A stretch of DNA of 64,000 nucleotides, from NCBI GenBank assembly GCA_964106645.2, contig OZ067042.1; one strand, given 5' to 3'. How positions within the stretch are numbered: position 1 is the stretch's first letter; every line of letters starts with the position of its first letter. Made by a program: the position numbers and the translations under genes. Positions 1 to 64,000 of this stretch are shown piece after piece. Under the pieces are notes generated by a model. The model was not told where the DNA came from, did not search any database, and saw only the letters and a program-made list of their open reading frames with translations. This DNA is from Podarcis pityusensis. Taxonomy: Eukaryota.

Positions 1-979
1 TTTCACCACAAGTAGGACCATCTGCACATGGGTCCTTAGAAAATGCTAAATTGGACATTTTGAGTGCAAGTAACATAAACCTCAGTAATTTTTGATTATA
101 CTCTTTTAAGTTCAGAAAACTACATTGGTTCATGTGGGCAGAAGGCCAAAGGGCAGTCTCTCTCAAACAGCACAAATGACAGGGTGTTAGCACTTCTAAG
201 GAATTCTGCTTCTCTCAAATGTTCATGTTCCTCCCTCACTTTCTAATGGTTGGCTGTTGTCTTTCCACCCACTAATACAATTTAGATCCTAAACTTCAGT
301 TTTAAAAGGAACGATACTAAACTCATAATACAAACTGAAGTAAAATTAAACTTGGCCCACTACATTATTTGTTGACCCACCAAGCTGAATACAGCTCATT
401 AAATTTATGTACTGTGACCCACCAGGGGCCTGAAAAAGTATGCTACTGCAAAAACAGGGGACATTATCAAACCTGGCAGGCCACAGTACATATCAAATAG
501 GCTGCATTTGGCTAGGTGTGTCCCAAGCTATGCAGGCCTGCCCTAGACAGTGACCTTGACACTTAAGAAGGTTTACTACATTAGCTGCTGTATCAGTCAG
601 GAAATGCAGACACAAAGCCAGGCAAGAGAGTCTCGTTTATTTGATGTGGGAGGTGGGAGCAAGCACTTAAATTGATACTAGAATTATAATTCATTATGGG
701 CAAGGAAAATAATTAAAAATAAATGTCACCTTAGTGTTTTAATCACCTTGGTGTTTTAACATTCATTAGCAATGACACTGGGAGCTAAGGTGAGATTGTC
801 TTACTCAGCAATTGGAGAGAACAGAGCTTGCATGTTTTCCCTTACTCTATTGTAAGTTAAAGGTTTAGATAGTTTAGGGTTGTTGTTGTTTTAAAAAATG
901 GAAGCTGTAATGATATACGGGTGAGTCTGGATTATCCCATCTGCTGCAACCACCAAACTCCTATGATCCTTGAATGAAA

Positions 980-1380
980 ACGAATCACTGGATCTTGATG
1001 GAATCCACCTGAGCATTCTAAAAAGACTGAAGGATTAAAATGTCAATCTTCTAACAAAAATCTGTAACTCGCCCCAAAGCTTGGCATCCGTCAGAGAACT
1101 GAAAGGAATCTATGTGGCACCAGTGTTTAAAAGAGGTTGGTTCTATGAAGTTACAGGCCCATTAGCTGAACATTTGTTAAAGATAAAATCATTGATCATA
1201 CTTAATAGTAAGACTTGCTGTAGAATCAACATGGCATGGCTTCTACAAAGCTCTGACTCACTATCCTTTTAGAGCTCTTTGAAAGTCTTCACAAGCATGT
1301 GGCGAGGGGAAATTTGGTAAAAATTATATACTTGGACTTTCAAAAGGCTTTGACTAGAACTCTTGTCAAAAATTCATAAT
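980..1380 (+). mobile_element. Degenerate CR1 LINE ORF2 (reverse transcriptase) fragment
   Basis: Broken frames resemble CR1 RT motifs: ..DGIHLSILKRL.., ..VAPVFKRG.., ..YRPIS.., NQHG, ..IYLDFQKAFD; contains frameshifts and stops. Confidence 0.75.
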
Positions 1381-1579
1381 TCAAAAGGACTCCCTGTAAC
1401 CGTTGAACAGCTGATCAGTAATTTCAGCAAGCCTTTTTGCAGTCCATCTGCAGATGCAGTTTGGATTCAAACCGTACCTGTAAATGGGCAAAGAAAGGCT
1501 CACTGACAGTGGATATAGTAGTAATGGTTCTATATAGATAGCTATAAGCAATCTCCTCTAAGTTTAGATACCACATGCT

Positions 1580-1730
1580 ATAAATACCAGTTGTATGAGA
1601 ACAAGAGAATTAGAGGGCTATTCATGTCCTGCTTGTGCGCTACCTGTAGGCATCTTGTTGGCCAGTGTGGGAAACAGCATGCTGTACTAGACAGGTCTTT
1701 GATTTGATTCAGCAGTCCTTTTATGTTGTG
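1580..1730 (+). mobile_element. CR1 LINE 3' end remnant
   Basis: Similar to the other CR1 3' copies in this window (GGCATCTNGTTGGCC...GATTCAGCAG...TTATGTT). Confidence 0.6.
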
Positions 1731-3149
1731 TGTCAAAACTGGCAGAAGACAAAACCTCTAAACAAAGCCATCTATTGTTTCAGAAGTTGTTCACTGTCTT
1801 TTTGGCACCCTAACCCACTGGTACCAGAATGGTGCATTCCAGATGCTGTGGACTATAACTTCCACTGGCCTCATCTCCCACAGCCAAGTCAGGGAAGATA
1901 GATGTTATAGACTAAAATATATGGAGGACACCTGCCCTAAAGATCTGATAGACGCCTCTAAAAGTTAACATCATGCATTGGTTTATATAAGCTTTTGGGT
2001 GCCTACTGGCTAATTAACAATTAAAATAAGATACACTTGTAAGAATAATTTGAATTGCAAACTTATTTGGTCTGGACTTATTATTGTGTTCTTAATCATA
2101 CATAATACATGTGAAAGATGGCAATCTTGCCATCATATCTGAAGTGTGTTGATAGAACCTGATTGTTTCCATTTATATATGTAAATATGGGTCACCAAGT
2201 TTTTTCTCTGATTTAAAAAAGAGCCCAGCTTTTAATGGATTTTTGTATATTAAGTGTTTGGATAAAATGCTCATCATTGTACCTCTTCAGAAAAGGAACA
2301 AAAATAGTACAACACACACTTGTTTCATTAGATCTGGGATTTCTGTCCCTTCTTCCCCAACACACATTGAGCAACACTCTTCAAAACATGATAATAACTC
2401 TTTAGCACTATCAGGAACATATAGAGCAAGCTTTAAATAAATTTATCAAGCCACCACCCTTGAAAAGTACATATTGCTTATGCAATAGGATTATGGAAAC
2501 ACGTTGTCAGAGACACTTAGGGGAAAGGGATAGTCATCCACAACAGGAAGAATGTTCCACATTATTTTGAATGATAAGTATTATTTTCCCTTGCTTATCA
2601 GTTAGGTATGGGTTGATGCATTACCTAGGATCAAACTACAAAGCTAGGCTCCTGTAAACCCACTTGTTCCACAAACTCCTCCTCTTAATCTTCCTCTACA
2701 ACTAAATTGAAGGGCTGATCCATGCTGTCATTTGTCCCATGTCAAACACGTTTTTAATATGAAATAATTGTGCAGAAAGGTCCTTGCATTTTCCATTTAC
2801 AGGAGCATTATACCACCTGTAAATACTGAGAAAGAAAACTGGGTAAAAGGATCATCATACCCTGCTTGATCTAATCAAGGAAGGCAATTATTTCCGATGA
2901 CGTTCACGATTTTAATTTAAAGCGGTTTTTGTATTCCTCCCGCAAGTTGCATGTAAAACTCTACTGACACTATATAAAAACTGCCAATGCTTTTCAACTT
3001 CTCTTCGGCTTTGAGTGTGCATTTGTGAAAGACAAAAGCGCAACTTCACATACGTTTGCCTTCTCAAGTTTCTGAACGTATGGGTGGGCCACGCATTACA
3101 ACAAACACGTTTGAGATCCCCCGAATTTTATTTGTTTTGTTTTGCCTCA

Positions 3150-4500
3150 GCTGCGAGGAGAGGCGTCGTGTCTGATTTTTTTTTTAGTTTACTTTTGTTT
3201 TACTCCACACCTCATTCTCCCCCACCCCCCACATCCCCAAGAGCTGCAGGCATCTGGGGAGTGGCTGCCGTGACTTTCCCTTACACGTAAAGAAGCTTGG
3301 CAGGAAAATCTCGTCGCTTTCACCGGTTCAACCCGATCCAGCTTCGCACTGACGAGCGAGGTGTGGTTGCGGAGACAGAAATGGCAGTTGGGCCGGAGAA
3401 GAGCTCCGGTGGGGTCGAGCGCGGAGGCGGTTATGGGGCAGCCTCTGACCGAGGCAGTCAGGAGAGAGGTCCTTCGCTTGGTCCCATTACTCCTCAGTGC
3501 CCTTATTATGGTGGCGCCTGTGGCAGTTTAATAGCCTCCGGTAAAGGCTGTTAACTCCGTCGCCGCGCCTCGCTCGCTTTTCTTCCTTCGAGCCACCCGT
3601 AGCCGGGAGTGAAGAGCCCCGCCCAGTAAGCAGGTCCCGCCCACCGCCGAGGCTGCTGACTCGGGGCTCGCGGAAGAGAGCCGTTGGAGCCCTGCCTGAG
3701 GAACTCCGCGGCAGCCAATGAGAGAGGCGCTTCTGGCGCGAGGGGGTGGCGGCGATGGCGCCGGCCTCCTGAGGGGAGGATGGGGGGGGGCGGAGGGAAG
3801 CCGAGGAGGCGCGCGAGAGCGGGGAAGTGGGCGCGCAGCTGAGGCGGCTGCGTCTCGCGGTGCGGTCGTCGACTGAGATGACGGTCTGAGGTGAGAGCGG
3901 GGCTGCGGGGAAGGGAGGAGAAGAGGCGAGCTAGGGAAGGGCGCATTCCTCGCCCGGGAGCCGTCGAAGTCGGTGCTGGGCTCCTCCAACCCTCCCTCGG
4001 AGTTGCTTGGAGTGGGGGGGGGGCGCTACCTCAGCAGCCCCCTTTTCCCGCTTCGGTTTGCCGCCGCCAGCCTCTCTCGGCGGCTTCGTGGCCCGAGGGG
4101 ACTCGGAAGCTGCGGGGTAGGGGGAGGTCAGTCCGTCGGGGGCGGGAGGGGCGTGAATTCAGCGGCAGAAAACACGACCTTTGCTCGGGAGAGCAACACG
4201 GCCGCGTCCCTCATCCCCCGCGGGGCGCGGCAGGGCAGGACGAGCAGCGCAGAGTCCCTTTCCGAGAGGCGTTGAAGGAACGGTTTTCGGCGGCTGCTGT
4301 CCGGTTGCTTCGCCCGACTTAAACCTGGTGTGTTACAAGTGGGCTGTGCAATTCTGAGATATGCAGGGGGGCATCCTTAAGTGTTGCAGTTCAGCATGCT
4401 TTTAGAACTTCTTGTTGCCTTCCCTTCCCAATGCGAGCTCTGTTCCTAAATATGAGACGCGGCTCTTCCCCCCGATCGCGTTTTTTTTAACACCACCTGG
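3150..4500. promoter_or_regulatory. FARP2: CpG island / FARP2 promoter
   Basis: Sharp rise in GC and CpG in an AT-rich background; GC boxes at 3617-3624 and 3636-3642; NF-Y-type GCAGCCAATGAG (CCAAT 3715-3719); lies upstream of the first coding exon. Confidence 0.9.
3800..3890 (+). other. FARP2: FARP2 exon 1 (non-coding 5'UTR; start approximate)
   Basis: Donor GAG|GTGAGA at 3890/3891 inside the CpG island, downstream of CCAAT/GC boxes; exon 2 has its own acceptor before the ATG, so an upstream exon is required. Confidence 0.65.
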
Positions 4501-5222
4501 CGCATGCTGCTCTCATTATGGTTGATTTGGTGCAAATAACGTCAGTTTTTCCAAGACGTTGGTTTCAAAGGGCATACTTGAGGGTTCCTCCCCCCCTCCA
4601 CTTCTAGAAGGCTTGTAGAGTACTTACTTACACACTACTTTCAAAGGACGGTAATTAGGTGGCCATATGCTCACATAGTTGTTTCTAATTATTTATGCAA
4701 CCCAGCCTTTGATAGCGTTTAGCTCTAATGAGGAGCCTACGTGCTTTATGCTTTGGAGTTTTGCAAAAAAAATAATGCTCGTAGACCCCACCCTACAGGC
4801 TTGGTACAAGCTTCCCCATGAAACCTCCTGGTACCTTGCTGTGTGCGCCATTATTTATACTGCAGCTATGGCCAGTGTGCAGACGCACAATGATAAATAC
4901 TTACATGTGCAATCATTATACTAACTAGATTCTCTACATGTGAATTTCAGAGTTAAGTCTTAGCTATATGGAGATGTCTTCCTGAAAATCTGCAATATGT
5001 GAAACTTCCTGAAAGGATTGTTCAGACTGCAGCTTCTCTGGCATCTAGTTTCATAGTGTGAAAATGGAATTAAAAGGAAAATATTGCAAAAATAAATATC
5101 TAATAGTATAAGATGATAGGTGTACTGATCCAGTTCCTGTTTTGCTGTTTTGAATATCTTGTCAATATTCTGTTTGGATCAATACTCTGTATGGCTTGTA
5201 AGTGTCTCAAAATGGCCTGATA

Positions 5223-5464
5223 CAGTGGTACCTCGGGTTACATACACTTCAGGTTACATACGCTTCAGGTTACAGACTCCACTAACCCACAAATAGCACC
5301 TAGGGTTAAGAACTTTGCTTCAGGATGAGAACAGAAATCGTACTCCGGCGGCGTGGTGGCTGCAGGAGGCCCCATTAGCTAAAGTGGTGCTTCAGGTTAA
5401 GAACAGTTTCAGGTTAAGTACGGACCTCTGGAACGAATTAAGTATTTAACCCGAGGTACCACTG
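5223..5464. mobile_element. Tc1/mariner (pogo/Tigger-like) MITE
   Basis: Perfect 18-bp TIR CAGTGGTACCTCGGGTTA / TAACCCGAGGTACCACTG, TA on both flanks; near-identical copy at 51748-51978. Confidence 0.9.
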
Positions 5465-8365
5465 TACTTGGAAATCCCCTTTCTGCCAAGTTATTTTAGT
5501 CTAGTAAATTATATCTCTTGTAGACATTTAGTTATATTGTAGTAGACTTCATGCAGTTGATCCAAGGCCACCTCTGCCCCATTTCAGAGCCTATTGCCAG
5601 CTACTGCCAGCAGGAACACTGCCAGCAGTAGAACTACACCCACAGAGCTTTCAGCAGGTGCGCCAGAAGCCTCTGTGGAGGAGGTTTCTCGCTGACTAGT
5701 GAAGCCCTTTGCTGGTAGGAAGGCATCTCTGTGAAGTTCTAACCCCCTCAAGGTTATGGATTGGGGAGTTAGTGTTGTTCCATCCATTGAGTGGGTTTGC
5801 TTTGCTTTTTAGCTGGAGTCTTTCATCATTTGTATAATTGGGATTTCAGTTAGGTAGCACTGCTGTGGTAAAGCTTATGTATGTCCAAATTTGCATTTGC
5901 AGCTGTATCAGCGGCACACATGGATTTTTCTTGTAGGCTTGGGGGAATAGTAGATTCTGTATACAGTATTTGTTGCAGTATCCTTTGATAACTTTTTGTG
6001 TTTGATAATGTTTTGCAACAATTGTGTCCGTCCCGTCCCCCCCAATGGAGGGTATGAGGATTAATATTTTTCTTAAACCATTCTGGGCTTTCTGTTGTTG
6101 ATAAAGAATGCATTTTCATTTACAATTGCTGTCTTGCCACATATTTCTGATACAATGCCTGAAAAGTTATCTTCCATCTAGGGTACTCCTCTTGTGCTGC
6201 TGCTTATCCCCAAGTCTCATGCAAGGCAGGCACAAAAAGGTTTATATCAGTTATTGCTGAGGTTTGGGCAGCAACAGTTAACACTTAACTTTTCTGAGGA
6301 TGGAAATTTACAAGCATGCCGTGCTATTTATATCTAACAGTTTATTTTAGCTAAAGTACTTTGATTCTATTCTAGCTATTGATTTGGAATGTTGTGTTAG
6401 CCTGTTCTTTCTTAGGAGGTTTAGGGCAGGTAGTAGTTAAGTACACATACTAAAAATACGTTTGTTTGAAAAAGAGACACTAAAGCTCACCCATCACAAC
6501 TCCATTTGCAATCCCCTTGTCCAAATAAATAAATGTGTCTGTTGTTTCCAGAAGATAGACCTGGACTTAATGGATTACATCCAAAGAAGCCTGCCTGATT
6601 GTGCAATAGGATTTTCCTACTTCTCCCCACACATCCTGTAGACCCCTGACCCCACCTGCTCTAGAGTGTTCCCAGAAGATATACCCGAACTTAATGGGTA
6701 GTCCCCAGTTCAGCCCCAAAATCTGCTCTAGGGGGTTTTATTAACTGGAACAGATTTGGGGGGCTCTTGGGAGACTTCAGGGGGGAAGAGAAGAGGAAGT
6801 CCTGTTGTATAAGCGGAAGTCTGCTTGCACAGTGTTGGATGTCTCTCAGTAAAGCTCTGAAAGATGGGAACTAATAAAGGCAAGGAAATGTTTTTGTTGG
6901 TTGGTTTAACAGAATTTATATGACGCTTGAGTGTAAAATTTTTTTTCCTTTAAGTGGTTTACAAAAATAAGTTACTGAAAGTGCCTTTCTACACATGCAC
7001 CAAGAAATAGCTCACAGTTGAACACAGAAATTATGACTGGACAAACCTCAATGTCTGAATCAACCTAGTGTATATTACTGCTTGCTTCAGAACTCACACT
7101 GCATTAATTGGTTACAATATACTCACTGTTCTATTGTTTCAGTTATACTGAATGGACAACTAAAACTGGCATTCCTGACTTGGCTGTTGCAAGCTACTGG
7201 TCTTCTAAGTTAAGCAGAATTAGAGATTTTGTCTGTGAAGTAGCAAACTTGCCACAGTTGAGAGAGCTTATATTTGGCTTTCAATTCTGGAAAGCTATAC
7301 CCAGAGCAATCTTTGCAAATGTTATGGGTTTGTGATATTGATTGACTTAAGCTTGGAAGATGGGAGTTTCATTGGGAGGGAGGTTTGGAAGTACTCATAA
7401 TATGCCATATTCATGAGTTATTGGCCAGTTGTTTAGACGGCATAATTAACTTGTTATGCTACTATCTGGCGTAAGCTAACACAAAATGCAGTATGCTGTA
7501 ATGAATATGTTTCATGCTTTGACAGTTCCATATATTTATTCAAGTTGCTATGCAGCCTCACTACTAAAAATGGAAGGTTTTATCTGTTTTAGATTTTTTT
7601 GTTTCTGTCTTTCCCTCTTTATACGTACCCACTTGCTGCATCATTCTGGCACCCATATTAATCCTGGATTATGGACAGGTTGAATCTCCCCGATTCCTTA
7701 CTTTGCCCCTACTTCAATCCAGGGGTGGACTACAGGTTTAGGAAGGTTCCACTTTCAAATCCATCTTGCACAGTCCACTTAACTTTTTTGTGTTTTGCCC
7801 CAAGATGAAGTAGTGAGAAGGATGACATAACTCTGAGGCTCTTGCCAACTTCAAATCCTCAACAAGTAATTAGTAAAGCAACATATTCTAGTATTCTTAC
7901 TTCAAAGATTGAATTTCAATCTATTTTACAACTTTCTTTGAAAATGGATTTGATGTTTGAGCCCCAAATACAGAGTGACGTCCTGAATGTGTGCACCAAT
8001 TCTCATCTGGATGTTTTAATCTTCATGGGAGGTTATTGTGTTGTGTCTTCCTTGAGCTGGATTTGGAATTCAGAATTCTATCCTAAATATGTGTACCAAC
8101 TTAATTTTTGTATCTCAGTGTTCAGAGGAGTTGTTACGTTACTCACTCATGCATGCTGAACAGGAGGAATTGCCCCCAAAATCTTGTTGTGGGTAGTGAG
8201 TGTACAGAGCTGTAGAGCAACTTTCAACAGCTAATTGTTATATTTTTGCACAAATTCATGGTGTACTGACTTTAAAATCATGGTGTACTGACTTTAAAAG
8301 TTATTAAAATAAATTATTTGTATTTTTCTCTCTTAGTTCATTGGATTGTTGCTTGATGGTGGAAA

Positions 8366-8569
8366 ATGGGCGAGATAGAAGGCACTTACAGAGTGCTGCA
8401 GACTCCAGGTTCTCGTTTGGGAGTCCAGAAAAATTCTGGAGTGAGCACCCTGGAATCAGGACAGAACCTCTCCTCTGCTATAGCCTCAACACCTGCTAAA
8501 ACACATGAGAGGTCTCTACAAATAAGGATAAAGCATTTGGACAACACTGTGGAGATACTTGATATTGAG
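8366..8569 (+). CDS. FARP2: FARP2 exon 2 (exon begins 8337; ATG 8366), N-terminus and start of FERM F1
   Basis: MGEIEGTYRVLQT...LDNTVEILDIE matches the FARP2 N-terminus; acceptor tcttag|, donor GAG|gtaaaa. Confidence 0.97.
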
Positions 8570-11500
8570 GTAAAACTTTCAGTATAGCTTTGGATTTTTG
8601 TCTGTATGCAACATGGAAAAGGGATTCATTTGAGAAAGGGAGTGAATCATAGAAAATGCACTTAATGAGGTTAAAAGGTCTTTAGCTATTCTGGTGAGGC
8701 ATATAGGAACAACATGTAATGTTACAAATATAAGAATCTCAAGATCAAATCAAACACATGGTTTAATTTATTTATTTTCTCACTAAAACCCCATTACATA
8801 TGGGACTTAAAACAATGTTAAACCACCATGGTAAAAATGTATTTACCTCCCTATATAGTCTGTATGTGGCCATGTAAGCAGGTGTCCTGTTCTTTTGGAG
8901 GACTAGTTTATTGTTAGTGCCCCTGTTCTTAAATGGGGTGGAGGGATGATATGAAGCAAATGGGGGAAGTGAAGTGGTTTTTCCATTTTTGACTGATAAG
9001 AAGTGCCCCCAGCCAAAATGTCTAAATATTGTGAAACCTGGAGGAAGAAATACATAAACAGGATAGTCTTGAGTCTACCGCTGATGTACACCTTGGCTAG
9101 GGCCAAATTGGCCTTTTCTGTTCCCACCCCCCACCCCAGTCATGCCTGTGCTCATATTGATAGAAAACAAGAATTCTGAAGCACCTGTTTAGGAGTGTTC
9201 TAAATTAATCTTTTCTGTAGTTTCACTTGGAGGAGAGAGGCAAAACTAGATTATCATTCTAGATTATCATTAAGCAATTAGTGGGGGAAATGCTTTATGC
9301 CGTTTACCCCTGATACTTTTAGGTAATGTATTTCTTCATAAATGTAGGATACGATTTCATTACAAATGGTTGTACAATTCCTTTAGTCATAAATGCTTCA
9401 GAACATTGCTAGGTGAAATTTTCTTGCATAATTCAGATATGAAGTTCTTGCTTAAAGTTTCTGAAAGAAAATCTAATGTAGCTTGATATATAATTTTATT
9501 GCCAAAGAAGTACAGATTTTATCTTGAATGTGTGTCTCTTGTAATCATATTTTCCCACAACTGGAGCTTCCCAAATGTGTCATTTGGTGTAGGCTGTTTG
9601 AATTGGCTATCATACTAAATAATGTTTCCACTTCTTGATACAGACTAGTTGCCCACACTTTCAGATGCACTGTAATAGAGTGAGTACTTTATTTTGTGTT
9701 CTGTAACTGTTTTGTGTGAATTCTCCTCCTGCACTAACTGATGCTGTGACCATCACTGACCCTGATTAAAAGAAAACCAAGTATGTTCCTTTGAGTATTT
9801 CAGTGTAATCCACCTTCATACAACTAGGGGAGAGGATTTTCTAGAAGGGATTTTCCAGAGGTGACTTAAGTATCCTGTGACTGCTTAACAAAATATATTA
9901 ACATGCCATCAGGGTGCAGTTAGTTAATGCACGTAGCCAGTTGCAGAGCACATCTTCCAGTTGCACGAAGAGAGTGGAAAAATAATTCTTAAATTCTTTT
10001 GAAAGCTATTGAGTATTAGAATATTCTCTTTAGCTATTTTTTAAATAATTGTCTGATACTTTTTCTTTAGATTTCTTAAATTACTGTTTGGTATTTGAGT
10101 CATTTTAAGTTTTCCCGGCTTGTTGCAATAAGTTATCTATGTAAGGTCTGAATCCCACAAGTGAAAATGGCCTGCTTTCAAACTTTCATTAAGTTGGGGT
10201 TAGACAAGTCAGATTCTATTATTTTATCATGTGTGGTTTATGTGCCACTTCAACAGGCATGGTATAAAAATGGGCACACTTTGCTCTTGTTGTCCTAAAT
10301 CAGTATTTTAATGTCTTGATTTACTTAAAATAAAATCTGTATATGGTTGACCATGACTCACTACATTCTGAGGTCTAAAATAAAGAACTGTTTTTGGAAC
10401 TCAGAAAGTTTATTGAGCTATACAGGAAGTAATCTGGAAGTTTTTACACAAGGCTGTGATTTCCTGTGGTTATACAGGAAAAAACAGCTGCTAACTAAAG
10501 GGAAATATAAAAGCATAAATACACAAACAAAACCCCAGTTAGGCTAAAGAAGGTTTGTTGATTTGAAGGACTGATGGAAAGAAAAAGATGTTAAAATAAT
10601 TTCATCAGCTGACTACTTGTAAACACATTGTAGGAGTTTGTGCTGTGAAGTTACTTTTGACAATATGCGCATGTAGCATGTAGCAGTTTTTAGGACAGCA
10701 TCTGGCAAATGCCCAGTATTCCATACTGCTCCCAAAGAAGGAAATAGACTTAACTCAAAAGGTTGTTGTTTTTTCCCCCTTGGCAGAGACAATCTTTTCC
10801 TTATTCTGATTTTTCTTTTGGTCATTCTTTCATAATGCATTTGTTTTATTTCGTGAAGCTGTATGCTATGAAAGTGTTAACCACTTTAAATGTGCAAAAT
10901 GGGGGAGGATGAACTCTTTCAAATCCCTTTAAATACTGTGCTATAAGAATCAAAAAGATGTTAGGATAGTCAGTGCCTTGTTGGTTGAGTAGGAAAAAAA
11001 TAGACAAAATTCCAGAAAGAATCATTGCCAGATGTTTGTCATGACTCTGAATACTCTAAATATGGCCAGTTAACTGCCTTGAGCTTATTTTTATCTGTCC
11101 TTAGAAGAGACCTATAATTCATGGCTGTGGATATTACAGGTTCTTCTTAAAAAACAATTTTCAATTTCCATTCTCCCTGTTATTTGGACTGCTATATTGT
11201 TAAGCCTGTTATTTTGTTAATGGCTTGACTTTCTTTTGAAACCGTTTTTGAGAACAACTGTTTTACCTCCCATGAACTACAAGCCAGTAGCAAGAATTGG
11301 GCTTCAGCTAGCACTTGGTTTAGTTGTGTTAAATTGTGTTTCCTTGACAAAAGAACTCATTTGTTCCTGGTAATGGCATTTACTTATAACTGATTTTTCA
11401 GTGGAACATATTTGAGTCGTTTGGGGGTAACTAAAATTGTTATCTAGCACAGAGACATAGTGCCCTAATTGGCAACCACATTGGCCAGTAGCTTGTCTGC

Positions 11501-12326
11501 TCTTTGGCCTGCTTCTCATGTCATGTTAAGCCAGTATTAAATCCTGGTTTATTTAAACAATGGTTTATTGAACAAACTAGGCTCAAGTTAAATGATGATC
11601 TGCAGTCAGTCAAACTAACTGTAATTTGTTTCAGCATATTCTGTCCTCCTATTCCACTTCTTGTCCTCAGCTGTCTCAACCTGTCATCCACTAAACCTTT
11701 GTGGTGCCCAACTGCTGACATTGCCTCATTTCCCTTTCCATTGGTTGGCTGTGAGAGTGATGGTGTGTCAAACAGTTACCCTTCCCCTTTGTTCCTCCAA
11801 GAAATATTCATACTTTGTACCTTTAACACTTTTCATTTTTCTCTGCAATTGCACTTTTATTTTTTGTTCCATAACTGGCATGCAGTACCATGAAGTCATG
11901 CTTTGAGTTTAGTAAGCATTACTTGCTTTGGCACTATTGCATCTCATTCTCTACCCATTTCTTCTGTTGCTGGAGGGTTTCTTTTTTCTTTTTTTCTGGA
12001 AAGACTGCTTTTACTAATTCACATTTAAGTACTTTCATTTTTTAGTTGTAATAAATGTCCAGACCTCATAAGAACATAGTTCAGATCATGAAAGATCAAC
12101 ATAGGAAATGTTTATTGGGACTATTTGACAAATTAAGGAATGCAGTACAATATTAGATCATCACTCCCTGAACTTCAGAGCATGGGAAGTCACCCAAATA
12201 TATATAATTTGGCATGATTGTTCAGCTTTTTTGATTGTATGATAATTTGGAATGTTTTAATGTGGTTTTTATTGGATTGTTAAAATGGAAAATTTAATCA
12301 TTTTTTAAAAAGAACATAGATGAGAT

Positions 12327-12463
12327 CAGTGCTTTTTTTCTGGAAGGGATGCATACCCCTAAACATTTTGTGAATCTAAGTTTGGCTTCATTGAGGGACA
12401 GTATTTCAATATTAGTAGGAAAGTGAGAGTACCCCTAAACATTTTTTTTAGAAAAAAGCACTG
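12327..12463. mobile_element. hAT-type MITE
   Basis: TIR CAGTGCTTTTTT..AAAAAAGCACTG; 8-bp flanks GATGAGAT/GTTGAGAT; second copy at 17781-17926. Confidence 0.85.
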
Positions 12464-15400
12464 GTTGAGATTAGCAGTTTCTGTACTCAGTTGACATTGA
12501 CACTATCTCAGAAAAGATGCTGCTACCACTGCCCCTTAAGAGCCTGATGGCAGTAGAGACCTTGGTGGTGTTTTGTGGACCACATTGTGCCAGCCTTTGT
12601 CACTTGCTAGTCTGTAACACAGTAGTTCCTTGTTCTAATTATTTGCATTTACCCAGAATTTACACATAGTCCTTGGAAGTGTCATGGAGATGGTCAGATT
12701 ATGAGGAAACAGGGGAGGAATTCAGGGAGTTCAAGCTGGATAACCCTGGGGAGGGTCCTGGGAGGATAGGGGAGGTGAACCCCAAAAAGTGTCTGAGCCC
12801 AGGCAGAGGCCGGTAATCAAGGGATTGGAGAGCTGCATCCAGGGGAGAAACCAAGTGGTCTGGCAGAGGAGCTTTACGCTCCTGTGACACCAGGACCTCT
12901 AGTCAGATCCCTCTTGCTGTGGAGTCAGCCCTGGCACTGTCTCCTTCAAGGGAGGAGGCAACTGATGCTGAGCCAGCACCCAACCCTACCTCCATCCCCA
13001 CTGGTGAGGCACTGTTGTTGACAAACTTTGTAAGCCCAACCTATTGAAGAAGTGCCTGTTTGCTTGCCCCATCCCAGGACTAGGCTGGTCATCATGCTAA
13101 GTACTATCCCTCACTGTCCTTCAACAGGAAGATGCAGGGTATGTGTCTTGGTTTACACTTAGCCGTGTGTCTATACCTTTTATGCATCTGTTGTACCTTC
13201 TAACCCGCACCTTGCCTTTTTACCATTCTGATTTATTGATTAAATAGCTCATCAGAAACTGAACTAAGAGTTCAAGTTATTCATCAAGCAGTGAAGGTCA
13301 GGACAAGAATCTTCTTTGTTTTTCTGAAAATAAGAATACATTGCTATACAATGTAAAATTGCACAAGAAAATGTTTGTTAAACTTTATTACCTTGTTTTG
13401 CTTCTCAAAATGTTAAGCCTAGCATGTACTGCTTTTCCTCACCAGCTATTTCTGTCCCTGCACTTTTGCAACTCCTGTCTCCATGCCATGTCATCACTGC
13501 TCTAAGATAATTCTTACATTGCATAAGTCAAGGACTTGCCATCCCATTTCCTTTAGCAGTCCTAGTGAGAACACCTTGGGGAAAGTCTATGCACATAGGT
13601 TTAGCATGAAAATATGCAAAATAGTTTCACACACACACCACCTTCTTGGAGTTCTGTACTTCCCAATTTGTTATGTACAGGTGTAATTTTTGTAGTTGTT
13701 TCATTGTCTGCCTGGTAGTGAATTATAGCGCTGCTAAAATAGTAATTCCACATTACTGAAACTTATGAAGAGCTATATGAGTTTGTCATAGCACTAAAAT
13801 AAATTCACAACATCTGTGCTATATTAAGGAATATTATATAAATCTCAAAAGTTGCAGGATTATATTTGTCCTTGCTTTCTATTATTTTTATCCTGCTGTT
13901 TAGCCTAATAGCATCACTGTGACTTATAACCGAATAAAACAACATCAAAATGTCACAGCATCATAAAAATGGGATCAGTGATGTTGGGACCTACCAGTTT
14001 GGTCTGTGAACAGCAGATATGAGCAGGGCTACAATTTGAAGCTGATAATTTCACTTTAATGAGTTTACTGTGAGAAGGGAATAGAAGAATAAGCAATTAC
14101 TCTTTAAAATGAAATGTTTAACTTAATAGCTGCTGTTGGAACTGCTGAGCGGAAACATCATCTTATATCCATCTGTCATGTAGCTGACTTGTTTGATGAC
14201 TTGAATTCCTGAGTAAACTGGTGTATCCAGGTAGTTCATATGTATTTGTATGTATGTATTTTTTTCTCATGAGATTTTAATGGGTCTGTAGCATGTTCTT
14301 GGATTACATGTAAATGTGTGAGTGACACTGTCTTCAGATTTTGAAGTTTATCAGAAAAGATTGAAGAAACTGGGGCAGTAAAGCACTTAGCATTATGTCT
14401 TGTGTGCTGGCCCCGTTTTAAAGATTTTCTGAGAGTTTCTAGCATAGCTTGCAAGGCCAAGATGGATTGTTTAAATAAGGCTGCTGATGTATTCCAATCT
14501 TCCTGTGGACATGTTTACCTGCTATTAACATGGTATCAAACTACAGTGTTTTGTGGGCAGTGGCCTCTTCAGTCTTCTGTGTGAAAAGCCAGGATAGCCA
14601 GATCAAGGTTTTATATCATTGTATCTACTGTAGTGTGTTGTAATTTTGATGGCAGAAGCTGAAATCCAGAGAAGTACTTCGGGTTTACCCAGGGGTCTCT
14701 GCATGTCCAGTGGAATTCCTGACTCCCCCCACCCTTTGTACAACTGAACCTAAGTCATATCATTACTCTCTAATAGTGACCCTAAAGTGACCTCTAATAG
14801 TGCTTGTAGAGCTAACACAACCTGGAAATATTTATTTCTTCAAATGCCAGTGGAAATGATTTTTGTGATTGTATGAATAAGGCTTATTCTGTATCACAAA
14901 CTGCTTATCAAACTCCCTTCAGTTTCAGAGGAGATTTTGTAGGGGGGATGCTGTTGAGGAAACATGTCTCTTGGTCATGCAAAACTAGTCATAATAGTTT
15001 TCTGGGCTTAGGTGACTGGAAACAGTGTTCCTCGTACCTGTCACAATTGTTCTTCAGTCATATTGATGTCCTCAGTTTGTCAGGAAGAATACTAAAATAA
15101 TTATTAAAATATTTAAAAGAGCAAATGAAGATTGTTTTTGACTGGACTCTGTGCAGAATGTCCAGCTTGTGTATAGTCTGCTTCTTAACTTGGAGAAGGA
15201 AAGTGTGTTCATGTCCTTACAGTTTTATTATACTTCTGACTTAATCTTGCTTGTTATGTTTCATTGAAGATATTTAATTTCTAAAAATAAAGAACCATTA
15301 ATTCAATTACATTTTGCTTCAGTTTTTTAATGACTGAAAGGGGATTGTATCTGACTAAAATCATATGAGTAGAGAGTCAGATACAAATCAGAGCTTTTAG

Positions 15401-15797
15401 AGGGTCACAGAACTTCCTAATTACCGGTGCATCATGAAATGCATTTACCTACAACATTTATATTGTTTCGTTTGTTATTGTGTTATATATTTTTGTATTT
15501 TTATACTGTGATCCTCAGATGAAGGTTGGTATATAAATTCAATAAATAAATAATATCACTTTTCTGCAAGTGTACTCAAAATAATATGTAATTCAAAATA
15601 GTGGCATACAATCTTATGGATATGAAACAAAAAGAAAAAGAAATGAGAGAAAGAGGGAAAATGTTCATGTACCAATCTTGCATAGTGTTACATAATTGTT
15701 TTAATGGCCAGGTGGAATGGCTAGTGAGTGAGATTGAGAACATTCATTACCTTCCTGTCCAGATCAGTAAATACAATGATTTGGTCTGACTGTAAAA

Positions 15798-16230
15798 TAA
15801 GAACATAATAAGAGCCTGCTGGATCAGGTCAGTGGCCCATTTTGTCCAGCATCCTGTCTTCTCGCTGGCTGATCAGATGCCTGTTGGAAAACCTCAAGCA
15901 GGACCCGAGAACAAGAGCACTCTCCCTTCCTGTGGTTTCCAGCAACTAGTATTCAGAATCATGACTGTGTCTGACTGTGGAAGTAGAGCATAGCCATCAT
16001 AGCTAGGAGCCACTGAATTCCATGGTTTAACTATGTGGTATGTAAAGAAATACTTTCTGTCCTGAATCCTCCAGCATTCAGCTTCATTGGATGTCAGTGA
16101 GTTCTAGTGTTACGAGAGGGAGAAATGTTGTTTTCCATCCACGTCATCTCTTACTTGCATTTTCTCTAAATTAAAAAGCCCCAGTGATTCAACCTTTCCT
16201 CTTAAGGTGTTGCTTCATCTCCTTTATAAT
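15798..16230 (-). mobile_element. CR1 LINE 3' end remnant
   Basis: AAGAACATAATAAGAGCCTGCTGGATCAGG...GTCCAGCATCCTG is the reverse complement of the squamate CR1 3' terminus. Confidence 0.75.
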
Positions 16231-16622
16231 CTCTCCATCCCATGTAATCTGGGGAATAGCTGCTGATGGAAACTGTTCTGGGAGAGTTTTGACTGTGTGT
16301 ATGTGTGTGTTTTCTAGCATTCAGAATTTATTTGGCATCAAAATCCCAACCCTATAATGAAATTGATTGTTGGAAGAGTCATGAAATGTCAAGGCTAACT
16401 TCTCTCTAACACTACTGTAAGATCTTAGGAAGGCACTGTACAATCCAGCTTTTGTTTAAAAGTACTTAATAGAAACTCCTGCTATGTTCTAGTGTGATTG
16501 AAATTGGTAGAAACCTTCTACTTCCATTTTAGTAAAATTTGCTTATAATGATAGTGTATAAATGAAAATGTATTTTGAAATATACCACCTATATACTAGA
16601 TGGAAATGGCATAATTAATATA

Positions 16623-17078
16623 AAGGTAAAGGGACCCCTGACCATTAGGTCCAGTCGTGACCGACTCTGGGGTTGCGGCCCTCATCTTGCTTTACTGGCC
16701 GAGGGAGCCGGCGTACAACTTCCGGGTCATGTGGCCAGCATGACTAAGCTGCTTCTGGCGAACCAGAGCAGCGCACGGAAACGCCGTTTACCTTCCCGTC
16801 GGAGCGGTACCTATTTATCTACTTGCACTTTTGAGGTGCTTTCGAACTGCTAGGTTGGCAGGAGCTGGGACAGAGCAACGGTTCGTAGAGGGCCATTAAC
16901 AATACAAGGGAACTCCTCCCCCGCTGCCTCAGGTGGGAGGTTGCCCGAGTAACTGCTCTGGGGGAGGCCAAGAAATTTCTGGGAGCTCACCCCGTCACGG
17001 GGATTCGAACCGCCGACCTTCTGATCGGCAAGTCCTAGGCTCTGTGGTTTAACCCACAACGGCACCCGTGTCCCTTTT
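16623..17078 (-). mobile_element. Sauria SINE, full length, with an internal ~99-bp insertion
   Basis: On the minus strand: tRNA-like head GGGACACGGGTG..GGTTCGAATCCC and ACCTTT tail; 12-bp TSD ATAATTAATATA at 16611-16622 and 17079-17090. Confidence 0.92.
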
Positions 17079-17780
17079 ATAATTAATATACAGTTAATTA
17101 AAAAGGCAAGTGATGGAAGATAACCCGTTCAAGATGTTCAAAGTTTGGATTGAATGTAATCAGCTAGTTCATACTGAATTCTTATTCGCAAGCCCTACAT
17201 TGCATTCCTCTAGTATTAGAGCGATAACAGATAACAGTTGTTGATATATTTGGGTCAGTGCTTAAGAATGCAAACCGTGCTTGGAATGCATTTGGAAAAG
17301 TCTTAAAGATCTTCATATGTTTAGTACTAGATACCGGTTAATGTACACGAGCATGTTGTCATTACACATGTGTCCGTTATTCTGTATGATTTAACAGTTA
17401 AGTCCTTGCCATTACTTCAGAAGGCACTCCATTATGGATATATTGCTTTCCTGTTGCCTGAATTCCATCCACTCCTTATTCTGACTAATGAGTGAATTGC
17501 TGTGTGAAATTGACTAGAGTAGAATGTTAAAAATAATGTAGCTTCTGAAGACTCTTCAGATTGAATTTAAAAGACAGGAGGCTGTGTGTGGGAAGCTGAA
17601 AAGAGACCCCAGAATTAAGAGAGTTAGGAGAAAGGTGCCTGCTAGCTGTGAAAAAAGTCAAGATCTGATTTAAGAATGAATTGAGTCAGGAATAGTTTTC
17701 AATAAATAAAGGCAACGACATCATGGAGGAGAAGCCAAGGAGAAACAAGCTATTGCGAGAATTAAGATAGGGCCTACATA

Positions 17781-17926
17781 CAGTGCTTTTTTTCTGGGGG
17801 GACACAGGAGTACGCATACCCATAAACATTTTGTGAATCTAAGTTTGGCCTCATTGAGGGGCAATATTTCAATATGAGTAGGAAAATGAGAGTACCCCTA
17901 AACATATTTTTAGAATAAAAGCACTT
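17781..17926. mobile_element. hAT-type MITE (same family as 12327-12463)
   Basis: Perfect 8-bp TSD CCTACATA; CAGTGCTTTT TIR; interior shared with the 12327 copy. Confidence 0.88.
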
Positions 17927-19359
17927 CCTACATATAAGGGCATATAGGGTCTACGGACAGGAAGAAATTCAGCTGTTAGCAGCTTTGGAGCCTGTATGTT
18001 TGTGTTCTAGGCCCAAGGAAGTAACACAGCCAGAGAGGCTGCGTTTGAATTCATAAAAATTTGAATTAATTAATTTTCACCAGTCTATATCTTAAAGCAT
18101 ATATTTAACAACTGTAGGTTGATTATTTGTTATCTGAAAGATGGAAACTGCTCTCATGAGGGTGTACCATGAGAGTGTATAGTAAAAATGAAATGCACAG
18201 GTGGATAAAGGAAAAAAAAACCTGCCCTAACAAACCTTCTATTCTAATGATTTTGGAGAGCTTGAAATTTAAAAGCACATCTTGTTTCTTCTTAGTTAGT
18301 TGAAAGTAGAATTTATGGAATGTTAAGGGTGGTACTATCATAATGTTGTAACCATACAATTGTGGCACTGTAAGAATAAACCTTGGCAACATAGGTTTCG
18401 GATATTACTATTGAAATATTTATGACCTAATAAATGTTTTGGAATTTTGCATTGTCAAGACTGCATAGTACAGAATGTACAGAATTTTGCTTTGTGTAGC
18501 TTGAATGCAAGTAGATGTGACATTAAACCAAGAGTAACAAATCCATGGCCATGTATATGGCCCCCAAACTTATTTGACGCTTCTCAAGACCCCCCCAAAT
18601 TCATTTGTTTAATTTTATATTTCTTTATTGACTGCTCCTGTGGGTCCCCCCACTGTAATGTCATGGTGTTAATTGTGGTTTTTTGGGTGCTTTTGCCCTA
18701 AAGTCATTGTCAGCAGAAGCAAGGCTGCATGCCTATCACTATTTTATTCAGCAGTGCTTCTGCAGGGTTCAAAAACCTTCATTTGAAGTTCTTCATGTTT
18801 GTTTTTAATTTGGCTGCTTCCGATTATAGTTGGAAAATAGTGCATCTCTTTGGAGCAGTGTACAACAGCTGAGACATCTCTCGCGAAGCTAAAGCAGCAG
18901 AATTCAAAACACAGTACAGTAGCTATAAATAACTTCAGCAACTTAAAATACATATATACACACACACACTTTACATATATTTCATAAGCATGTCGTCATG
19001 CTATAGTTTGACTGGCCTCGGACAGGTGGTACTGCAAGCTACAGTGATGAGCTGTTGGGCCATTGAGTGAGTGGTCGAGGAAAGGAGAAGGGATCCAGAG
19101 GATATACCGGTATATGCAGGTCCAGGTGATACAGGTCCCGCTGATGTGAGGAGGGAAGTAGTGGATTGAGATGCAGGCAGGTGATTAGGGTAGTAGCCCA
19201 GGTGAAGCAAGGAGGGGAGGGATCCAGATGATGCAGTAGTTAGCTGGTTCAGACAAGCCATGGAGGTATGGAGAGGTCTGAGCTAGTGGAAAGGGGGGGG
19301 GGGGGAGGCTGGCAGGGTTGTTGAGTAAACATCCTAGGGTGTTTGTATGAATACTCAGA

Positions 19360-19362
<3 letters not shown>

Positions 19363-19396
<34 letters not shown>
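19363..19396. repeat. (GT)17 microsatellite
   Basis: Direct read. Confidence 0.97.
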
Positions 19397-19399
<3 letters not shown>

Positions 19400-19584
19400 C
19401 ACATGCACAACACACATACACTGTCACACATGTATTCATATACCTATATATATATCTAGGTGGAGATAAGCATTTGGCATTTTTAGTAACAGCACATATA
19501 CCACAGTTTTATAGAACATATTGTGTCAGTCACTTCTCTCCTATCTTAGGCTTATGAAATCTATTTAAAATATATATTCTGCAG

Positions 19585-19951
19585 CAGGGGTGGAGAAACT
19601 TTGTTGGTTGGTGAGCCAGGTATCTTTGGCTGATGTGTGGGGCCACCCATCTGTAAATCATCTGATGTCATGATGATATCCAGTGACTGATAGGTGGGTG
19701 GGCATGCATGGGGGTGGGACAAAATAGCACCCAGTAGGATTGAATCCTCTGCTCACCAACTGATGAGCAAATGATTCAAAACTGCTGGTTGCAAGGGGTA
19801 TGCTTTGTCCCCAGCAGGATTGAATTGCACTCCCAGTCCATCAGCTGACATCACTCGTTAATGCCAGCTGATTGACAGGTGGGTGTAGGTTGGGGGAAAT
19901 GGACTTGTGTGCCAACTTGGACCCCTTGTGGGCCAGAGTTCCCCACCCTTG
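19585..19951. mobile_element. Degenerate hAT/Charlie-like non-autonomous element
   Basis: Ends CAGGGGTGGAGAAACT / AGTTCCCCACCCTTG; partial 8-bp TSD TTCTGCAG/TTCTACTG. Confidence 0.6.
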
Positions 19952-21298
19952 TTCTACTGCAAAAAGTGGTCTGTAGAGGCAGCTTCTAACAATATCATAA
20001 CACTTTAAAAATAAAATTGAATGGTTGTTTATATTTGAAGACAATTTCCCCCCTCTAAACACTGAAGATACTGTCAGTATTCATTTTCACATTTGCACTG
20101 TCATCTTTTAGATTAGAGAGTTGCACATTTTTTCAGTTGACTATTAAAGGATGTGTCTTGCTCATTATGAAACTATTGATCAAATCATGAAGCCAAGAGC
20201 TAGGAAAAATTACTGAAAATTATGTTGTGCATTAATTGTTGATACATGGCCTGTCTAGGAGTCTGGAGTGATGAAGGAAAGAATGGATTAGGACTATGGC
20301 ATCAAACATACCATGCTGGGGCAGGTGAAGGTTAAAGTTCTTGCCTCCGCTCTTGCCAAAATATACTGTCTTCTGCCCAGGCACTTATACTCCACAACAC
20401 CCCCCCCCAAGCTATTGGAGACCAGTTGCTCAGTTTTCTCCCCCACCCCTTTACTCTATTATTGTGACCACAGGCTATTGCCACATGATCAGAGAAAAGA
20501 TAGTCACACTGGTGATCAAATATGTGGTGATCTTGGGGTGCTGTTCCTGGACTAAGGTTTCACAGGAGTCTGACCAGGTGCTGTTCTTGGGTTTTTAGGT
20601 ATCTCAGGCATTTTGTTATTGTAGTGTTGAAATGCCAGGCTTTCTTCCAAACATATTGTTCTTGTTAGCAGAATGTTCTCTTCAAAGCTAAAGATTCATT
20701 CCTCACTCACATGACTTACAATCATTTCATTTTCCATTTAGAGTATTAAAGACTGATATACATGAAGCAAAAGATGCAATATTGTAGAAATGTAAAAGCA
20801 GTTTATAAATATATATTTAATGTTTACTAAGAGTTGGGATAGACATCATGGTGCCCATCTGATGATGTTGCAGTTATGTTGGCTGCAGGAGTTGCCGGAA
20901 GGTGTACAAGGGACTCCACTTTGGTTTGCTTAGGGTTTACTCCTTAGTGGAGGGAATTGCAGGTTTTAGCATCAGATCAGCCACAGGTTGTAGTGACATC
21001 CAAAGCCAGACAAACTATGGGCAATCGTAAAAATGGTTTTCTGAACCAAGCAAAGTTCAAACAATAATTTCTGAAGATGCTTTGTTTCGCTAACTATAGT
21101 TAAGATTAACCATGGTTTAACATTTGTACAACATGTTAAACTGGTTAAGTGTAAACTGAAGCAAAATAATCTGATGATTTTGTGGCTATGCTGGAAGACT
21201 AGAGTATGGGGATTATGGGATCCTGAGATTTGACCAGCTCACACAGGTAAACCATAGCTTAGTGTTGTGTTCAAGCAAGGTCATTACGTGTGCTAGAG

Positions 21299-21738
21299 CA
21301 GGGACGTCCAACTCCCAATAGACTGCTATCTACTCACAGTATAAAAAACTGGCAGTGAGCTACCCATTGTCGTTTGATGGATCAATGTTGTTGAGCTTTT
21401 TTTTTAGGGAGCAAATGAATGAATGGAACAGAATATATGAATGAATGAAACTGAATGAGCATTGTGATATACACAGAACATAATAAAAAGTTGATTAAAT
21501 AAAACACACAGCTGAGGGTCCTGAATCCGCAGTCAAATAGTGGACCTTAATCTGATGGTCCACTTTTTTTGCTAGGAAGAAAAAGTTGCTGAGCTTTTTT
21601 TTGGAAAGGCAAAGTTGTTCAGCTTTTCTTAGGAAGCCAGAGTGGTTGAGCTTTTTTTAAATTCTTTTTGATTTTTTTATTTTGGGAGGAAGGAGATCCC
21701 TGAGAGACCAGAGATCTACCAGGAACACCCCGTGCCTG
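21299..21738. mobile_element. hAT-type non-autonomous element
   Basis: CAGG...CCTG termini with perfect 8-bp TSD TGCTAGAG; internal repeated GTTGAGCTTTTTT motifs. Confidence 0.8.
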
Positions 21739-22619
21739 TGCTAGAGGATCATGGAATCAGTTTTAATCAAGTGAAGGCTTTAAAGTGTTTTGTATTGGAT
21801 TTAATGAGTTTCTAATATATCATTGAGTGATTATCTCAGAGTCACCCCTGAAAAAGTATCCATCTTTAAGAGAGAAAGTTACAAAAATATTCCCAGGTTC
21901 CTTAGTTTAACTGAGCTGTACATGTTTTTCATTCCAGTTAACAGCCATTGAAATTTTGAAAGAAACCGCTTCTCTATAGCACTCAGAAACATCTCCACAA
22001 GGGAGCACAGTCTTTGACTGACTTTTAGCTTGTTTCACAACAAAGCATTGAATTCAAAGAGGCATTGGATTGAAGGTGGATGATAGGACCAAGGTTTTAA
22101 GATACTGACTTAAGAGAGATCTTTCTTCTGTATATAGTCAGAATCTAGTATATATTTTCTCCAAGATGATCTAAAAACTTTAAAATAGCCTGAGGTGAGA
22201 AACCTCTTCTTGTTCTAGGGTCCCCTGGAACTGGATAATGAGTTATATCCATACTCATTTACTCTGACTTTGACTAATTGGATATTGCCCAGTCTTTTTG
22301 ATATGTATTCATTTTTGTTCAAGTAATGTTTCTCAGCTTGCCTTTAAGACTTTACAGAACAGTGTATCTATTAATAGGCTGTGCATTTTTATATGGCATG
22401 AAAATTTTAACAGTTGTGGTTCATTTTTTTGAATGCAGGCCACATGGAAGTGGCAAAGAAAGAAGAATTCTAATGCATTGTGTTGATATATGTGCAGAAG
22501 TAGCATTAAATTGGCATGAACTATTTTTATATTTTTGTTTCCAGCCTTGAAACCAACTTCAGCCATTACTTTTCAAGTAAACTCAACTTTACATTTTCAC
22601 TTTATTTTACTTTTTCCAG

Positions 22620-22724
22620 TCAAAATGTTATGGCCAGAAACTGCTGACAGAAGTATTTAATCGGTTGAATTTGGTTGAATCGGACTACTTTGGAATTGAA
22701 TTCCAGAACATGCAGTCATATTGG
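22620..22724 (+). CDS. FARP2: FARP2 exon 3 (FERM F1)
   Basis: SKCYGQKLLTEVFNRLNLVESDYFGIEFQNMQSYW; ttccag| and |gtatgt; phase 0-0. Confidence 0.96.
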
Positions 22725-23329
22725 GTATGTAATATGTTTTTATCTGACTATAAACACCTTTAAATAGATGTGTTTTCAACTTTGTTTTTAAAGGAAGACA
22801 TTTGGTAGTTCTACTCTGGTTAAATTTGCACAAAAATTCCTTTAATGTAGGAGAAAGAGGATTATATTACAGGTAAGCAAAGCTGCACCATAGTGATGCA
22901 GCTGCAGTTGTTTCAAATAATAACCCTACACAGTTTTGTTGAATGCTCTTTTTTGGTCCTTCCATTTTTAAAACAAGCACTACCTACTTTGCTTATTATG
23001 GAGCTCTCTTAATTTGAGTGTTTAGTTCCTTTTCAATGAATTTTATTAGTTTTTGCTATGATTCAAACAGAACGATGTTTCAAGAAAAGACACCAAACCA
23101 CTTGATTAGCATTTTTAGAGTTGAAATGGAGTGCTGTATAAATTGGAATCTTGTTTCTACTGAGTAGCATTTGTACTGTATTTTTTGACATAGAATCAAG
23201 ATGTTGTGCTACAAGGGATAAAAGTAAAACGTAGATCAAACAAAGCTGTTTAGGAAGTCCATGACTGGGATCAAGTAATATAACCTTGAGCAATGAAACA
23301 GGCCTGACAATACCTATGACACAAATGGC

Positions 23330-24050
23330 ATAAGGCTTGATGTGAAGTCAACTAGACATGTGCTGGAGTGCACCATTGCACATGTTGTGTGTCAGTGAAG
23401 TTGCATGGACTACAGTGGCTATCCCAATCCATATACTGCCATAACTGGGTAAAGGCACTGCTAGCCACAGAATTCCCTTGGACCTCTAATGACAAAGGTT
23501 TATCTAAACTACATACCTGATTGTTCAGAGAGAGTGCAGTATCTTCAGGATGTAAGTACCTACCCACAGAGCCTCTTTCTTACCAGGTTTCAAACTCAGT
23601 TTGTTGGCCCTTATCCAGTCCACCACTGCATTCAGTCATAGATCCAGGACTTGCACAGCCTTACCTGATCCAGATGTTAAGGAGGTGTAGTAGATATAGA
23701 TGTTAAATAGCACTGGGGACCAAATTGTGCCTTGCAGAATCACATAACACAAGTGCAGGAGGCCATAGAACAGTGTTGTCCCACTGTTACACTCTGAACT
23801 CACCCACATAGGTAGTAACAGTGCTACTGTAATACATTGCCTCCTATACTGATCCTGAACAGTTGATGTAGGAAGATATGGTCAGTGGGGTCAAAAACCA
23901 CTGAGAGATCAAGTAATCGTAACAGTGTTGCATTTTCGCCGTCCCTCTTCTGAGGGTGACAAAGACTGATTCAATCATGAAACCAGGCCTGAACCCAGAT
24001 TGAACTGAATCTAGACATTCAGTGTACTCAAACAACACTTGCCTGATGTA
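23330..24050 (-). mobile_element. Degenerate L2-type LINE ORF2 fragment
   Basis: Minus-strand translation ..ECLDSVQSGFRPGFMIESVFVTL resembles the L2 RT motif LDPFQSGFRPGxxTETAL; broken frames. Confidence 0.7.
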
Positions 24051-24635
24051 CTTCATTTGATGGCAGAATTTGCATATTTAGATGTAGAGTTCTATCTAGA
24101 CCTTTGGCAAAAAAACTGTTTTTTTCTCTTATAAAAAAATATATTTGACATTATTTTTGAAGTTTGCATGAATAAATGCATTCATATACTTGAAAGGAAT
24201 TTCAAGTCATTCATTCTAATCTTTGCCCTCTAGCTTTATTATCTTGGGCAGATTTCATTCAGTCTCCTCACTGAAACCTCCAGAAAGAGTTGCCATAAGT
24301 TTCTTGGGCAAGGGACTTTGTTGCACAAGCATTAGTGTAAATGAATTTTCCTGTGATCCTTCCAAAAGGTGCTCTGCCATAACTAGAACTCAGTGCTTTT
24401 CCTTCATTCGCTTCAGGAAACTTTTTTCTTTCTGCAACTTTTTCCACTATATTTTTCACTGTCTATGTATAGACATTTTGAGGTTTATTCCTTTAGCTAA
24501 AACATTTGTTTAACTGAAATGGGGGTGTAGGGAAGTATTGGTTTACAGGTGCTAGAATTATTTTAGCTGTGTGGTTTTATTTACTGCTGCAGTGTTTGCT
24601 TAATTATTTACCTAAACCCTTTTTTCCTTGTTCAG

Positions 24636-24678
24636 ATTTGGCTTGAGCCTATGAAACCTATAATTAAACAAATACGAA
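24636..24678 (+). CDS. FARP2: FARP2 exon 4
   Basis: IWLEPMKPIIKQIR+1; ttcag| and |gtaagt. Confidence 0.96.
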
Positions 24679-25669
24679 GTAAGTATATATACTATTTATA
24701 TATACTATGCTACTTTATTAAGCTGGAATTTGATTGCCTGACTTTCCGCATCCTGGTACCCTCCAGAAGTTTTGGGCTACAGCTCTCATCATTCCCAGCT
24801 ATCATGGTCAATGGTGAAGATGATAGGAATTTCAGTCCAAGACATATGAAGGACACTGTAGGGGAAGACCGTTCTAGAGATTTGAAGCAAATGAAGATAA
24901 TCTGTTTCGCATGACACACAGGTTCACTTAATCAATGGAATTGGAGAACATTCATATGGAAAACACAAAAAATGAAGTTTTTTTTAAAGTAACTTTACAA
25001 AGTTACATTCCCACTGGGTCATTCAGCAATTCAAATGCTTTGTTTTTAGAAGGTTTTGTTAATTAGTTTTATCCTGCTTTTCTGTTTCAATAATAAAATG
25101 ACTTGTATAAAAAATAAAAATACAACAAAAGTAAACAAAACATTTTAAAATGCTTTAATTAACAGAGAATGCACCTGTTCCACTGTTCCACAGATAAACA
25201 TTTGTTTTCTGGCTGCAATTTCCTTAGAATTTGGATCACTTTAGGAGCTTCATGAGGTCCTATTTCAGTTTTTGATTATGCCAACTTCCCACATTCATTC
25301 AGACCATTTTACTGTTCTTTGATGTTCTTGTATTATTTTGGCTCCCAGTTTTGCCACAATCCCTTTAACCCCTTTCCTTCCACCATTTAGTAATTTTCAA
25401 CAGCTACCTACCACTGGCACTTTAGCTAGTATAGGTTCCTCTCCTGTATTTCAGATCTCTTGCTTAGGGTGTATATTACAACCATGTTTCAGAATTATGT
25501 TGGTATACTTGTTTGGTTGAGTTACTGTATTTAAGTTGAAATGTTCATGATCCATTCAATAAATGCCTAATTCCTATTACCTCACTTTTGAGAGTTGGCA
25601 ATTGGTATTCAAATTCAATGTTTCAACTATAAAGGTAAAAGTTAATAGAATGCATTGGTTTTATTTTAG

Positions 25670-25748
25670 GACCAAAGAATGCATTGCTTCGTCTAGCAGT
25701 AAAGTTTTTTCCTCCTGACCCTGGTCAGCTGCAAGAGGAGTACACCAG
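25670..25748 (+). CDS. FARP2: FARP2 exon 5
   Basis: (R)PKNALLRLAVKFFPPDPGQLQEEYT(R); ttttag| and |gtaaac. Confidence 0.96.
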
Positions 25749-27198
25749 GTAAACAATGTGGCACTATTAATTCCACAATAATTTACAATGGAAGTAGGAA
25801 AGAAGGATTAATGAATTATCTTTAAACTCAGAAGACCTGTGAATTCACTGCCAGAGTTGGTATGTGTGTGTAGCCTTGAATGACAGCAAGTTTTACCTGA
25901 TCTAATCAAGTGGCAGTGAAGCTGCTTCAGCTGTGTGCGAAGAGGATATACTTGCCAAGGATGTGTTCAAAATGTCCGTGTTTAAAAATTGTCTCAAGAG
26001 ATAAAGAACTTGCTTGGCTACTTGGTGCAGTGGTTTCAGGCTGTTATCCTGACCTGTGCATATTTACATGGGAGTAAAGCCCATTAAACACAACAGGTAC
26101 ACTGGTATGGTAGTTTACAAATACTGGGACTGGTTCTTCAGGGTAGCAAGACATATTTCTCTTAGTTGCCTTTGGATGTTATGAATTTCAGGATTGTTTA
26201 TCTGATATTTCTCATTCTGTTCCCAACTGCTGTGCCATTTGGTTGTGTTCTCTTGTGTGCATGCTTTGAGTTGAAAGTACATATGAATGGTGTCTCCTAT
26301 GTTCTTAATGAGTCTCATTGAAGTCTTCCTCTTGCAGATCTACTCAACTCTAGCCCTTACATACCTGTTTTTCTGCCAAATTGTGCCATTTGTGTTTCCT
26401 GTATTGTCTACTTCAGCCCACCTACATACCTTTCCATCAGTGATTCTGTGCTTGTCAGTTTTTCTATTCAGCTGTGACTTTTGAGTTTCTGCTAAAACTA
26501 CTTGCTGCCGTTTTCTGTTGTTTGCACTCCTCCTTTCCTAAATGACTGCCGTTGATGGCTGCAGGGTATACTGGATATGTTGCTATATTTGAAAAAGTAT
26601 CTATTTCATAGTTTCTCCTAAGTCATAGGAAATGGGTGAGGATGCATGTTCTATCATGCTCTGTGGAGGATTGTACCTGAAGAAATAATAGCATCACAAA
26701 ATTATTAAAATAGACTTTGAAAAACTTAAATATGTTGCTTAACTAGAAAGCTTTTGGGGGGCGGGGTTCTTCAGGACATGAGTCAGTCACAGGGAAGCTA
26801 GTAGGTAGAGAGGGTTGTGACAGTAGCAAGAGCTATAGCTGAACCTCACATTTGAACAAGTCTTAGCCACATTTGATACAAAGCCTGCCAGTCTTAGAGG
26901 TAGTGCAGTTGTATGTTGCTTGGTGACAGCATATATCTCGGCTAGCAACAGCTGGTGATCTGATGTGGTAGTAGTAAATACCTGTCACTAAGCAGGCTGG
27001 CGGTATGAGGGGGGAGGAGACAGTGCTATATTACTACTCTTAGTTATCACTCAGACATTGCCTTCAATGTTAGCATTGTGCATATATGCAGCTACTAACT
27101 GGCCTGTAGTACTCCTGCCTGGGCCATTTTTCATTTCCTGCTGCTAAACAGCTAGTAAAATGGACAAAATATGATACTATTGATTTCCCTCCCTTTAG

Positions 27199-27296
27199 GT
27201 ATCTATTTGCATTGCAAATCAAGAGAGATCTAGCTGAGGAACGCCTTACCTGCAACGACAATACAGCAGCACTCCTCATCTCTCACCTTCTGCAGT
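27199..27296 (+). CDS. FARP2: FARP2 exon 6 (FERM F2)
   Basis: [32 protein letters not shown]; tttag| and |gttagt. Confidence 0.96.
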
Positions 27297-28070
27297 GTTA
27301 GTATCTAATGTCACTTATATATTGAGCACACAGATGCAAGGAATCCATTCAGCTTCTCTACAGTTTCCTTCATCAGTAATTATTTTGCTTCTTTGTCATC
27401 CAGCAGTTACACCTTCCGTGGTTAGTTTCCTGCTTCTGTTATAGTTGCTCCCAGAAGCCATTTTTGATTAACATAATTGATTTGCACTTGTGTTGCTCAT
27501 TAACCATGCAAGCATCTACTTGGACTTTCTTGGGCTCTTTTGAATCTGATATAAATACCATTTACAAAGAGGGGGAAAACATAGGAGGCATACATTCTGT
27601 TTCAATATCTGTTATCATGCTTTCAGTAAGCCTTCATACATTCTGAATAATGTTCCCCTTTTCTGTCTTATCAGCTTGCTTTTAGAAGTTTAGTTTTTTA
27701 AAAAAGTTAAATGTGCCTATGTCGAATCTCCATGGGAACTTAACTACTCACACATATGTTGATTCTGATAGCACAGGAACATTGAATTTTCCCTTTTCCC
27801 GACACCCCTCCCCTCATGAAACAGATCCGTCTATTAGGTCTTACCAAAGTCCATTTTGTGAATCTGGTGGGTGCCAGTCATCAGGGTGATCATTTGAAAA
27901 CTTTATAAAGGGGTACCAAATCTCGTCATTTGCATCCCATATATACTATTGAGAACCAATGGTTATTGTAAGATGAAGATACCTTCACGGATCCATTTGC
28001 AAACTTTATGGAACAATTGCAATAGTGCAGCAATATTTTCTTTCAAATATATTTTTCTCTTCTATCACAG

Positions 28071-28185
28071 CTGAGTTAGGAGATTTTGATGAATCTGGGG
28101 ACCGAGAGCATCTTAAAAACAACCGGTACTTTCCAAACCAAGAAAGACTGCAAGGAAAAATACTTGAATTTCACAAGAAGCACAT
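28071..28185 (+). CDS. FARP2: FARP2 exon 7
   Basis: (S)ELGDFDESGDREHLKNNRYFPNQERLQGKILEFHKKH(M); cacag| and |gtaagt. Confidence 0.96.
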
Positions 28186-30627
28186 GTAAGTGTAAATGAA
28201 TGTTTAATTTCTGGTATTCAACATAGCACTATTTGCTGCTGCTATTGATAACAAAATAAGATTGTCTATATCTCTCATTAACCATAAGCTATTTCACCTA
28301 TACCTTCGTAGTAACGCTAGAAGGAGAATTTAGTTGTGTTGGCTAGGTGACCTGTTGGTCCTAAAAGCAAGAAAATTTGTTTGTGGCATGAAATTTGACT
28401 ATTATAATTTACTTGCAGAGTGGTATGATATGCCCAAATTTGAGAAGAATCCATTGACAAATGTCAGGACTACAAATCTTTAAAAATGTTGCTTTTAGAG
28501 GTTCCAAATTTCTGACCGTGTTCATGCACAGTGCAAACAAACATCTTAAATTCTTTCTTTTGATTGCTTAGACAGTGACAAAATCAAGGAAAAGACAGAA
28601 GTCTTCACCTCACTTTTCTTTTGAAAACCTTGTTTCTAAGTTCTATTTTTAAAAAGTAATTTAAATGCGAGGTTGTCCAGTACAAACTCCACGGGGCTTT
28701 TGAGTACAGAAGCAGAAAGGGGAAGTGCTAGCAAATCAGTACAGTATATGCTTGATTGGCAGGTAGACTTTCCACGGTGGAGTCTTGTCCCAAAGGTGAA
28801 ATATATCTCACTCCACTGAGTAGGTTTGCAGCAGAAGTTGTAAGTTAAGACTATAAGCTGGGCAGCTTTCCCTCAAAGTAGGAGTTTGGTGTTGGTCCAT
28901 TGATTTTCAGTGGGTCTACTCGGAGAATGACTTAGATGGATAGAATTGTTACATTTATTTAATACTCTTCCTTATTGTACAGCATAGTCTATTAGATGTG
29001 TGACTCTGAAACTGACCACATAATCATTTAATCTGCTCTTTTATTCTTACAATAGTATTTGAAGCTTTCTTGAATAGAAATGAAATTTAAGAAGAACCGA
29101 TTTCATGGGGTTTAAGCATAATGTTTTCCTCAATGTTTTCTCCTTTAATAGGATATCATTTTGAATCAAGATGGTGGAATAAACCTTTCAAAATAGCACT
29201 GATTTTAAACACGTATTTCAAAACTGCACTGATTTTTTTGTTTCTTAGAATTCCCAAACAATGGGTATGAGGCTGCTACATTATCATAATGGTCATTGAA
29301 AACAAACCTTAATCCAATTATCAGTGCAATTTAATGTATTTTGTTCTCTGTGCTTAACATAAAATATATTTTATTGTGGACACAGCACAGCAAAATTCTC
29401 TGTGTAAACAGGAGACTTCCAACTTCATGTTCCTCTTATAGTGCTAATGCAAAGGTTGAGCAATCAGCAGATGTGTAGCGTTCTCTGTGTGTTGATTCTT
29501 TCCTACAAACTAGATATTAAATCCCCCACAAGGCTAGGTTTCAGAACCATAAATGAGTCCTAACTAAGGGGAAAGTAACCCAGTGAGACAGCATTTGCAA
29601 CATATAATTAGTGTACATGTGAGGGGTTAACTACCCCTCCCTTCTACCAATTCTCTAAGAGTGTTCTCTACTCCATCACTATTTCGCCTGCCATTGGCAA
29701 GTATATGATTGGAACTATGTTTTTCAATCTTGCTTGGGCCTTATGAATGCCAATGTAGCAATTATACTTTGTTCACTTATGCAGTTTACAAATTAATGTA
29801 AAGTTATCCAAGTTAAAAGCAGCAGAATTGGCCAATTAACAATGCCTAATGGCCTTTCCAAAGTACTGTACAGTATCTTACCACATTTATGTCAGTTTGA
29901 CCCTAATTTATTGGTGAATATTGCAATTACGTTGAAATATTTATTGTCCGTGCAAGGTCATAACTTTTTTTAAAAAAAAACACCAAAAAATCCTAGAAAC
30001 AACTGCAGGAATATATTTATTGTTGAGAAAATTCTGTAAATTGGCTGTTCACTGGTTGTAGGATGGCTAAGCGGATTGATCTGCTTAGCAGATAACAAAA
30101 TTAGACCAGATTGTTTTCAGGCCAGTCTGTGAGGCTTAGTCGACTGAAAACATCTGAAGATAATTACTCACTGTGCTTTACCCTTGTAAACATTTGCTTG
30201 CATAGGGTAAATCACTTGGCATAATTACTGGTTTTTCTCACGTCAGAAATAAAGTATCTTCTGTAGGTGGAAAACTGAACGTTGATCAGTTTTTTTAGGC
30301 AAACATTTATTCAGGGTATTCTTCTGGTCACTAGAATAGCATAGAAATGTTGGCCATTTTAATCTGTAATAAATATATCTATAATCTGTGTGCATGAGCC
30401 TGTGGCTTACATGACCCCTTCTCCACTTTTGTGTGATGGAGGGAGGAGATACAGGGAGTAGAAGGCAACAAGCAATCTGTAACAGCCGTGACTGTTGATC
30501 CCCCAAACAGGCAGAGGAACCACAGCTTGGGAGGACTGTTTGCATTTTCAGGACTGCTACTACCCAAGGTGTTAGTGAATTGACCTAGCATGTTGCAGAG
30601 GGTCCTAACACCACTTGCACACAACTG

Positions 30628-30839
30628 TGGCACATCTACACCATACATTTAAAACACGATCAGCGCACATTTAAAGCATATCATGTCCCCCAAAGAATCC
30701 TGGGAATCAAAGTTTGTTAAAGGTGCTGGGAATTGTAGCTATGTGAGGGGGAAACTACTGTCCCCAGGATTCTTTGGATGAAATCATGCACTTTGACTGT
30801 GTGTTAGATATTCTTTAAATTCATAATGGGGATCTGCCC
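30628..30839. mobile_element. Old palindromic MITE (possibly PIF/Harbinger-like)
   Basis: Inverted ends GGCACATCTAC / GGGGATCTGCCC and internal inverted CCAAAGAATCCTGGG / CCCAGGATTCTTTGG. Confidence 0.55.
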
Positions 30840-31439
30840 TTGTACTAGGATAATACAGTTGTTCTCATTCAGAAGGCAGACTTAAGTGCAACTGTTAAGG
30901 ATTGACACCTATCAACTGCAGATAATGGGTGGGTGTGAGAACCACCAGGAGCCAGTTGTCTATATACAAAAACACAGTCAACTGATGCTATTGTAATGCA
31001 TCTGTCTTGAACATTGCAAAGCTGTTTGGGCTTGCCTGCTTACTGACTTGCTCTCATGTTTTCAAACAAAGAGAGATTAGATGTTGGCATATCTTTTACA
31101 AAATTATGGAATACGTAGCATTTTGCATTTAAAATTATGAAATACAGGGCATATTAAGGATACACTTGTTTTAAAGAATAATTAAATGTCTCTGAGTTTG
31201 ATTATGACTTCAACTAGATTGCCATTTGTTCTTCCATTTGTAACATATTTTTATGCTAGTTGATTTTTCTCTTTTGGTCTGGCACAGTAAACCTGAATAA
31301 CTCTGAAGCTTAGTGACTGCTTACTAATATGGATATGATCTCATTAAACTTGTTGAACTATATTGGAGTCTTTTTCCTGTTTCATATCTTTGGATAGTAT
31401 TATAAGTAATTAATAATATTTTCAATTTTGCTAACACAG

Positions 31440-31587
31440 GGGCCAAACTCCAGCTGAATCAGATTTCCAGGTGCTTGAAATAGCTCGCAAGTTGGAGATG
31501 TATGGCATGAGATTTCATCTGGCATCTGACCGTGAGGGAACAAAAATTAATTTGGCTGTATCAAACATGGGCGTACTGGTATTCCAG
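31440..31587 (+). CDS. FARP2: FARP2 exon 8
   Basis: [49 protein letters not shown]; cacag| and |gtagga. Confidence 0.97.
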
Positions 31588-32272
31588 GTAGGAAAGCAGT
31601 ATTTAACGTGAGAAACTTTTTGTAGTTATGCAGACAGAAGACTTTAAACCCAGAGGATAGACCCATATGCCTGCTTTAGAGCATGTAGCAATTGATTCTG
31701 AATGAATTGCTACCACATCCTTACTACAACAGTCTTTGCAGACCCAATAGACAATATGATGTTTGCAGATGCCTTTGTGGCAGCAGCACTCTTCATCAAA
31801 CCCAGATGGGATTAGTAGGGCTCCATTGCAGCAGCTTCTTCTTTGAGACTAATGGGAGCGTTTGTAATACTGCCTTCATTACGCTGGCTTGGGCTGATGG
31901 GAGTTGTAGTCCAAATGTAGTAGTAGTTCTAATAAATCTGTTACCCACCTTTCACCAGCAGGTCCTAGGGCGGGTTACAACAATTTAACTTTCAGAATTA
32001 AAAACAGTTAAAACAGGTTGCAATCACAGGAATAGTGTGGATCCTGAAAAGACCTATCTCAAATGTCAAAGGCCAGAGTAGCAAGGTCAGGGAGGGCTGC
32101 TTTCAGAACTAGAGGTTCTTTTAACAGCTTGTTGTTTTAAATTATCAGTTATCTGATCCAGACGATATGATTTAGATAGAAAAAAGGTTTGACAGTATAA
32201 GTCTATAACTTATGTTCTGTTTAAATCCTGTGTATAATATACCTCAGTTATTTTATATTGAATTGAACACAG

Positions 32273-32368
32273 GGTAATACAAAAATCAATACTTTCAACT
32301 GGTCCAAAGTCCGAAAAATAAGCTTCAAAAGAAAACGATTCCTTATCAAGCTTCATCCAGAAGTTCAT
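32273..32368 (+). CDS. FARP2: FARP2 exon 9 (FERM F3)
   Basis: [32 protein letters not shown]; cacag| and |gtaagt. Confidence 0.97.
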
Positions 32369-33420
32369 GTAAGTACTTCCATTATAATGTCACTTCTACA
32401 GTTTCAAGCATGACTTAAATATGAAATGACGTTCATACAGTATTCAGTACTGTTAATGCCTGAAAACAAGGTTCATAGGTAATAGCACTATGATAAAAGC
32501 ATGTTAGTAAAACCCGTATTCCATTAAAGTCTGAATTCTGACTTGTCTTTCAAAGGAGCCCATGTGGGCATCTGAAGGGGGGGGGAGTTTAAAAGGAGTC
32601 TTCACACTTGTAAAAGTTGGGAACCACTGCTCTAGAGCATGTTCTCGAGACCTACATTGAACCATGATATTAAAAAATATGCCCCTGGACCCTAGAATAT
32701 GTATTTTGTCTATTTTTGGGAAAGATGATGAGGATCTTATATGTAAACAGTTAATTGTATAATTTGTAGCCACTTGATTAGTTATTACACAGGAAAGATG
32801 CTTCATGATGTACCCTAGATAACTGGTTCAAGAAAGTTAACGTTCATTGCCATCTCAGAAAAAAATGATGGGATATTGAAGCCATTGAGAGTGATGTTGA
32901 TCCTTCTGATTTCACCTCTGGAGGTTATTTATGGAGGGAGGTTATTAGGTTGTTCTTGCTTTTATTTTGATTATGTATTCTGTGTTTTTATATTGTGACA
33001 TTATCCTGTGAACTGCCCTGAGACCTGCGGGTATAGGAATTACTATTATTATTGACATCCCAGTCACATGGGTTGCAAATCCCTTTGAAATACGATTTTA
33101 TTGGGTGGCTTCTATAGATAGGCACGACCTTTTTCTTTATTCCCATTTCCTTCATTGTACAATGTAAGTTGTGTTTTTCTACCCCATTTACAATTTTATA
33201 ATCGAATCCATTATATTCACTCCTGATTTTTTTCTTTTTCTTTTGACTTTATTATCAAAAGCTCCTTGTCTTGAATATATATTATTTGTTGTTATTTTTT
33301 GTTTTTCTCTTCACTTCTATCATCTATTTTTGTTGAATAAAGTTTTATTAAATATTTTCTCATTGTAACCTTAAATGTGTAGAGGTAGAATGATAAAGAC
33401 CCATTGTGTTTCATTTCTAG

Positions 33421-33584
33421 GGTCCATATCAAGACACTCTGGAGTTTCTGTTGGGAAGTAGAGATGAGTGCAAGAACTTCTGGAAAATATGTGTTGAATA
33501 TCACACTTTCTTCAGGCTATTTGATCAGCCAAAACCAAAGTCAAAAGCAGTCTTTTTCAGCAGAGGGTCATCTTTCAGATACAG
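33421..33584 (+). CDS. FARP2: FARP2 exon 10 (end of F3, FA domain)
   Basis: [54 protein letters not shown](S); tctag| and |gtatga. Confidence 0.97.
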
Positions 33585-33759
33585 GTATGATATAACCCAG
33601 TTCATTTTGATCCAAGAAAATGGAACCAAGAAAAACTTTGGAAGTAATTCCTTTTAAATTAAAGGTTTAGGATCTTTATTTCTTGAGTACAAGAAGCCCA
33701 GAATTTTATGTACTTTTCCTGGAGATTTTTTTGTAACATTCACATTTATTTCTTCACAG

Positions 33760-33828
33760 TGGGCGTACACAGAAACAATTGGTGGATTATGTTAAAGAAA
33801 GTGGGTTGAAAAAAATCCCATATGAAAG
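33760..33828 (+). CDS. FARP2: FARP2 exon 11 (FA)
   Basis: GRTQKQLVDYVKESGLKKIPYE(R); cacag| and |gtaaca. Confidence 0.96.
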
Positions 33829-34730
33829 GTAACAAGCTCTTTTATATAAGCAAAGAGTCTTTGATGTTCTTATTTTGTAACTTCCTTAGTCTAGTCTACA
33901 ATAATGAAAGGCCTTTTTTCCTAGAGATTGTAAACTGTTAAAGTATTATTTGACATTTTTATATTTCAAATTTAATTAATTAAAATGCTTAGATACTTGA
34001 CACTGGGAATTATGTTGAGTAGGAAGGAGCTGAAATTGACAAACCATTTAACATGTTTCAAATTCAGAAAAGTGATTTGATTGAATGGCATGAAAATATG
34101 TTGGCTTAAACTTCACTTTCCTTCACATAGTACCAACTGGAGACATGTAGTCTTTTTTTTTTTTGTTCCAATGTTGTAAACCATCTTGCATTTGCTCATT
34201 GTTATACTTACCGGATGGTATCCAGAGCTTCCCTTTTGCTGACAAAAAAGCATCCGTCAGCAGAACAGGGAGGGAGATGATTTCTGGTCATTCTTCTTCC
34301 ATTCTGCAGCCCCCTGCACACCCCAAAATTGGCTATTGAGAGTTTGGAGAGGTGTACCAGATCTTGAGAATCTGGACCACATGAATAAACATTTTAAGCA
34401 TTTTTTTGAATGTTAAAAATGTGTCCTATCCTGGATTTGTATTTTAGATATTTGTGTTGAAACTTACAGAATATGGAAATACATTTTTGCAGCTTTCCTC
34501 TTTCTCTAGTTAAAGTTATAATTCGCAGTCACTGTGTCTAACAGATACAATTATCCATGAATGACAAAATGCTGAGGCTCGTTGATTTATTACTATTAAT
34601 CTTTATCACACCTAGCAGCCTTATGAAGTAGGTTATGCTTCAGGAATTGCTTCTTACTGAAGGCCCCCTGTGCTTTCTGTATATAGCTAATGAAGTGATC
34701 AGGGTATCACAGCATATTCTTTCTTTACAG

Positions 34731-34788
34731 GAGGCATAGTAAAACTAGAATGTCTGCTCACACCTTGCATGCTGATACACCCAAACAG
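34731..34788 (+). CDS. FARP2: FARP2 exon 12
   Basis: RHSKTRMSAHTLHADTPKQ; ttacag| and |gttagt. Confidence 0.93.
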
Positions 34789-36120
34789 GTTAGTCTTGAT
34801 ATTAACCTGTTTTGAATTATCAGAAAGATTATGAAACTCAGCCTTTTCATTCTAAAGCATAAATGACGTCTGCATTTAAAATTATATATATATTTTCAAT
34901 CATTGCTCTGTTCAGCCTTGTCCAATTCTGGTAGTAATGTTAAATATGTGTGTACTGTTGAATCAACTTCGGAGTTTTTCAGCTTGTACAGGAAAACAAT
35001 TTTTCCTGAGTGTTTGCCCGGGGAATTTTTAGCTTTTTTCTTTTGAATGGCAGAGCTCCATGCCACATCGCAAACTGCATATAAAACCTATTTGCAAAGG
35101 AAATTTGCTACATGGAATATAGATGGGTGGGTGGGGGCACCATTCTAAAAGCATGAATCTTATTTTGGGCACATGGAACAGTGCAGTTCTTTGGATCCAG
35201 ATCAATATTTGGTCCTAAATAATTCATATATCTTTATCAGCCAGGAGCTGTAGTTCATTATCAATATGATTTACCAATGTATAGAAAATAAATCTCCTTA
35301 CTGTTGCAATAACAAAAACTTTTCTATAGATGCCATTTCAGAGTGTCAAGATTTCATGCATAATTACTGTTACAGTTAACACAGTCATATAATGAATCAA
35401 CTTTCTCTGGTCCCAAATCCAGAATTCTAAACCAACATAGTGCTCTTATGTAGACCTTAGGAGGAAGAGTTATCTGTAAGAAACCCAGGGCCAGTTTTCT
35501 CCATTCATCTACTCCAAACATTATATCTGGAAAGCATCATTAGTCATACTATGAAGAGTTCATTCATCCTCAATTTAATATAATAAAGATACATCACCTC
35601 ACAATAATTCCCTCTGCCATTTTATAAAGACCAAACAGGGCCACTTCTACATAAAAGAATAAAGGAATGAATGCAAAACAGACATGAAAAATCTAGAGAA
35701 ACCAGTGAGTGATCAATACAATCTGCCCATGTCTAATAGTCACATACTGCATGTATCCTTCCACCATATCTGAAGAAATAGGCGTTCAAGGCTCAAGACT
35801 CAATGAAATGGTTACCTTTAAAAAGTTGGCACAATATGCTTTTTTCTAAAATTAATACAAATCATGGATGACTGAACACGTGAGCCAGATTTAAAATGCC
35901 ATAGATAGAGCAGAGGGCACCGATTCACCCACCTTTGTCATGTGGTAGTGTCTCTCACACTGAAAACGGGCAAGGATGAGTCCCACAGTCTTCACAGTCA
36001 AGTCATCTCGGTAAAATTCATGAACTTGTAAACATGTTTATCTGTAAATTCAAGTGGACATGGTTAGATGTATCCTAAAACAGATTGTCTAATAGCTTCC
36101 TCTCTTGTTTTTCTCCTCAG

Positions 36121-36373
36121 AGTGCCTCATTTACAGATGGATTAAGAACCTCTGGGCCTAATGCATGTACATATGCCTCCTTTCATTCGGATAATGCGTT
36201 AGCCACAAACATTGCCAGCTTGCCCACTTTCACAGAGAGCAAGCCTTTATTTTTGGAGCCCAGAATATCCCATACAAGGAGCTTGGCCGCGGACGCAAAT
36301 AGTGGGACATCAGAAGAAACTGGGAAGAAAGTGATACAGCAGCCTGGATCACCAGTACTCCAGTCATTCCAAG
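36121..36373 (+). CDS. FARP2: FARP2 exon 13, short form (linker)
   Basis: SASFTDGLRT...SPVLQSFQ+G; strong acceptor ctcctcag|; phase-1 donor AAG|gtgttg fits exon 14 but is weak, and stronger phase-1 donors lie downstream, so the 3' boundary is uncertain. Confidence 0.75.
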
Positions 36374-37344
36374 GTGTTGGGCTTTGTAAAGTTGCAGAAA
36401 ACTGCACCCCCACTTGTACTGATGTTGAGAGTAGCTGTGGTTTAGGTGTAGCAGTAGAAGGTAGGATTACTTGTAAAAATGACAATTACGTGGATGACTT
36501 TACCACAGGTATGGCCATTGCTGCTAAACAGCATCTGCCTCAAGGTAGGGGTGCCTCACTTGTAAAACTGGTTAGCTCCCAGCTTCAGGTTTCAGAAGAG
36601 TTCATTGATGATGATCCAGCAGAAATGTCCTTTTTTGCTGGAGGTTCTGAAGCATTTTCCTATTTGTATGATGGTTTAGATTTGCAGGAGTCAGATCTAA
36701 CTAATTGTCTCTCAGAGTCACCTGCTTTAACTAAAGAAATTCTGCAAAGAAATATGATGTCTTCTCAGTCAAGTCCTGATAGGTGCTCCATAGAAGCAGT
36801 AGATATGAACATGGACCATGAGTTTGAATTTGAAGGAGAGAGTGATTTTAATGGGAATGAACAGCCTTCAGATACCTCGGAATTATTTGAAGTTAAAGCT
36901 CAGGCAAGCAGAATGCAAAGTCTTCTGAGTCCTTCTGAAACTAGTTCATTAATTAACAACCGTTCTGAAAGTAGTTCTCTCAACAATTTGACACTAAATG
37001 GTATGCCATTTTTGCACACTTATAGCTCTGCTAATCACTCTGAAGCTAGTTCAATGGTGAATTTTCCAGCATATTCAGTTCGCTCTGAGTCAAGTTCAGC
37101 TTTTCAGTTCACTGACATTATTGACCAGTTGGAACAGCTGAGCTATCCACCTACCACTACAGAAGACTCTAGTAGCACTGATGACTCATGGGATTCAGAA
37201 ACTGCAGCCCCATTAGACATAAACCTCTTTTTCAACAACCCCTTTGCTGAGGCTACTAGAGAGAATTTCACTCTTGATTTTCAGAATAATCTTAAGAATC
37301 TCACCCAGGAAGATAAAACAGAAGACACACACACAAGCCATTAA
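36374..37344 (+). CDS. FARP2: Putative FARP2 exon 13 read-through / alternative terminal coding segment (323-aa acidic Ser-rich tail)
   Basis: Exon 13 frame continues stop-free to TAA 37342-37344 in AT-rich DNA; protein-like composition with internal motif repeats; no TE hallmarks. Confidence 0.8.
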
Positions 37345-37800
37345 TATTTTGGTTGATATTACGTAAATTTATGCTTTCAGGAATCTGGTTTTGAAAGAGA
37401 AAAGATAATGTAGATTGTTTCTGACCTGGTTCATTCTAGTGATTGGATTTCAAATTTATGTCCTTTTTAAAAATCCTTATCCCAATTTTTCTCAAGCCAT
37501 CATAAATTAGTTGCTACTTTGAAGTGTAGATGTCAGTGGTGCAGACTAGCCATTATAATTTTTCTAATGTATTGTACTATGCATTTTTTATCACCCAGCA
37601 ATTGTTTAAACCATCTGTGGTGAAGGTCACTGCATCACTGAATTTTGAACTTAGGTACACTTTGCAAATAACAGACCCTCTACAAAGCATCGCTGCTGAT
37701 GAGCAGTAAATGTCTTGAAAGGCCATTGGCATATTTTGTGCTTCCTTGTTGGTGCTTTGTTAGAATTTTAACACATTACTCTGCAGAAACAAGCCTATAA

Positions 37801-37922
37801 CATGGATAGGGAACCTGTGGTCCTCCATATGCAGTTGGACTACAAATCACATCATGCATGGCTATTGGCCTTGGGAAATAGAGTGGAACAGCATCTGGAG
37901 GGCCACAGATTCCTCACCCCTG
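37801..37922. mobile_element. Short hairpin hAT-like MITE (related copies near 1810-1940, 24750-24875, 42555-42682, 61645-61770)
   Basis: Inverted GGAACCTGTGGTCCTCCA / TGGAGGGCCACAGATTCC arms and the shared GGACTACAA core. Confidence 0.6.
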
Positions 37923-38623
37923 CTGTAACTTAACTGAATCAATATGAAAGGTTTGCTTGAGCTTTTATTTGAAGATGGTACTACTTCAAGGAAATGATCT
38001 TATTATTGTTAGACTATGAATATACAAGTGGTATTGAAAGACTATATTATGGCAGTAAGAGAGTTGGCAAACCTGGTTCTCTCAGGTCTCCTGATAGACA
38101 CTGAAGAATGTATTTAAGTTGCAAAGCAGGAAAGCAAACCTTGTACAGGAAATAAACTAAAATACTGTTAGGGCTGTGTCTGAAAGGATTATATCTTGAG
38201 TTAATTAAATAGGCTTGTGTATCTTTCCATTATAATTTCCTAATTATGCCTGTGTGAAAGGGAAGATTGTGCAATATATGAACTTCACCAGATTTTCGGT
38301 GGTGGTGGTGGTGGAGAACCAGGCACATCTGGTTTCTATACTCTGTGATAATTGTGTTTTCACTGTGGATTTCCTATCATACTTTAAAAAACCACTTTCA
38401 TAATCGTCCTGACCAAATTCTTATTAGACTGATTTTATCAGTGTGCAGCTCAGCATAATGGAGCGATTGCCTTCGGGCTGCCAATTAGTTTGCTTTTTGT
38501 TCTGAAAGATTCACTTTCACTAGTAGTTTATCATACCTGTAGTGATATGCTCCATGTGCCTGAAATTGTTAAATCAGCAAGAATTTATACTAGTTGTGGT
38601 AGTAGCACATTAAATAATACATA

Positions 38624-38829
38624 CAGTAAACCTGCAACTTAACCCGGGGGTTACGTTCCAAGGATCGCGCCTGAAGCCAAATCACATAAAGGCAAAACAC
38701 ACTGGGTTCAAATGCGGGTGGGATTGCCAAAGTCTTTTCCCCAGGACATCCCTTCCATTTTTAAAAAAGTGTTGTTGTTGTTTTGGCCAAACACATAAAG
38801 CTGGATGTGCACAAGTTGCTGGCTTACTG
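38624..38829. mobile_element. Tc1/mariner (Tigger-like) MITE
   Basis: TIR CAGTAAACCTGCAACTT / AAGTTGCTGGCTTACTG, TA on both flanks. Confidence 0.8.
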
Positions 38830-41634
38830 TACCATGGAATGCAATCTTTAGATGTCAGATTTTTTTAAAATCAGACATCTCTGCCCCTCTACTTTTTCAG
38901 AGAAGTACCAGGACTCTGTAGGGCCAGGTTGTGCTTCATGTGGGTATGTGGAGAATATCTGCAAATATTCTACATTTAACTTTGATTTTAAGTATTGCTA
39001 AGTAAAGCTATGTCGGTGATGCCATAAAGTTATATTACTAGATTAAAGGGTTTTTTCCCACTTTTGCCAACCATAATTCAGAAAGGACTTTGCTTAAGTA
39101 AGATTTTAAAGTTAAGAATACATGCACCTTTGCTGATACAGGCTAGGAGTTCTAAAATTAGATATTGGTCATGATCAATGACTGGTGGTACATGCTGAGA
39201 TTGTACAAATAACTTCGGTTAGTAAATGGTAATGTGAGGTAATTGTATTTCTTCTCAGAAACAAATCTATGGCAATCCACTTCTGAACTCTTGGCACAGT
39301 ACAGCTAATTTCCTGTTAAAGCTTCTTATTGAATAGGTCAGTTCAGTTACTAAAATCAAACAACCTTTTCTTTTCCATTTGGAGCATTGCACAACACCCA
39401 TATTTTATTCAAAACCATCATAATTAAATACAAGATTGGTCAAATGCAGTTGCATTTTCTAGATGTGCCTGTTAACTTCCCCAGAGGCTTTTCTAGTAGC
39501 TGTTGTTCATAAATATGTTGTATGTTTTGAAATTAAGTAAAATATTCAGGATTTGTTTGGATTCCATGCCCTTCTGTTTTGTAAGTACTTGTAGGGTACT
39601 TCCCTATGAACATCTAACATTTTTTTAAAAAATAATATTTTTTAACATCATAGTTTTTCTGTTTTAAACACATTAAATTGCCTTCATTCCCAATATGAGA
39701 TTGTTCCTGAACTCTCAAACTTTTTAGGTAAGTCTGAACCTGTTATTTATTCTTAGTGAAATATAGTTAAAAATAAATTTCACAATACCATACTCAGCTT
39801 CTGTTTATCTCCAAGCTGTGAAGTTATGGACTGACAAGGTTATGTTGATTGAAGTTGGGACTGATATGCATAGCAGAAAAGAAATGTGTTGGATCAGCTG
39901 GTTAGTTTCCAGTGGTGTGGTGCTTTTTTTAAAGAATTCAGAATGTGGACAATGGAGGGCTGATCGAGAAGTTGTAAGGAACCAGAGATTTGCTCTGCCT
40001 CTTGATTGCAGACCTCACGGAAGACCTTGGGCTTTGTGTGTAGAAAGATTTCCCTTTTTATTATACTCCATGGGGAGATCTGTTTTGTTCAGTATTAAAC
40101 CATCTATGCTACAGAAGATGAACATTTTTGTTCACCCTAGTCATATCTTGTGATATTGTTAATTTTGCTAGTTTTATTATTATTTTTACTGTTCTGCTCA
40201 TTTCCCACTTCTCTTAGTACAAACCTAGTTGTTGGTAGAAAAACTTGCCTAGAATTCCAGTTTTTAAAATAAATGTGCATGTGTGTTGCAGATTATAGTA
40301 AGTAGCAGCTGATTGCCTCGGGGTCAACAGGCAGGTGGGGAGCAAATTCACAAAGTGAATGTTCCTCTGACATTAAGATACATTAGGGGAAATCAAAAAT
40401 CTGTACATAATAGGTAGCTTTTTTCATAGTTGCAGAAGCATCCATGCAAGTGAGTTTGCTCCATTGTACACTGATAAAGTATTTGACTGCACTTTATGGT
40501 ACATGGGTATGTAGTATTAAATACTTCAGATTTTAATCAGATATACTCAAAGCATTCTTTACTGACATTATTATAGGTTTATAATCATTCTGCATTTAAA
40601 CATATTTATTTTGACCCAATTAAAAATAAAGGATGAGTTGATTGATGGAATACGGTTGAATGCTGTAGCTTGACAAACATATACAGTTAAGCTTTGGCAG
40701 AACTGTCTACACATAATTTATAATGTTGTATCAGTTGTAGAATTAAGTATATAATTTGCTATTAAAGCAATTTCTTTTTCTAATAATTATTTACCACTTG
40801 ACTTGAGTAGTGACATGCTTATTTTGCAATCTGGTTCACTTTTAAATTCAGTTTACTAACCTTAAAAGATTAATGAAATTCCTATCAGATATATTCTTAT
40901 GGATGGTATGTGTGTTAAGCCTTTAGAAGAGCATTAATTAAAAACCTGTTGGTAATTCATTCCCATTATTGTCATTTTGCCGAGTCTTAAGCTTTCAGGT
41001 ATTACATGCAATAGTTAGGCTTTCATTGCAAATGTCTCAGTACTGATTCTCACAATGGTCGCTTATCTTTAATATTCAACTCCCCACCCAATTAATGCAG
41101 TATATATACTTGTATGCACATGCAGAATAAATTAATATTGTGAGTTTTTTGCAGCTCTTCACACGTAACTTCAGCTCCAGCTAAATATTTTACTCCTTGT
41201 TTGTGAAATTTTAGGGGGTTCATCCACTTAATGAAGAATTTGATTTTCAATGGTTCATCAGTACTTAAAATTGGTATGAGTGAGATCATAAGAAACCGTT
41301 TGGCATATTTAGGGCAAGTCATAGCTTTAGTATGTGGAGCACATAAAAATACAGACTCTCTGTATTGGCAACTGACTGCAAAGGTTCAGAACATACTGGA
41401 CATACATATAGTAAAGCTTTATGCTTCAAATGATTTGTGCCTTAGTATGATCCGTTTCTTAGTACAATTGATACATATTCAGGAAAAAATACATTTATTG
41501 GACTGGAAATTCTTACTACAACTTTTTGATCATGATCATTTTATACTCCAGATGTTTGTTTTATACTTTTTGTTTTCTGTTGAAATTATTGATGATATAT
41601 CTACAAATTTGTACTAATTTGAAATTGTTTATGC

Positions 41635-41640
41635 AATAAA
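41635..41640 (+). terminator. Candidate intronic polyadenylation signal for the read-through isoform
   Basis: AATAAA with upstream TGTA (41610-41613) and downstream GGTTTTGTTTT; other AATAAA occur at 38151, 39772, 40268, 40625, 41126. Confidence 0.4.
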
Positions 41641-44600
41641 ATGAGGAAGTCTTTGATATGAATGATAAATTTTACCTTTCATTAATGGTTTTGTTTTTAA
41701 AAAAGGCTTACTATTTTATTTTGTAAGGCTGACTTACTTTAGAAGTGTAGTAGCTCTTTATAATGCAACAATTTATTCTGGAATACAAAAGCAAATTTAT
41801 CTTGAACCATTTTTACTCTGTTCTTTCTTTAAAAGAAGCTGGCCATGATCATAAGTTGTTGTTTTAGTCTTACATATTCTATGAAAATCTATAGTATAAA
41901 TTATATACACAAACACAAGTAAAAATCTACTTAGCTTATTTCAGGCAGATTAGTCCGAGAAGCTCACCAACATTTAACTTACGGGATAGGCCACGAAATA
42001 TCTAAGTAGCCTATGCAGATTAAGGAGTTCTACATACCCAGATATTTTATGGTCTCTCTTGTTTAAAACTACTCTTTCATTATCCATACTTGATTAGCAT
42101 TTTTGTTTGAAAATATTGCTTTAATTTGCACAGTGAACTACATACAGCTGGACCCCTTACGTACAAGAAACCACCTGGGATTTGGGATCAAAAATCCTCA
42201 AAACTTGCTATAAAAAAGTATTTCTTCAACAATTTTGACATTTTCATATCTTTCTCATTTCTTTGTTTTACAACGCAGGCTGTAACACTTTAGTACTATT
42301 CTACAGACAGAAAGTTCCTACCACACACATTCAAGTGCCCTGTGTCCCGCTATTTAGTACTTGATAGTCAAGCACTGTTGGCACTCGGTTGTGAGCTCAG
42401 CACATTCCCAGTTGGCTGAAATTTTGACACCAGTATTAACATTTCCCTCTTTCCTAGCAATATTGATATCTTCAAATAGCCAGTCAATTTTTCCTCTGTG
42501 CTGGTGTCACTGAGGGCAGATTACAATAATTCATAATACGGGTAATGCCTACTTGTAGGGGTTGGGGCACCTGCTTTCCTCCAGAAATTGTTGGAGTTAG
42601 AGCTCCCATCATGGCCAATGACCAAGGTTGATGGAAATTTTATTCCCACAACATCCGGAGGGCCACGAGTTCCCCACCACTGGTTATTCGGAGGCACTGG
42701 CCCTCAGTTTGAATTAGCATTGTTTTCCATCAGTGATTCCCAAGCCAAATATAGCTACCAGTTTTGTAGTTGAAGAGGATCATTTTTCTAACAGTTCAAA
42801 TTTAAGTAAAATGCATCCTGATGTAGGAAACAGTATATTGACACAGTGGTAGAACTTCTTATTTAAATAGTGCTTACTATACTACCTGGAAATATGATTC
42901 CTCAGAAGGTTAATCCTTAGGAGTAAAGCTGATGCACTGGATGCAACTGTACTGTAATGGCAATCGTATTATCAAGAGCCCTTTTATTTTCAGACACAGA
43001 ATGTAAAAGAGGTTCATCATATTTTGGGAAAGGAAATACACCCTACCTTCTCATTATAATCTTAAGTTCCATTTTAAAATGCTATTTGGGAGTGTTAATA
43101 ACCTCTTTGAGAGTATGTGTGCTTTTGGTATCGTGCTATGGAACCATACAGAGAATTGTGTTCTGTAAATATGAATGCACAGAACCAGTTCTTTAACTAT
43201 CATTGCAGGTAAGTAAAATATGCATCTTAGAACACATGGCATGGGTAAAAATGCTATTTCAGTTTACTAGTGTGCAAACACTTCATGAGCATATACTGCT
43301 TAGGGGTGAGAGCAGAAGATGTTACAATTCCTCTTTTTTCTTTTTTTCTTTTTTGCTAAAGACAGCAAGATCTGGGAGTTTCCTTACTTGGTATCTGTGT
43401 TGCACTTGCAGATATGCTATTTACTTTTGTCTCTGTGCAACCATGAATTCCTTCTTTTGTACTTGTCTATACCTGTAGCAGTTATAGAAAAGGAAGACAT
43501 GAGGCAAAGAATGAATTGCTTTTCTTTAAAGGCCTCAGCCTCTTATAGGAAGGGGCTACGGCATCAAGGTTTATTTACAGCTTGAAGTAGTAAATTCTGT
43601 TCTTACAATAGGGTCATGGAGAGGAGGAATAATGGCAATGAGTCTTTTTCAATGGGGTATTCTGTTTTAGAGGGGTTATAGAATCCTATTTTGATTACTC
43701 ATGTCAAAAGGTTGAACAGCTTGTAGAAAATAGATTTCTGTTCAAAATAGTGCAAGAAACATGTCCTAAAAATCAGACTCTTCGGATATTCAGGAGACAT
43801 TTTTTCATATCTGCAATTTTTTGGGGTTTTTTTAATGGTATTAAACCGTGTGTGGGATTGGAATGCTAGCCTGTTGTATTTTTTGAGAAGCTGTCACATT
43901 TCTTTTTGAAAGAAGATATTGTATATATACAATAGACAGCTACCCAACCCTCAGTTTTCAGAGGCAAGTAAAGACTGGGTGCATCATTTATGGAGCCATG
44001 GTGTAAGCACATTGGGGACTTGCTCGGTTTTCAGAAGTCGTTTTGAATAAATCACAAATCTACTTTTGCTAAGTTGTGCACTCTTTGAAGGTTCTAGCCT
44101 TCATTCATTCACATAAGTAGGATCAGGTCTGAAACTATTGTGAAATCTTATCCATAGTGTCTGCTGCCATTTTATTTCATGCATACTAATATCAGCTAAG
44201 TGTATAGCGTCTTTTTAAAAACAAAGCCTGGCTTACTGTAACTTGTAATGTGTTTATACAACTTGTCAATGCATCAGTGTCCAACAGAAAGGCTGATGGC
44301 TACAAACCTTTTGTAGAAGTCATACTTTTAATATACATAAATAAGAGTTTGAGGAGTTTAACATCTGATTGCTGTAGAATGAGGGGTGGGGGTGGAAGTA
44401 CAAATGGATTTTTATGCATTATTGTGACCTGTACTAATGTATGTATTAATAAATGTAGAATGTAAATTGTCTGCAGTACTACTGAAACTCACCTGCTTTC
44501 AAGAAAATCAGTTTACTTAGCAGTAGTTTGACTTCTAATTTTTCAAATTAGGAAATGCTTGTTGGATGTAGATTTTCAAAAGACACGACACTTGAGGACA

Positions 44601-45485
44601 CCTCCCCCCCTTTAACTGCTGTTAAATTGAAGGTGTTGTGCATTGCATTAGCTTATCTACCGCTTTAGTCCCACTTCTGTGACATGATTTGCATTCATCT
44701 AAAATTAAACAAACCTGCAGCTGAAAAACTACATAAAACTACTGCTTCAAAGCGCAAACCTCTCTGGAAACACAGAAGTTGGATTCAGTGGCAAAGGAAG
44801 TGCAGTTTTACACATGGTCAGACAGGCTCATCTACAGGCACACACAAAAGGCACCACTAATTATAAGGCAAAAGACTTGCTTCTAAAGTTCCTTATGTGC
44901 TTTTCATATCCACAACTTTCACTCACACTCTAAACACACATTTCCCCTCTTTGTGAAATGATACTATCAAAAGTAGATGCAGCATCCCTTCTAAATAACC
45001 AGTCAGTTGTCAGGCAGGCTCCAAAATTGTCTGTTGACTCCCATGTATAATGGAAGGCCTTTTAATAGTCACTGACTATAAAAATCATGCTGATTTGCAT
45101 TGTTTCAAAACCACTCCCATCTTTAATCTCACCCCACCCCACTCCCATGATTCTCTTCAATTCTTTTGCTTCCTGCAGAAGATGAGAGGTGGGGCAAAAG
45201 CAGTTCATCTTTAGAAAAGAAAATAAAATAAAAAAAAGAAAAGAAAAGCTGTAGCAGTATTCCTTTATCATATACCTGTTAAAATGCAATGCTGCTAATG
45301 CGCAATGTGAGACACTGGCAGAGCTTTCTTTACTTAGTGTGTTTTAAGGAAAGATTTCACCCCCACTGTTGTTTCTACAATTGTGGTCATAATGTACTGG
45401 ATGCCATCTGCTCACAATCTCATACACACATTGAAAAGGATATTAGCCTTGAAACTGAGCAGCATTTTCAAATAGAGTTTTTTTA

Positions 45486-45533
45486 AGAGAGAGAGAGAGA
45501 GAGAGAGAAAGAAAGAAAAAGAAAGAAAGAAAG
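45486..45533. repeat. (GA)n/(GAAA)n purine microsatellite
   Basis: Direct read. Confidence 0.95.
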
Positions 45534-47510
45534 ACATTAAAGAGGAGCGGTTTCTGTTGGAAAGGAAATGAAATACTAAAGACTCTGGGGGAAGTCCAAG
45601 CTGCTTCTTGCTTGTATTTGACTTGTACGTTCAAGCAGATTTCCCGTAAACTGCTTTCCCAGCAAGGAACAAATGCCAACAAATACGCTGGATCTTACAG
45701 ATACGATACTAAAAGTCAGGAGGAGGAGGAGCAGGGTACTGCATGAGCTGATACAATACACAGTAGACTGGCCAAAGAATGTTAATAGTTAACTTCCCTG
45801 ATACTCTGAATCTCTTCCAGGTGACCTAAGTGTAACACTGTTTAGCTTCCTGAGTTAACCAGTGGGAATGCATGCACTTAAACTTCCTCTCCTTTTCGTA
45901 ATGCCTCCCCTTTCTTTTGGCATTCATTGCTTTTAAAAGGCTTTGCTTCCTGAGTCAAACGAGAGAGCAGTCGGTTCCTTTCAGTAGTGTAGCACTGTAG
46001 CAGAAGCCTTGCAGCTGGCTGCCCTCCAATTTCTTAATCCCGCTTCAAATAAGTGTTGAAAAGTATTACGTGCCTGTTTATTACTGGGCCTTAATATCGC
46101 TTTGAGTGGATACTTTGGGACAGTTCAGTGAAGCTTTTTTTTTGCTGTTTACAGTGGAATCATGAATAAATGTTGGCCAGAGCACAAAGCTTCATGCTGT
46201 CTTTCTGAGGCTGCACAGAATGGAATTTGGAGTGGGAGTGGCAGACATATCTGGGGCAGCACTTACTGGTGTCAGCGTAGGAGCCCTCTCTGGCATTACC
46301 CTGTCCAAAACAGTTTTAGCATTGGAATAATAATGATAATATATATTAATTATAACATGGAAAATGTCAGCCATAATTCAAATGCAAGAAACTTTCATAA
46401 TGCATAAGTAGAGAAGCTGTTTTGCTTTGAAAGTGAGGGACAATGGGATGAACAGCCTAATTTCAACGTTTTGTGCTCTAGGTAGCAAATTGCAATGCTA
46501 GGGCTCCATAATGCTTAACATTGCAATTCGGATCTGCGCCATTTAGTTCCCATTTCTTGCAAAGCTCCTGTGCTGGACTAGATGGGCCTTCAGCCTGATC
46601 CAGCCTGATTTTCTTACATGATACTGATCATGGAATTTGCTTGCATTAAAACTCAGATACCTTCTCTGTAGAGAACAGCATTTTGTGAAATAGCTTGCTT
46701 GCTCTAAAGAAAAGCTGCAAGAAATGGAAAATTTACTCTAGCTTGGTAATTGTCACAATGCTAAAACATTGTTTTGATAAGCTTCTTTTTCATTCCTTGC
46801 TACATAACAATTACGTTGTGCCGCGGCTGTCCAGACACACCCTCAAACATTACTTGACAAATGAAATAACTTATCTCCACCCAGTTAGTGATGCAACGTG
46901 GTTTAAAGACTGTAGAGGAAGCTGTATTTAGTATGGGCAGTTATTTAAAAGCTGCTATGTGGTTACAAAGTCAGGAAGGGCATGCAATCTGCATTCTCCC
47001 TATTTCTAGTTTCATATTTCCTATCCATACATACACAGTTTCTGAAATCAAATGTATGCTGAAAACATGGAGCTTTCCCATTTTTGTTCTCCTGCTTTCC
47101 ATTCCCTGTTTTTCAGGGCCATTGTGTCTCTTGTGATCTATTTGCAGAAAGTAGTAAGAACTCTAACTCTCCAAGAGGAATATGTTGAAGCAGCATATTG
47201 TGGTCTTGATCTGTTTAGCCATAGCAGAAGAAATGGGGTTGTTGGTGTTGTTGTAGGTTGCTTTTGTTCAAAAGTCTAAATTCTTAGCTAATTCCAGTTT
47301 GACCTCCAGGAAATTGTACCTAACATTTTCAAAGACTGCTTTAAAATATTTGTGGCCTCATTTTTTAAAAAAATTTTTAAGCAAACCAGGGGAGACAACT
47401 ACTTGCAAGTGTTATGTCGATTTGGTGATGTGCCTGGTGGTATTTTGTTGAAGCAAAACCAATTCTTAACCTCTTTCTCCTCCCCACTTCCTTCCTAATG
47501 TGATACTTAG

Positions 47511-47674
47511 GTCCTCAGCTGTCTTCCTTTGTAATGAAGAGTCCAATGACTCTGAACCCGTCGTTTCATGTGAATATGAACACACCTGGCCAGGGCTCAT
47601 CTCCTCTTTTGAGTCCTGTCCTGAGCGATGTTGGTGGTGCCAGGATAGAAGAAGAGGATGAGGCAAGGCGTAAG
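47511..47674 (+). CDS. FARP2: FARP2 exon 14 (linker before DH)
   Basis: (G)PQLSSFVMKSPMTLNPSF..QGSSPLLSPVLSDVGGARIEEEDEARRK; cttag| and |gtaagg; phase 1-0. Confidence 0.94.
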
Positions 47675-49289
47675 GTAAGGCAAAGACAAGGAGGGTGATT
47701 TGTGTTTGTTTGTTTCATGAGCCTCTGCTTCAATTTCTGATTTCTTTGTTGGGGCTTATTCACATTTACCTTTCCTCTACTCTTTCCACACACAGTCCAT
47801 GGTTTAAACTTCTGTGTCCGAGTTGCCCCCCTCCCCCCCTTTTGTTTTTGCTCTACAGCTTTCCCTGCAAAAACCCACTCTTTAAATTTCAATCAGAGGA
47901 AACACAATCCACAGAAAACTTTGAAGAGCAGCTTTTCACAGGGAAAGCTTGGGGCAAAACAAAACAAAATAAACCACTTGGACACAGAGCGTTAAAGTGC
48001 GGACCTCTGCATAGAAGGAGCATGGCAAAAGTTAAACGTACATAAGCCCTAAGATATTAGCAATGTGCAAATCTGCCAGTGCTATACTATCGTACTGACT
48101 TGTGTACTATTAAACTTCCCACACAATGGTTTTTCTTGACCTGTGTTAAAATAAATACACGACACTTTGCTACTATAAAACTGCTAGAAGGAACAATCCT
48201 TTTTTCCAGCTGTTTCAAAGTGAGATATGAATTAAATGCTTCTCTTTACCTCAAGAGCACCATTTTTGTCCTTTCTGTTTGTGGGGAATAGTTGTACTGT
48301 AAAACATTAGAGGCAGTTATAGAAAGTACATTAATTCCAACTCTCTGAGTGCTTTTCTGCAGTCTAATAATCCACTATTTCTTGTCAAAAACAGATCCTT
48401 CTCTTTAGCACATTTTTCAGGTGGGAATGAGCTGGTTTTGTTATTTAGCAAGCTCAGCTCAACCCATAGACAATTTATCTAATTTAACAACCGTATTGAT
48501 TACTGCTGGTGAATCATGCTGGTGAATCAATCTTGGTGAACGTGAAATTAACTAGAACGAAAGGCAAAACCCTTATTTTGCACGTCTAAGCAGGAGTGAA
48601 ATTAACCATACAATTAGGAGTTCTGTCTTCCCACTGCAAAAATAATGAAATTTTTGCAACTTTGTATCTTACACTTAGAAGAATTTGGGAAAGTTTGGGG
48701 TTGGGCATTTTTGTGTTTGGCGTATGTTCCATAATCTTAATCTAGGACTTTTTCTATTGAAAATAATACAGTAAACCTCAAGGTTGTGGTTTGATGCCTT
48801 ATCTGAGGTTAGATGAGGTATATTAAAAAGCAAATTTGTGGCTTCCTGTACCCATGTTTCTGTTTCCATCAGGCTCAATGTGACAAAGAGGTTGAAGCTT
48901 TTCAATGCAGTGTATCTCTGTCCAGACACATACAGCCTAGAGGATCAGTGCTGTCATTGTTGTTTCAAGCGTTGTTGTTTCAAGTGTGTTTCAAGCAACT
49001 AACTCTAGATCAGGATCAGGGTGTGGCTTAATGAAACTCATATTCACATCTCGGGTTCAGGATTCCCACTGCCTCACCTGAAGAATACATTTGGTATAGC
49101 TGATTCAAATATTTCTTTAAAAAGCCACACACTTCAAAACCATTTAGAGCAGGAGGCTTTGGTTTTGGCCCTCCTTTTATAGTGGCACATCTGGATGGTC
49201 AAAGGAGTCTTATTATATAGCTCAACCAAGGTTTCTTAATAAGAAACATTTTCTGTTTCATTTATTTGGGATTTGCTTTTATCTTTCAG

Positions 49290-49379
49290 AGGTACCCAGC
49301 AGACAAAGCCTATTTCATTGCAAAAGAAATTCTTGCAACTGAACGAACTTATTTAAAAGACTTGGAAGTCCTTACTGTA
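49290..49379 (+). CDS. FARP2: FARP2 exon 15 (DH start)
   Basis: RYPADKAYFIAKEILATERTYLKDLEVLTV; tttcag| and |gtaagt. Confidence 0.97.
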
Positions 49380-49697
49380 GTAAGTGATTTAAACCCACTT
49401 TTCCCTAAAAAGAGTTGTTTTAATAGTTGTATGTGTAAATTGTGAATTGTGTATTATTGCAGTCCCTTAGCCTCAGGGTAAAATTGGTTATAAACTGGAA
49501 TTTCCCAGATGGAATATTTGCAAAACGTCTCTTGTGCATCTTGTTTAGAGTATGTGTCTGCTGCCAAAGGACTTGTTTGATATTGTTGAAATTTGTTTGC
49601 ATGTTGTTGTTTTTCTGGGTTCTTTGATACTTTTTACATTGCTGATACCAAGAACAGGAAGCCACACATCTGCTTCTTATTTATCTCTCCTCTACAG

Positions 49698-49831
49698 TGG
49701 TTCCGCAGTGCAGTTGTCAAGGAAAATGCCATGCCTGAAAGTCTCATGACCTTGCTGTTCTCAAACATAGACCCCATCTATGAATTTCACAGAGGTTTTC
49801 TGAAAGAACTTGAACAGCGGCTAGCACTATG
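49698..49831 (+). CDS. FARP2: FARP2 exon 16 (DH)
   Basis: WFRSAVVKENAMPESLMTLLFSNIDPIYEFHRGFLKELEQRLAL(W). Confidence 0.97.
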
Positions 49832-50222
49832 GTAAGTGTTAACAGCATTGTGAAGGCAAACACTTGAATCTGGTCAAAAAGAGTAGAAATATGGTTTCTT
49901 TGTTTTAAATTTTCAGGTCTGGCATGCCTGTTTTTGCAAAATACATATAAACTTCAGAGAGGTTTAGTTGATAGCATACAGTGTTAACCCTTTTCTTCTG
50001 TTTTTAAAATGATTATTTGATTATTGGGACTCCAATTTGAGCTACAAATTGAAACAGGAAACATGGTTAGTTTGCTGAGAAATGAATGGAAACAGTTTTG
50101 GAACTCTTTTATAGTTATTGTTAGTATGCTTTAGTTTCTAGAAAACAGTTCCTACTGGAAAATAATTGTAAGATTCAATTTCCCAAGAGCAGTAGCACAA
50201 TCTTCTCACACTCTCATTGCAG

Positions 50223-50304
50223 GGAGGGACGTTCCAACGCTCCCACGAAAGGAGATTATCAACGGATTGGTGATGTCTTGCTGAAAAATATGCGTATGCT
50301 AAAG
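50223..50304 (+). CDS. FARP2: FARP2 exon 17 (DH)
   Basis: EGRSNAPTKGDYQRIGDVLLKNMRMLK; ttgcag| and |gtaagg. Confidence 0.96.
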
Positions 50305-50732
50305 GTAAGGAAATAACTCCCAAGAATCTGTGTGTTCCTTCATGTTCAGTGGGCTGATTAATATATAACATTAAATCATTGTTTAGCAATGTGTACTCAA
50401 GGAAGGAGCCCAGGTGAAATTCTTCCATGCGCCTTCTAGCCTGCTGCTCCTGCATGACTGGACTGAGGTCTTCAGCAGTGTTGACTTCCATTTTCATAGA
50501 ATCCTGATTTGTTACCTATGAGCCAGATATTGTGGTTTAAAACAAATTCCAGTCTGTTTCAAAACAAGCTGCTTTCAAATTCTGGGTCATGAAAGTGTCT
50601 TGTTTGGGTAACAGAGTTTGCTTTAAACCACAAGATTTGGTTTGTGTGCAATGACAGCCCATGATTATGTGAAACTGAAAGTAAATGCTTCCAGAGCCTT
50701 TACTTATGGCCGCATCTTTTGTGATCCTACAG

Positions 50733-50970
50733 GAATATACCACCTACCTGAAGGAACATGATGAAGTCCTGTCAGAGTTAGAGAAAGCAACTAAGCGCAT
50801 AAAGAAACTGGAAATGGTTTATAAGGAGTTCGAACTCCAGAAGGTTTGTTACTTGCCACTCAACACTTTCCTGCTGAAACCCATCCAGAGGTTAATGCAC
50901 TACAAGCTGATCCTGGGGAGACTTTGCAAACACTACGTGCCAGATCATCGGGACTACACCGACTGCAGGA
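50733..50970 (+). CDS. FARP2: FARP2 exon 18 (DH)
   Basis: EYTTYLKEHDEVLSELEKA...CYLPLNTFLLKPIQRLMHY...DYTDCR+1; ctacag| and |gtgagt. Confidence 0.97.
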
Positions 50971-51079
50971 GTGAGTGAAAGATCAGACAAATATCTGCAA
51001 TGCCAATACTCAACACATTCTGTTTTCTCATTTTATGTTGCTGATTGACAGAAATTCAGTTGTCTTGGTAGAAACAGTA

Positions 51080-51330
51080 CAGTCGTAGCTTGGATCCTGA
51101 ATGCTTTGCGAGTCAAATGTTTTGGCTCCCAAATGCCACATACCTGGAAGTGAGTGTTCCCAGTTTGTGAACGTTCTTTGGAACCCAAACGTCTGATGTG
51201 ACTTCCGTGGGTTCTGATTGGCTGCAAGAGCTTCTTGCAGCCAATTGGAAGCTGCACCTTGGTATCCGAATGTTTTGGAAGTTGAATGGACTTCTGGAAT
51301 GGAGTCCATATGACTTCCAAGGTACCACTG
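51080..51330. mobile_element. Tc1/mariner (Tigger-like) MITE
   Basis: TIR CAGTCGTAGCTTGGA / TCCAAGGTACCACTG, TA flanks; internal palindrome ATTGGCTGCAAGA-gct-TCTTGCAGCCAAT. Confidence 0.8.
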
Positions 51331-51429
51331 TATTGCTACAAAACTAGTTCATCTGGTTTCAGTTATTTTTAACCTCTAGCCTATGTCAACCTTTCCCAGG
51401 CATATATGACAGTAGGTAAAGTCAAGTTC

Positions 51430-51669
51430 TTCTGCCAACCCAGCAGTTCAAAAGCACATCAAAGTGCAAGTAGATAAATAGGTACCTCTCCGGCAGGAAG
51501 GTAAACGGCGTTTTCATGTGCTGCTCTGGTTTGCCAGAAGCGTCTTAGTCATGCTGGCCACATGACCCAGAAGCTGTACACTGGCTCCCTCGGCCAGTAA
51601 AGCAAGATGAGCGCTACAACCCCAGAGTCGGCCACGACTGGACCTAATGGTCAGGGGTCCCTTTACCTT
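51430..51669 (+). mobile_element. 5'-truncated Sauria SINE
   Basis: Reverse complement of the 16623 element's 3' part; ACCTTT tail; 13-bp TSD TAAAGTCAAGTTC at 51417-51429 and 51670-51682. Confidence 0.92.
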
Positions 51670-51747
51670 TAAAGTCAAGTTCAAGCCATGACTTGAAACT
51701 TCTTTTGCATCCTAGCTTGAATTTAGGCTGTGGGTCTAAAGGAAGTG

Positions 51748-51978
51748 CAGTGGTACCTCATGTTACAGACGCTTCAGGTTACAGACGCCTCAGGTTACAG
51801 ACTCGGCTAACCCAGAAATAGTACCTTCGGTTAAGAACTTTGCTTCAGGATTAGAACAGAAATCGCGTGGCGGCAGCGGGAGGCCCCATTAGCTAAAGTG
51901 GTACCTCAGGTTAAGAACAGTTTCAGGTTAAGAACGGACCTCCAGAACGAATTAAGTTCTTAACCCGAGGTACCACTG
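51748..51978. mobile_element. Tc1/mariner MITE (same family as 5223-5464)
   Basis: CAGTGGTACCTC...GAGGTACCACTG; interior nearly identical to the 5223 copy. Confidence 0.9.
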
Positions 51979-52707
51979 TATTGGGACCAAACACTTTCCT
52001 TTTGAAGTTAAATCACTTAATTTTGTTTGTGTGTGTGTTTAATAAATATCCTGTCCTACATCCCCAAGGACCTGGGCTGGCAAATGTCATGGTGACGCCC
52101 AGTGTTTGACTGGTGGGCATCCCTACCCACCTGTTGGGGTGGGGGACTACCTATTATTTTGTTCTACTTTCTGTGAACAGTGTGACACTGAGCCAAGAAC
52201 TGAGTCACACCATCATCTTACTTGCACTTAGTCATGTGAACTGTCTCCATTGGAAAATACTGAGTCATGTGAATGCTGTGGGAAGTGTTATCTTTGACTA
52301 TAGCAGTAGTTAAGTTGTGAACATAAAAGTATAAACTCATCCTTATTGGCTTTGCATCATACATCTCCATTTAAAATACAAGTGAGAAGAGTATCTCCCA
52401 TAGTTCTTATAGGTGGGGCTGTTCATTCTACAGCTATAATATACAGGGCAAAATTGGATATCATGGATAAGTGTGACATTGGACCAGCTCATTACTGTCA
52501 AACATAAATGTGTCATTCACACATGTGAATGACACATATTCTGCCTCCTAGGACTTATTGTGAAATTGAGTACTATAGCAATTAAGAATAACGGAACAGT
52601 CTCAGCCTTAACCTTTGAGGAGTTGTTCTAGTGAAAGTTGTAAGCAAAGAAATCTCCACAAAAGGCCCAGTACATGAGTAAAACTGCCCACCATGAGGAT
52701 CTCTGTA

Positions 52708-52740
<33 letters not shown>
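52708..52740. repeat. (AAT)11 microsatellite
   Basis: Direct read. Confidence 0.97.
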
Positions 52741-52744
<4 letters not shown>

Positions 52745-53039
52745 TAAAGGCAGCTGAGAAATGTGGGTTACAGTCTCAGAAGCCAAAATAGAGTTATTAC
52801 ACATATCTCCGTTACTATCCCTGGGCTTATATACTGTGCTTGCTTCCAAAATCTCTGTCTTCCATTCCTTACTTTTCTACCATCTTCTGCAAAATATATT
52901 ACTGCATTTTGAACACCTGTTTCTTGGATGTAAGGTATAATAATTATGAAAGTGCAACCATGTTTGATTTTGCAGAGTTTATTTTGAGCACAAAATTAGG
53001 TAAAATGGAGTCTAAGTGGCTTTTTATGGTTCTCACCGG

Positions 53040-53245
53040 GGAAGAATGTAAGTGGAGCCTTGCAAGATCAGATCAGAGGCCTATCTAGTCTAGCCTTCTG
53101 TCCCACAATGACCAACCTATATAGAGCCCATGAGAGGAATTGAGTGCAGTAGAACTCTCTTGTTCCTCAGAAACTGGCATTCAGCAGCATACAGCCTCTG
53201 ATACTGCAGGAAATACTGCCATTGTGACTAGTAGCTGTTGATACC
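53040..53245 (-). mobile_element. CR1 3' end remnant
   Basis: Similar to the 15798 copy (AAGAATGTAAG..GAGCC..GATCAG..ATCTAGTCTAGC). Confidence 0.6.
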
Positions 53246-53501
53246 ATAGCACTGCAAGGTTTGAGTAGGTCTAATTAAAATGGCATGGTCGTGTATGTTT
53301 AGGCTAGTCTGTCCACTTACCAATCATTTGGAGATTTCTGTGATTGCGTCTTCTCTTAAATAAGTACATGTAACGTTCCATTTTTCCTTTTGGAAAAAAG
53401 CAATGTTCATACACTGCTTCAGTTTGGCCTGTACTTTTGTCCATGCTTCTCTGATTGGTTGGTTTGGAGTAGACCTTTTCTTTTGTAATTCCCTTCTGCA
53501 G

Positions 53502-53632
53502 GTGCACTGAAAGAAATCACAGAAATTACATCACAGCTTCAGAACAGTCTCATCCGTTTGGAGAATTTCCAGAAGCTAACAGAGTTACAGCACGACCTGC
53601 TTGGCATTGATAACCTTGTAGCAGCTGGCAGA
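53502..53632 (+). CDS. FARP2: FARP2 exon 19 (DH last helix, DH-PH1 linker)
   Basis: (S)ALKEITEITSQLQNSLIRLENFQKLTELQHDLLGIDNLVAAGR; ctgcag| and |gtaggt. Confidence 0.96.
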
Positions 53633-54136
53633 GTAGGTAGTTCTTTCCATATTTTAAGACCCGTGTACTTCAATTGTTTCTGACCTTTCTTCTTGCTTTC
53701 TTCCTTTATGGGATGATGGCTTTAGAAGTTTTACTGGTTTATTTCAGAACTAGGGAAATCCAGTATGTTATTTCCAAAAATATATCTCAGTATTGAAACT
53801 CTCATAAGTAACCATTCAAAAATTGTATTTGCATGTACTTACCGAGTTGTTTTTAAGGTTGGCAAAACAATGTGAGAAAAGGCTTCTTTGAAGGGCCTTC
53901 ATTTCAGGGACCACAGGCATTGTTTCAGTTTTCCCAGTCCTTCAATTATTGCTGATCCAAAGAGGTAACAGGGACCAGTGCAAGTATGATGCATGCATGG
54001 GTGTGCAGGCTCTCTTCATGTATTTATTCATTCATCATGGGCAAATCCTAGGGAAAATAGTACTTGCCTCTTAGACATTTAGAGGACTCTTGGTTGTGTA
54101 CCACAGCACTATAAAGCGCTTTGGAAACTGAACAAA

Positions 54137-54643
54137 CATCCTCCCACTTACACATGTTCTACTCGCGTGCGATTGCATATATGTGCAGTGCCAAAAAATA
54201 GATAAATAGACTCATATAAATGAATATAAATAAATATAAATAGACTCAAATGGCGGGAGTCAGCTGGAGAGTTCTTGACGCTTGTAAATAAACCCTCCCC
54301 GGAGCCCAAAGAGGACATCAGATAGCACAGAGGAAACCCTGAGGAGACCAGAGACACAGCAGGGCTTTGTGTAGGCTGCTCAGCCTCTCCGCCAAATGGC
54401 TGATACCTGGGGTAGCGCAGCAGCAGCCACGTTCCAGTGCATCCTCCTACCTCCTGCCAGCCCCAGAGCTTAAACTCACATCGAAGAGAGAATTGTATGG
54501 AGAGAGAGAGTGCGAGTGAGTGCTGGAGAATTGGGGGGGGGGGGAGAGATTTAGAGGCTTTTTAGAAGATACTCTCCACTTTACGCAAATTCACTTATGC
54601 GCCCAGAGGCCCGGAACATAACCCCTGCATAAGTTGGGGAATG
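54137..54643. mobile_element. Possible degenerate Tigger-like element
   Basis: Right end GGAACATAACCCCTGCATAAGTTG resembles the reverse complement of the left end of the 38624 MITE; left TIR poorly conserved. Confidence 0.35.
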
Positions 54644-55154
54644 CTTACATTTTATAAATGGAAGAGGTGGTCACATAATTTGTGTTGAGCCTGGTCATTC
54701 TTAGTTTTAATAGAACACTAACTGAGTGGCCAAGTTGTGACAGCCTAGCTGTTTTAAATAAGTATGCTCTGGTGGCCTAGGTGCCTTTTGTAGCTTAGTG
54801 GCACATTTCCAGCAGAGAACTGGAAGTGATGCTGCTTGTAATGAGGGAAATAATCAGAGCAGAGGTGACTAACCCACAGCCCAGATCTGGCCAGCCAATC
54901 CATGGGAAGTGGCCAGATTTATATCCTGGTGTGGTCAGGAGGCAAAGCAAGTCTGTCTGCTGCAATCTTAGTGCTAAGTACCACCACACCAAGAATAAAG
55001 ACAAAGCCTTTGCCTGCTCGTCGTTCTTTATGAGTAAATGGCAGCATTACCACGCACGCATGCATGCATGCACACCCACACGCACACACTGAAGTGGGGA
55101 GAGATGCTGTGTTTTTCTTTGCACAAACCAATCTACGCAAAGTAACAGGCAGCC

Positions 55155-55178
55155 TGTGTGTGTGTGTGTGTGTGTGTG
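55155..55178. repeat. (TG)12 microsatellite
   Basis: Direct read. Confidence 0.95.
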
Positions 55179-55448
55179 TATGATCTTATGTGTGAGAGAG
55201 GGGGAAGAGTATGGTGTGTGCCTGTATGTCTGGCATTGTGCTTACTGTATGTGTCGTGGGTGGGGTCTGTATGTTTAGTACATGTATATACATTGGCCAT
55301 GTCTACCACTGGCATGTAGGCCTTGGAGAGGTGGGCGACTGTAAGAGAGTCCTCGGGCTGAAAACAGCCCCAACCCTGAAGTAGAGAGTGCTGCATTTCA
55401 CAGAAGAGCCATCAAATGTACTAAAGCTTTGTATATTTTTCCCCACAG

Positions 55449-55517
55449 GAATTTATCCGGGAAGGCTGCTTATACAAGCTTACCAAAAAGGGTTTACAGC
55501 AAAGGATGTTCTTTCTG
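55449..55517 (+). CDS. FARP2: FARP2 exon 20 (PH1)
   Basis: EFIREGCLYKLTKKGLQQRMFFL; cacag| and |gtgagc. Confidence 0.97.
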
Positions 55518-55857
55518 GTGAGCTGATGCTTTTGATCAAGATTTCACCTCGTAATGAGGTTTCTGGAGCCCGTTCCCTTGTAGTAGTTTGATTGGGATTG
55601 GTCAAGACTTAAGTTTCGTGTACATATTCTGAGGAGTACGGCCTTGTTATTTGAGCCTCGGTTGTTTCACAGCCAAAATATAAAGAAGCCTTTGTATACA
55701 GCATGGAACTTTTCAGGAAATGTGAGGCAGTTGCATAGGTGGGTCCTCAAACCCTGACTTTATCCAGGCTCAGATTCTTTGCCTCCTCATGGGGCTGGTT
55801 CCTCAAGAGATAGATAGCAGAATGGCCCTTGATCAGTAACTGCTTGTCATGATGGAA

Positions 55858-56205
55858 CAGTAGTGGACTCTCCTTCCTTGGAGATTTTAAAGCAAAGGTT
55901 GGATGGCCATCTGTCATGGGTGCTTTAGCTGAGATTCCTGCATTGCAGGGGGTTGGACTAGATGACCCTCAGAGTCCCTTCCAACTCCCAATATTCTTTT
56001 GAGTCTATGATGGCTGTGTACTTCATCCAGTATTGAAAGCAGAATGCCTCTGAATGCCAGTTTTTGGGTAACACAAGTGGGGGAGTGTTACTGTGCTCAT
56101 CTACTGCATGTGGGCTCCCCATGGGCATCTGGTTGGCCTCTAAGAACAGTTTGCTGGATGAGATGCATCTTTGATCTCATCCAGCAGGGTGGTTCTCATA
56201 TTCTC
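55858..56205 (+). mobile_element. Two adjacent CR1 3' end remnants
   Basis: GGACTCTCCTTCCTTGGAG..GGTTGGACTAGATGACC..CCCTTCCAACTC (to ~56011), then GGCATCTGGTTGGCC..ATCCAGCAGG..TCTCATATTCT. Confidence 0.75.
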
Positions 56206-56379
56206 AATTTGCCGTGTGGGCAGCTAATTTGTATGTGCTCTTGTTCCTCATCAGATTTTGATGTTGTCAGGATCCATTCCCAGGGGCTCCCAAAAGGAAA
56301 GAAAGTGGCTTCTGTTAGTTGGGCAGTCTCTTTGCTTGATCCTAATTATGCACAGAAAAACCACAGGGTTTTTTCCCTT

Positions 56380-56630
56380 GAGAGCCAGTGTGGTGTAGTG
56401 GTTAAGAGCGGTAGTCACGTAATCTGGGGAACCGGGTTCGCGTCTCCGCTCCTCCACATGCAGCTGCTGGGTGACCTTGGGCCAGTCACACTTCTTTGAA
56501 GTCTCTCAGCCCCACTCACCTCACAGATTGTTTGTTGTGGGGGAGGAAGGGAAAGGAGATTGTTAGCCGCTTTGAGACTCCTGAAGGGGAGTGATAAAGT
56601 GGGATATCAAATCCAAACTCTTCTTCTTCT
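56380..56630 (+). mobile_element. tRNA-derived SINE (Squam3-like)
   Basis: A box TGGTGTAGTGG, B-box-like GGTTCGCGTC, CORE-like GGTGACCTTGGGCCAGTCAC, (TCT)n tail. Confidence 0.85.
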
Positions 56631-57163
56631 TCCTTGGTGTTGAAGGACTCTTTGTAATCATGTATGAACTGAAAACCAGTTGGTAATAATTTGTGCCCTA
56701 TAATTACAATGAGAAACTGTAAGCATAGTGTAATCCAGATATCTTGAGTGGAGAAAAGTTAAATACTTTTATAGAGAATTATAACAGACAGGTTTTGTTA
56801 CTGTTATGCTTTACTGTGAACCACTTGGAGCACAATTTTAAGAGAAAACTTACATTGGTTTGTAAATTTATTTGGTTTGCAAATAAAGCTACAAAGGGGT
56901 TTATCCAATGGTTGTATGTATGGAGGGCAGCTTGCCAACAAATTTTGCTATTTTTCTCTTCCCTCTCTGTGGCCTCTGCAAAGGTTTGGGGAGCCCTCTG
57001 AGGAACTCAGGGGCTCCAGAGCAGGAGAAGAGAAAAAGACAATAGTTGCTTGAGCTGCTTGCTACTTATGCACTCTTTGGGTGTAACCCAGGGATTGTGA
57101 CAAAATATAGAATTGCCTTTTTTCTTCGTACCTAAATGATTTTGTAACATTTCCATGTCTCAG

Positions 57164-57253
57164 TTTTCAGATATGTTGCTCTACACCAGCAAAGGAGTCA
57201 CGGGTACCAATCAATTCAAGATTCACGGTCATCTCCCTCTGCACGGGATGCTG
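57164..57253 (+). CDS. FARP2: FARP2 exon 21 (PH1)
   Basis: FSDMLLYTSKGVTGTNQFKIHGHLPLHGML; tctcag| and |gtgagt. Confidence 0.96.
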
Positions 57254-57620
57254 GTGAGTGATACATCACACAGCAATCAAACATCAAAATAATAAAATGT
57301 GTTTCATGTTAACCTCGGCTTCCTCTTTATACTGAACTTTTAAGGGACTCTTGCGAAACGCGCAATTCTGGTTACTGTAGTTTTTCTCCAGTCATTAGTA
57401 GACACAGATTTCTGGGTTAGATTTAAGTAGTCAAAAGAACAAGCACTGCCAGTTTTTTGGCATTGGAGTAGCTGGGAAGACGAGAAAACTCTTGATTGTG
57501 CTTTTGCTATTTTCAAGGCTAGCTGGATGTGCTAATTGGTGTTGCTTCCACACCAAAATGCTACATTCCCTCCCACTCCTTAATGGAACTTTTTTTTATG
57601 TGTCTGTGTTTGATTTTCAG

Positions 57621-57641
57621 CTGATAGTCCTGGATCCTCCG
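57621..57641 (+). CDS. FARP2: Putative FARP2 21-nt microexon (LIVLDPP)
   Basis: U-rich tract + ttttcag|CTGATAGTCCTGGATCCTCCG|gtgagt; phase 0-0 like its host intron; no stop. Confidence 0.72.
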
Positions 57642-57841
57642 GTGAGTAATAAGCCAGTGACTACTATGCTTAGCAGCTTGCTGAAATGACAGTGCAATTG
57701 TAGGTGATAGTTTTCCCATTAGAAACAAAGTAGAAACGAAATACTGTTAATGTAGCTAGTTGCTGTTGTCACACCATTTATTTTAGTGTAGATGTGTGTG
57801 CTGTTGCTCACTGAGTGATGAAGAAATTTCCTTTGTTGTAG

Positions 57842-57924
57842 GTGGAAGAGAGCGAAAACGAATGGTCTGTCCCTCACTGCTTTACCATTTATTCAGCTCA
57901 AAAAACCATAGTAGTGGCAGCAAG
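57842..57924 (+). CDS. FARP2: FARP2 exon 22 (PH1)
   Basis: VEESENEWSVPHCFTIYSAQKTIVVAA(S); tgtag| and |gtaagg. Confidence 0.97.
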
Positions 57925-58433
57925 GTAAGGATTTTCTCAGTGCTCAATTGTGAAAAAGAGTGTTAAAGCACTGGTAAAATAGGCATCTTTCAGTGTGTGT
58001 ATATGCCACTATACCCCAGGCTACGCAATGTGAGAGACCACACTCTCCCTGAGTCATTATGCAGTCATCTGTTGAGGCAAAACCTGATTTCCCCATGGAG
58101 TAGTGCTCCAAGCTTACATTAAAGTGCAATAGTATGTTGCTTCCTCTCATCTTTATGAGACTTCAGATTTCAGGAGGAATAGAAAAAGATTCAAACTGTG
58201 TTGTGGTTTTATCAAACCTGAATTTGTGTGGAATTTAAAATTGTTGAGGCAAGCTTCTGCAGTTGCCAGAATGGTAACATAGACTGCAAATTTTGTTATT
58301 TCAGTGGGAATTTATGGAAACATGAAATTGCTCTAAGTATGGGTCAAGCAGTGCTTTTCTTGAACCATAAATCACAAACAGCAGCCGAGCTCTGAAAACG
58401 TGCTTAGCCATCATTCCTGTCTCTATTTTTCAG

Positions 58434-58552
58434 CACTCGTCTGGAAATGGGGAAGTGGATGGAAGATCTAAATATGGCAATTGAAATGGCCAAGAAATTC
58501 ACTGAGAAATCAGAGATGTTTCTAGAAAACTCAGTGTGCAATCGTTCTAACA
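58434..58552 (+). CDS. FARP2: FARP2 exon 23 (PH1 C-terminal helix)
   Basis: TRLEMGKWMEDLNMAIEMAKKFTEKSEMFLENSVCNRSN+1; tttcag| and |gtgagt. Confidence 0.95.
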
Positions 58553-59220
58553 GTGAGTAGCTTTCATGTCACTTGTGATTAGTGATTCTTGGTTAGTTGT
58601 GTGCTCTTCAGGCTTCTGAGATGGAAAATGGTATAGATTACGCAGCCTTCAGTCTTTTTCACTAAGTAACATTCCATACCCTCTCCGATGCTCCAGATAT
58701 TTCAGGCTTGGCAAATAAGAACTTCCAGCTGTTCAAGCAATAATAATGAAGTTTATAGTGTGTAATCTTTCCTTACCACCCTCTTACACAGGAAAGTATT
58801 CATTCTTTTAAACCACAGTTCACTTACCAATCTGTGGAAGTCATTGAAGTAATATCCTGTGTACTCCTGAATGTCTCCTTATCTATGGATCCGCCCCACC
58901 ACTGGCCACTGAAACACACGGTGGCATTCCTCAGGTGGAAATTATATATTTCCTAGGAATCCTTCTAGGAAGCTTCTGAGCAAACTTTTCAATATTTTCC
59001 CTATATAACAGAATGTGACTTTTTCCTATGCAATAACTTTGATGTGTCCTAACCTTCAAGCTATCGATTATGAAGGCCATGGATATCAGAAGGAGAGTAA
59101 CCCATGCATGCCAATTCCTTTTGTGAGGGGAAGATGCTATTATACGTCAGCAATCCTTGCTGCTATCACTACCCCTGTGCCCTCAGCCTGTTAAATGTTT
59201 GCTCCCTTCTCCCCCCTCAG

Positions 59221-59384
59221 GATCCTCAGATGAGGTATCTGTAGAACAGGAGTCCGAAGAGGACATACATTCTTCTCGTAGCTCCCTGGACAGGCAGAGC
59301 CACCACCGTGCCAATACTACTATGCATGTATGCTGGTACCGCAACACCAGTGTCTCCATGACAGATCACAGTGTGGCCGTCGAG
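59221..59384 (+). CDS. FARP2: FARP2 exon 24A (canonical PH1-PH2 linker)
   Basis: (R)SSDEVSVEQESEED..HRANTTMHVCWYRNTSVSMTDHSVAVE; cctcag| and |gtaccc; phase 1-0. Confidence 0.96.
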
Positions 59385-59971
59385 GTACCCAGCAGCAGAG
59401 CACATATCACTATCACTTTCACTTACCACTCTGTCTGTCTTGGTTGCTGGTTTCTCTGCACTGTATACATGTGTGCGGTTTTAACACCCCCTTCATTTCG
59501 TTCAGTAACTTCAGTGGTCTTGTGTGAGAGAGCAAATGAATGAATAACCACAAGACGTCTGAAGATGTTCTTTGTATGTGTGACTGCATGTTTCCATCAT
59601 GTTCTCAACAAGGGTGTGCTTTGGAGAAGAAAGAAGATAAAAAGGGGGGCTTTGATATATCAACAGCTGCCATTCACACTAAAAAGCTAATGAAAGAAAT
59701 CAGCTTTGGGATTATGAAACCAAAAGTTTGTGATCTTGCCCACTGAGAACCCTGTTTTAGGTAAATTTGTTAAATCTTTCTGACTTCTCCCCAAAGCACC
59801 ATGGCCCCTTGCACTGCGGATCTTAGGACTTTTTTACTTTTTTCATACTATTTCTTTTAACAGACCTTTTCGTGTACTGCCCTTTCTTGTTCTAAATCAC
59901 CTTTTTCTTTCTTTTTCTCTTTGCCCTGCACCCTTTCTGCTCAGTTTTCTGCTCTCTTGCTGTTTCTCCAG

Positions 59972-60084
59972 AGCTTCCTCCTCGCTATTTGCTGGGCCAG
60001 ACTCAGCGGCCCAACACAATCACCCACGTTTGCTGGTACCGGAACCAGAGTCTATCCCTGTCTGATTATTTGTGTATGATTCAG
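59972..60084 (+). CDS. FARP2: Putative FARP2 exon 24B (paralogous, probably mutually exclusive with 24A)
   Basis: (K)LPPRYLLGQTQRPNTITHVCWYRNQSLSLSDYLCMIQ; long pyrimidine tract + ctccag| and CAG|gtaaag; phase 1-0 like 24A; shares NT..HVCWYRN.S.S..D. Confidence 0.88.
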
Positions 60085-60272
60085 GTAAAGCTGCTTCACT
60101 CACTCTCAGTATTGATAGGATCTATGAAGACGGTCATTTTCTACTTGTACCATCTCGTTATAGCTCTCTTAAACACTGTTCTAATGTGCAGAAACAAGGA
60201 TCTAAAATATTGGAATGAGTGGTAAGACATCCTTTAAGTCTCTTGCAGAAATCAGCCAAATTAATCCCTTTA

Positions 60273-61183
60273 CAGTGGTGCCTCGCAAGACGAAATTAAT
60301 TGGTTCCGCAAGTTTTTTCTTCTTGCGAGTTTTTCGTCTTGCGAAGCACGGTTTCCCATAGGAATGCATTGAAAATCAATTAATGCGTTCCTAGGGAAAC
60401 CGCTTGCCAGGCTGGCGGTGCGGAGAAGGGCTTTTCTCCCCTCCGCAAGCCTTCAGGACAGGTACGGGAACAGAGGGGAAGGCGCGCAGCGCTTTCCCTC
60501 TGTTCCCGGGGCTTGCGTGGGAGGAGGGTTTTTCCTCCGCACCGCCAACATTCAGAACAGCATTCTGAATGTTGGCGGTGGGAAGGAAAACCCTCCTCCC
60601 ACCCCAAGTCTTCAGGAAAGCCATCCGAAGCTGGGCGGCGGGAGGAGGCGTTCCTCCCCCCCCGCCCGGCATCGGAGCTTCGTTCCGATGCCGGGCGGGG
60701 GGAGGAGGCGTTCCCCCCCCCCGCCCGGCATCGGAGCTTCGTTCCGATGCCGGGCGGGGGGAGGAGGCGTTCCCCCCCCCCGCCCGGCATCGGAGCTTCG
60801 TTCCGATGCCGGGCGGGGGGAGGAGGCGTTCCACCCCCCCGCCCGGCATCGGAGCTTCGTTCCGATGCCGGGCGGGGGGAGGAGGCGTTCCACCCCCCCG
60901 CCCGGCATCGGAGCTTTGTTCCGATGCCGGGCGGGGGGAGGAGGCGTCCCCCCCCGCCCTGCATCGGAACTTCGTTCCGATGCCGGGCGGGGGGAGGAGG
61001 TCCGAGGACAGTGGGGAAGACGCGATGCGCTTCCCCGCTGTCCCGGAGATTTCCCTATGGGCTGTCGTCTTGCGAAGCAAGCCCATAGGGAAATTCGTTT
61101 TGCGAAGCGCCTCCAAAACGGAAAACCCTTTCGTCTAGCGGGTTTTCCGTCTTGCGAGGCGTTCGTCTTGCGGGGTACCACTG
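60273..61183. mobile_element. Tc1/mariner (Tigger-like) non-autonomous element, GC-rich and apparently young
   Basis: 22-bp TIR CAGTGGTGCCTCGCAAGACGAA / TTCGTCTTGCGGGGTACCACTG, TA flanks, repeated subterminal CGTCTTGCG, CpGs retained. Confidence 0.9.
60643..61000. repeat. 59-bp palindromic GC-rich minisatellite, 6 copies
   Basis: Core GCCC(G/T)GCATCGGA-N7-TCCGATGCCGGGC starts at 60664, 60723, 60782, 60841, 60900 and 60956. Confidence 0.95.
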
Positions 61184-62737
61184 TATTAAGAAGAACCCTG
61201 GATACACATTCCATTGTTTTGATGCATTTCATTTATCCTGTAGATTAGATCACAGCAAGTTAGGTTCCTTCTCCCTCCAGTGGGGCTTACTCTTCACTTT
61301 ACCAGCATGTTAACTTAAAAGTGGCATTGCTGCCATGTGCTCTGCAGGGCTTTTTACTGTGTGCTTTCCCTCAACATTTTCTGTCTTCTAGTTGTATTGT
61401 CTCCTTAACTAAGAATGCAAGCTCTGTGTGTTGCTTACTGGTTCTTAGCATGTTGTAGAGGACAAAAAACGGGTCTTAAATTCGCAGTTAACATAGCACG
61501 GACATGAATCAGTTGCATCCATAATTGTTCTACCCTTTCAGAGGAGGAAATGCAGTACGCAGAGTTATCACTGTGAAAAAGGGGTGTGTGCACAAATGGA
61601 CATTACATTAGTAGCTGGCATACCTGAGAGAAGACACCTTGATGCAGGATGCCCTTCAGAAGTTGCTAGACACCAACTCCCCTCAGCCGCAGCCACTTTG
61701 ACCAATGGTGAGGGGTGATGGGAGTTGTAGTCCAACATCATCTGGAGGGCACATTGGGTTCACCTGCCCTAGAGCCTTTTTGGTATGATCAGGAAAAGCC
61801 TGACTCAAACAACCTTTAGTGGAAACAGTGAAATATCCTATCTGGACTGAGTGGATCTGAATGGGGAGTAGGTAGCTCTCCCATAGAGCAGGAGTTCCTA
61901 AACTGCAGTCTGTGGACTACCTGTGGTCCATGAGGTTTTTGCAGGTGTTCCACAGCATGGCTGTATTAAACAGACATTCTATGGAATGCAAATTGTAATA
62001 CAATAAAATAGAATATAATAAATAAAAGCAAGAAAAATGCAATTAAAAACCATACAGCATCTAGCACGGCACAATCCAGTTACTACAAGTGGAAAAACCA
62101 GTTAAGTGGTTTTCAAGTTTTGGAGCCACTGCTACAAACTGAATAAAAAAATAATGCTGTCTCACTTCCCACCTCCTTAAAAACCTGGGGGGTCAAATGC
62201 TAAAAAAAGTAATAAATAAAAGGACTGTTGGGGCAATTGGGGTGTTTTTGCTGGTCTGCCAGTAAAATAAATATAGCATACACAATGCTTGACAAGCACT
62301 CCAGTGTTGTAGTTTCAGAGCAAAGAATCCCAAATAATTTGTTGGGGGGGGTTGTAATTTTGAATGGCTCCAAATTACACAACCATGGAGTTGGGTGGTG
62401 GCTTTATATTGCTCGGTCATTAACTTCATCACAGGAAATAGCCAATAAATGTCTGTGTTACACACCCATGCTCCAATATTGGAAAAATATGGAACTTTTC
62501 TAACTGCACTTGGCAAATTATATCACCACCATAAAAAGGTAACTTGTATACTTCTTGCACAAAATATCTAATCATACAAAAAGGCTCTGAAGCAGTCTTT
62601 CTCAAATTCAGTCATCCTCTAGAAAAAGTTATTTATTTTTTGAATCTGCAATGCAAATTTAACGGCAGGTTTTTGTTGAGCGATTGTGGAGAATGACTAC
62701 TAGTCACTTACACTATATTTTCCTCTCTTCCATGTAG

Positions 62738-62845
62738 AACCAGCTGTCAGGATACCTATTGAGGAAATTCAAAAACAGTAACGGCTGGCAGAAGCTGTGG
62801 GTTGTTTTTACAAACTTCTGTTTGTTCTTCTACAAGACGCACCAG
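62738..62845 (+). CDS. FARP2: FARP2 exon 25 (PH2)
   Basis: NQLSGYLLRKFKNSNGWQKLWVVFTNFCLFFYKTHQ; tgtag| and |gtaaga. Confidence 0.97.
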
Positions 62846-63427
62846 GTAAGATGGATGTGGCACAACTTCAAGATGGTGCTAGGCATACATAGGAATGAGA
62901 TGCAATATGCCTTGTGAATCCATTCTTAAAGGCTTTCTTCATTCTTTGGTACATTTTGTGAGCGTTGCCGCTGTCAGCAACGAGTTGAATGCTCCAGCGC
63001 AGCTTCAGCCAGTAGTCATTGGCATATCTTTCTGGCAATTCACTAGGCATTGCCAGATGACAGTAAACTAAAATTGTAATTGATTGTAATATGAATAGCA
63101 TGTCTGGTGCTCTTTAAAAGCACCTAGTTGGATAAAATTGCAGAGAGGGTTCCCAGTTATGGCTTTAGTTAGGCTCTCCAGCTGGCATACAGTACCTAGA
63201 ACTTGGGAGAGCTAGTTCTCTCTGTCTGGTATATTTGTGCTGGCTGGGAACTGAGGGTTTTTGTTTTTACTTGTAACTTTATGTATTAACTCAGTGGTAC
63301 ATGGTGGGTTTTAGTACAGGCAGTGAACATTTTGTGCAGGGGTTCCATTCCTGACCCCTGCGTCTATTGGCAGAGCGCACATAAGCCTGCTCTGCCTCCA
63401 TTCTGCTCTCTTCCGGGTCCGAAAGTA

Positions 63428-63686
63428 CCGTATTTTTCGCTCTATAAGACGCACCAGACCACAAGATGCGCCTAGTTTTTGGAGGAGGAAAACAAGAAAA
63501 AAAATATTCTGAATCTCAGAAGCCAGAACAGCAAGAGGGATTGCTGCGCAGTGAAAGCAGCAATCCCTCTTGCTGTTCTGGCTTCTGGGATAGCTGCGCA
63601 GCCTGCATTCACTCCATAAGACGCACACACATTTCCCCTTACTTTTTAGGAGGGGAAAAGTGAGTCTTATAGAGCAAAAAATACGG
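63428..63686. mobile_element. Tc1/mariner (Tc2-like) MITE
   Basis: 23-bp TIR CCGTATTTTTCGCTCTATAAGAC / GTCTTATAGAGCAAAAAATACGG, TA flanks. Confidence 0.88.
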
Positions 63687-63833
63687 TACCTGTGTGTCAG
63701 TGTTCAAGTGGCAATTGGGCGCCTGCAGAATGGTTGCTGCCTGTATTTTATTTGTAAACTGCCCTGAAAACGGTGGTTGAAGAGTGGAATGGACACCTGT
63801 TAAATAAATAATAAAACTTGGCTGTTTTTTCAG

Positions 63834-63985
63834 GATGATTATCCATTGGCCAGTTTACCACTTCTTGGTTACACTGTCAGCACACCCGTAGAGGCCGATG
63901 GCATTCAGAAGGATTATGTCTTCAAACTGCAGTTCAAGTCCCATGTATATTTCTTCAGGGCTGAGAGCAAGTACACCTTTGAGAG
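63834..63985 (+). CDS. FARP2: FARP2 exon 26 (PH2); final exon outside the window
   Basis: DDYPLASLPLLGYTVSTPVEADGIQKDYVFKLQFKSHVYFFRAESKYTFE(R); tttcag| and |gtaagt. Confidence 0.97.
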
Positions 63986-64000
63986 GTAAGTGTGCTTCCT

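What the first reader, a model, noticed from the sequence alone, without database searches (positions are those of the whole stretch)
36121..37344. Hidden GEF-less FARP2 isoform: exon 13 read-through adds a 323-aa acidic tail
Seen: past the weak donor at 36373 the frame stays open for 971 more nt to TAA 37344. This is the longest ORF in the window, in AT-rich DNA and in frame with FARP2. Exons 2-12 (393 aa) plus the extended exon (407 aa) give an 800-aa protein: FERM + FA + an acidic, Ser-rich, probably disordered tail, with no DH/PH. Established: FRMD7, the closest FARP relative, has a FERM-FA-long tail layout with no GEF module. Inference: this locus makes a second, FRMD7-like product that could compete for FERM partners such as plexin-A without GEF output. 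I know of no characterised equivalent, though automated annotations may list it.
Basis: partly seen in the sequence, partly recalled or inferred. Interest (0 to 1): 0.88.

Follow-up and report, generated by a model that had tools for sequence, protein, structure and literature searches.

The report
Ancient short FARP2 form resembling FRMD7
A lizard gene for the cell-shape signalling protein FARP2 makes, in about half its transcripts, a second form that drops the Rho-activating half and ends in an acidic tail kept from sharks to mice; the sister gene FARP1 has a related hidden tail that links both to the nystagmus gene FRMD7.

Summary
Confirmed and extended. Exon 13 (36121) reads through its weak donor (36373) to TAA 37344, giving 393+407=800 aa. 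Stranded RNA of a close relative shows both forms, with the tail at about half the depth of exon 13 and intron 12 empty. A polyA element at 41559-41669 matches the 3' ends of bird and guinea-pig transcripts. The tail is under purifying selection (omega 0.20) and occurs from chimaera to mouse.

It is not hidden from databases: TrEMBL lists it (Podarcis A0A670JHQ2, mouse D3Z4C0). I found no paper on it. A characterised analogue exists: C. elegans FRM-3A, made the same way, works as a GEF-less synaptic scaffold.

New here: FARP1 gene models carry a matching read-through tail. It is homologous to the FARP2 tail at one end and to the FRMD7 C-terminus at the other, and nine FRMD7 exons match FARP2 exons in length and phase. 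FRMD7 is therefore probably the frozen short isoform of the ancestral FARP gene.

A scaffold role is more likely than pure competition. Protein-level expression and function are untested. The scan had not noted this elsewhere.

The parts
8366..34788 (+). FARP2 coding exons 2-12 (8366-8569, 22620-22724, 24636-24678, 25670-25748, 27199-27296, 28071-28185, 31440-31587, 32273-32368, 33421-33584, 33760-33828, 34731-34788): N-terminus, FERM and FA domains, 393 aa, shared by both isoforms
   Evidence: exon 12-13 joint in reads
36121..36373 (+). Exon 13, part shared by both isoforms (253 nt; starts in phase 0, ends in phase 1)
36371..36379 (+). Weak internal donor AAG|GTGTTG. Used: GEF isoform. Skipped: short isoform. 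A similar weak donor is kept in a second squamate, bird, mouse, guinea pig, pig and a shark-like contig
36374..37344 (+). Read-through coding extension, 323-aa acidic Ser-rich tail and TAA
36583..36651 (+). Conserved block 1 (EEFIDDDP...SFF.GG; residues 548-570 of the 800-aa form), also present in the FARP1 tail
   Evidence: 61 of 62 sequences
36877..36927 (+). Predicted helix, residues 646-662 (absent in teleosts)
36931..37182 (+). Most conserved block: about four SE.SS-type Ser repeats, an amphipathic acidic helix (residues 723-733, 37108-37140) and YPPTT
37237..37245 (+). NPF tripeptide (NPF in 36 of 62, NP[F/L] or TP[F/L] in 53 of 62 sequences); possible EH-domain ligand, inference only
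37345..41669 (+). About 4.3 kb 3' UTR of the short isoform; RNA coverage shown to 40550, the rest inferred
41559..41669 (+). Conserved intronic polyadenylation element: upstream TGTA, AATAAA at 41635-41640, inferred cleavage near 41660-41670
   Evidence: matches the 3' ends of L001 (with poly-A run) and L010
47511..47674 (+). Exon 14, first exon specific to the canonical DH-PH-PH isoform (further exons from about 49290 to the window end)

Best explanation
Shown: FARP2 exon 13 is a composite terminal exon. If the weak donor at 36373 is used, the transcript splices to exon 14 and makes the canonical FERM-FA-DH-PH-PH protein. If it is skipped, the transcript runs on, stops translation at 37344 and, by homology with bird and guinea-pig transcripts, is cleaved at a conserved intronic polyA site near 41660. 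The product is an 800-aa FERM-FA protein with a disordered acidic tail carrying short conserved motifs. Inferred (evolution): this two-way switch predates the FARP1/FARP2/FRMD7 split; FARP1 keeps it and FRMD7 is the copy that kept only the short form. Inferred (function): the short form is a GEF-independent membrane scaffold. FERM-FA docks on lipids and on adhesion or guidance receptors and binds partners such as CASK or aPKC, while the tail motifs recruit further partners or control localisation, probably under Ser phosphorylation. The splice-versus-polyA choice would set the ratio of scaffold to GEF in each tissue.
For: Both joints and continuous stranded coverage in RNA, intron 12 empty. 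Spliced transcript contigs encoding the whole short form in mouse, guinea pig, pig, galliform, squamate, frog and a shark-like species; no exon-14+ sequence in the two tested. Conserved polyA block. Omega 0.20. FARP1-clade proteins with the same phase-1 internal donor and a homologous tail. FRMD7 exon lengths and phases match. FRM-3A and FERM-FA alone rescue GABA-A receptor clustering (PMC7260190). FRMD7 binds CASK through FA (PMC3633374). FARP2 FERM-FA binds aPKC (PMC6503954).
Against: No protein-level detection. The lizard 3' end itself was not covered by reads. The FARP2 and FRMD7 tails show no direct similarity. The FARP1 tail rests on genome annotations and conservation, not on RNA. No partner of any tail motif is known. 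In the worm FERM-FA alone rescues, so the tail's role is open there too. Homology of the worm switch to the vertebrate one was not tested.
Confidence: 0.6

Rival explanations
1. Natural dominant-negative: the short form occupies plexin-A, SynCAM, aPKC or lipid sites and blocks GEF output of full-length FARP2.
For: It keeps the whole FERM-FA module that binds plexins, lipids and aPKC (PMC6041286; PMC6503954). Both forms occur in the same samples at about equal level. FRMD7 N-terminal fragments act dominant-negatively (PMC3633374).
Against: Competition needs no 323-aa tail, yet its motifs are nearly invariant over about 450 million years. The worm short form and full-length FRMD7 have positive functions.
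Confidence: 0.2
2. GEF-free Rac activator: like FRMD7, the short form needs FERM and tail together to bind RhoGDI and release Rac1.
For: FRMD7 does this and needs both its FERM domain and its C-terminus (PMC3742540). The architecture is shared.
Against: The block FRMD7 shares with FARP1 is only weakly recognisable in FARP2. It rests on one paper.
Confidence: 0.1
3. The tail is conserved mainly as an insert in a long tail-plus-GEF protein (about 1350 aa) made through a second, distal donor; the GEF-less form is a by-product.
For: 47 database proteins join tail sequence to exon 14, many from turtles and birds at one point after the NPF motif. A GT donor is present there in the galliform and guinea-pig contigs.
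Against: All 47 are genome-annotation or aggregate-database entries, none a Logan transcript protein, and their junctions vary. The window has AGA GAG at that point, and two other squamate contigs and mouse also lack the GT. The polyA element and the last ~30 residues beyond that point are conserved.
Confidence: 0.06
4. Intron retention or a regulatory dead-end transcript: no stable protein is made.
For: Coverage past the stop runs at least 3.2 kb, and the lizard end was not seen directly.
Against: Omega 0.20 with an intact frame from chimaera to mouse. A polyadenylated spliced contig exists (L001). A terminal exon has no downstream junction to trigger decay.
Confidence: 0.04

Closest known systems
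Automated entries for the same isoform: Podarcis muralis A0A670JHQ2 (800 aa), mouse D3Z4C0 (795 aa), Callorhinchus A0A4W3IKM1 and V9KF42 (800-801 aa)
   Same: Same FERM-FA-tail product; the Podarcis entry is 99% identical over exon 13.
   Different: Database entries only; no paper found on them or on this isoform.
C. elegans FRM-3A / FRM-3B (frm-3, the FARP orthologue)
   Same: The GEF form arises by splicing inside the last exon of the GEF-less form; the short form is FERM-FA plus an unrecognised tail and is functional (PMC7260190).
   Different: Invertebrate; homology of tail sequence and donor position not tested here.
FRMD7
   Same: FERM-FA-tail with no GEF; nine exons of identical length and phase; a large phase-0 terminal exon in the position of FARP exon 13; its C-terminal block matches the FARP1 tail.
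   Different: A separate gene with one architecture; no direct tail similarity to FARP2; the exon before the tail is 76 nt against 58 nt.
Intronic-polyadenylation isoforms with a composite terminal exon (e.g. secreted IgM, soluble receptor forms; from general knowledge)
   Same: A weak donor competes with a downstream intronic polyA site.
   Different: Here the added sequence is 323 aa with deeply conserved motifs and a 4.3 kb UTR, not a short truncation tag.

Membership tests
Composite terminal exon (intronic polyadenylation isoform) | Internal donor used in other transcripts | tested here: met
   11 and 5 reads join 36373 to exon 14 in X24 and X21
Composite terminal exon (intronic polyadenylation isoform) | Spliced, same-strand RNA continues past the donor | tested here: met
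   Depth 5-20 to 40550, intron 12 zero apart from one short contig overhang, stranded
Composite terminal exon (intronic polyadenylation isoform) | PolyA site inside the intron | tested here: met
   Conserved block 41559-41669 matches the ends of L001 (with poly-A run) and L010; met by homology, the lizard end was not covered by reads
Composite terminal exon (intronic polyadenylation isoform) | Transcript lacks downstream exons | tested here: met
   No exon-14+ match in L001 or L003
FARP2 (orthologue) | FERM-FA falls in the FARP2 clade; DH-PH-PH exons lie downstream | tested here: met
   Tree with the 99%-identical Podarcis entry, clade support 99/96; downstream exons
Protein-coding sequence | Purifying selection and intact frame | tested here: met
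   Pairwise dN/dS 0.20-0.29 for unsaturated pairs; GY model omega 0.20 against 0.06 for FERM
Protein-coding sequence | Peptide or ribosome evidence | not testable with these tools
   No proteomic or ribosome data available
FRMD7 | FERM-FA plus long tail, no GEF; same exon plan | tested here: met
FRMD7 | Falls in the FRMD7 clade | tested here: not met
   FRMD7 is a separate clade, 100/99
FRMD7 | Tail sequence directly homologous to the FRMD7 C-terminal region | tested here: not met
   hhalign 0.2%; HMM at most 7.6 bits, below the 9.7-bit control maximum; link only through FARP1
FRMD7 | Binds CASK or RhoGDI | not testable with these tools
   Literature for FRMD7 only
ERM-type head-to-tail autoinhibition | Tail folds onto its own FERM domain | tested here: inconclusive
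   Tail helices score pLDDT 66 and 55 with FERM against 72 and 69-74 alone: no gain; contacts not available

The most novel reading that the evidence does not exclude
The ancestral FARP gene carried a splice-versus-polyA switch between a GEF and a GEF-less scaffold, perhaps shared with the worm frm-3 switch. FARP1 and FARP2 still run it, and FRMD7 is the duplicate frozen in the short state. Unstudied short FARP1/FARP2 proteins could then cover for FRMD7 outside the oculomotor circuit, and could account for GEF-independent FARP phenotypes.
Probability: 0.45. Interest if true: 0.8.

Novelty: new variant of a known kind. Interest (0 to 1): 0.66.

Why it matters
The FARP papers I read treat FARP1 and FARP2 as FERM-GEF proteins. 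If a large share of transcripts makes a GEF-less protein, then knockdowns, knockouts and antibodies aimed at the N-terminal or the C-terminal half report on different molecules.

[quoted passage not shown] The FARP1 tail match contradicts that and points to a conserved block worth testing in nystagmus truncations, which are most frequent in exon 12 (PMC12811896).

That paper also asks why FRMD7 loss spares most of the brain and suggests FARP redundancy. The short isoforms make this directly testable.

Tried and rejected
Chance ORF: rejected. Genomic DNA or pre-mRNA as the source of coverage: rejected, intron 12 empty and reads stranded.

Pfam, PDB sequence and ESM Atlas searches with the tail gave nothing usable. 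P0128, a repeat protein with a calpain-inhibitor hit, shares only the short acidic helix and is treated as a motif likeness. P0176, named FARP1 in Ophiophagus, matches this FARP2 locus at 76% in exon 13 and looks misnamed.

My first FRMD7 profile wrongly included P0375, a FARP1 protein; only the clean rerun is used for FRMD7 scores. One search timed out. The 128-aa ORF at 41231-41617 in the UTR is not conserved. Fold searches were not run because the tail model is low-confidence.

Operator rules followed: the spliced model was checked exon by exon and never joined or searched as one sequence; the natural Podarcis entry P0162 stood in for folding. The cluster of P0129 listed a human-labelled partial record and probably human contig proteins, and one search returned human FRMD7. 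These were excluded from all later comparisons, so the human state was not examined. The N run in L002 was left as X.

Full report
Observation. The frame 36121-37344 holds 407 codons and TAA and is the longest stop-free frame in the window (421 codons; next 291). About 6e-6 are expected by chance. Boundary calling guided by tblastn gave eleven upstream coding exons with canonical sites and consistent phases, 1179 nt or 393 aa in all. Exon 13 starts in phase 0 at 36121, so the read-through product is 800 aa. The internal donor at 36373 is the weakest of 13 scored, 4 of 9 consensus positions. The tail is 14.6% Ser with net charge -38. The window is a lacertid lizard: exon 13 is 99% identical to a Podarcis muralis entry. 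I checked exons one by one and did not join or search the spliced model.

Expression. Stranded RNA-seq from a close relative shows zero read depth in intron 12, 14-20 on exon 13, and 5-20 across the tail and on to the limit of the test at 40550, on the + strand. Exon 12 joins 36121 (14 and 7 reads). Loose ends after 36375 match exon 14 at 47511 (11 reads in X24, 5 in X21), so the donor is real and both forms exist. Contig depth in X1 drops from 165 to 80 at the donor, about half. At 36390, X23 keeps 15 of 17 reads of depth while X24 keeps 2 of 13, which hints at sample-dependent ratios, but the counts are small. Whole spliced contigs encoding the short form exist for mouse (89 index blocks), guinea pig, pig, a galliform, a squamate, a frog and a shark-like species (species of unnamed contigs inferred from cluster mates or from the tree).

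The 3' end. The guinea-pig contig L001 ends in AATAAA and a poly-A run and holds no exon-14+ sequence. Its end and that of the galliform contig L010 align to window 41559-41669 at 72-75% identity, with an upstream TGTA and AATAAA at 41635. The short form is therefore a composite terminal exon with a UTR of about 4.3 kb. In the lizard this end is inferred: contig 7 of X1 extends about 930 nt beyond 40547, to roughly 180 nt short of it.

Conservation. The tail is found in geckos (79%), birds (73-74%), mammals (45-62%), coelacanth (51%), frogs (about 50%), bichir and teleosts (36-39%), chimaera and stingray. Many entries are FERM+FA+tail proteins of 690-830 aa, among them mouse D3Z4C0 and Podarcis A0A670JHQ2. 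dN/dS is 0.20-0.29 in unsaturated pairs and 0.20 in a codon model, against 0.06 for the FERM region. A weak donor is kept at the same place in all but the frog contig, partly through coding constraint. Conservation is blocky: residues 548-570 and 698-747 are 78-95% conserved, with spacers near 20-30%. AlphaFold2 folds the FERM domain and leaves the tail disordered except for helices 646-662 and 723-733, which gain no confidence when FERM is present. This pattern fits short binding motifs in a disordered chain (inference).

Paralogues. A FERM-FA tree places gecko P0375, paddlefish P0308, carp P0317, Umbra P0310 and Albula P0314 in the FARP1 clade (99/97). They lack the GEF and continue from the point where canonical FARP1 splices. 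In the paddlefish locus L002, exon 13 starts in phase 0, has a phase-1 donor (CAG|GTCCAG at 22574), reads through as one ORF, and exon 14 lies at about 29760. Gecko and paddlefish tails are 43% identical. With a clean FRMD7 set, the FARP1 tail matches the FARP2 tail at the first block (hhalign 95.3%, E 2e-8; HMM 42 bits against a control maximum of 6.0). It matches the FRMD7 tail at the C-terminal block (96.7%, E 4e-10; 54 bits against 9.7). FARP2 against FRMD7 directly gives 0.2%. A bird FRMD7 locus has exons of 105, 43, 79, 98, 115, 148, 96, 164 and 69 nt with the same phases as FARP2 exons 3-11, then 76 nt against 58, then a 1026-nt phase-0 terminal exon. The simplest reading is one ancestral read-through exon, kept as an option in FARP1 and FARP2 and as the only ending in FRMD7. 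Limits: the two matches involve different blocks, the FARP1 set is five proteins plus one ORF from the same paddlefish locus, no RNA was tested for it, and the tree has no outgroup.

A possible third form. 47 database proteins join tail sequence to exon 14. All are genome-annotation or aggregate-database entries rather than transcript-contig proteins, and their junctions vary, so many are likely projection artefacts. The recurring turtle and bird junction has a GT in the galliform contig but not in this window. It is unresolved elsewhere and not applicable here.

Mechanism. In C. elegans, frm-3b is made by splicing within the last frm-3a exon, and FRM-3A or FERM-FA alone restores GABA-A receptor clustering; FRM-3 recruits LIN-2/CASK (PMC7260190). 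FRMD7 binds CASK through FA, and its tail region keeps it cytoplasmic (PMC3633374). It is also reported to activate Rac1 through RhoGDI (PMC3742540). FARP FERM-FA binds lipids, SynCAM, plexins and aPKC (PMC6041286; PMC6503954). I therefore rank a positive, GEF-independent scaffold first (0.6), competition second (0.2), RhoGDI release third (0.1); these can coexist. That the isoform is real and coding I put at about 0.95.

Prior knowledge. Ten literature searches found no description of this vertebrate isoform or of the FARP1-FRMD7 tail link; the library lacks most subscription papers. The known 'short FARP1' mention concerns exons 2-3 (PMC7507005). Human-labelled records appeared and were not compared further.

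Verdict. Real, ancient, auto-annotated but apparently unstudied: a new variant of a known kind. The added value is the conserved polyA switch and the link to FRMD7 through FARP1. Interest 0.66.

Noticed in passing
window 59223-59384 and 60004-60093: One stretch of the PH1-PH2 region of FARP2 proteins hits both places, as expected for duplicated alternative exons; the scan has a separate note on this.
   Followed up: no
window 60624-61000: GC-rich 59-nt tandem repeat, 6.4 copies, 95% matches, in an intron; it explains the overlapping long ORFs at 60380-61248.
   Followed up: partly
window 37800-37930 and about 38620-38740: Short repeat-like stretches in the short isoform's UTR that attract reads and contigs from other loci (loose ends).
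   Followed up: no
window 40904-41662; 40942-40980: UTR segments conserved with another lizard (65% over 805 nt) and a 39-nt block 97% identical to the galliform contig: possible regulatory elements.
   Followed up: no
window 41231-41617: 128-aa ORF in the UTR; interrupted by stops in L022, so probably chance.
   Followed up: yes
L002 22310-23700: Paddlefish FARP1 tail: similarity to the gecko C-terminus appears to continue past the annotated stop in another frame, suggesting a frameshift or assembly error; an N run lies at 23011-23061.
   Followed up: partly
P0375, P0482, P0317 C-termini: FARP1 short forms of gecko and carp end in a conserved VF.C motif, possibly a PDZ ligand; inference only.
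   Followed up: no
window 37108-37146: The acidic amphipathic helix has the hydrophobic spacing of LD-type or nuclear-export motifs, and resembles the repeat of P0128, which has a calpain-inhibitor Pfam hit.
   Followed up: partly
L003-L007 3' ends: Five mouse contigs stop at the same base, 3939 nt after the stop, with no polyA signal; probably an assembly break.
   Followed up: no
window 47511: Lizard exon 14 starts about five codons later than in turtle and bird models.
   Followed up: no
window 3001-5000: GC-rich island (0.52-0.61), likely the FARP2 promoter and non-coding exon 1.
   Followed up: no

Follow-up and report, generated by a model that had tools for sequence, protein, structure and literature searches.

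The 3' part of the gene for FARP2, a FERM-DH-PH-PH RhoGEF of cell-shape signalling, lies in the 64,000-nucleotide stretch of Podarcis pityusensis DNA analysed here (hereafter the window; contig OZ067042.1), and it raises the question of whether this gene carries two alternative exons, here called A and B, for the linker between its PH1 and PH2 domains and, if so, what the exchange of one for the other changes in the protein. A sequence-only reading of the locus had proposed an old exon duplication that swaps this linker. The window contains no N stretches, and exons were used individually as search queries, their joining being confined to scripts that checked reading frames. The translation of exon A aligns with the linker between PH1 and PH2 in mouse FARP2 (4GZU) and human FARP1 (4H6Y) with E values of about 1e-16. 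Identity of exon A reaches 94% with a bird FARP2-type locus against 66% with a FARP1-like one, which establishes FARP2 orthology, and a Podarcis muralis protein (P0062) is almost identical to it, a translated intron stretch included.

Exon A (164 nt) is bounded by AG and GTACCC, and exon B, separated from it by a 560 nt intron, ends at 60084 before the donor GTAAAG. Their translations are homologous, with 13 of 27 residues identical (48%, E 1e-11), and 45 of 78 nucleotides agree over the shared core. Both exons are phase 1-0, as the sequence-only reading had stated, and both of the exon peptides that it quoted are found in the window. Either exon alone bridges exon 23 to exon 25 in frame, and the translation of exons 23–26 comes to 181 amino acids with A and 173 with B; the B form is therefore 8 amino acids shorter and does lack the acidic Ser-rich stretch, as had been claimed. 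A further in-frame AG at window positions 59229–59230, 9 nt into exon A, might allow the removal of three residues, and no reads among the listed junctions use it.

The start of exon B had been set at 59972, which would make the B form 17 amino acids shorter than the A form; this boundary had to be moved. Conservation of B reaches 27 nt upstream of 59972, to the AG at 59943–59944, and the nine codons between 59945 and 59972 show codon-like changes relative to sturgeon and teleost sequences. At the tandem AGAG within the exon, the first AG (59970–59971) is missing in sturgeon, which has CCG GAG there, and the second is missing in a teleost transcript. A join of exon 23 to 59972 occurs in only one gene model, that of the skink Lerista (P0074), and this site, which is not conserved and is almost never used in isoforms, was ruled out as the main B acceptor. 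Because of the upstream conservation, the absence of the 59970–59971 AG in sturgeon, and the junctions of annotated isoforms and of an assembled fish transcript, we define exon B as in Table 1.

Table 1. Positions in the window of the FARP2 exons and of the motifs discussed in the text.
Feature	Position	Strand	Evidence or remark
PH1 microexon of 21 nt (LIVLDPP), regulation possibly shared with B	57621–57641	+	AG..GT flanks; conserved in bird, vole and fish
Exon 23, coding for the PH1 end, shared upstream exon, ends in phase 1	58434–58552	+	Reads across the exon 22 junction and that to 59221 in 4 RNA runs
TGCATG of RBFOX type, 5' of exon A, candidate site for neural repression (putative function)	59105–59110	+	Aligned in bird
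Exon A, encoding the PH1-PH2 linker of ancestral type: an acidic, Ser-rich half and the conserved core	59221–59384	+	58552-59221 junction in 4/4 runs; 4GZU/4H6Y match; single A-like exon in mussel
B acceptor region: branch-point-like motifs (A near 59860 and 59895), long polypyrimidine tract, main AG 59943–59944	59855–59944	+	Conserved among lizard, bird and sturgeon
Exon B, duplicate of 140 nt coding for the alternative linker, phase 1-0	59945–60084	+	Joined as 23-B-25 in L003 (fish transcript) and in some 100 annotated isoforms
Tandem AGAG inside exon B, acceptor sites used rarely or not at all	59970–59973	+	Frame kept from exon 23 by 59972 and from exon A by 59974; a few gene models only
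PPRY codons, PPxY-type motif, B only	59977–59988	+	Conservation in spliced B proteins
Exon 25, start of PH2, shared downstream exon, phase 0	62738–62845	+	Frame open with A or B; covered by RNA contig
Exon 26, rest of PH2	63834–63985	+	Open frame, AG..GT

Exon B is spliced into FARP2 in other vertebrates. The fish transcript (L003) runs from exon 23 through the 59945-type acceptor to exon 25 and skips A. In a third, full-length protein search, of which the best 120 of 1041 matches were considered and which carries no information on mammals, 102 of 115 new proteins among the top matches were B-only, nearly all with a 59945-type junction; they include zebrafish, salmonids, sturgeon, paddlefish, ducks, falcons, Pogona and Heteronotia. 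Thirteen models carry A and B together in frame, some of the fish RefSeq ones by way of a further upstream acceptor, and frameshifted A+B models occur in a gecko (P0044) and a finch (P0064). Predicted RefSeq and Ensembl FARP2 isoforms (zebrafish X3 and X7, Pogona X2, Heteronotia X2, duck X3), all of them automated models, carry exactly exon B with the 59945-type acceptor. The B isoforms of seahorse and pipefish (P0201, P0205, P0223) start about three residues later than those of other fish and keep PPRY.

Exon A is joined alone to the flanking exons in many transcript-derived proteins and in RNA of a close relative of this lizard, for which we used four runs of unspecified tissue. There the 58552-59221 junction is supported by 8, 8 and 4 reads and by one contig at depth 342. 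Exon B has zero depth in the four runs and receives none of 20 junction reads, so that its share lies below about 14% of transcripts (upper 95% bound, three raw-read runs). Of the junctions that the sequence-only reading had named for comparison, that of A was recovered in this relative and those of B were not. Since all four runs show A only, B in the close relative is rare or tissue-restricted.

Between lizard and bird, exon B shows 11 silent codon changes and 1 replacement change, and between lizard and teleost 19 silent and 7 replacement changes; by these codon counts B is under strong purifying selection. Silent-site divergence together with conservation as far as sturgeon and teleosts rules out a recent duplication or a pseudo-exon. 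The old duplication is borne out by the homology of the two exons, by the splicing of B in other vertebrates and by its lack of degeneration, the last two being the points on which the sequence-only reading had expected to fail if wrong. We conclude that A and B are real, ancient, alternatively used duplicated linker exons of FARP2.

The duplication dates from the split between ray-finned fishes and tetrapods or earlier, and several observations bear on an origin still further back. In mussel there is a single A-like exon, of identical phases, and a second copy is absent. A tree built from 28 columns separates all B exons from the mussel exon and every A exon of FARP1-like and FARP2 genes with support 97/97, the alignment being short and the FARP1-like second exon a long branch. 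That second exon, a strongly diverged, B-like linker sequence downstream of A in a fish FARP1-like contig (L004:1819-1946), is known from genomic sequence alone; it has a CWYR core, the same donor offset and in-frame acceptors (HMM E 3e-4), has no PPxY, and retrieved nothing related when used as a query in an atlas search. A FARP-like Xenopus tropicalis protein (P0016, KAE8604508.1) combines a PH1 end unlike that of FARP2 with a B-leaning linker and is possibly a third paralogue that keeps B. The mussel exon, the tree, the fish FARP1-like exon and the Xenopus linker suggest, without proving, that the duplication predates the FARP1/FARP2 split, A being ancestral and B derived. In the Chinese sturgeon assembly two identical B copies lie 989 nt apart (L002:16050-16189 and 17039-17178), either a true duplication at this place or an error of assembly.

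Among mammals, a model from the marsupial Gracilinanus keeps a diverged B with PPRY. The prairie vole intron between A and exon 25 (1063 nt, without gaps) contains no recognisable B, and the weak matches to B within it (HMM E 0.23; one of four local alignments with p 0.015) were judged to be chance. The other rodent sequences covered FERM exons only (Myodes locus L005) or ended just past exon A (contigs L006 and L007). FARP1 and FARP2 are absent from the accessible part of the supplements to a human catalogue of mutually exclusive exons (PMC5740500) that lists FGFR2, PKM and SNAP25. On the vole genome and this absence, B was likely lost in placental mammals. Some rodent models and transcript-derived proteins (P0113, P0116, P0119) have an alternative tail and no DH-PH domains (compare window positions 36121–37344).

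Joining both exons by their main acceptors creates a stop 113 nt upstream of the 25/26 junction, and skipping both creates one 64 nt upstream of it; at these distances both products fit the usual rule for nonsense-mediated decay (NMD). Inclusion of both by the AG before 59972 shifts the frame, as had been predicted, and inclusion of both by 59974 leaves it open. The two exons had been called probably mutually exclusive. The premature stops of the both-or-neither products agree with this, but the 13 in-frame A+B models and the open 59974 route do not, and exclusivity is probably not absolute. Steric exclusion was ruled out, the A donor lying about 475–510 nt from the B branch region in lizard and farther in bird and sturgeon where about 50 nt would be needed, as was U2/U12 incompatibility, the donors all being ordinary GT sites (GTGAGT, GTACCC, GTAAAG). 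With regard to docking/selector pairing in RNA, which would call for conserved complementary intronic elements, a search for intronic similarity between species returned none at E<0.05, and the lizard-bird intron alignment shows conservation of the splice signals and of one TGCATG only; both comparisons address pairing by conserved sequence. This TGCATG, upstream of A, is also present in vole and is absent in sturgeon.

Regulated choice combined with NMD is the best reading of the exclusion. From −60 to +55 around the B acceptor the sequence is 78% pyrimidine and holds 15 CU-rich motifs, against 2–4 at neighbouring acceptors, and across three species the count at the B acceptor is 10–15; judged by known PTBP preferences, this region would be a PTBP-type RNA silencer. 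The first 16 codons of B are unchanged between lizard and bird, silent sites included, whereas about a third of its other codons change (post hoc P 0.0015; P 0.09 for a fair half-split), suggesting that the 5' end of B is under RNA-level constraint. The PH1 microexon is present in 2 of 2 transcript-derived B proteins and in 0 of 16 non-mammalian A proteins (nominal P about 0.007, the samples being non-independent); 39 RefSeq B isoforms have it and 63 do not. By our own reading of the sequences, primers in PMC6952364 seem to flank the mouse Farp2 microexon, which is listed there among cell-type-specific novel exons. These observations give a hint of a neural bias of B.

What most sets B apart among its conserved features is the PPRY motif. 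P, P and R are present in all 125 spliced B proteins and Y in 124 of them, with most columns more than 95% invariant, an invariance biased upward because these proteins were collected by similarity to B and are mostly from teleosts. The segment has a pLDDT of 24–34 and is predicted to be disordered. PPxY motifs are class I WW ligands, and ligands of NEDD4-family WW domains tend toward disordered regions (PMC8509885); about 12% of human proteins contain a PPxY, which by itself gives no guarantee of binding (PMC8509885). With a conserved P-P-x-Y in a segment predicted to be disordered, B qualifies as a candidate WW ligand.

We compared an alignment-based AlphaFold model of the DH-PH-PH region of a public Pogona B form (pLDDT 70; a single-sequence run, at pLDDT 38, was uninformative) with the closed 4GZU structure and obtained TM scores of 0.75/0.82 and an rmsd of 4.6 Å, the linker itself having a pLDDT under 60. 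In the model the first half of B is disordered and the second half forms, at low confidence, a short strand and a helix that lead into PH2. This core is kept in both A and B. Small residues of A in the helix before PH2 are replaced by bulky hydrophobic ones in B, and in the flexible half the acidic Ser-rich loop of A is exchanged for a shorter Ser-Pro/PPRY segment. Mouse FARP2 (4GZU) and human FARP1 (4H6Y) represent the same family and region, their linker matching exon A and their fold being overall like the B-form model, but unlike the B form they contain the A-type linker only, and a structure search found no B-type linker structure. The statement in the sequence-only reading that the canonical protein has only the A type agrees with these mammalian crystal structures.

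How the swap acts on the protein can be read in more than one way. We favour, as probable, the reading in which B is an early-vertebrate tandem duplicate that replaces A in a minority of FARP2 transcripts under regulation and with NMD clearing the misjoined products, and in which the exchange swaps interaction or phosphorylation sites, a WW docking site being the candidate. We rank above retuning of autoinhibition this swapping of motifs, and the two can coexist. That the switch should mainly retune autoinhibition, the B helix face and shorter linker altering the packing of PH2 on DH and with it GEF activity towards Rac1/Cdc42, was the idea of the sequence-only reading, and we consider it unlikely. 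The FARP1/2 DH-PH-PH unit is autoinhibited by PH2 and other elements, or the proteins are possibly pseudo-GEFs (PMC6041286), A and B disagree at half of the 26 core residues with each set conserved within its own class, and the change to bulky residues falls in the helix before PH2; yet the B-form model keeps the closed 4GZU arrangement, a weak objection given the linker pLDDT, and PPRY sits in the flexible half.

Two further readings concern whether the B protein matters at all. If B were mainly a poison exon, added after A so that the frameshift sends the mRNA to decay and lowers FARP2, B-only proteins would be minor by-products. The position of the A+B stop, the frameshifted gecko and finch models and the nucleotide-level conservation of the B 5' part would fit, but the great majority of substitutions in B are silent when read in the B-only frame, and some 100 annotated isoforms of full length contain B and no A. 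A pure poison exon would not preserve the B-only frame from teleosts to lizards, and we regard this reading as improbable. That B is conserved yet disused in this lizard lineage seems more improbable still: the zero coverage in the close relative is what it predicts, but the sequence, splice sites and frame of B are intact and nearly identical to those of bird, and Pogona and Heteronotia have annotated B isoforms.

Under the favoured reading, in which B swaps linker motifs, the PH1-PH2 linker exon would have been duplicated in tandem in an early vertebrate to give B, which a minority of FARP2 transcripts would take in place of A. Both-or-neither mRNAs would be removed by frame-dependent NMD, and the choice between A and B would be regulated. 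In most cells the CU-rich, PTBP-like silencer over its acceptor would keep B off, and B may be released together with the nearby microexon, probably in neurons. The closed DH-PH-PH fold is probably retained in both forms, since the structured core leading into PH2 is present in both exons. The most likely function, as far as the motif itself can tell, would be that the B form gains a docking site for a WW-domain protein, a NEDD4-family ligase or a scaffold, beside the autoinhibitory PH2. Placental mammals would then apparently have lost B. A more specific version, in which a duplication older than the FARP1/FARP2 split led to a neuron-biased FARP2 with a WW docking linker and binding there either frees the active site from PH2 or drives ubiquitination, is speculative and, as a whole, doubtful. 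If it were true, the WW-docking linker would be a missing route of activation or turnover for a GEF known only in its closed state, a route preserved from fish through birds but lost by placentals.

By what route FARP1 and FARP2 leave the autoinhibited state, if they are not pseudo-GEFs, is a standing question (PMC6041286) on which B bears. Because B naturally varies the linker leading into the inhibitory PH2, from teleosts to birds, constructs with A and with B offer a direct test of FARP activation. For semaphorin-plexin work in zebrafish and chick, a second FARP2 isoform exists in those animals and is absent in the rodent checked (vole).

Mutually exclusive exons that are homologous to each other form an established class, and exon B is already in the automated annotations of many non-mammalian vertebrates. 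Like FGFR2 IIIb/IIIc, PKM 9/10, SNAP25 5a/5b and SCN 5a/5b (catalogued in PMC5740500 and PMC9741552), FARP2 A and B are adjacent, homologous and ancient; as in those tandem pairs, the two exons have the same phases and similar lengths, either completes the protein, and double inclusion by the main acceptors shifts the frame. Unlike those pairs, only half of each FARP2 exon is homologous, the other half swapping kinds of disordered motif, and B is apparently lost in placentals. A literature search found no paper on the FARP2 exon B event, its homology to A, its tissue pattern or its motif, and the A/B switch is apparently undescribed. It adds an ancient homologous-exon switch that is missing from human-based catalogues as far as their accessible parts extend.

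Downstream of exon B, window positions 60271–61185 hold a MITE-like element whose terminal inverted repeats are 24 nt long and which encloses a 59-nt GC-rich palindromic array of 6.4 copies; the ends of the element collect thousands of reads of the RNA runs from other copies.
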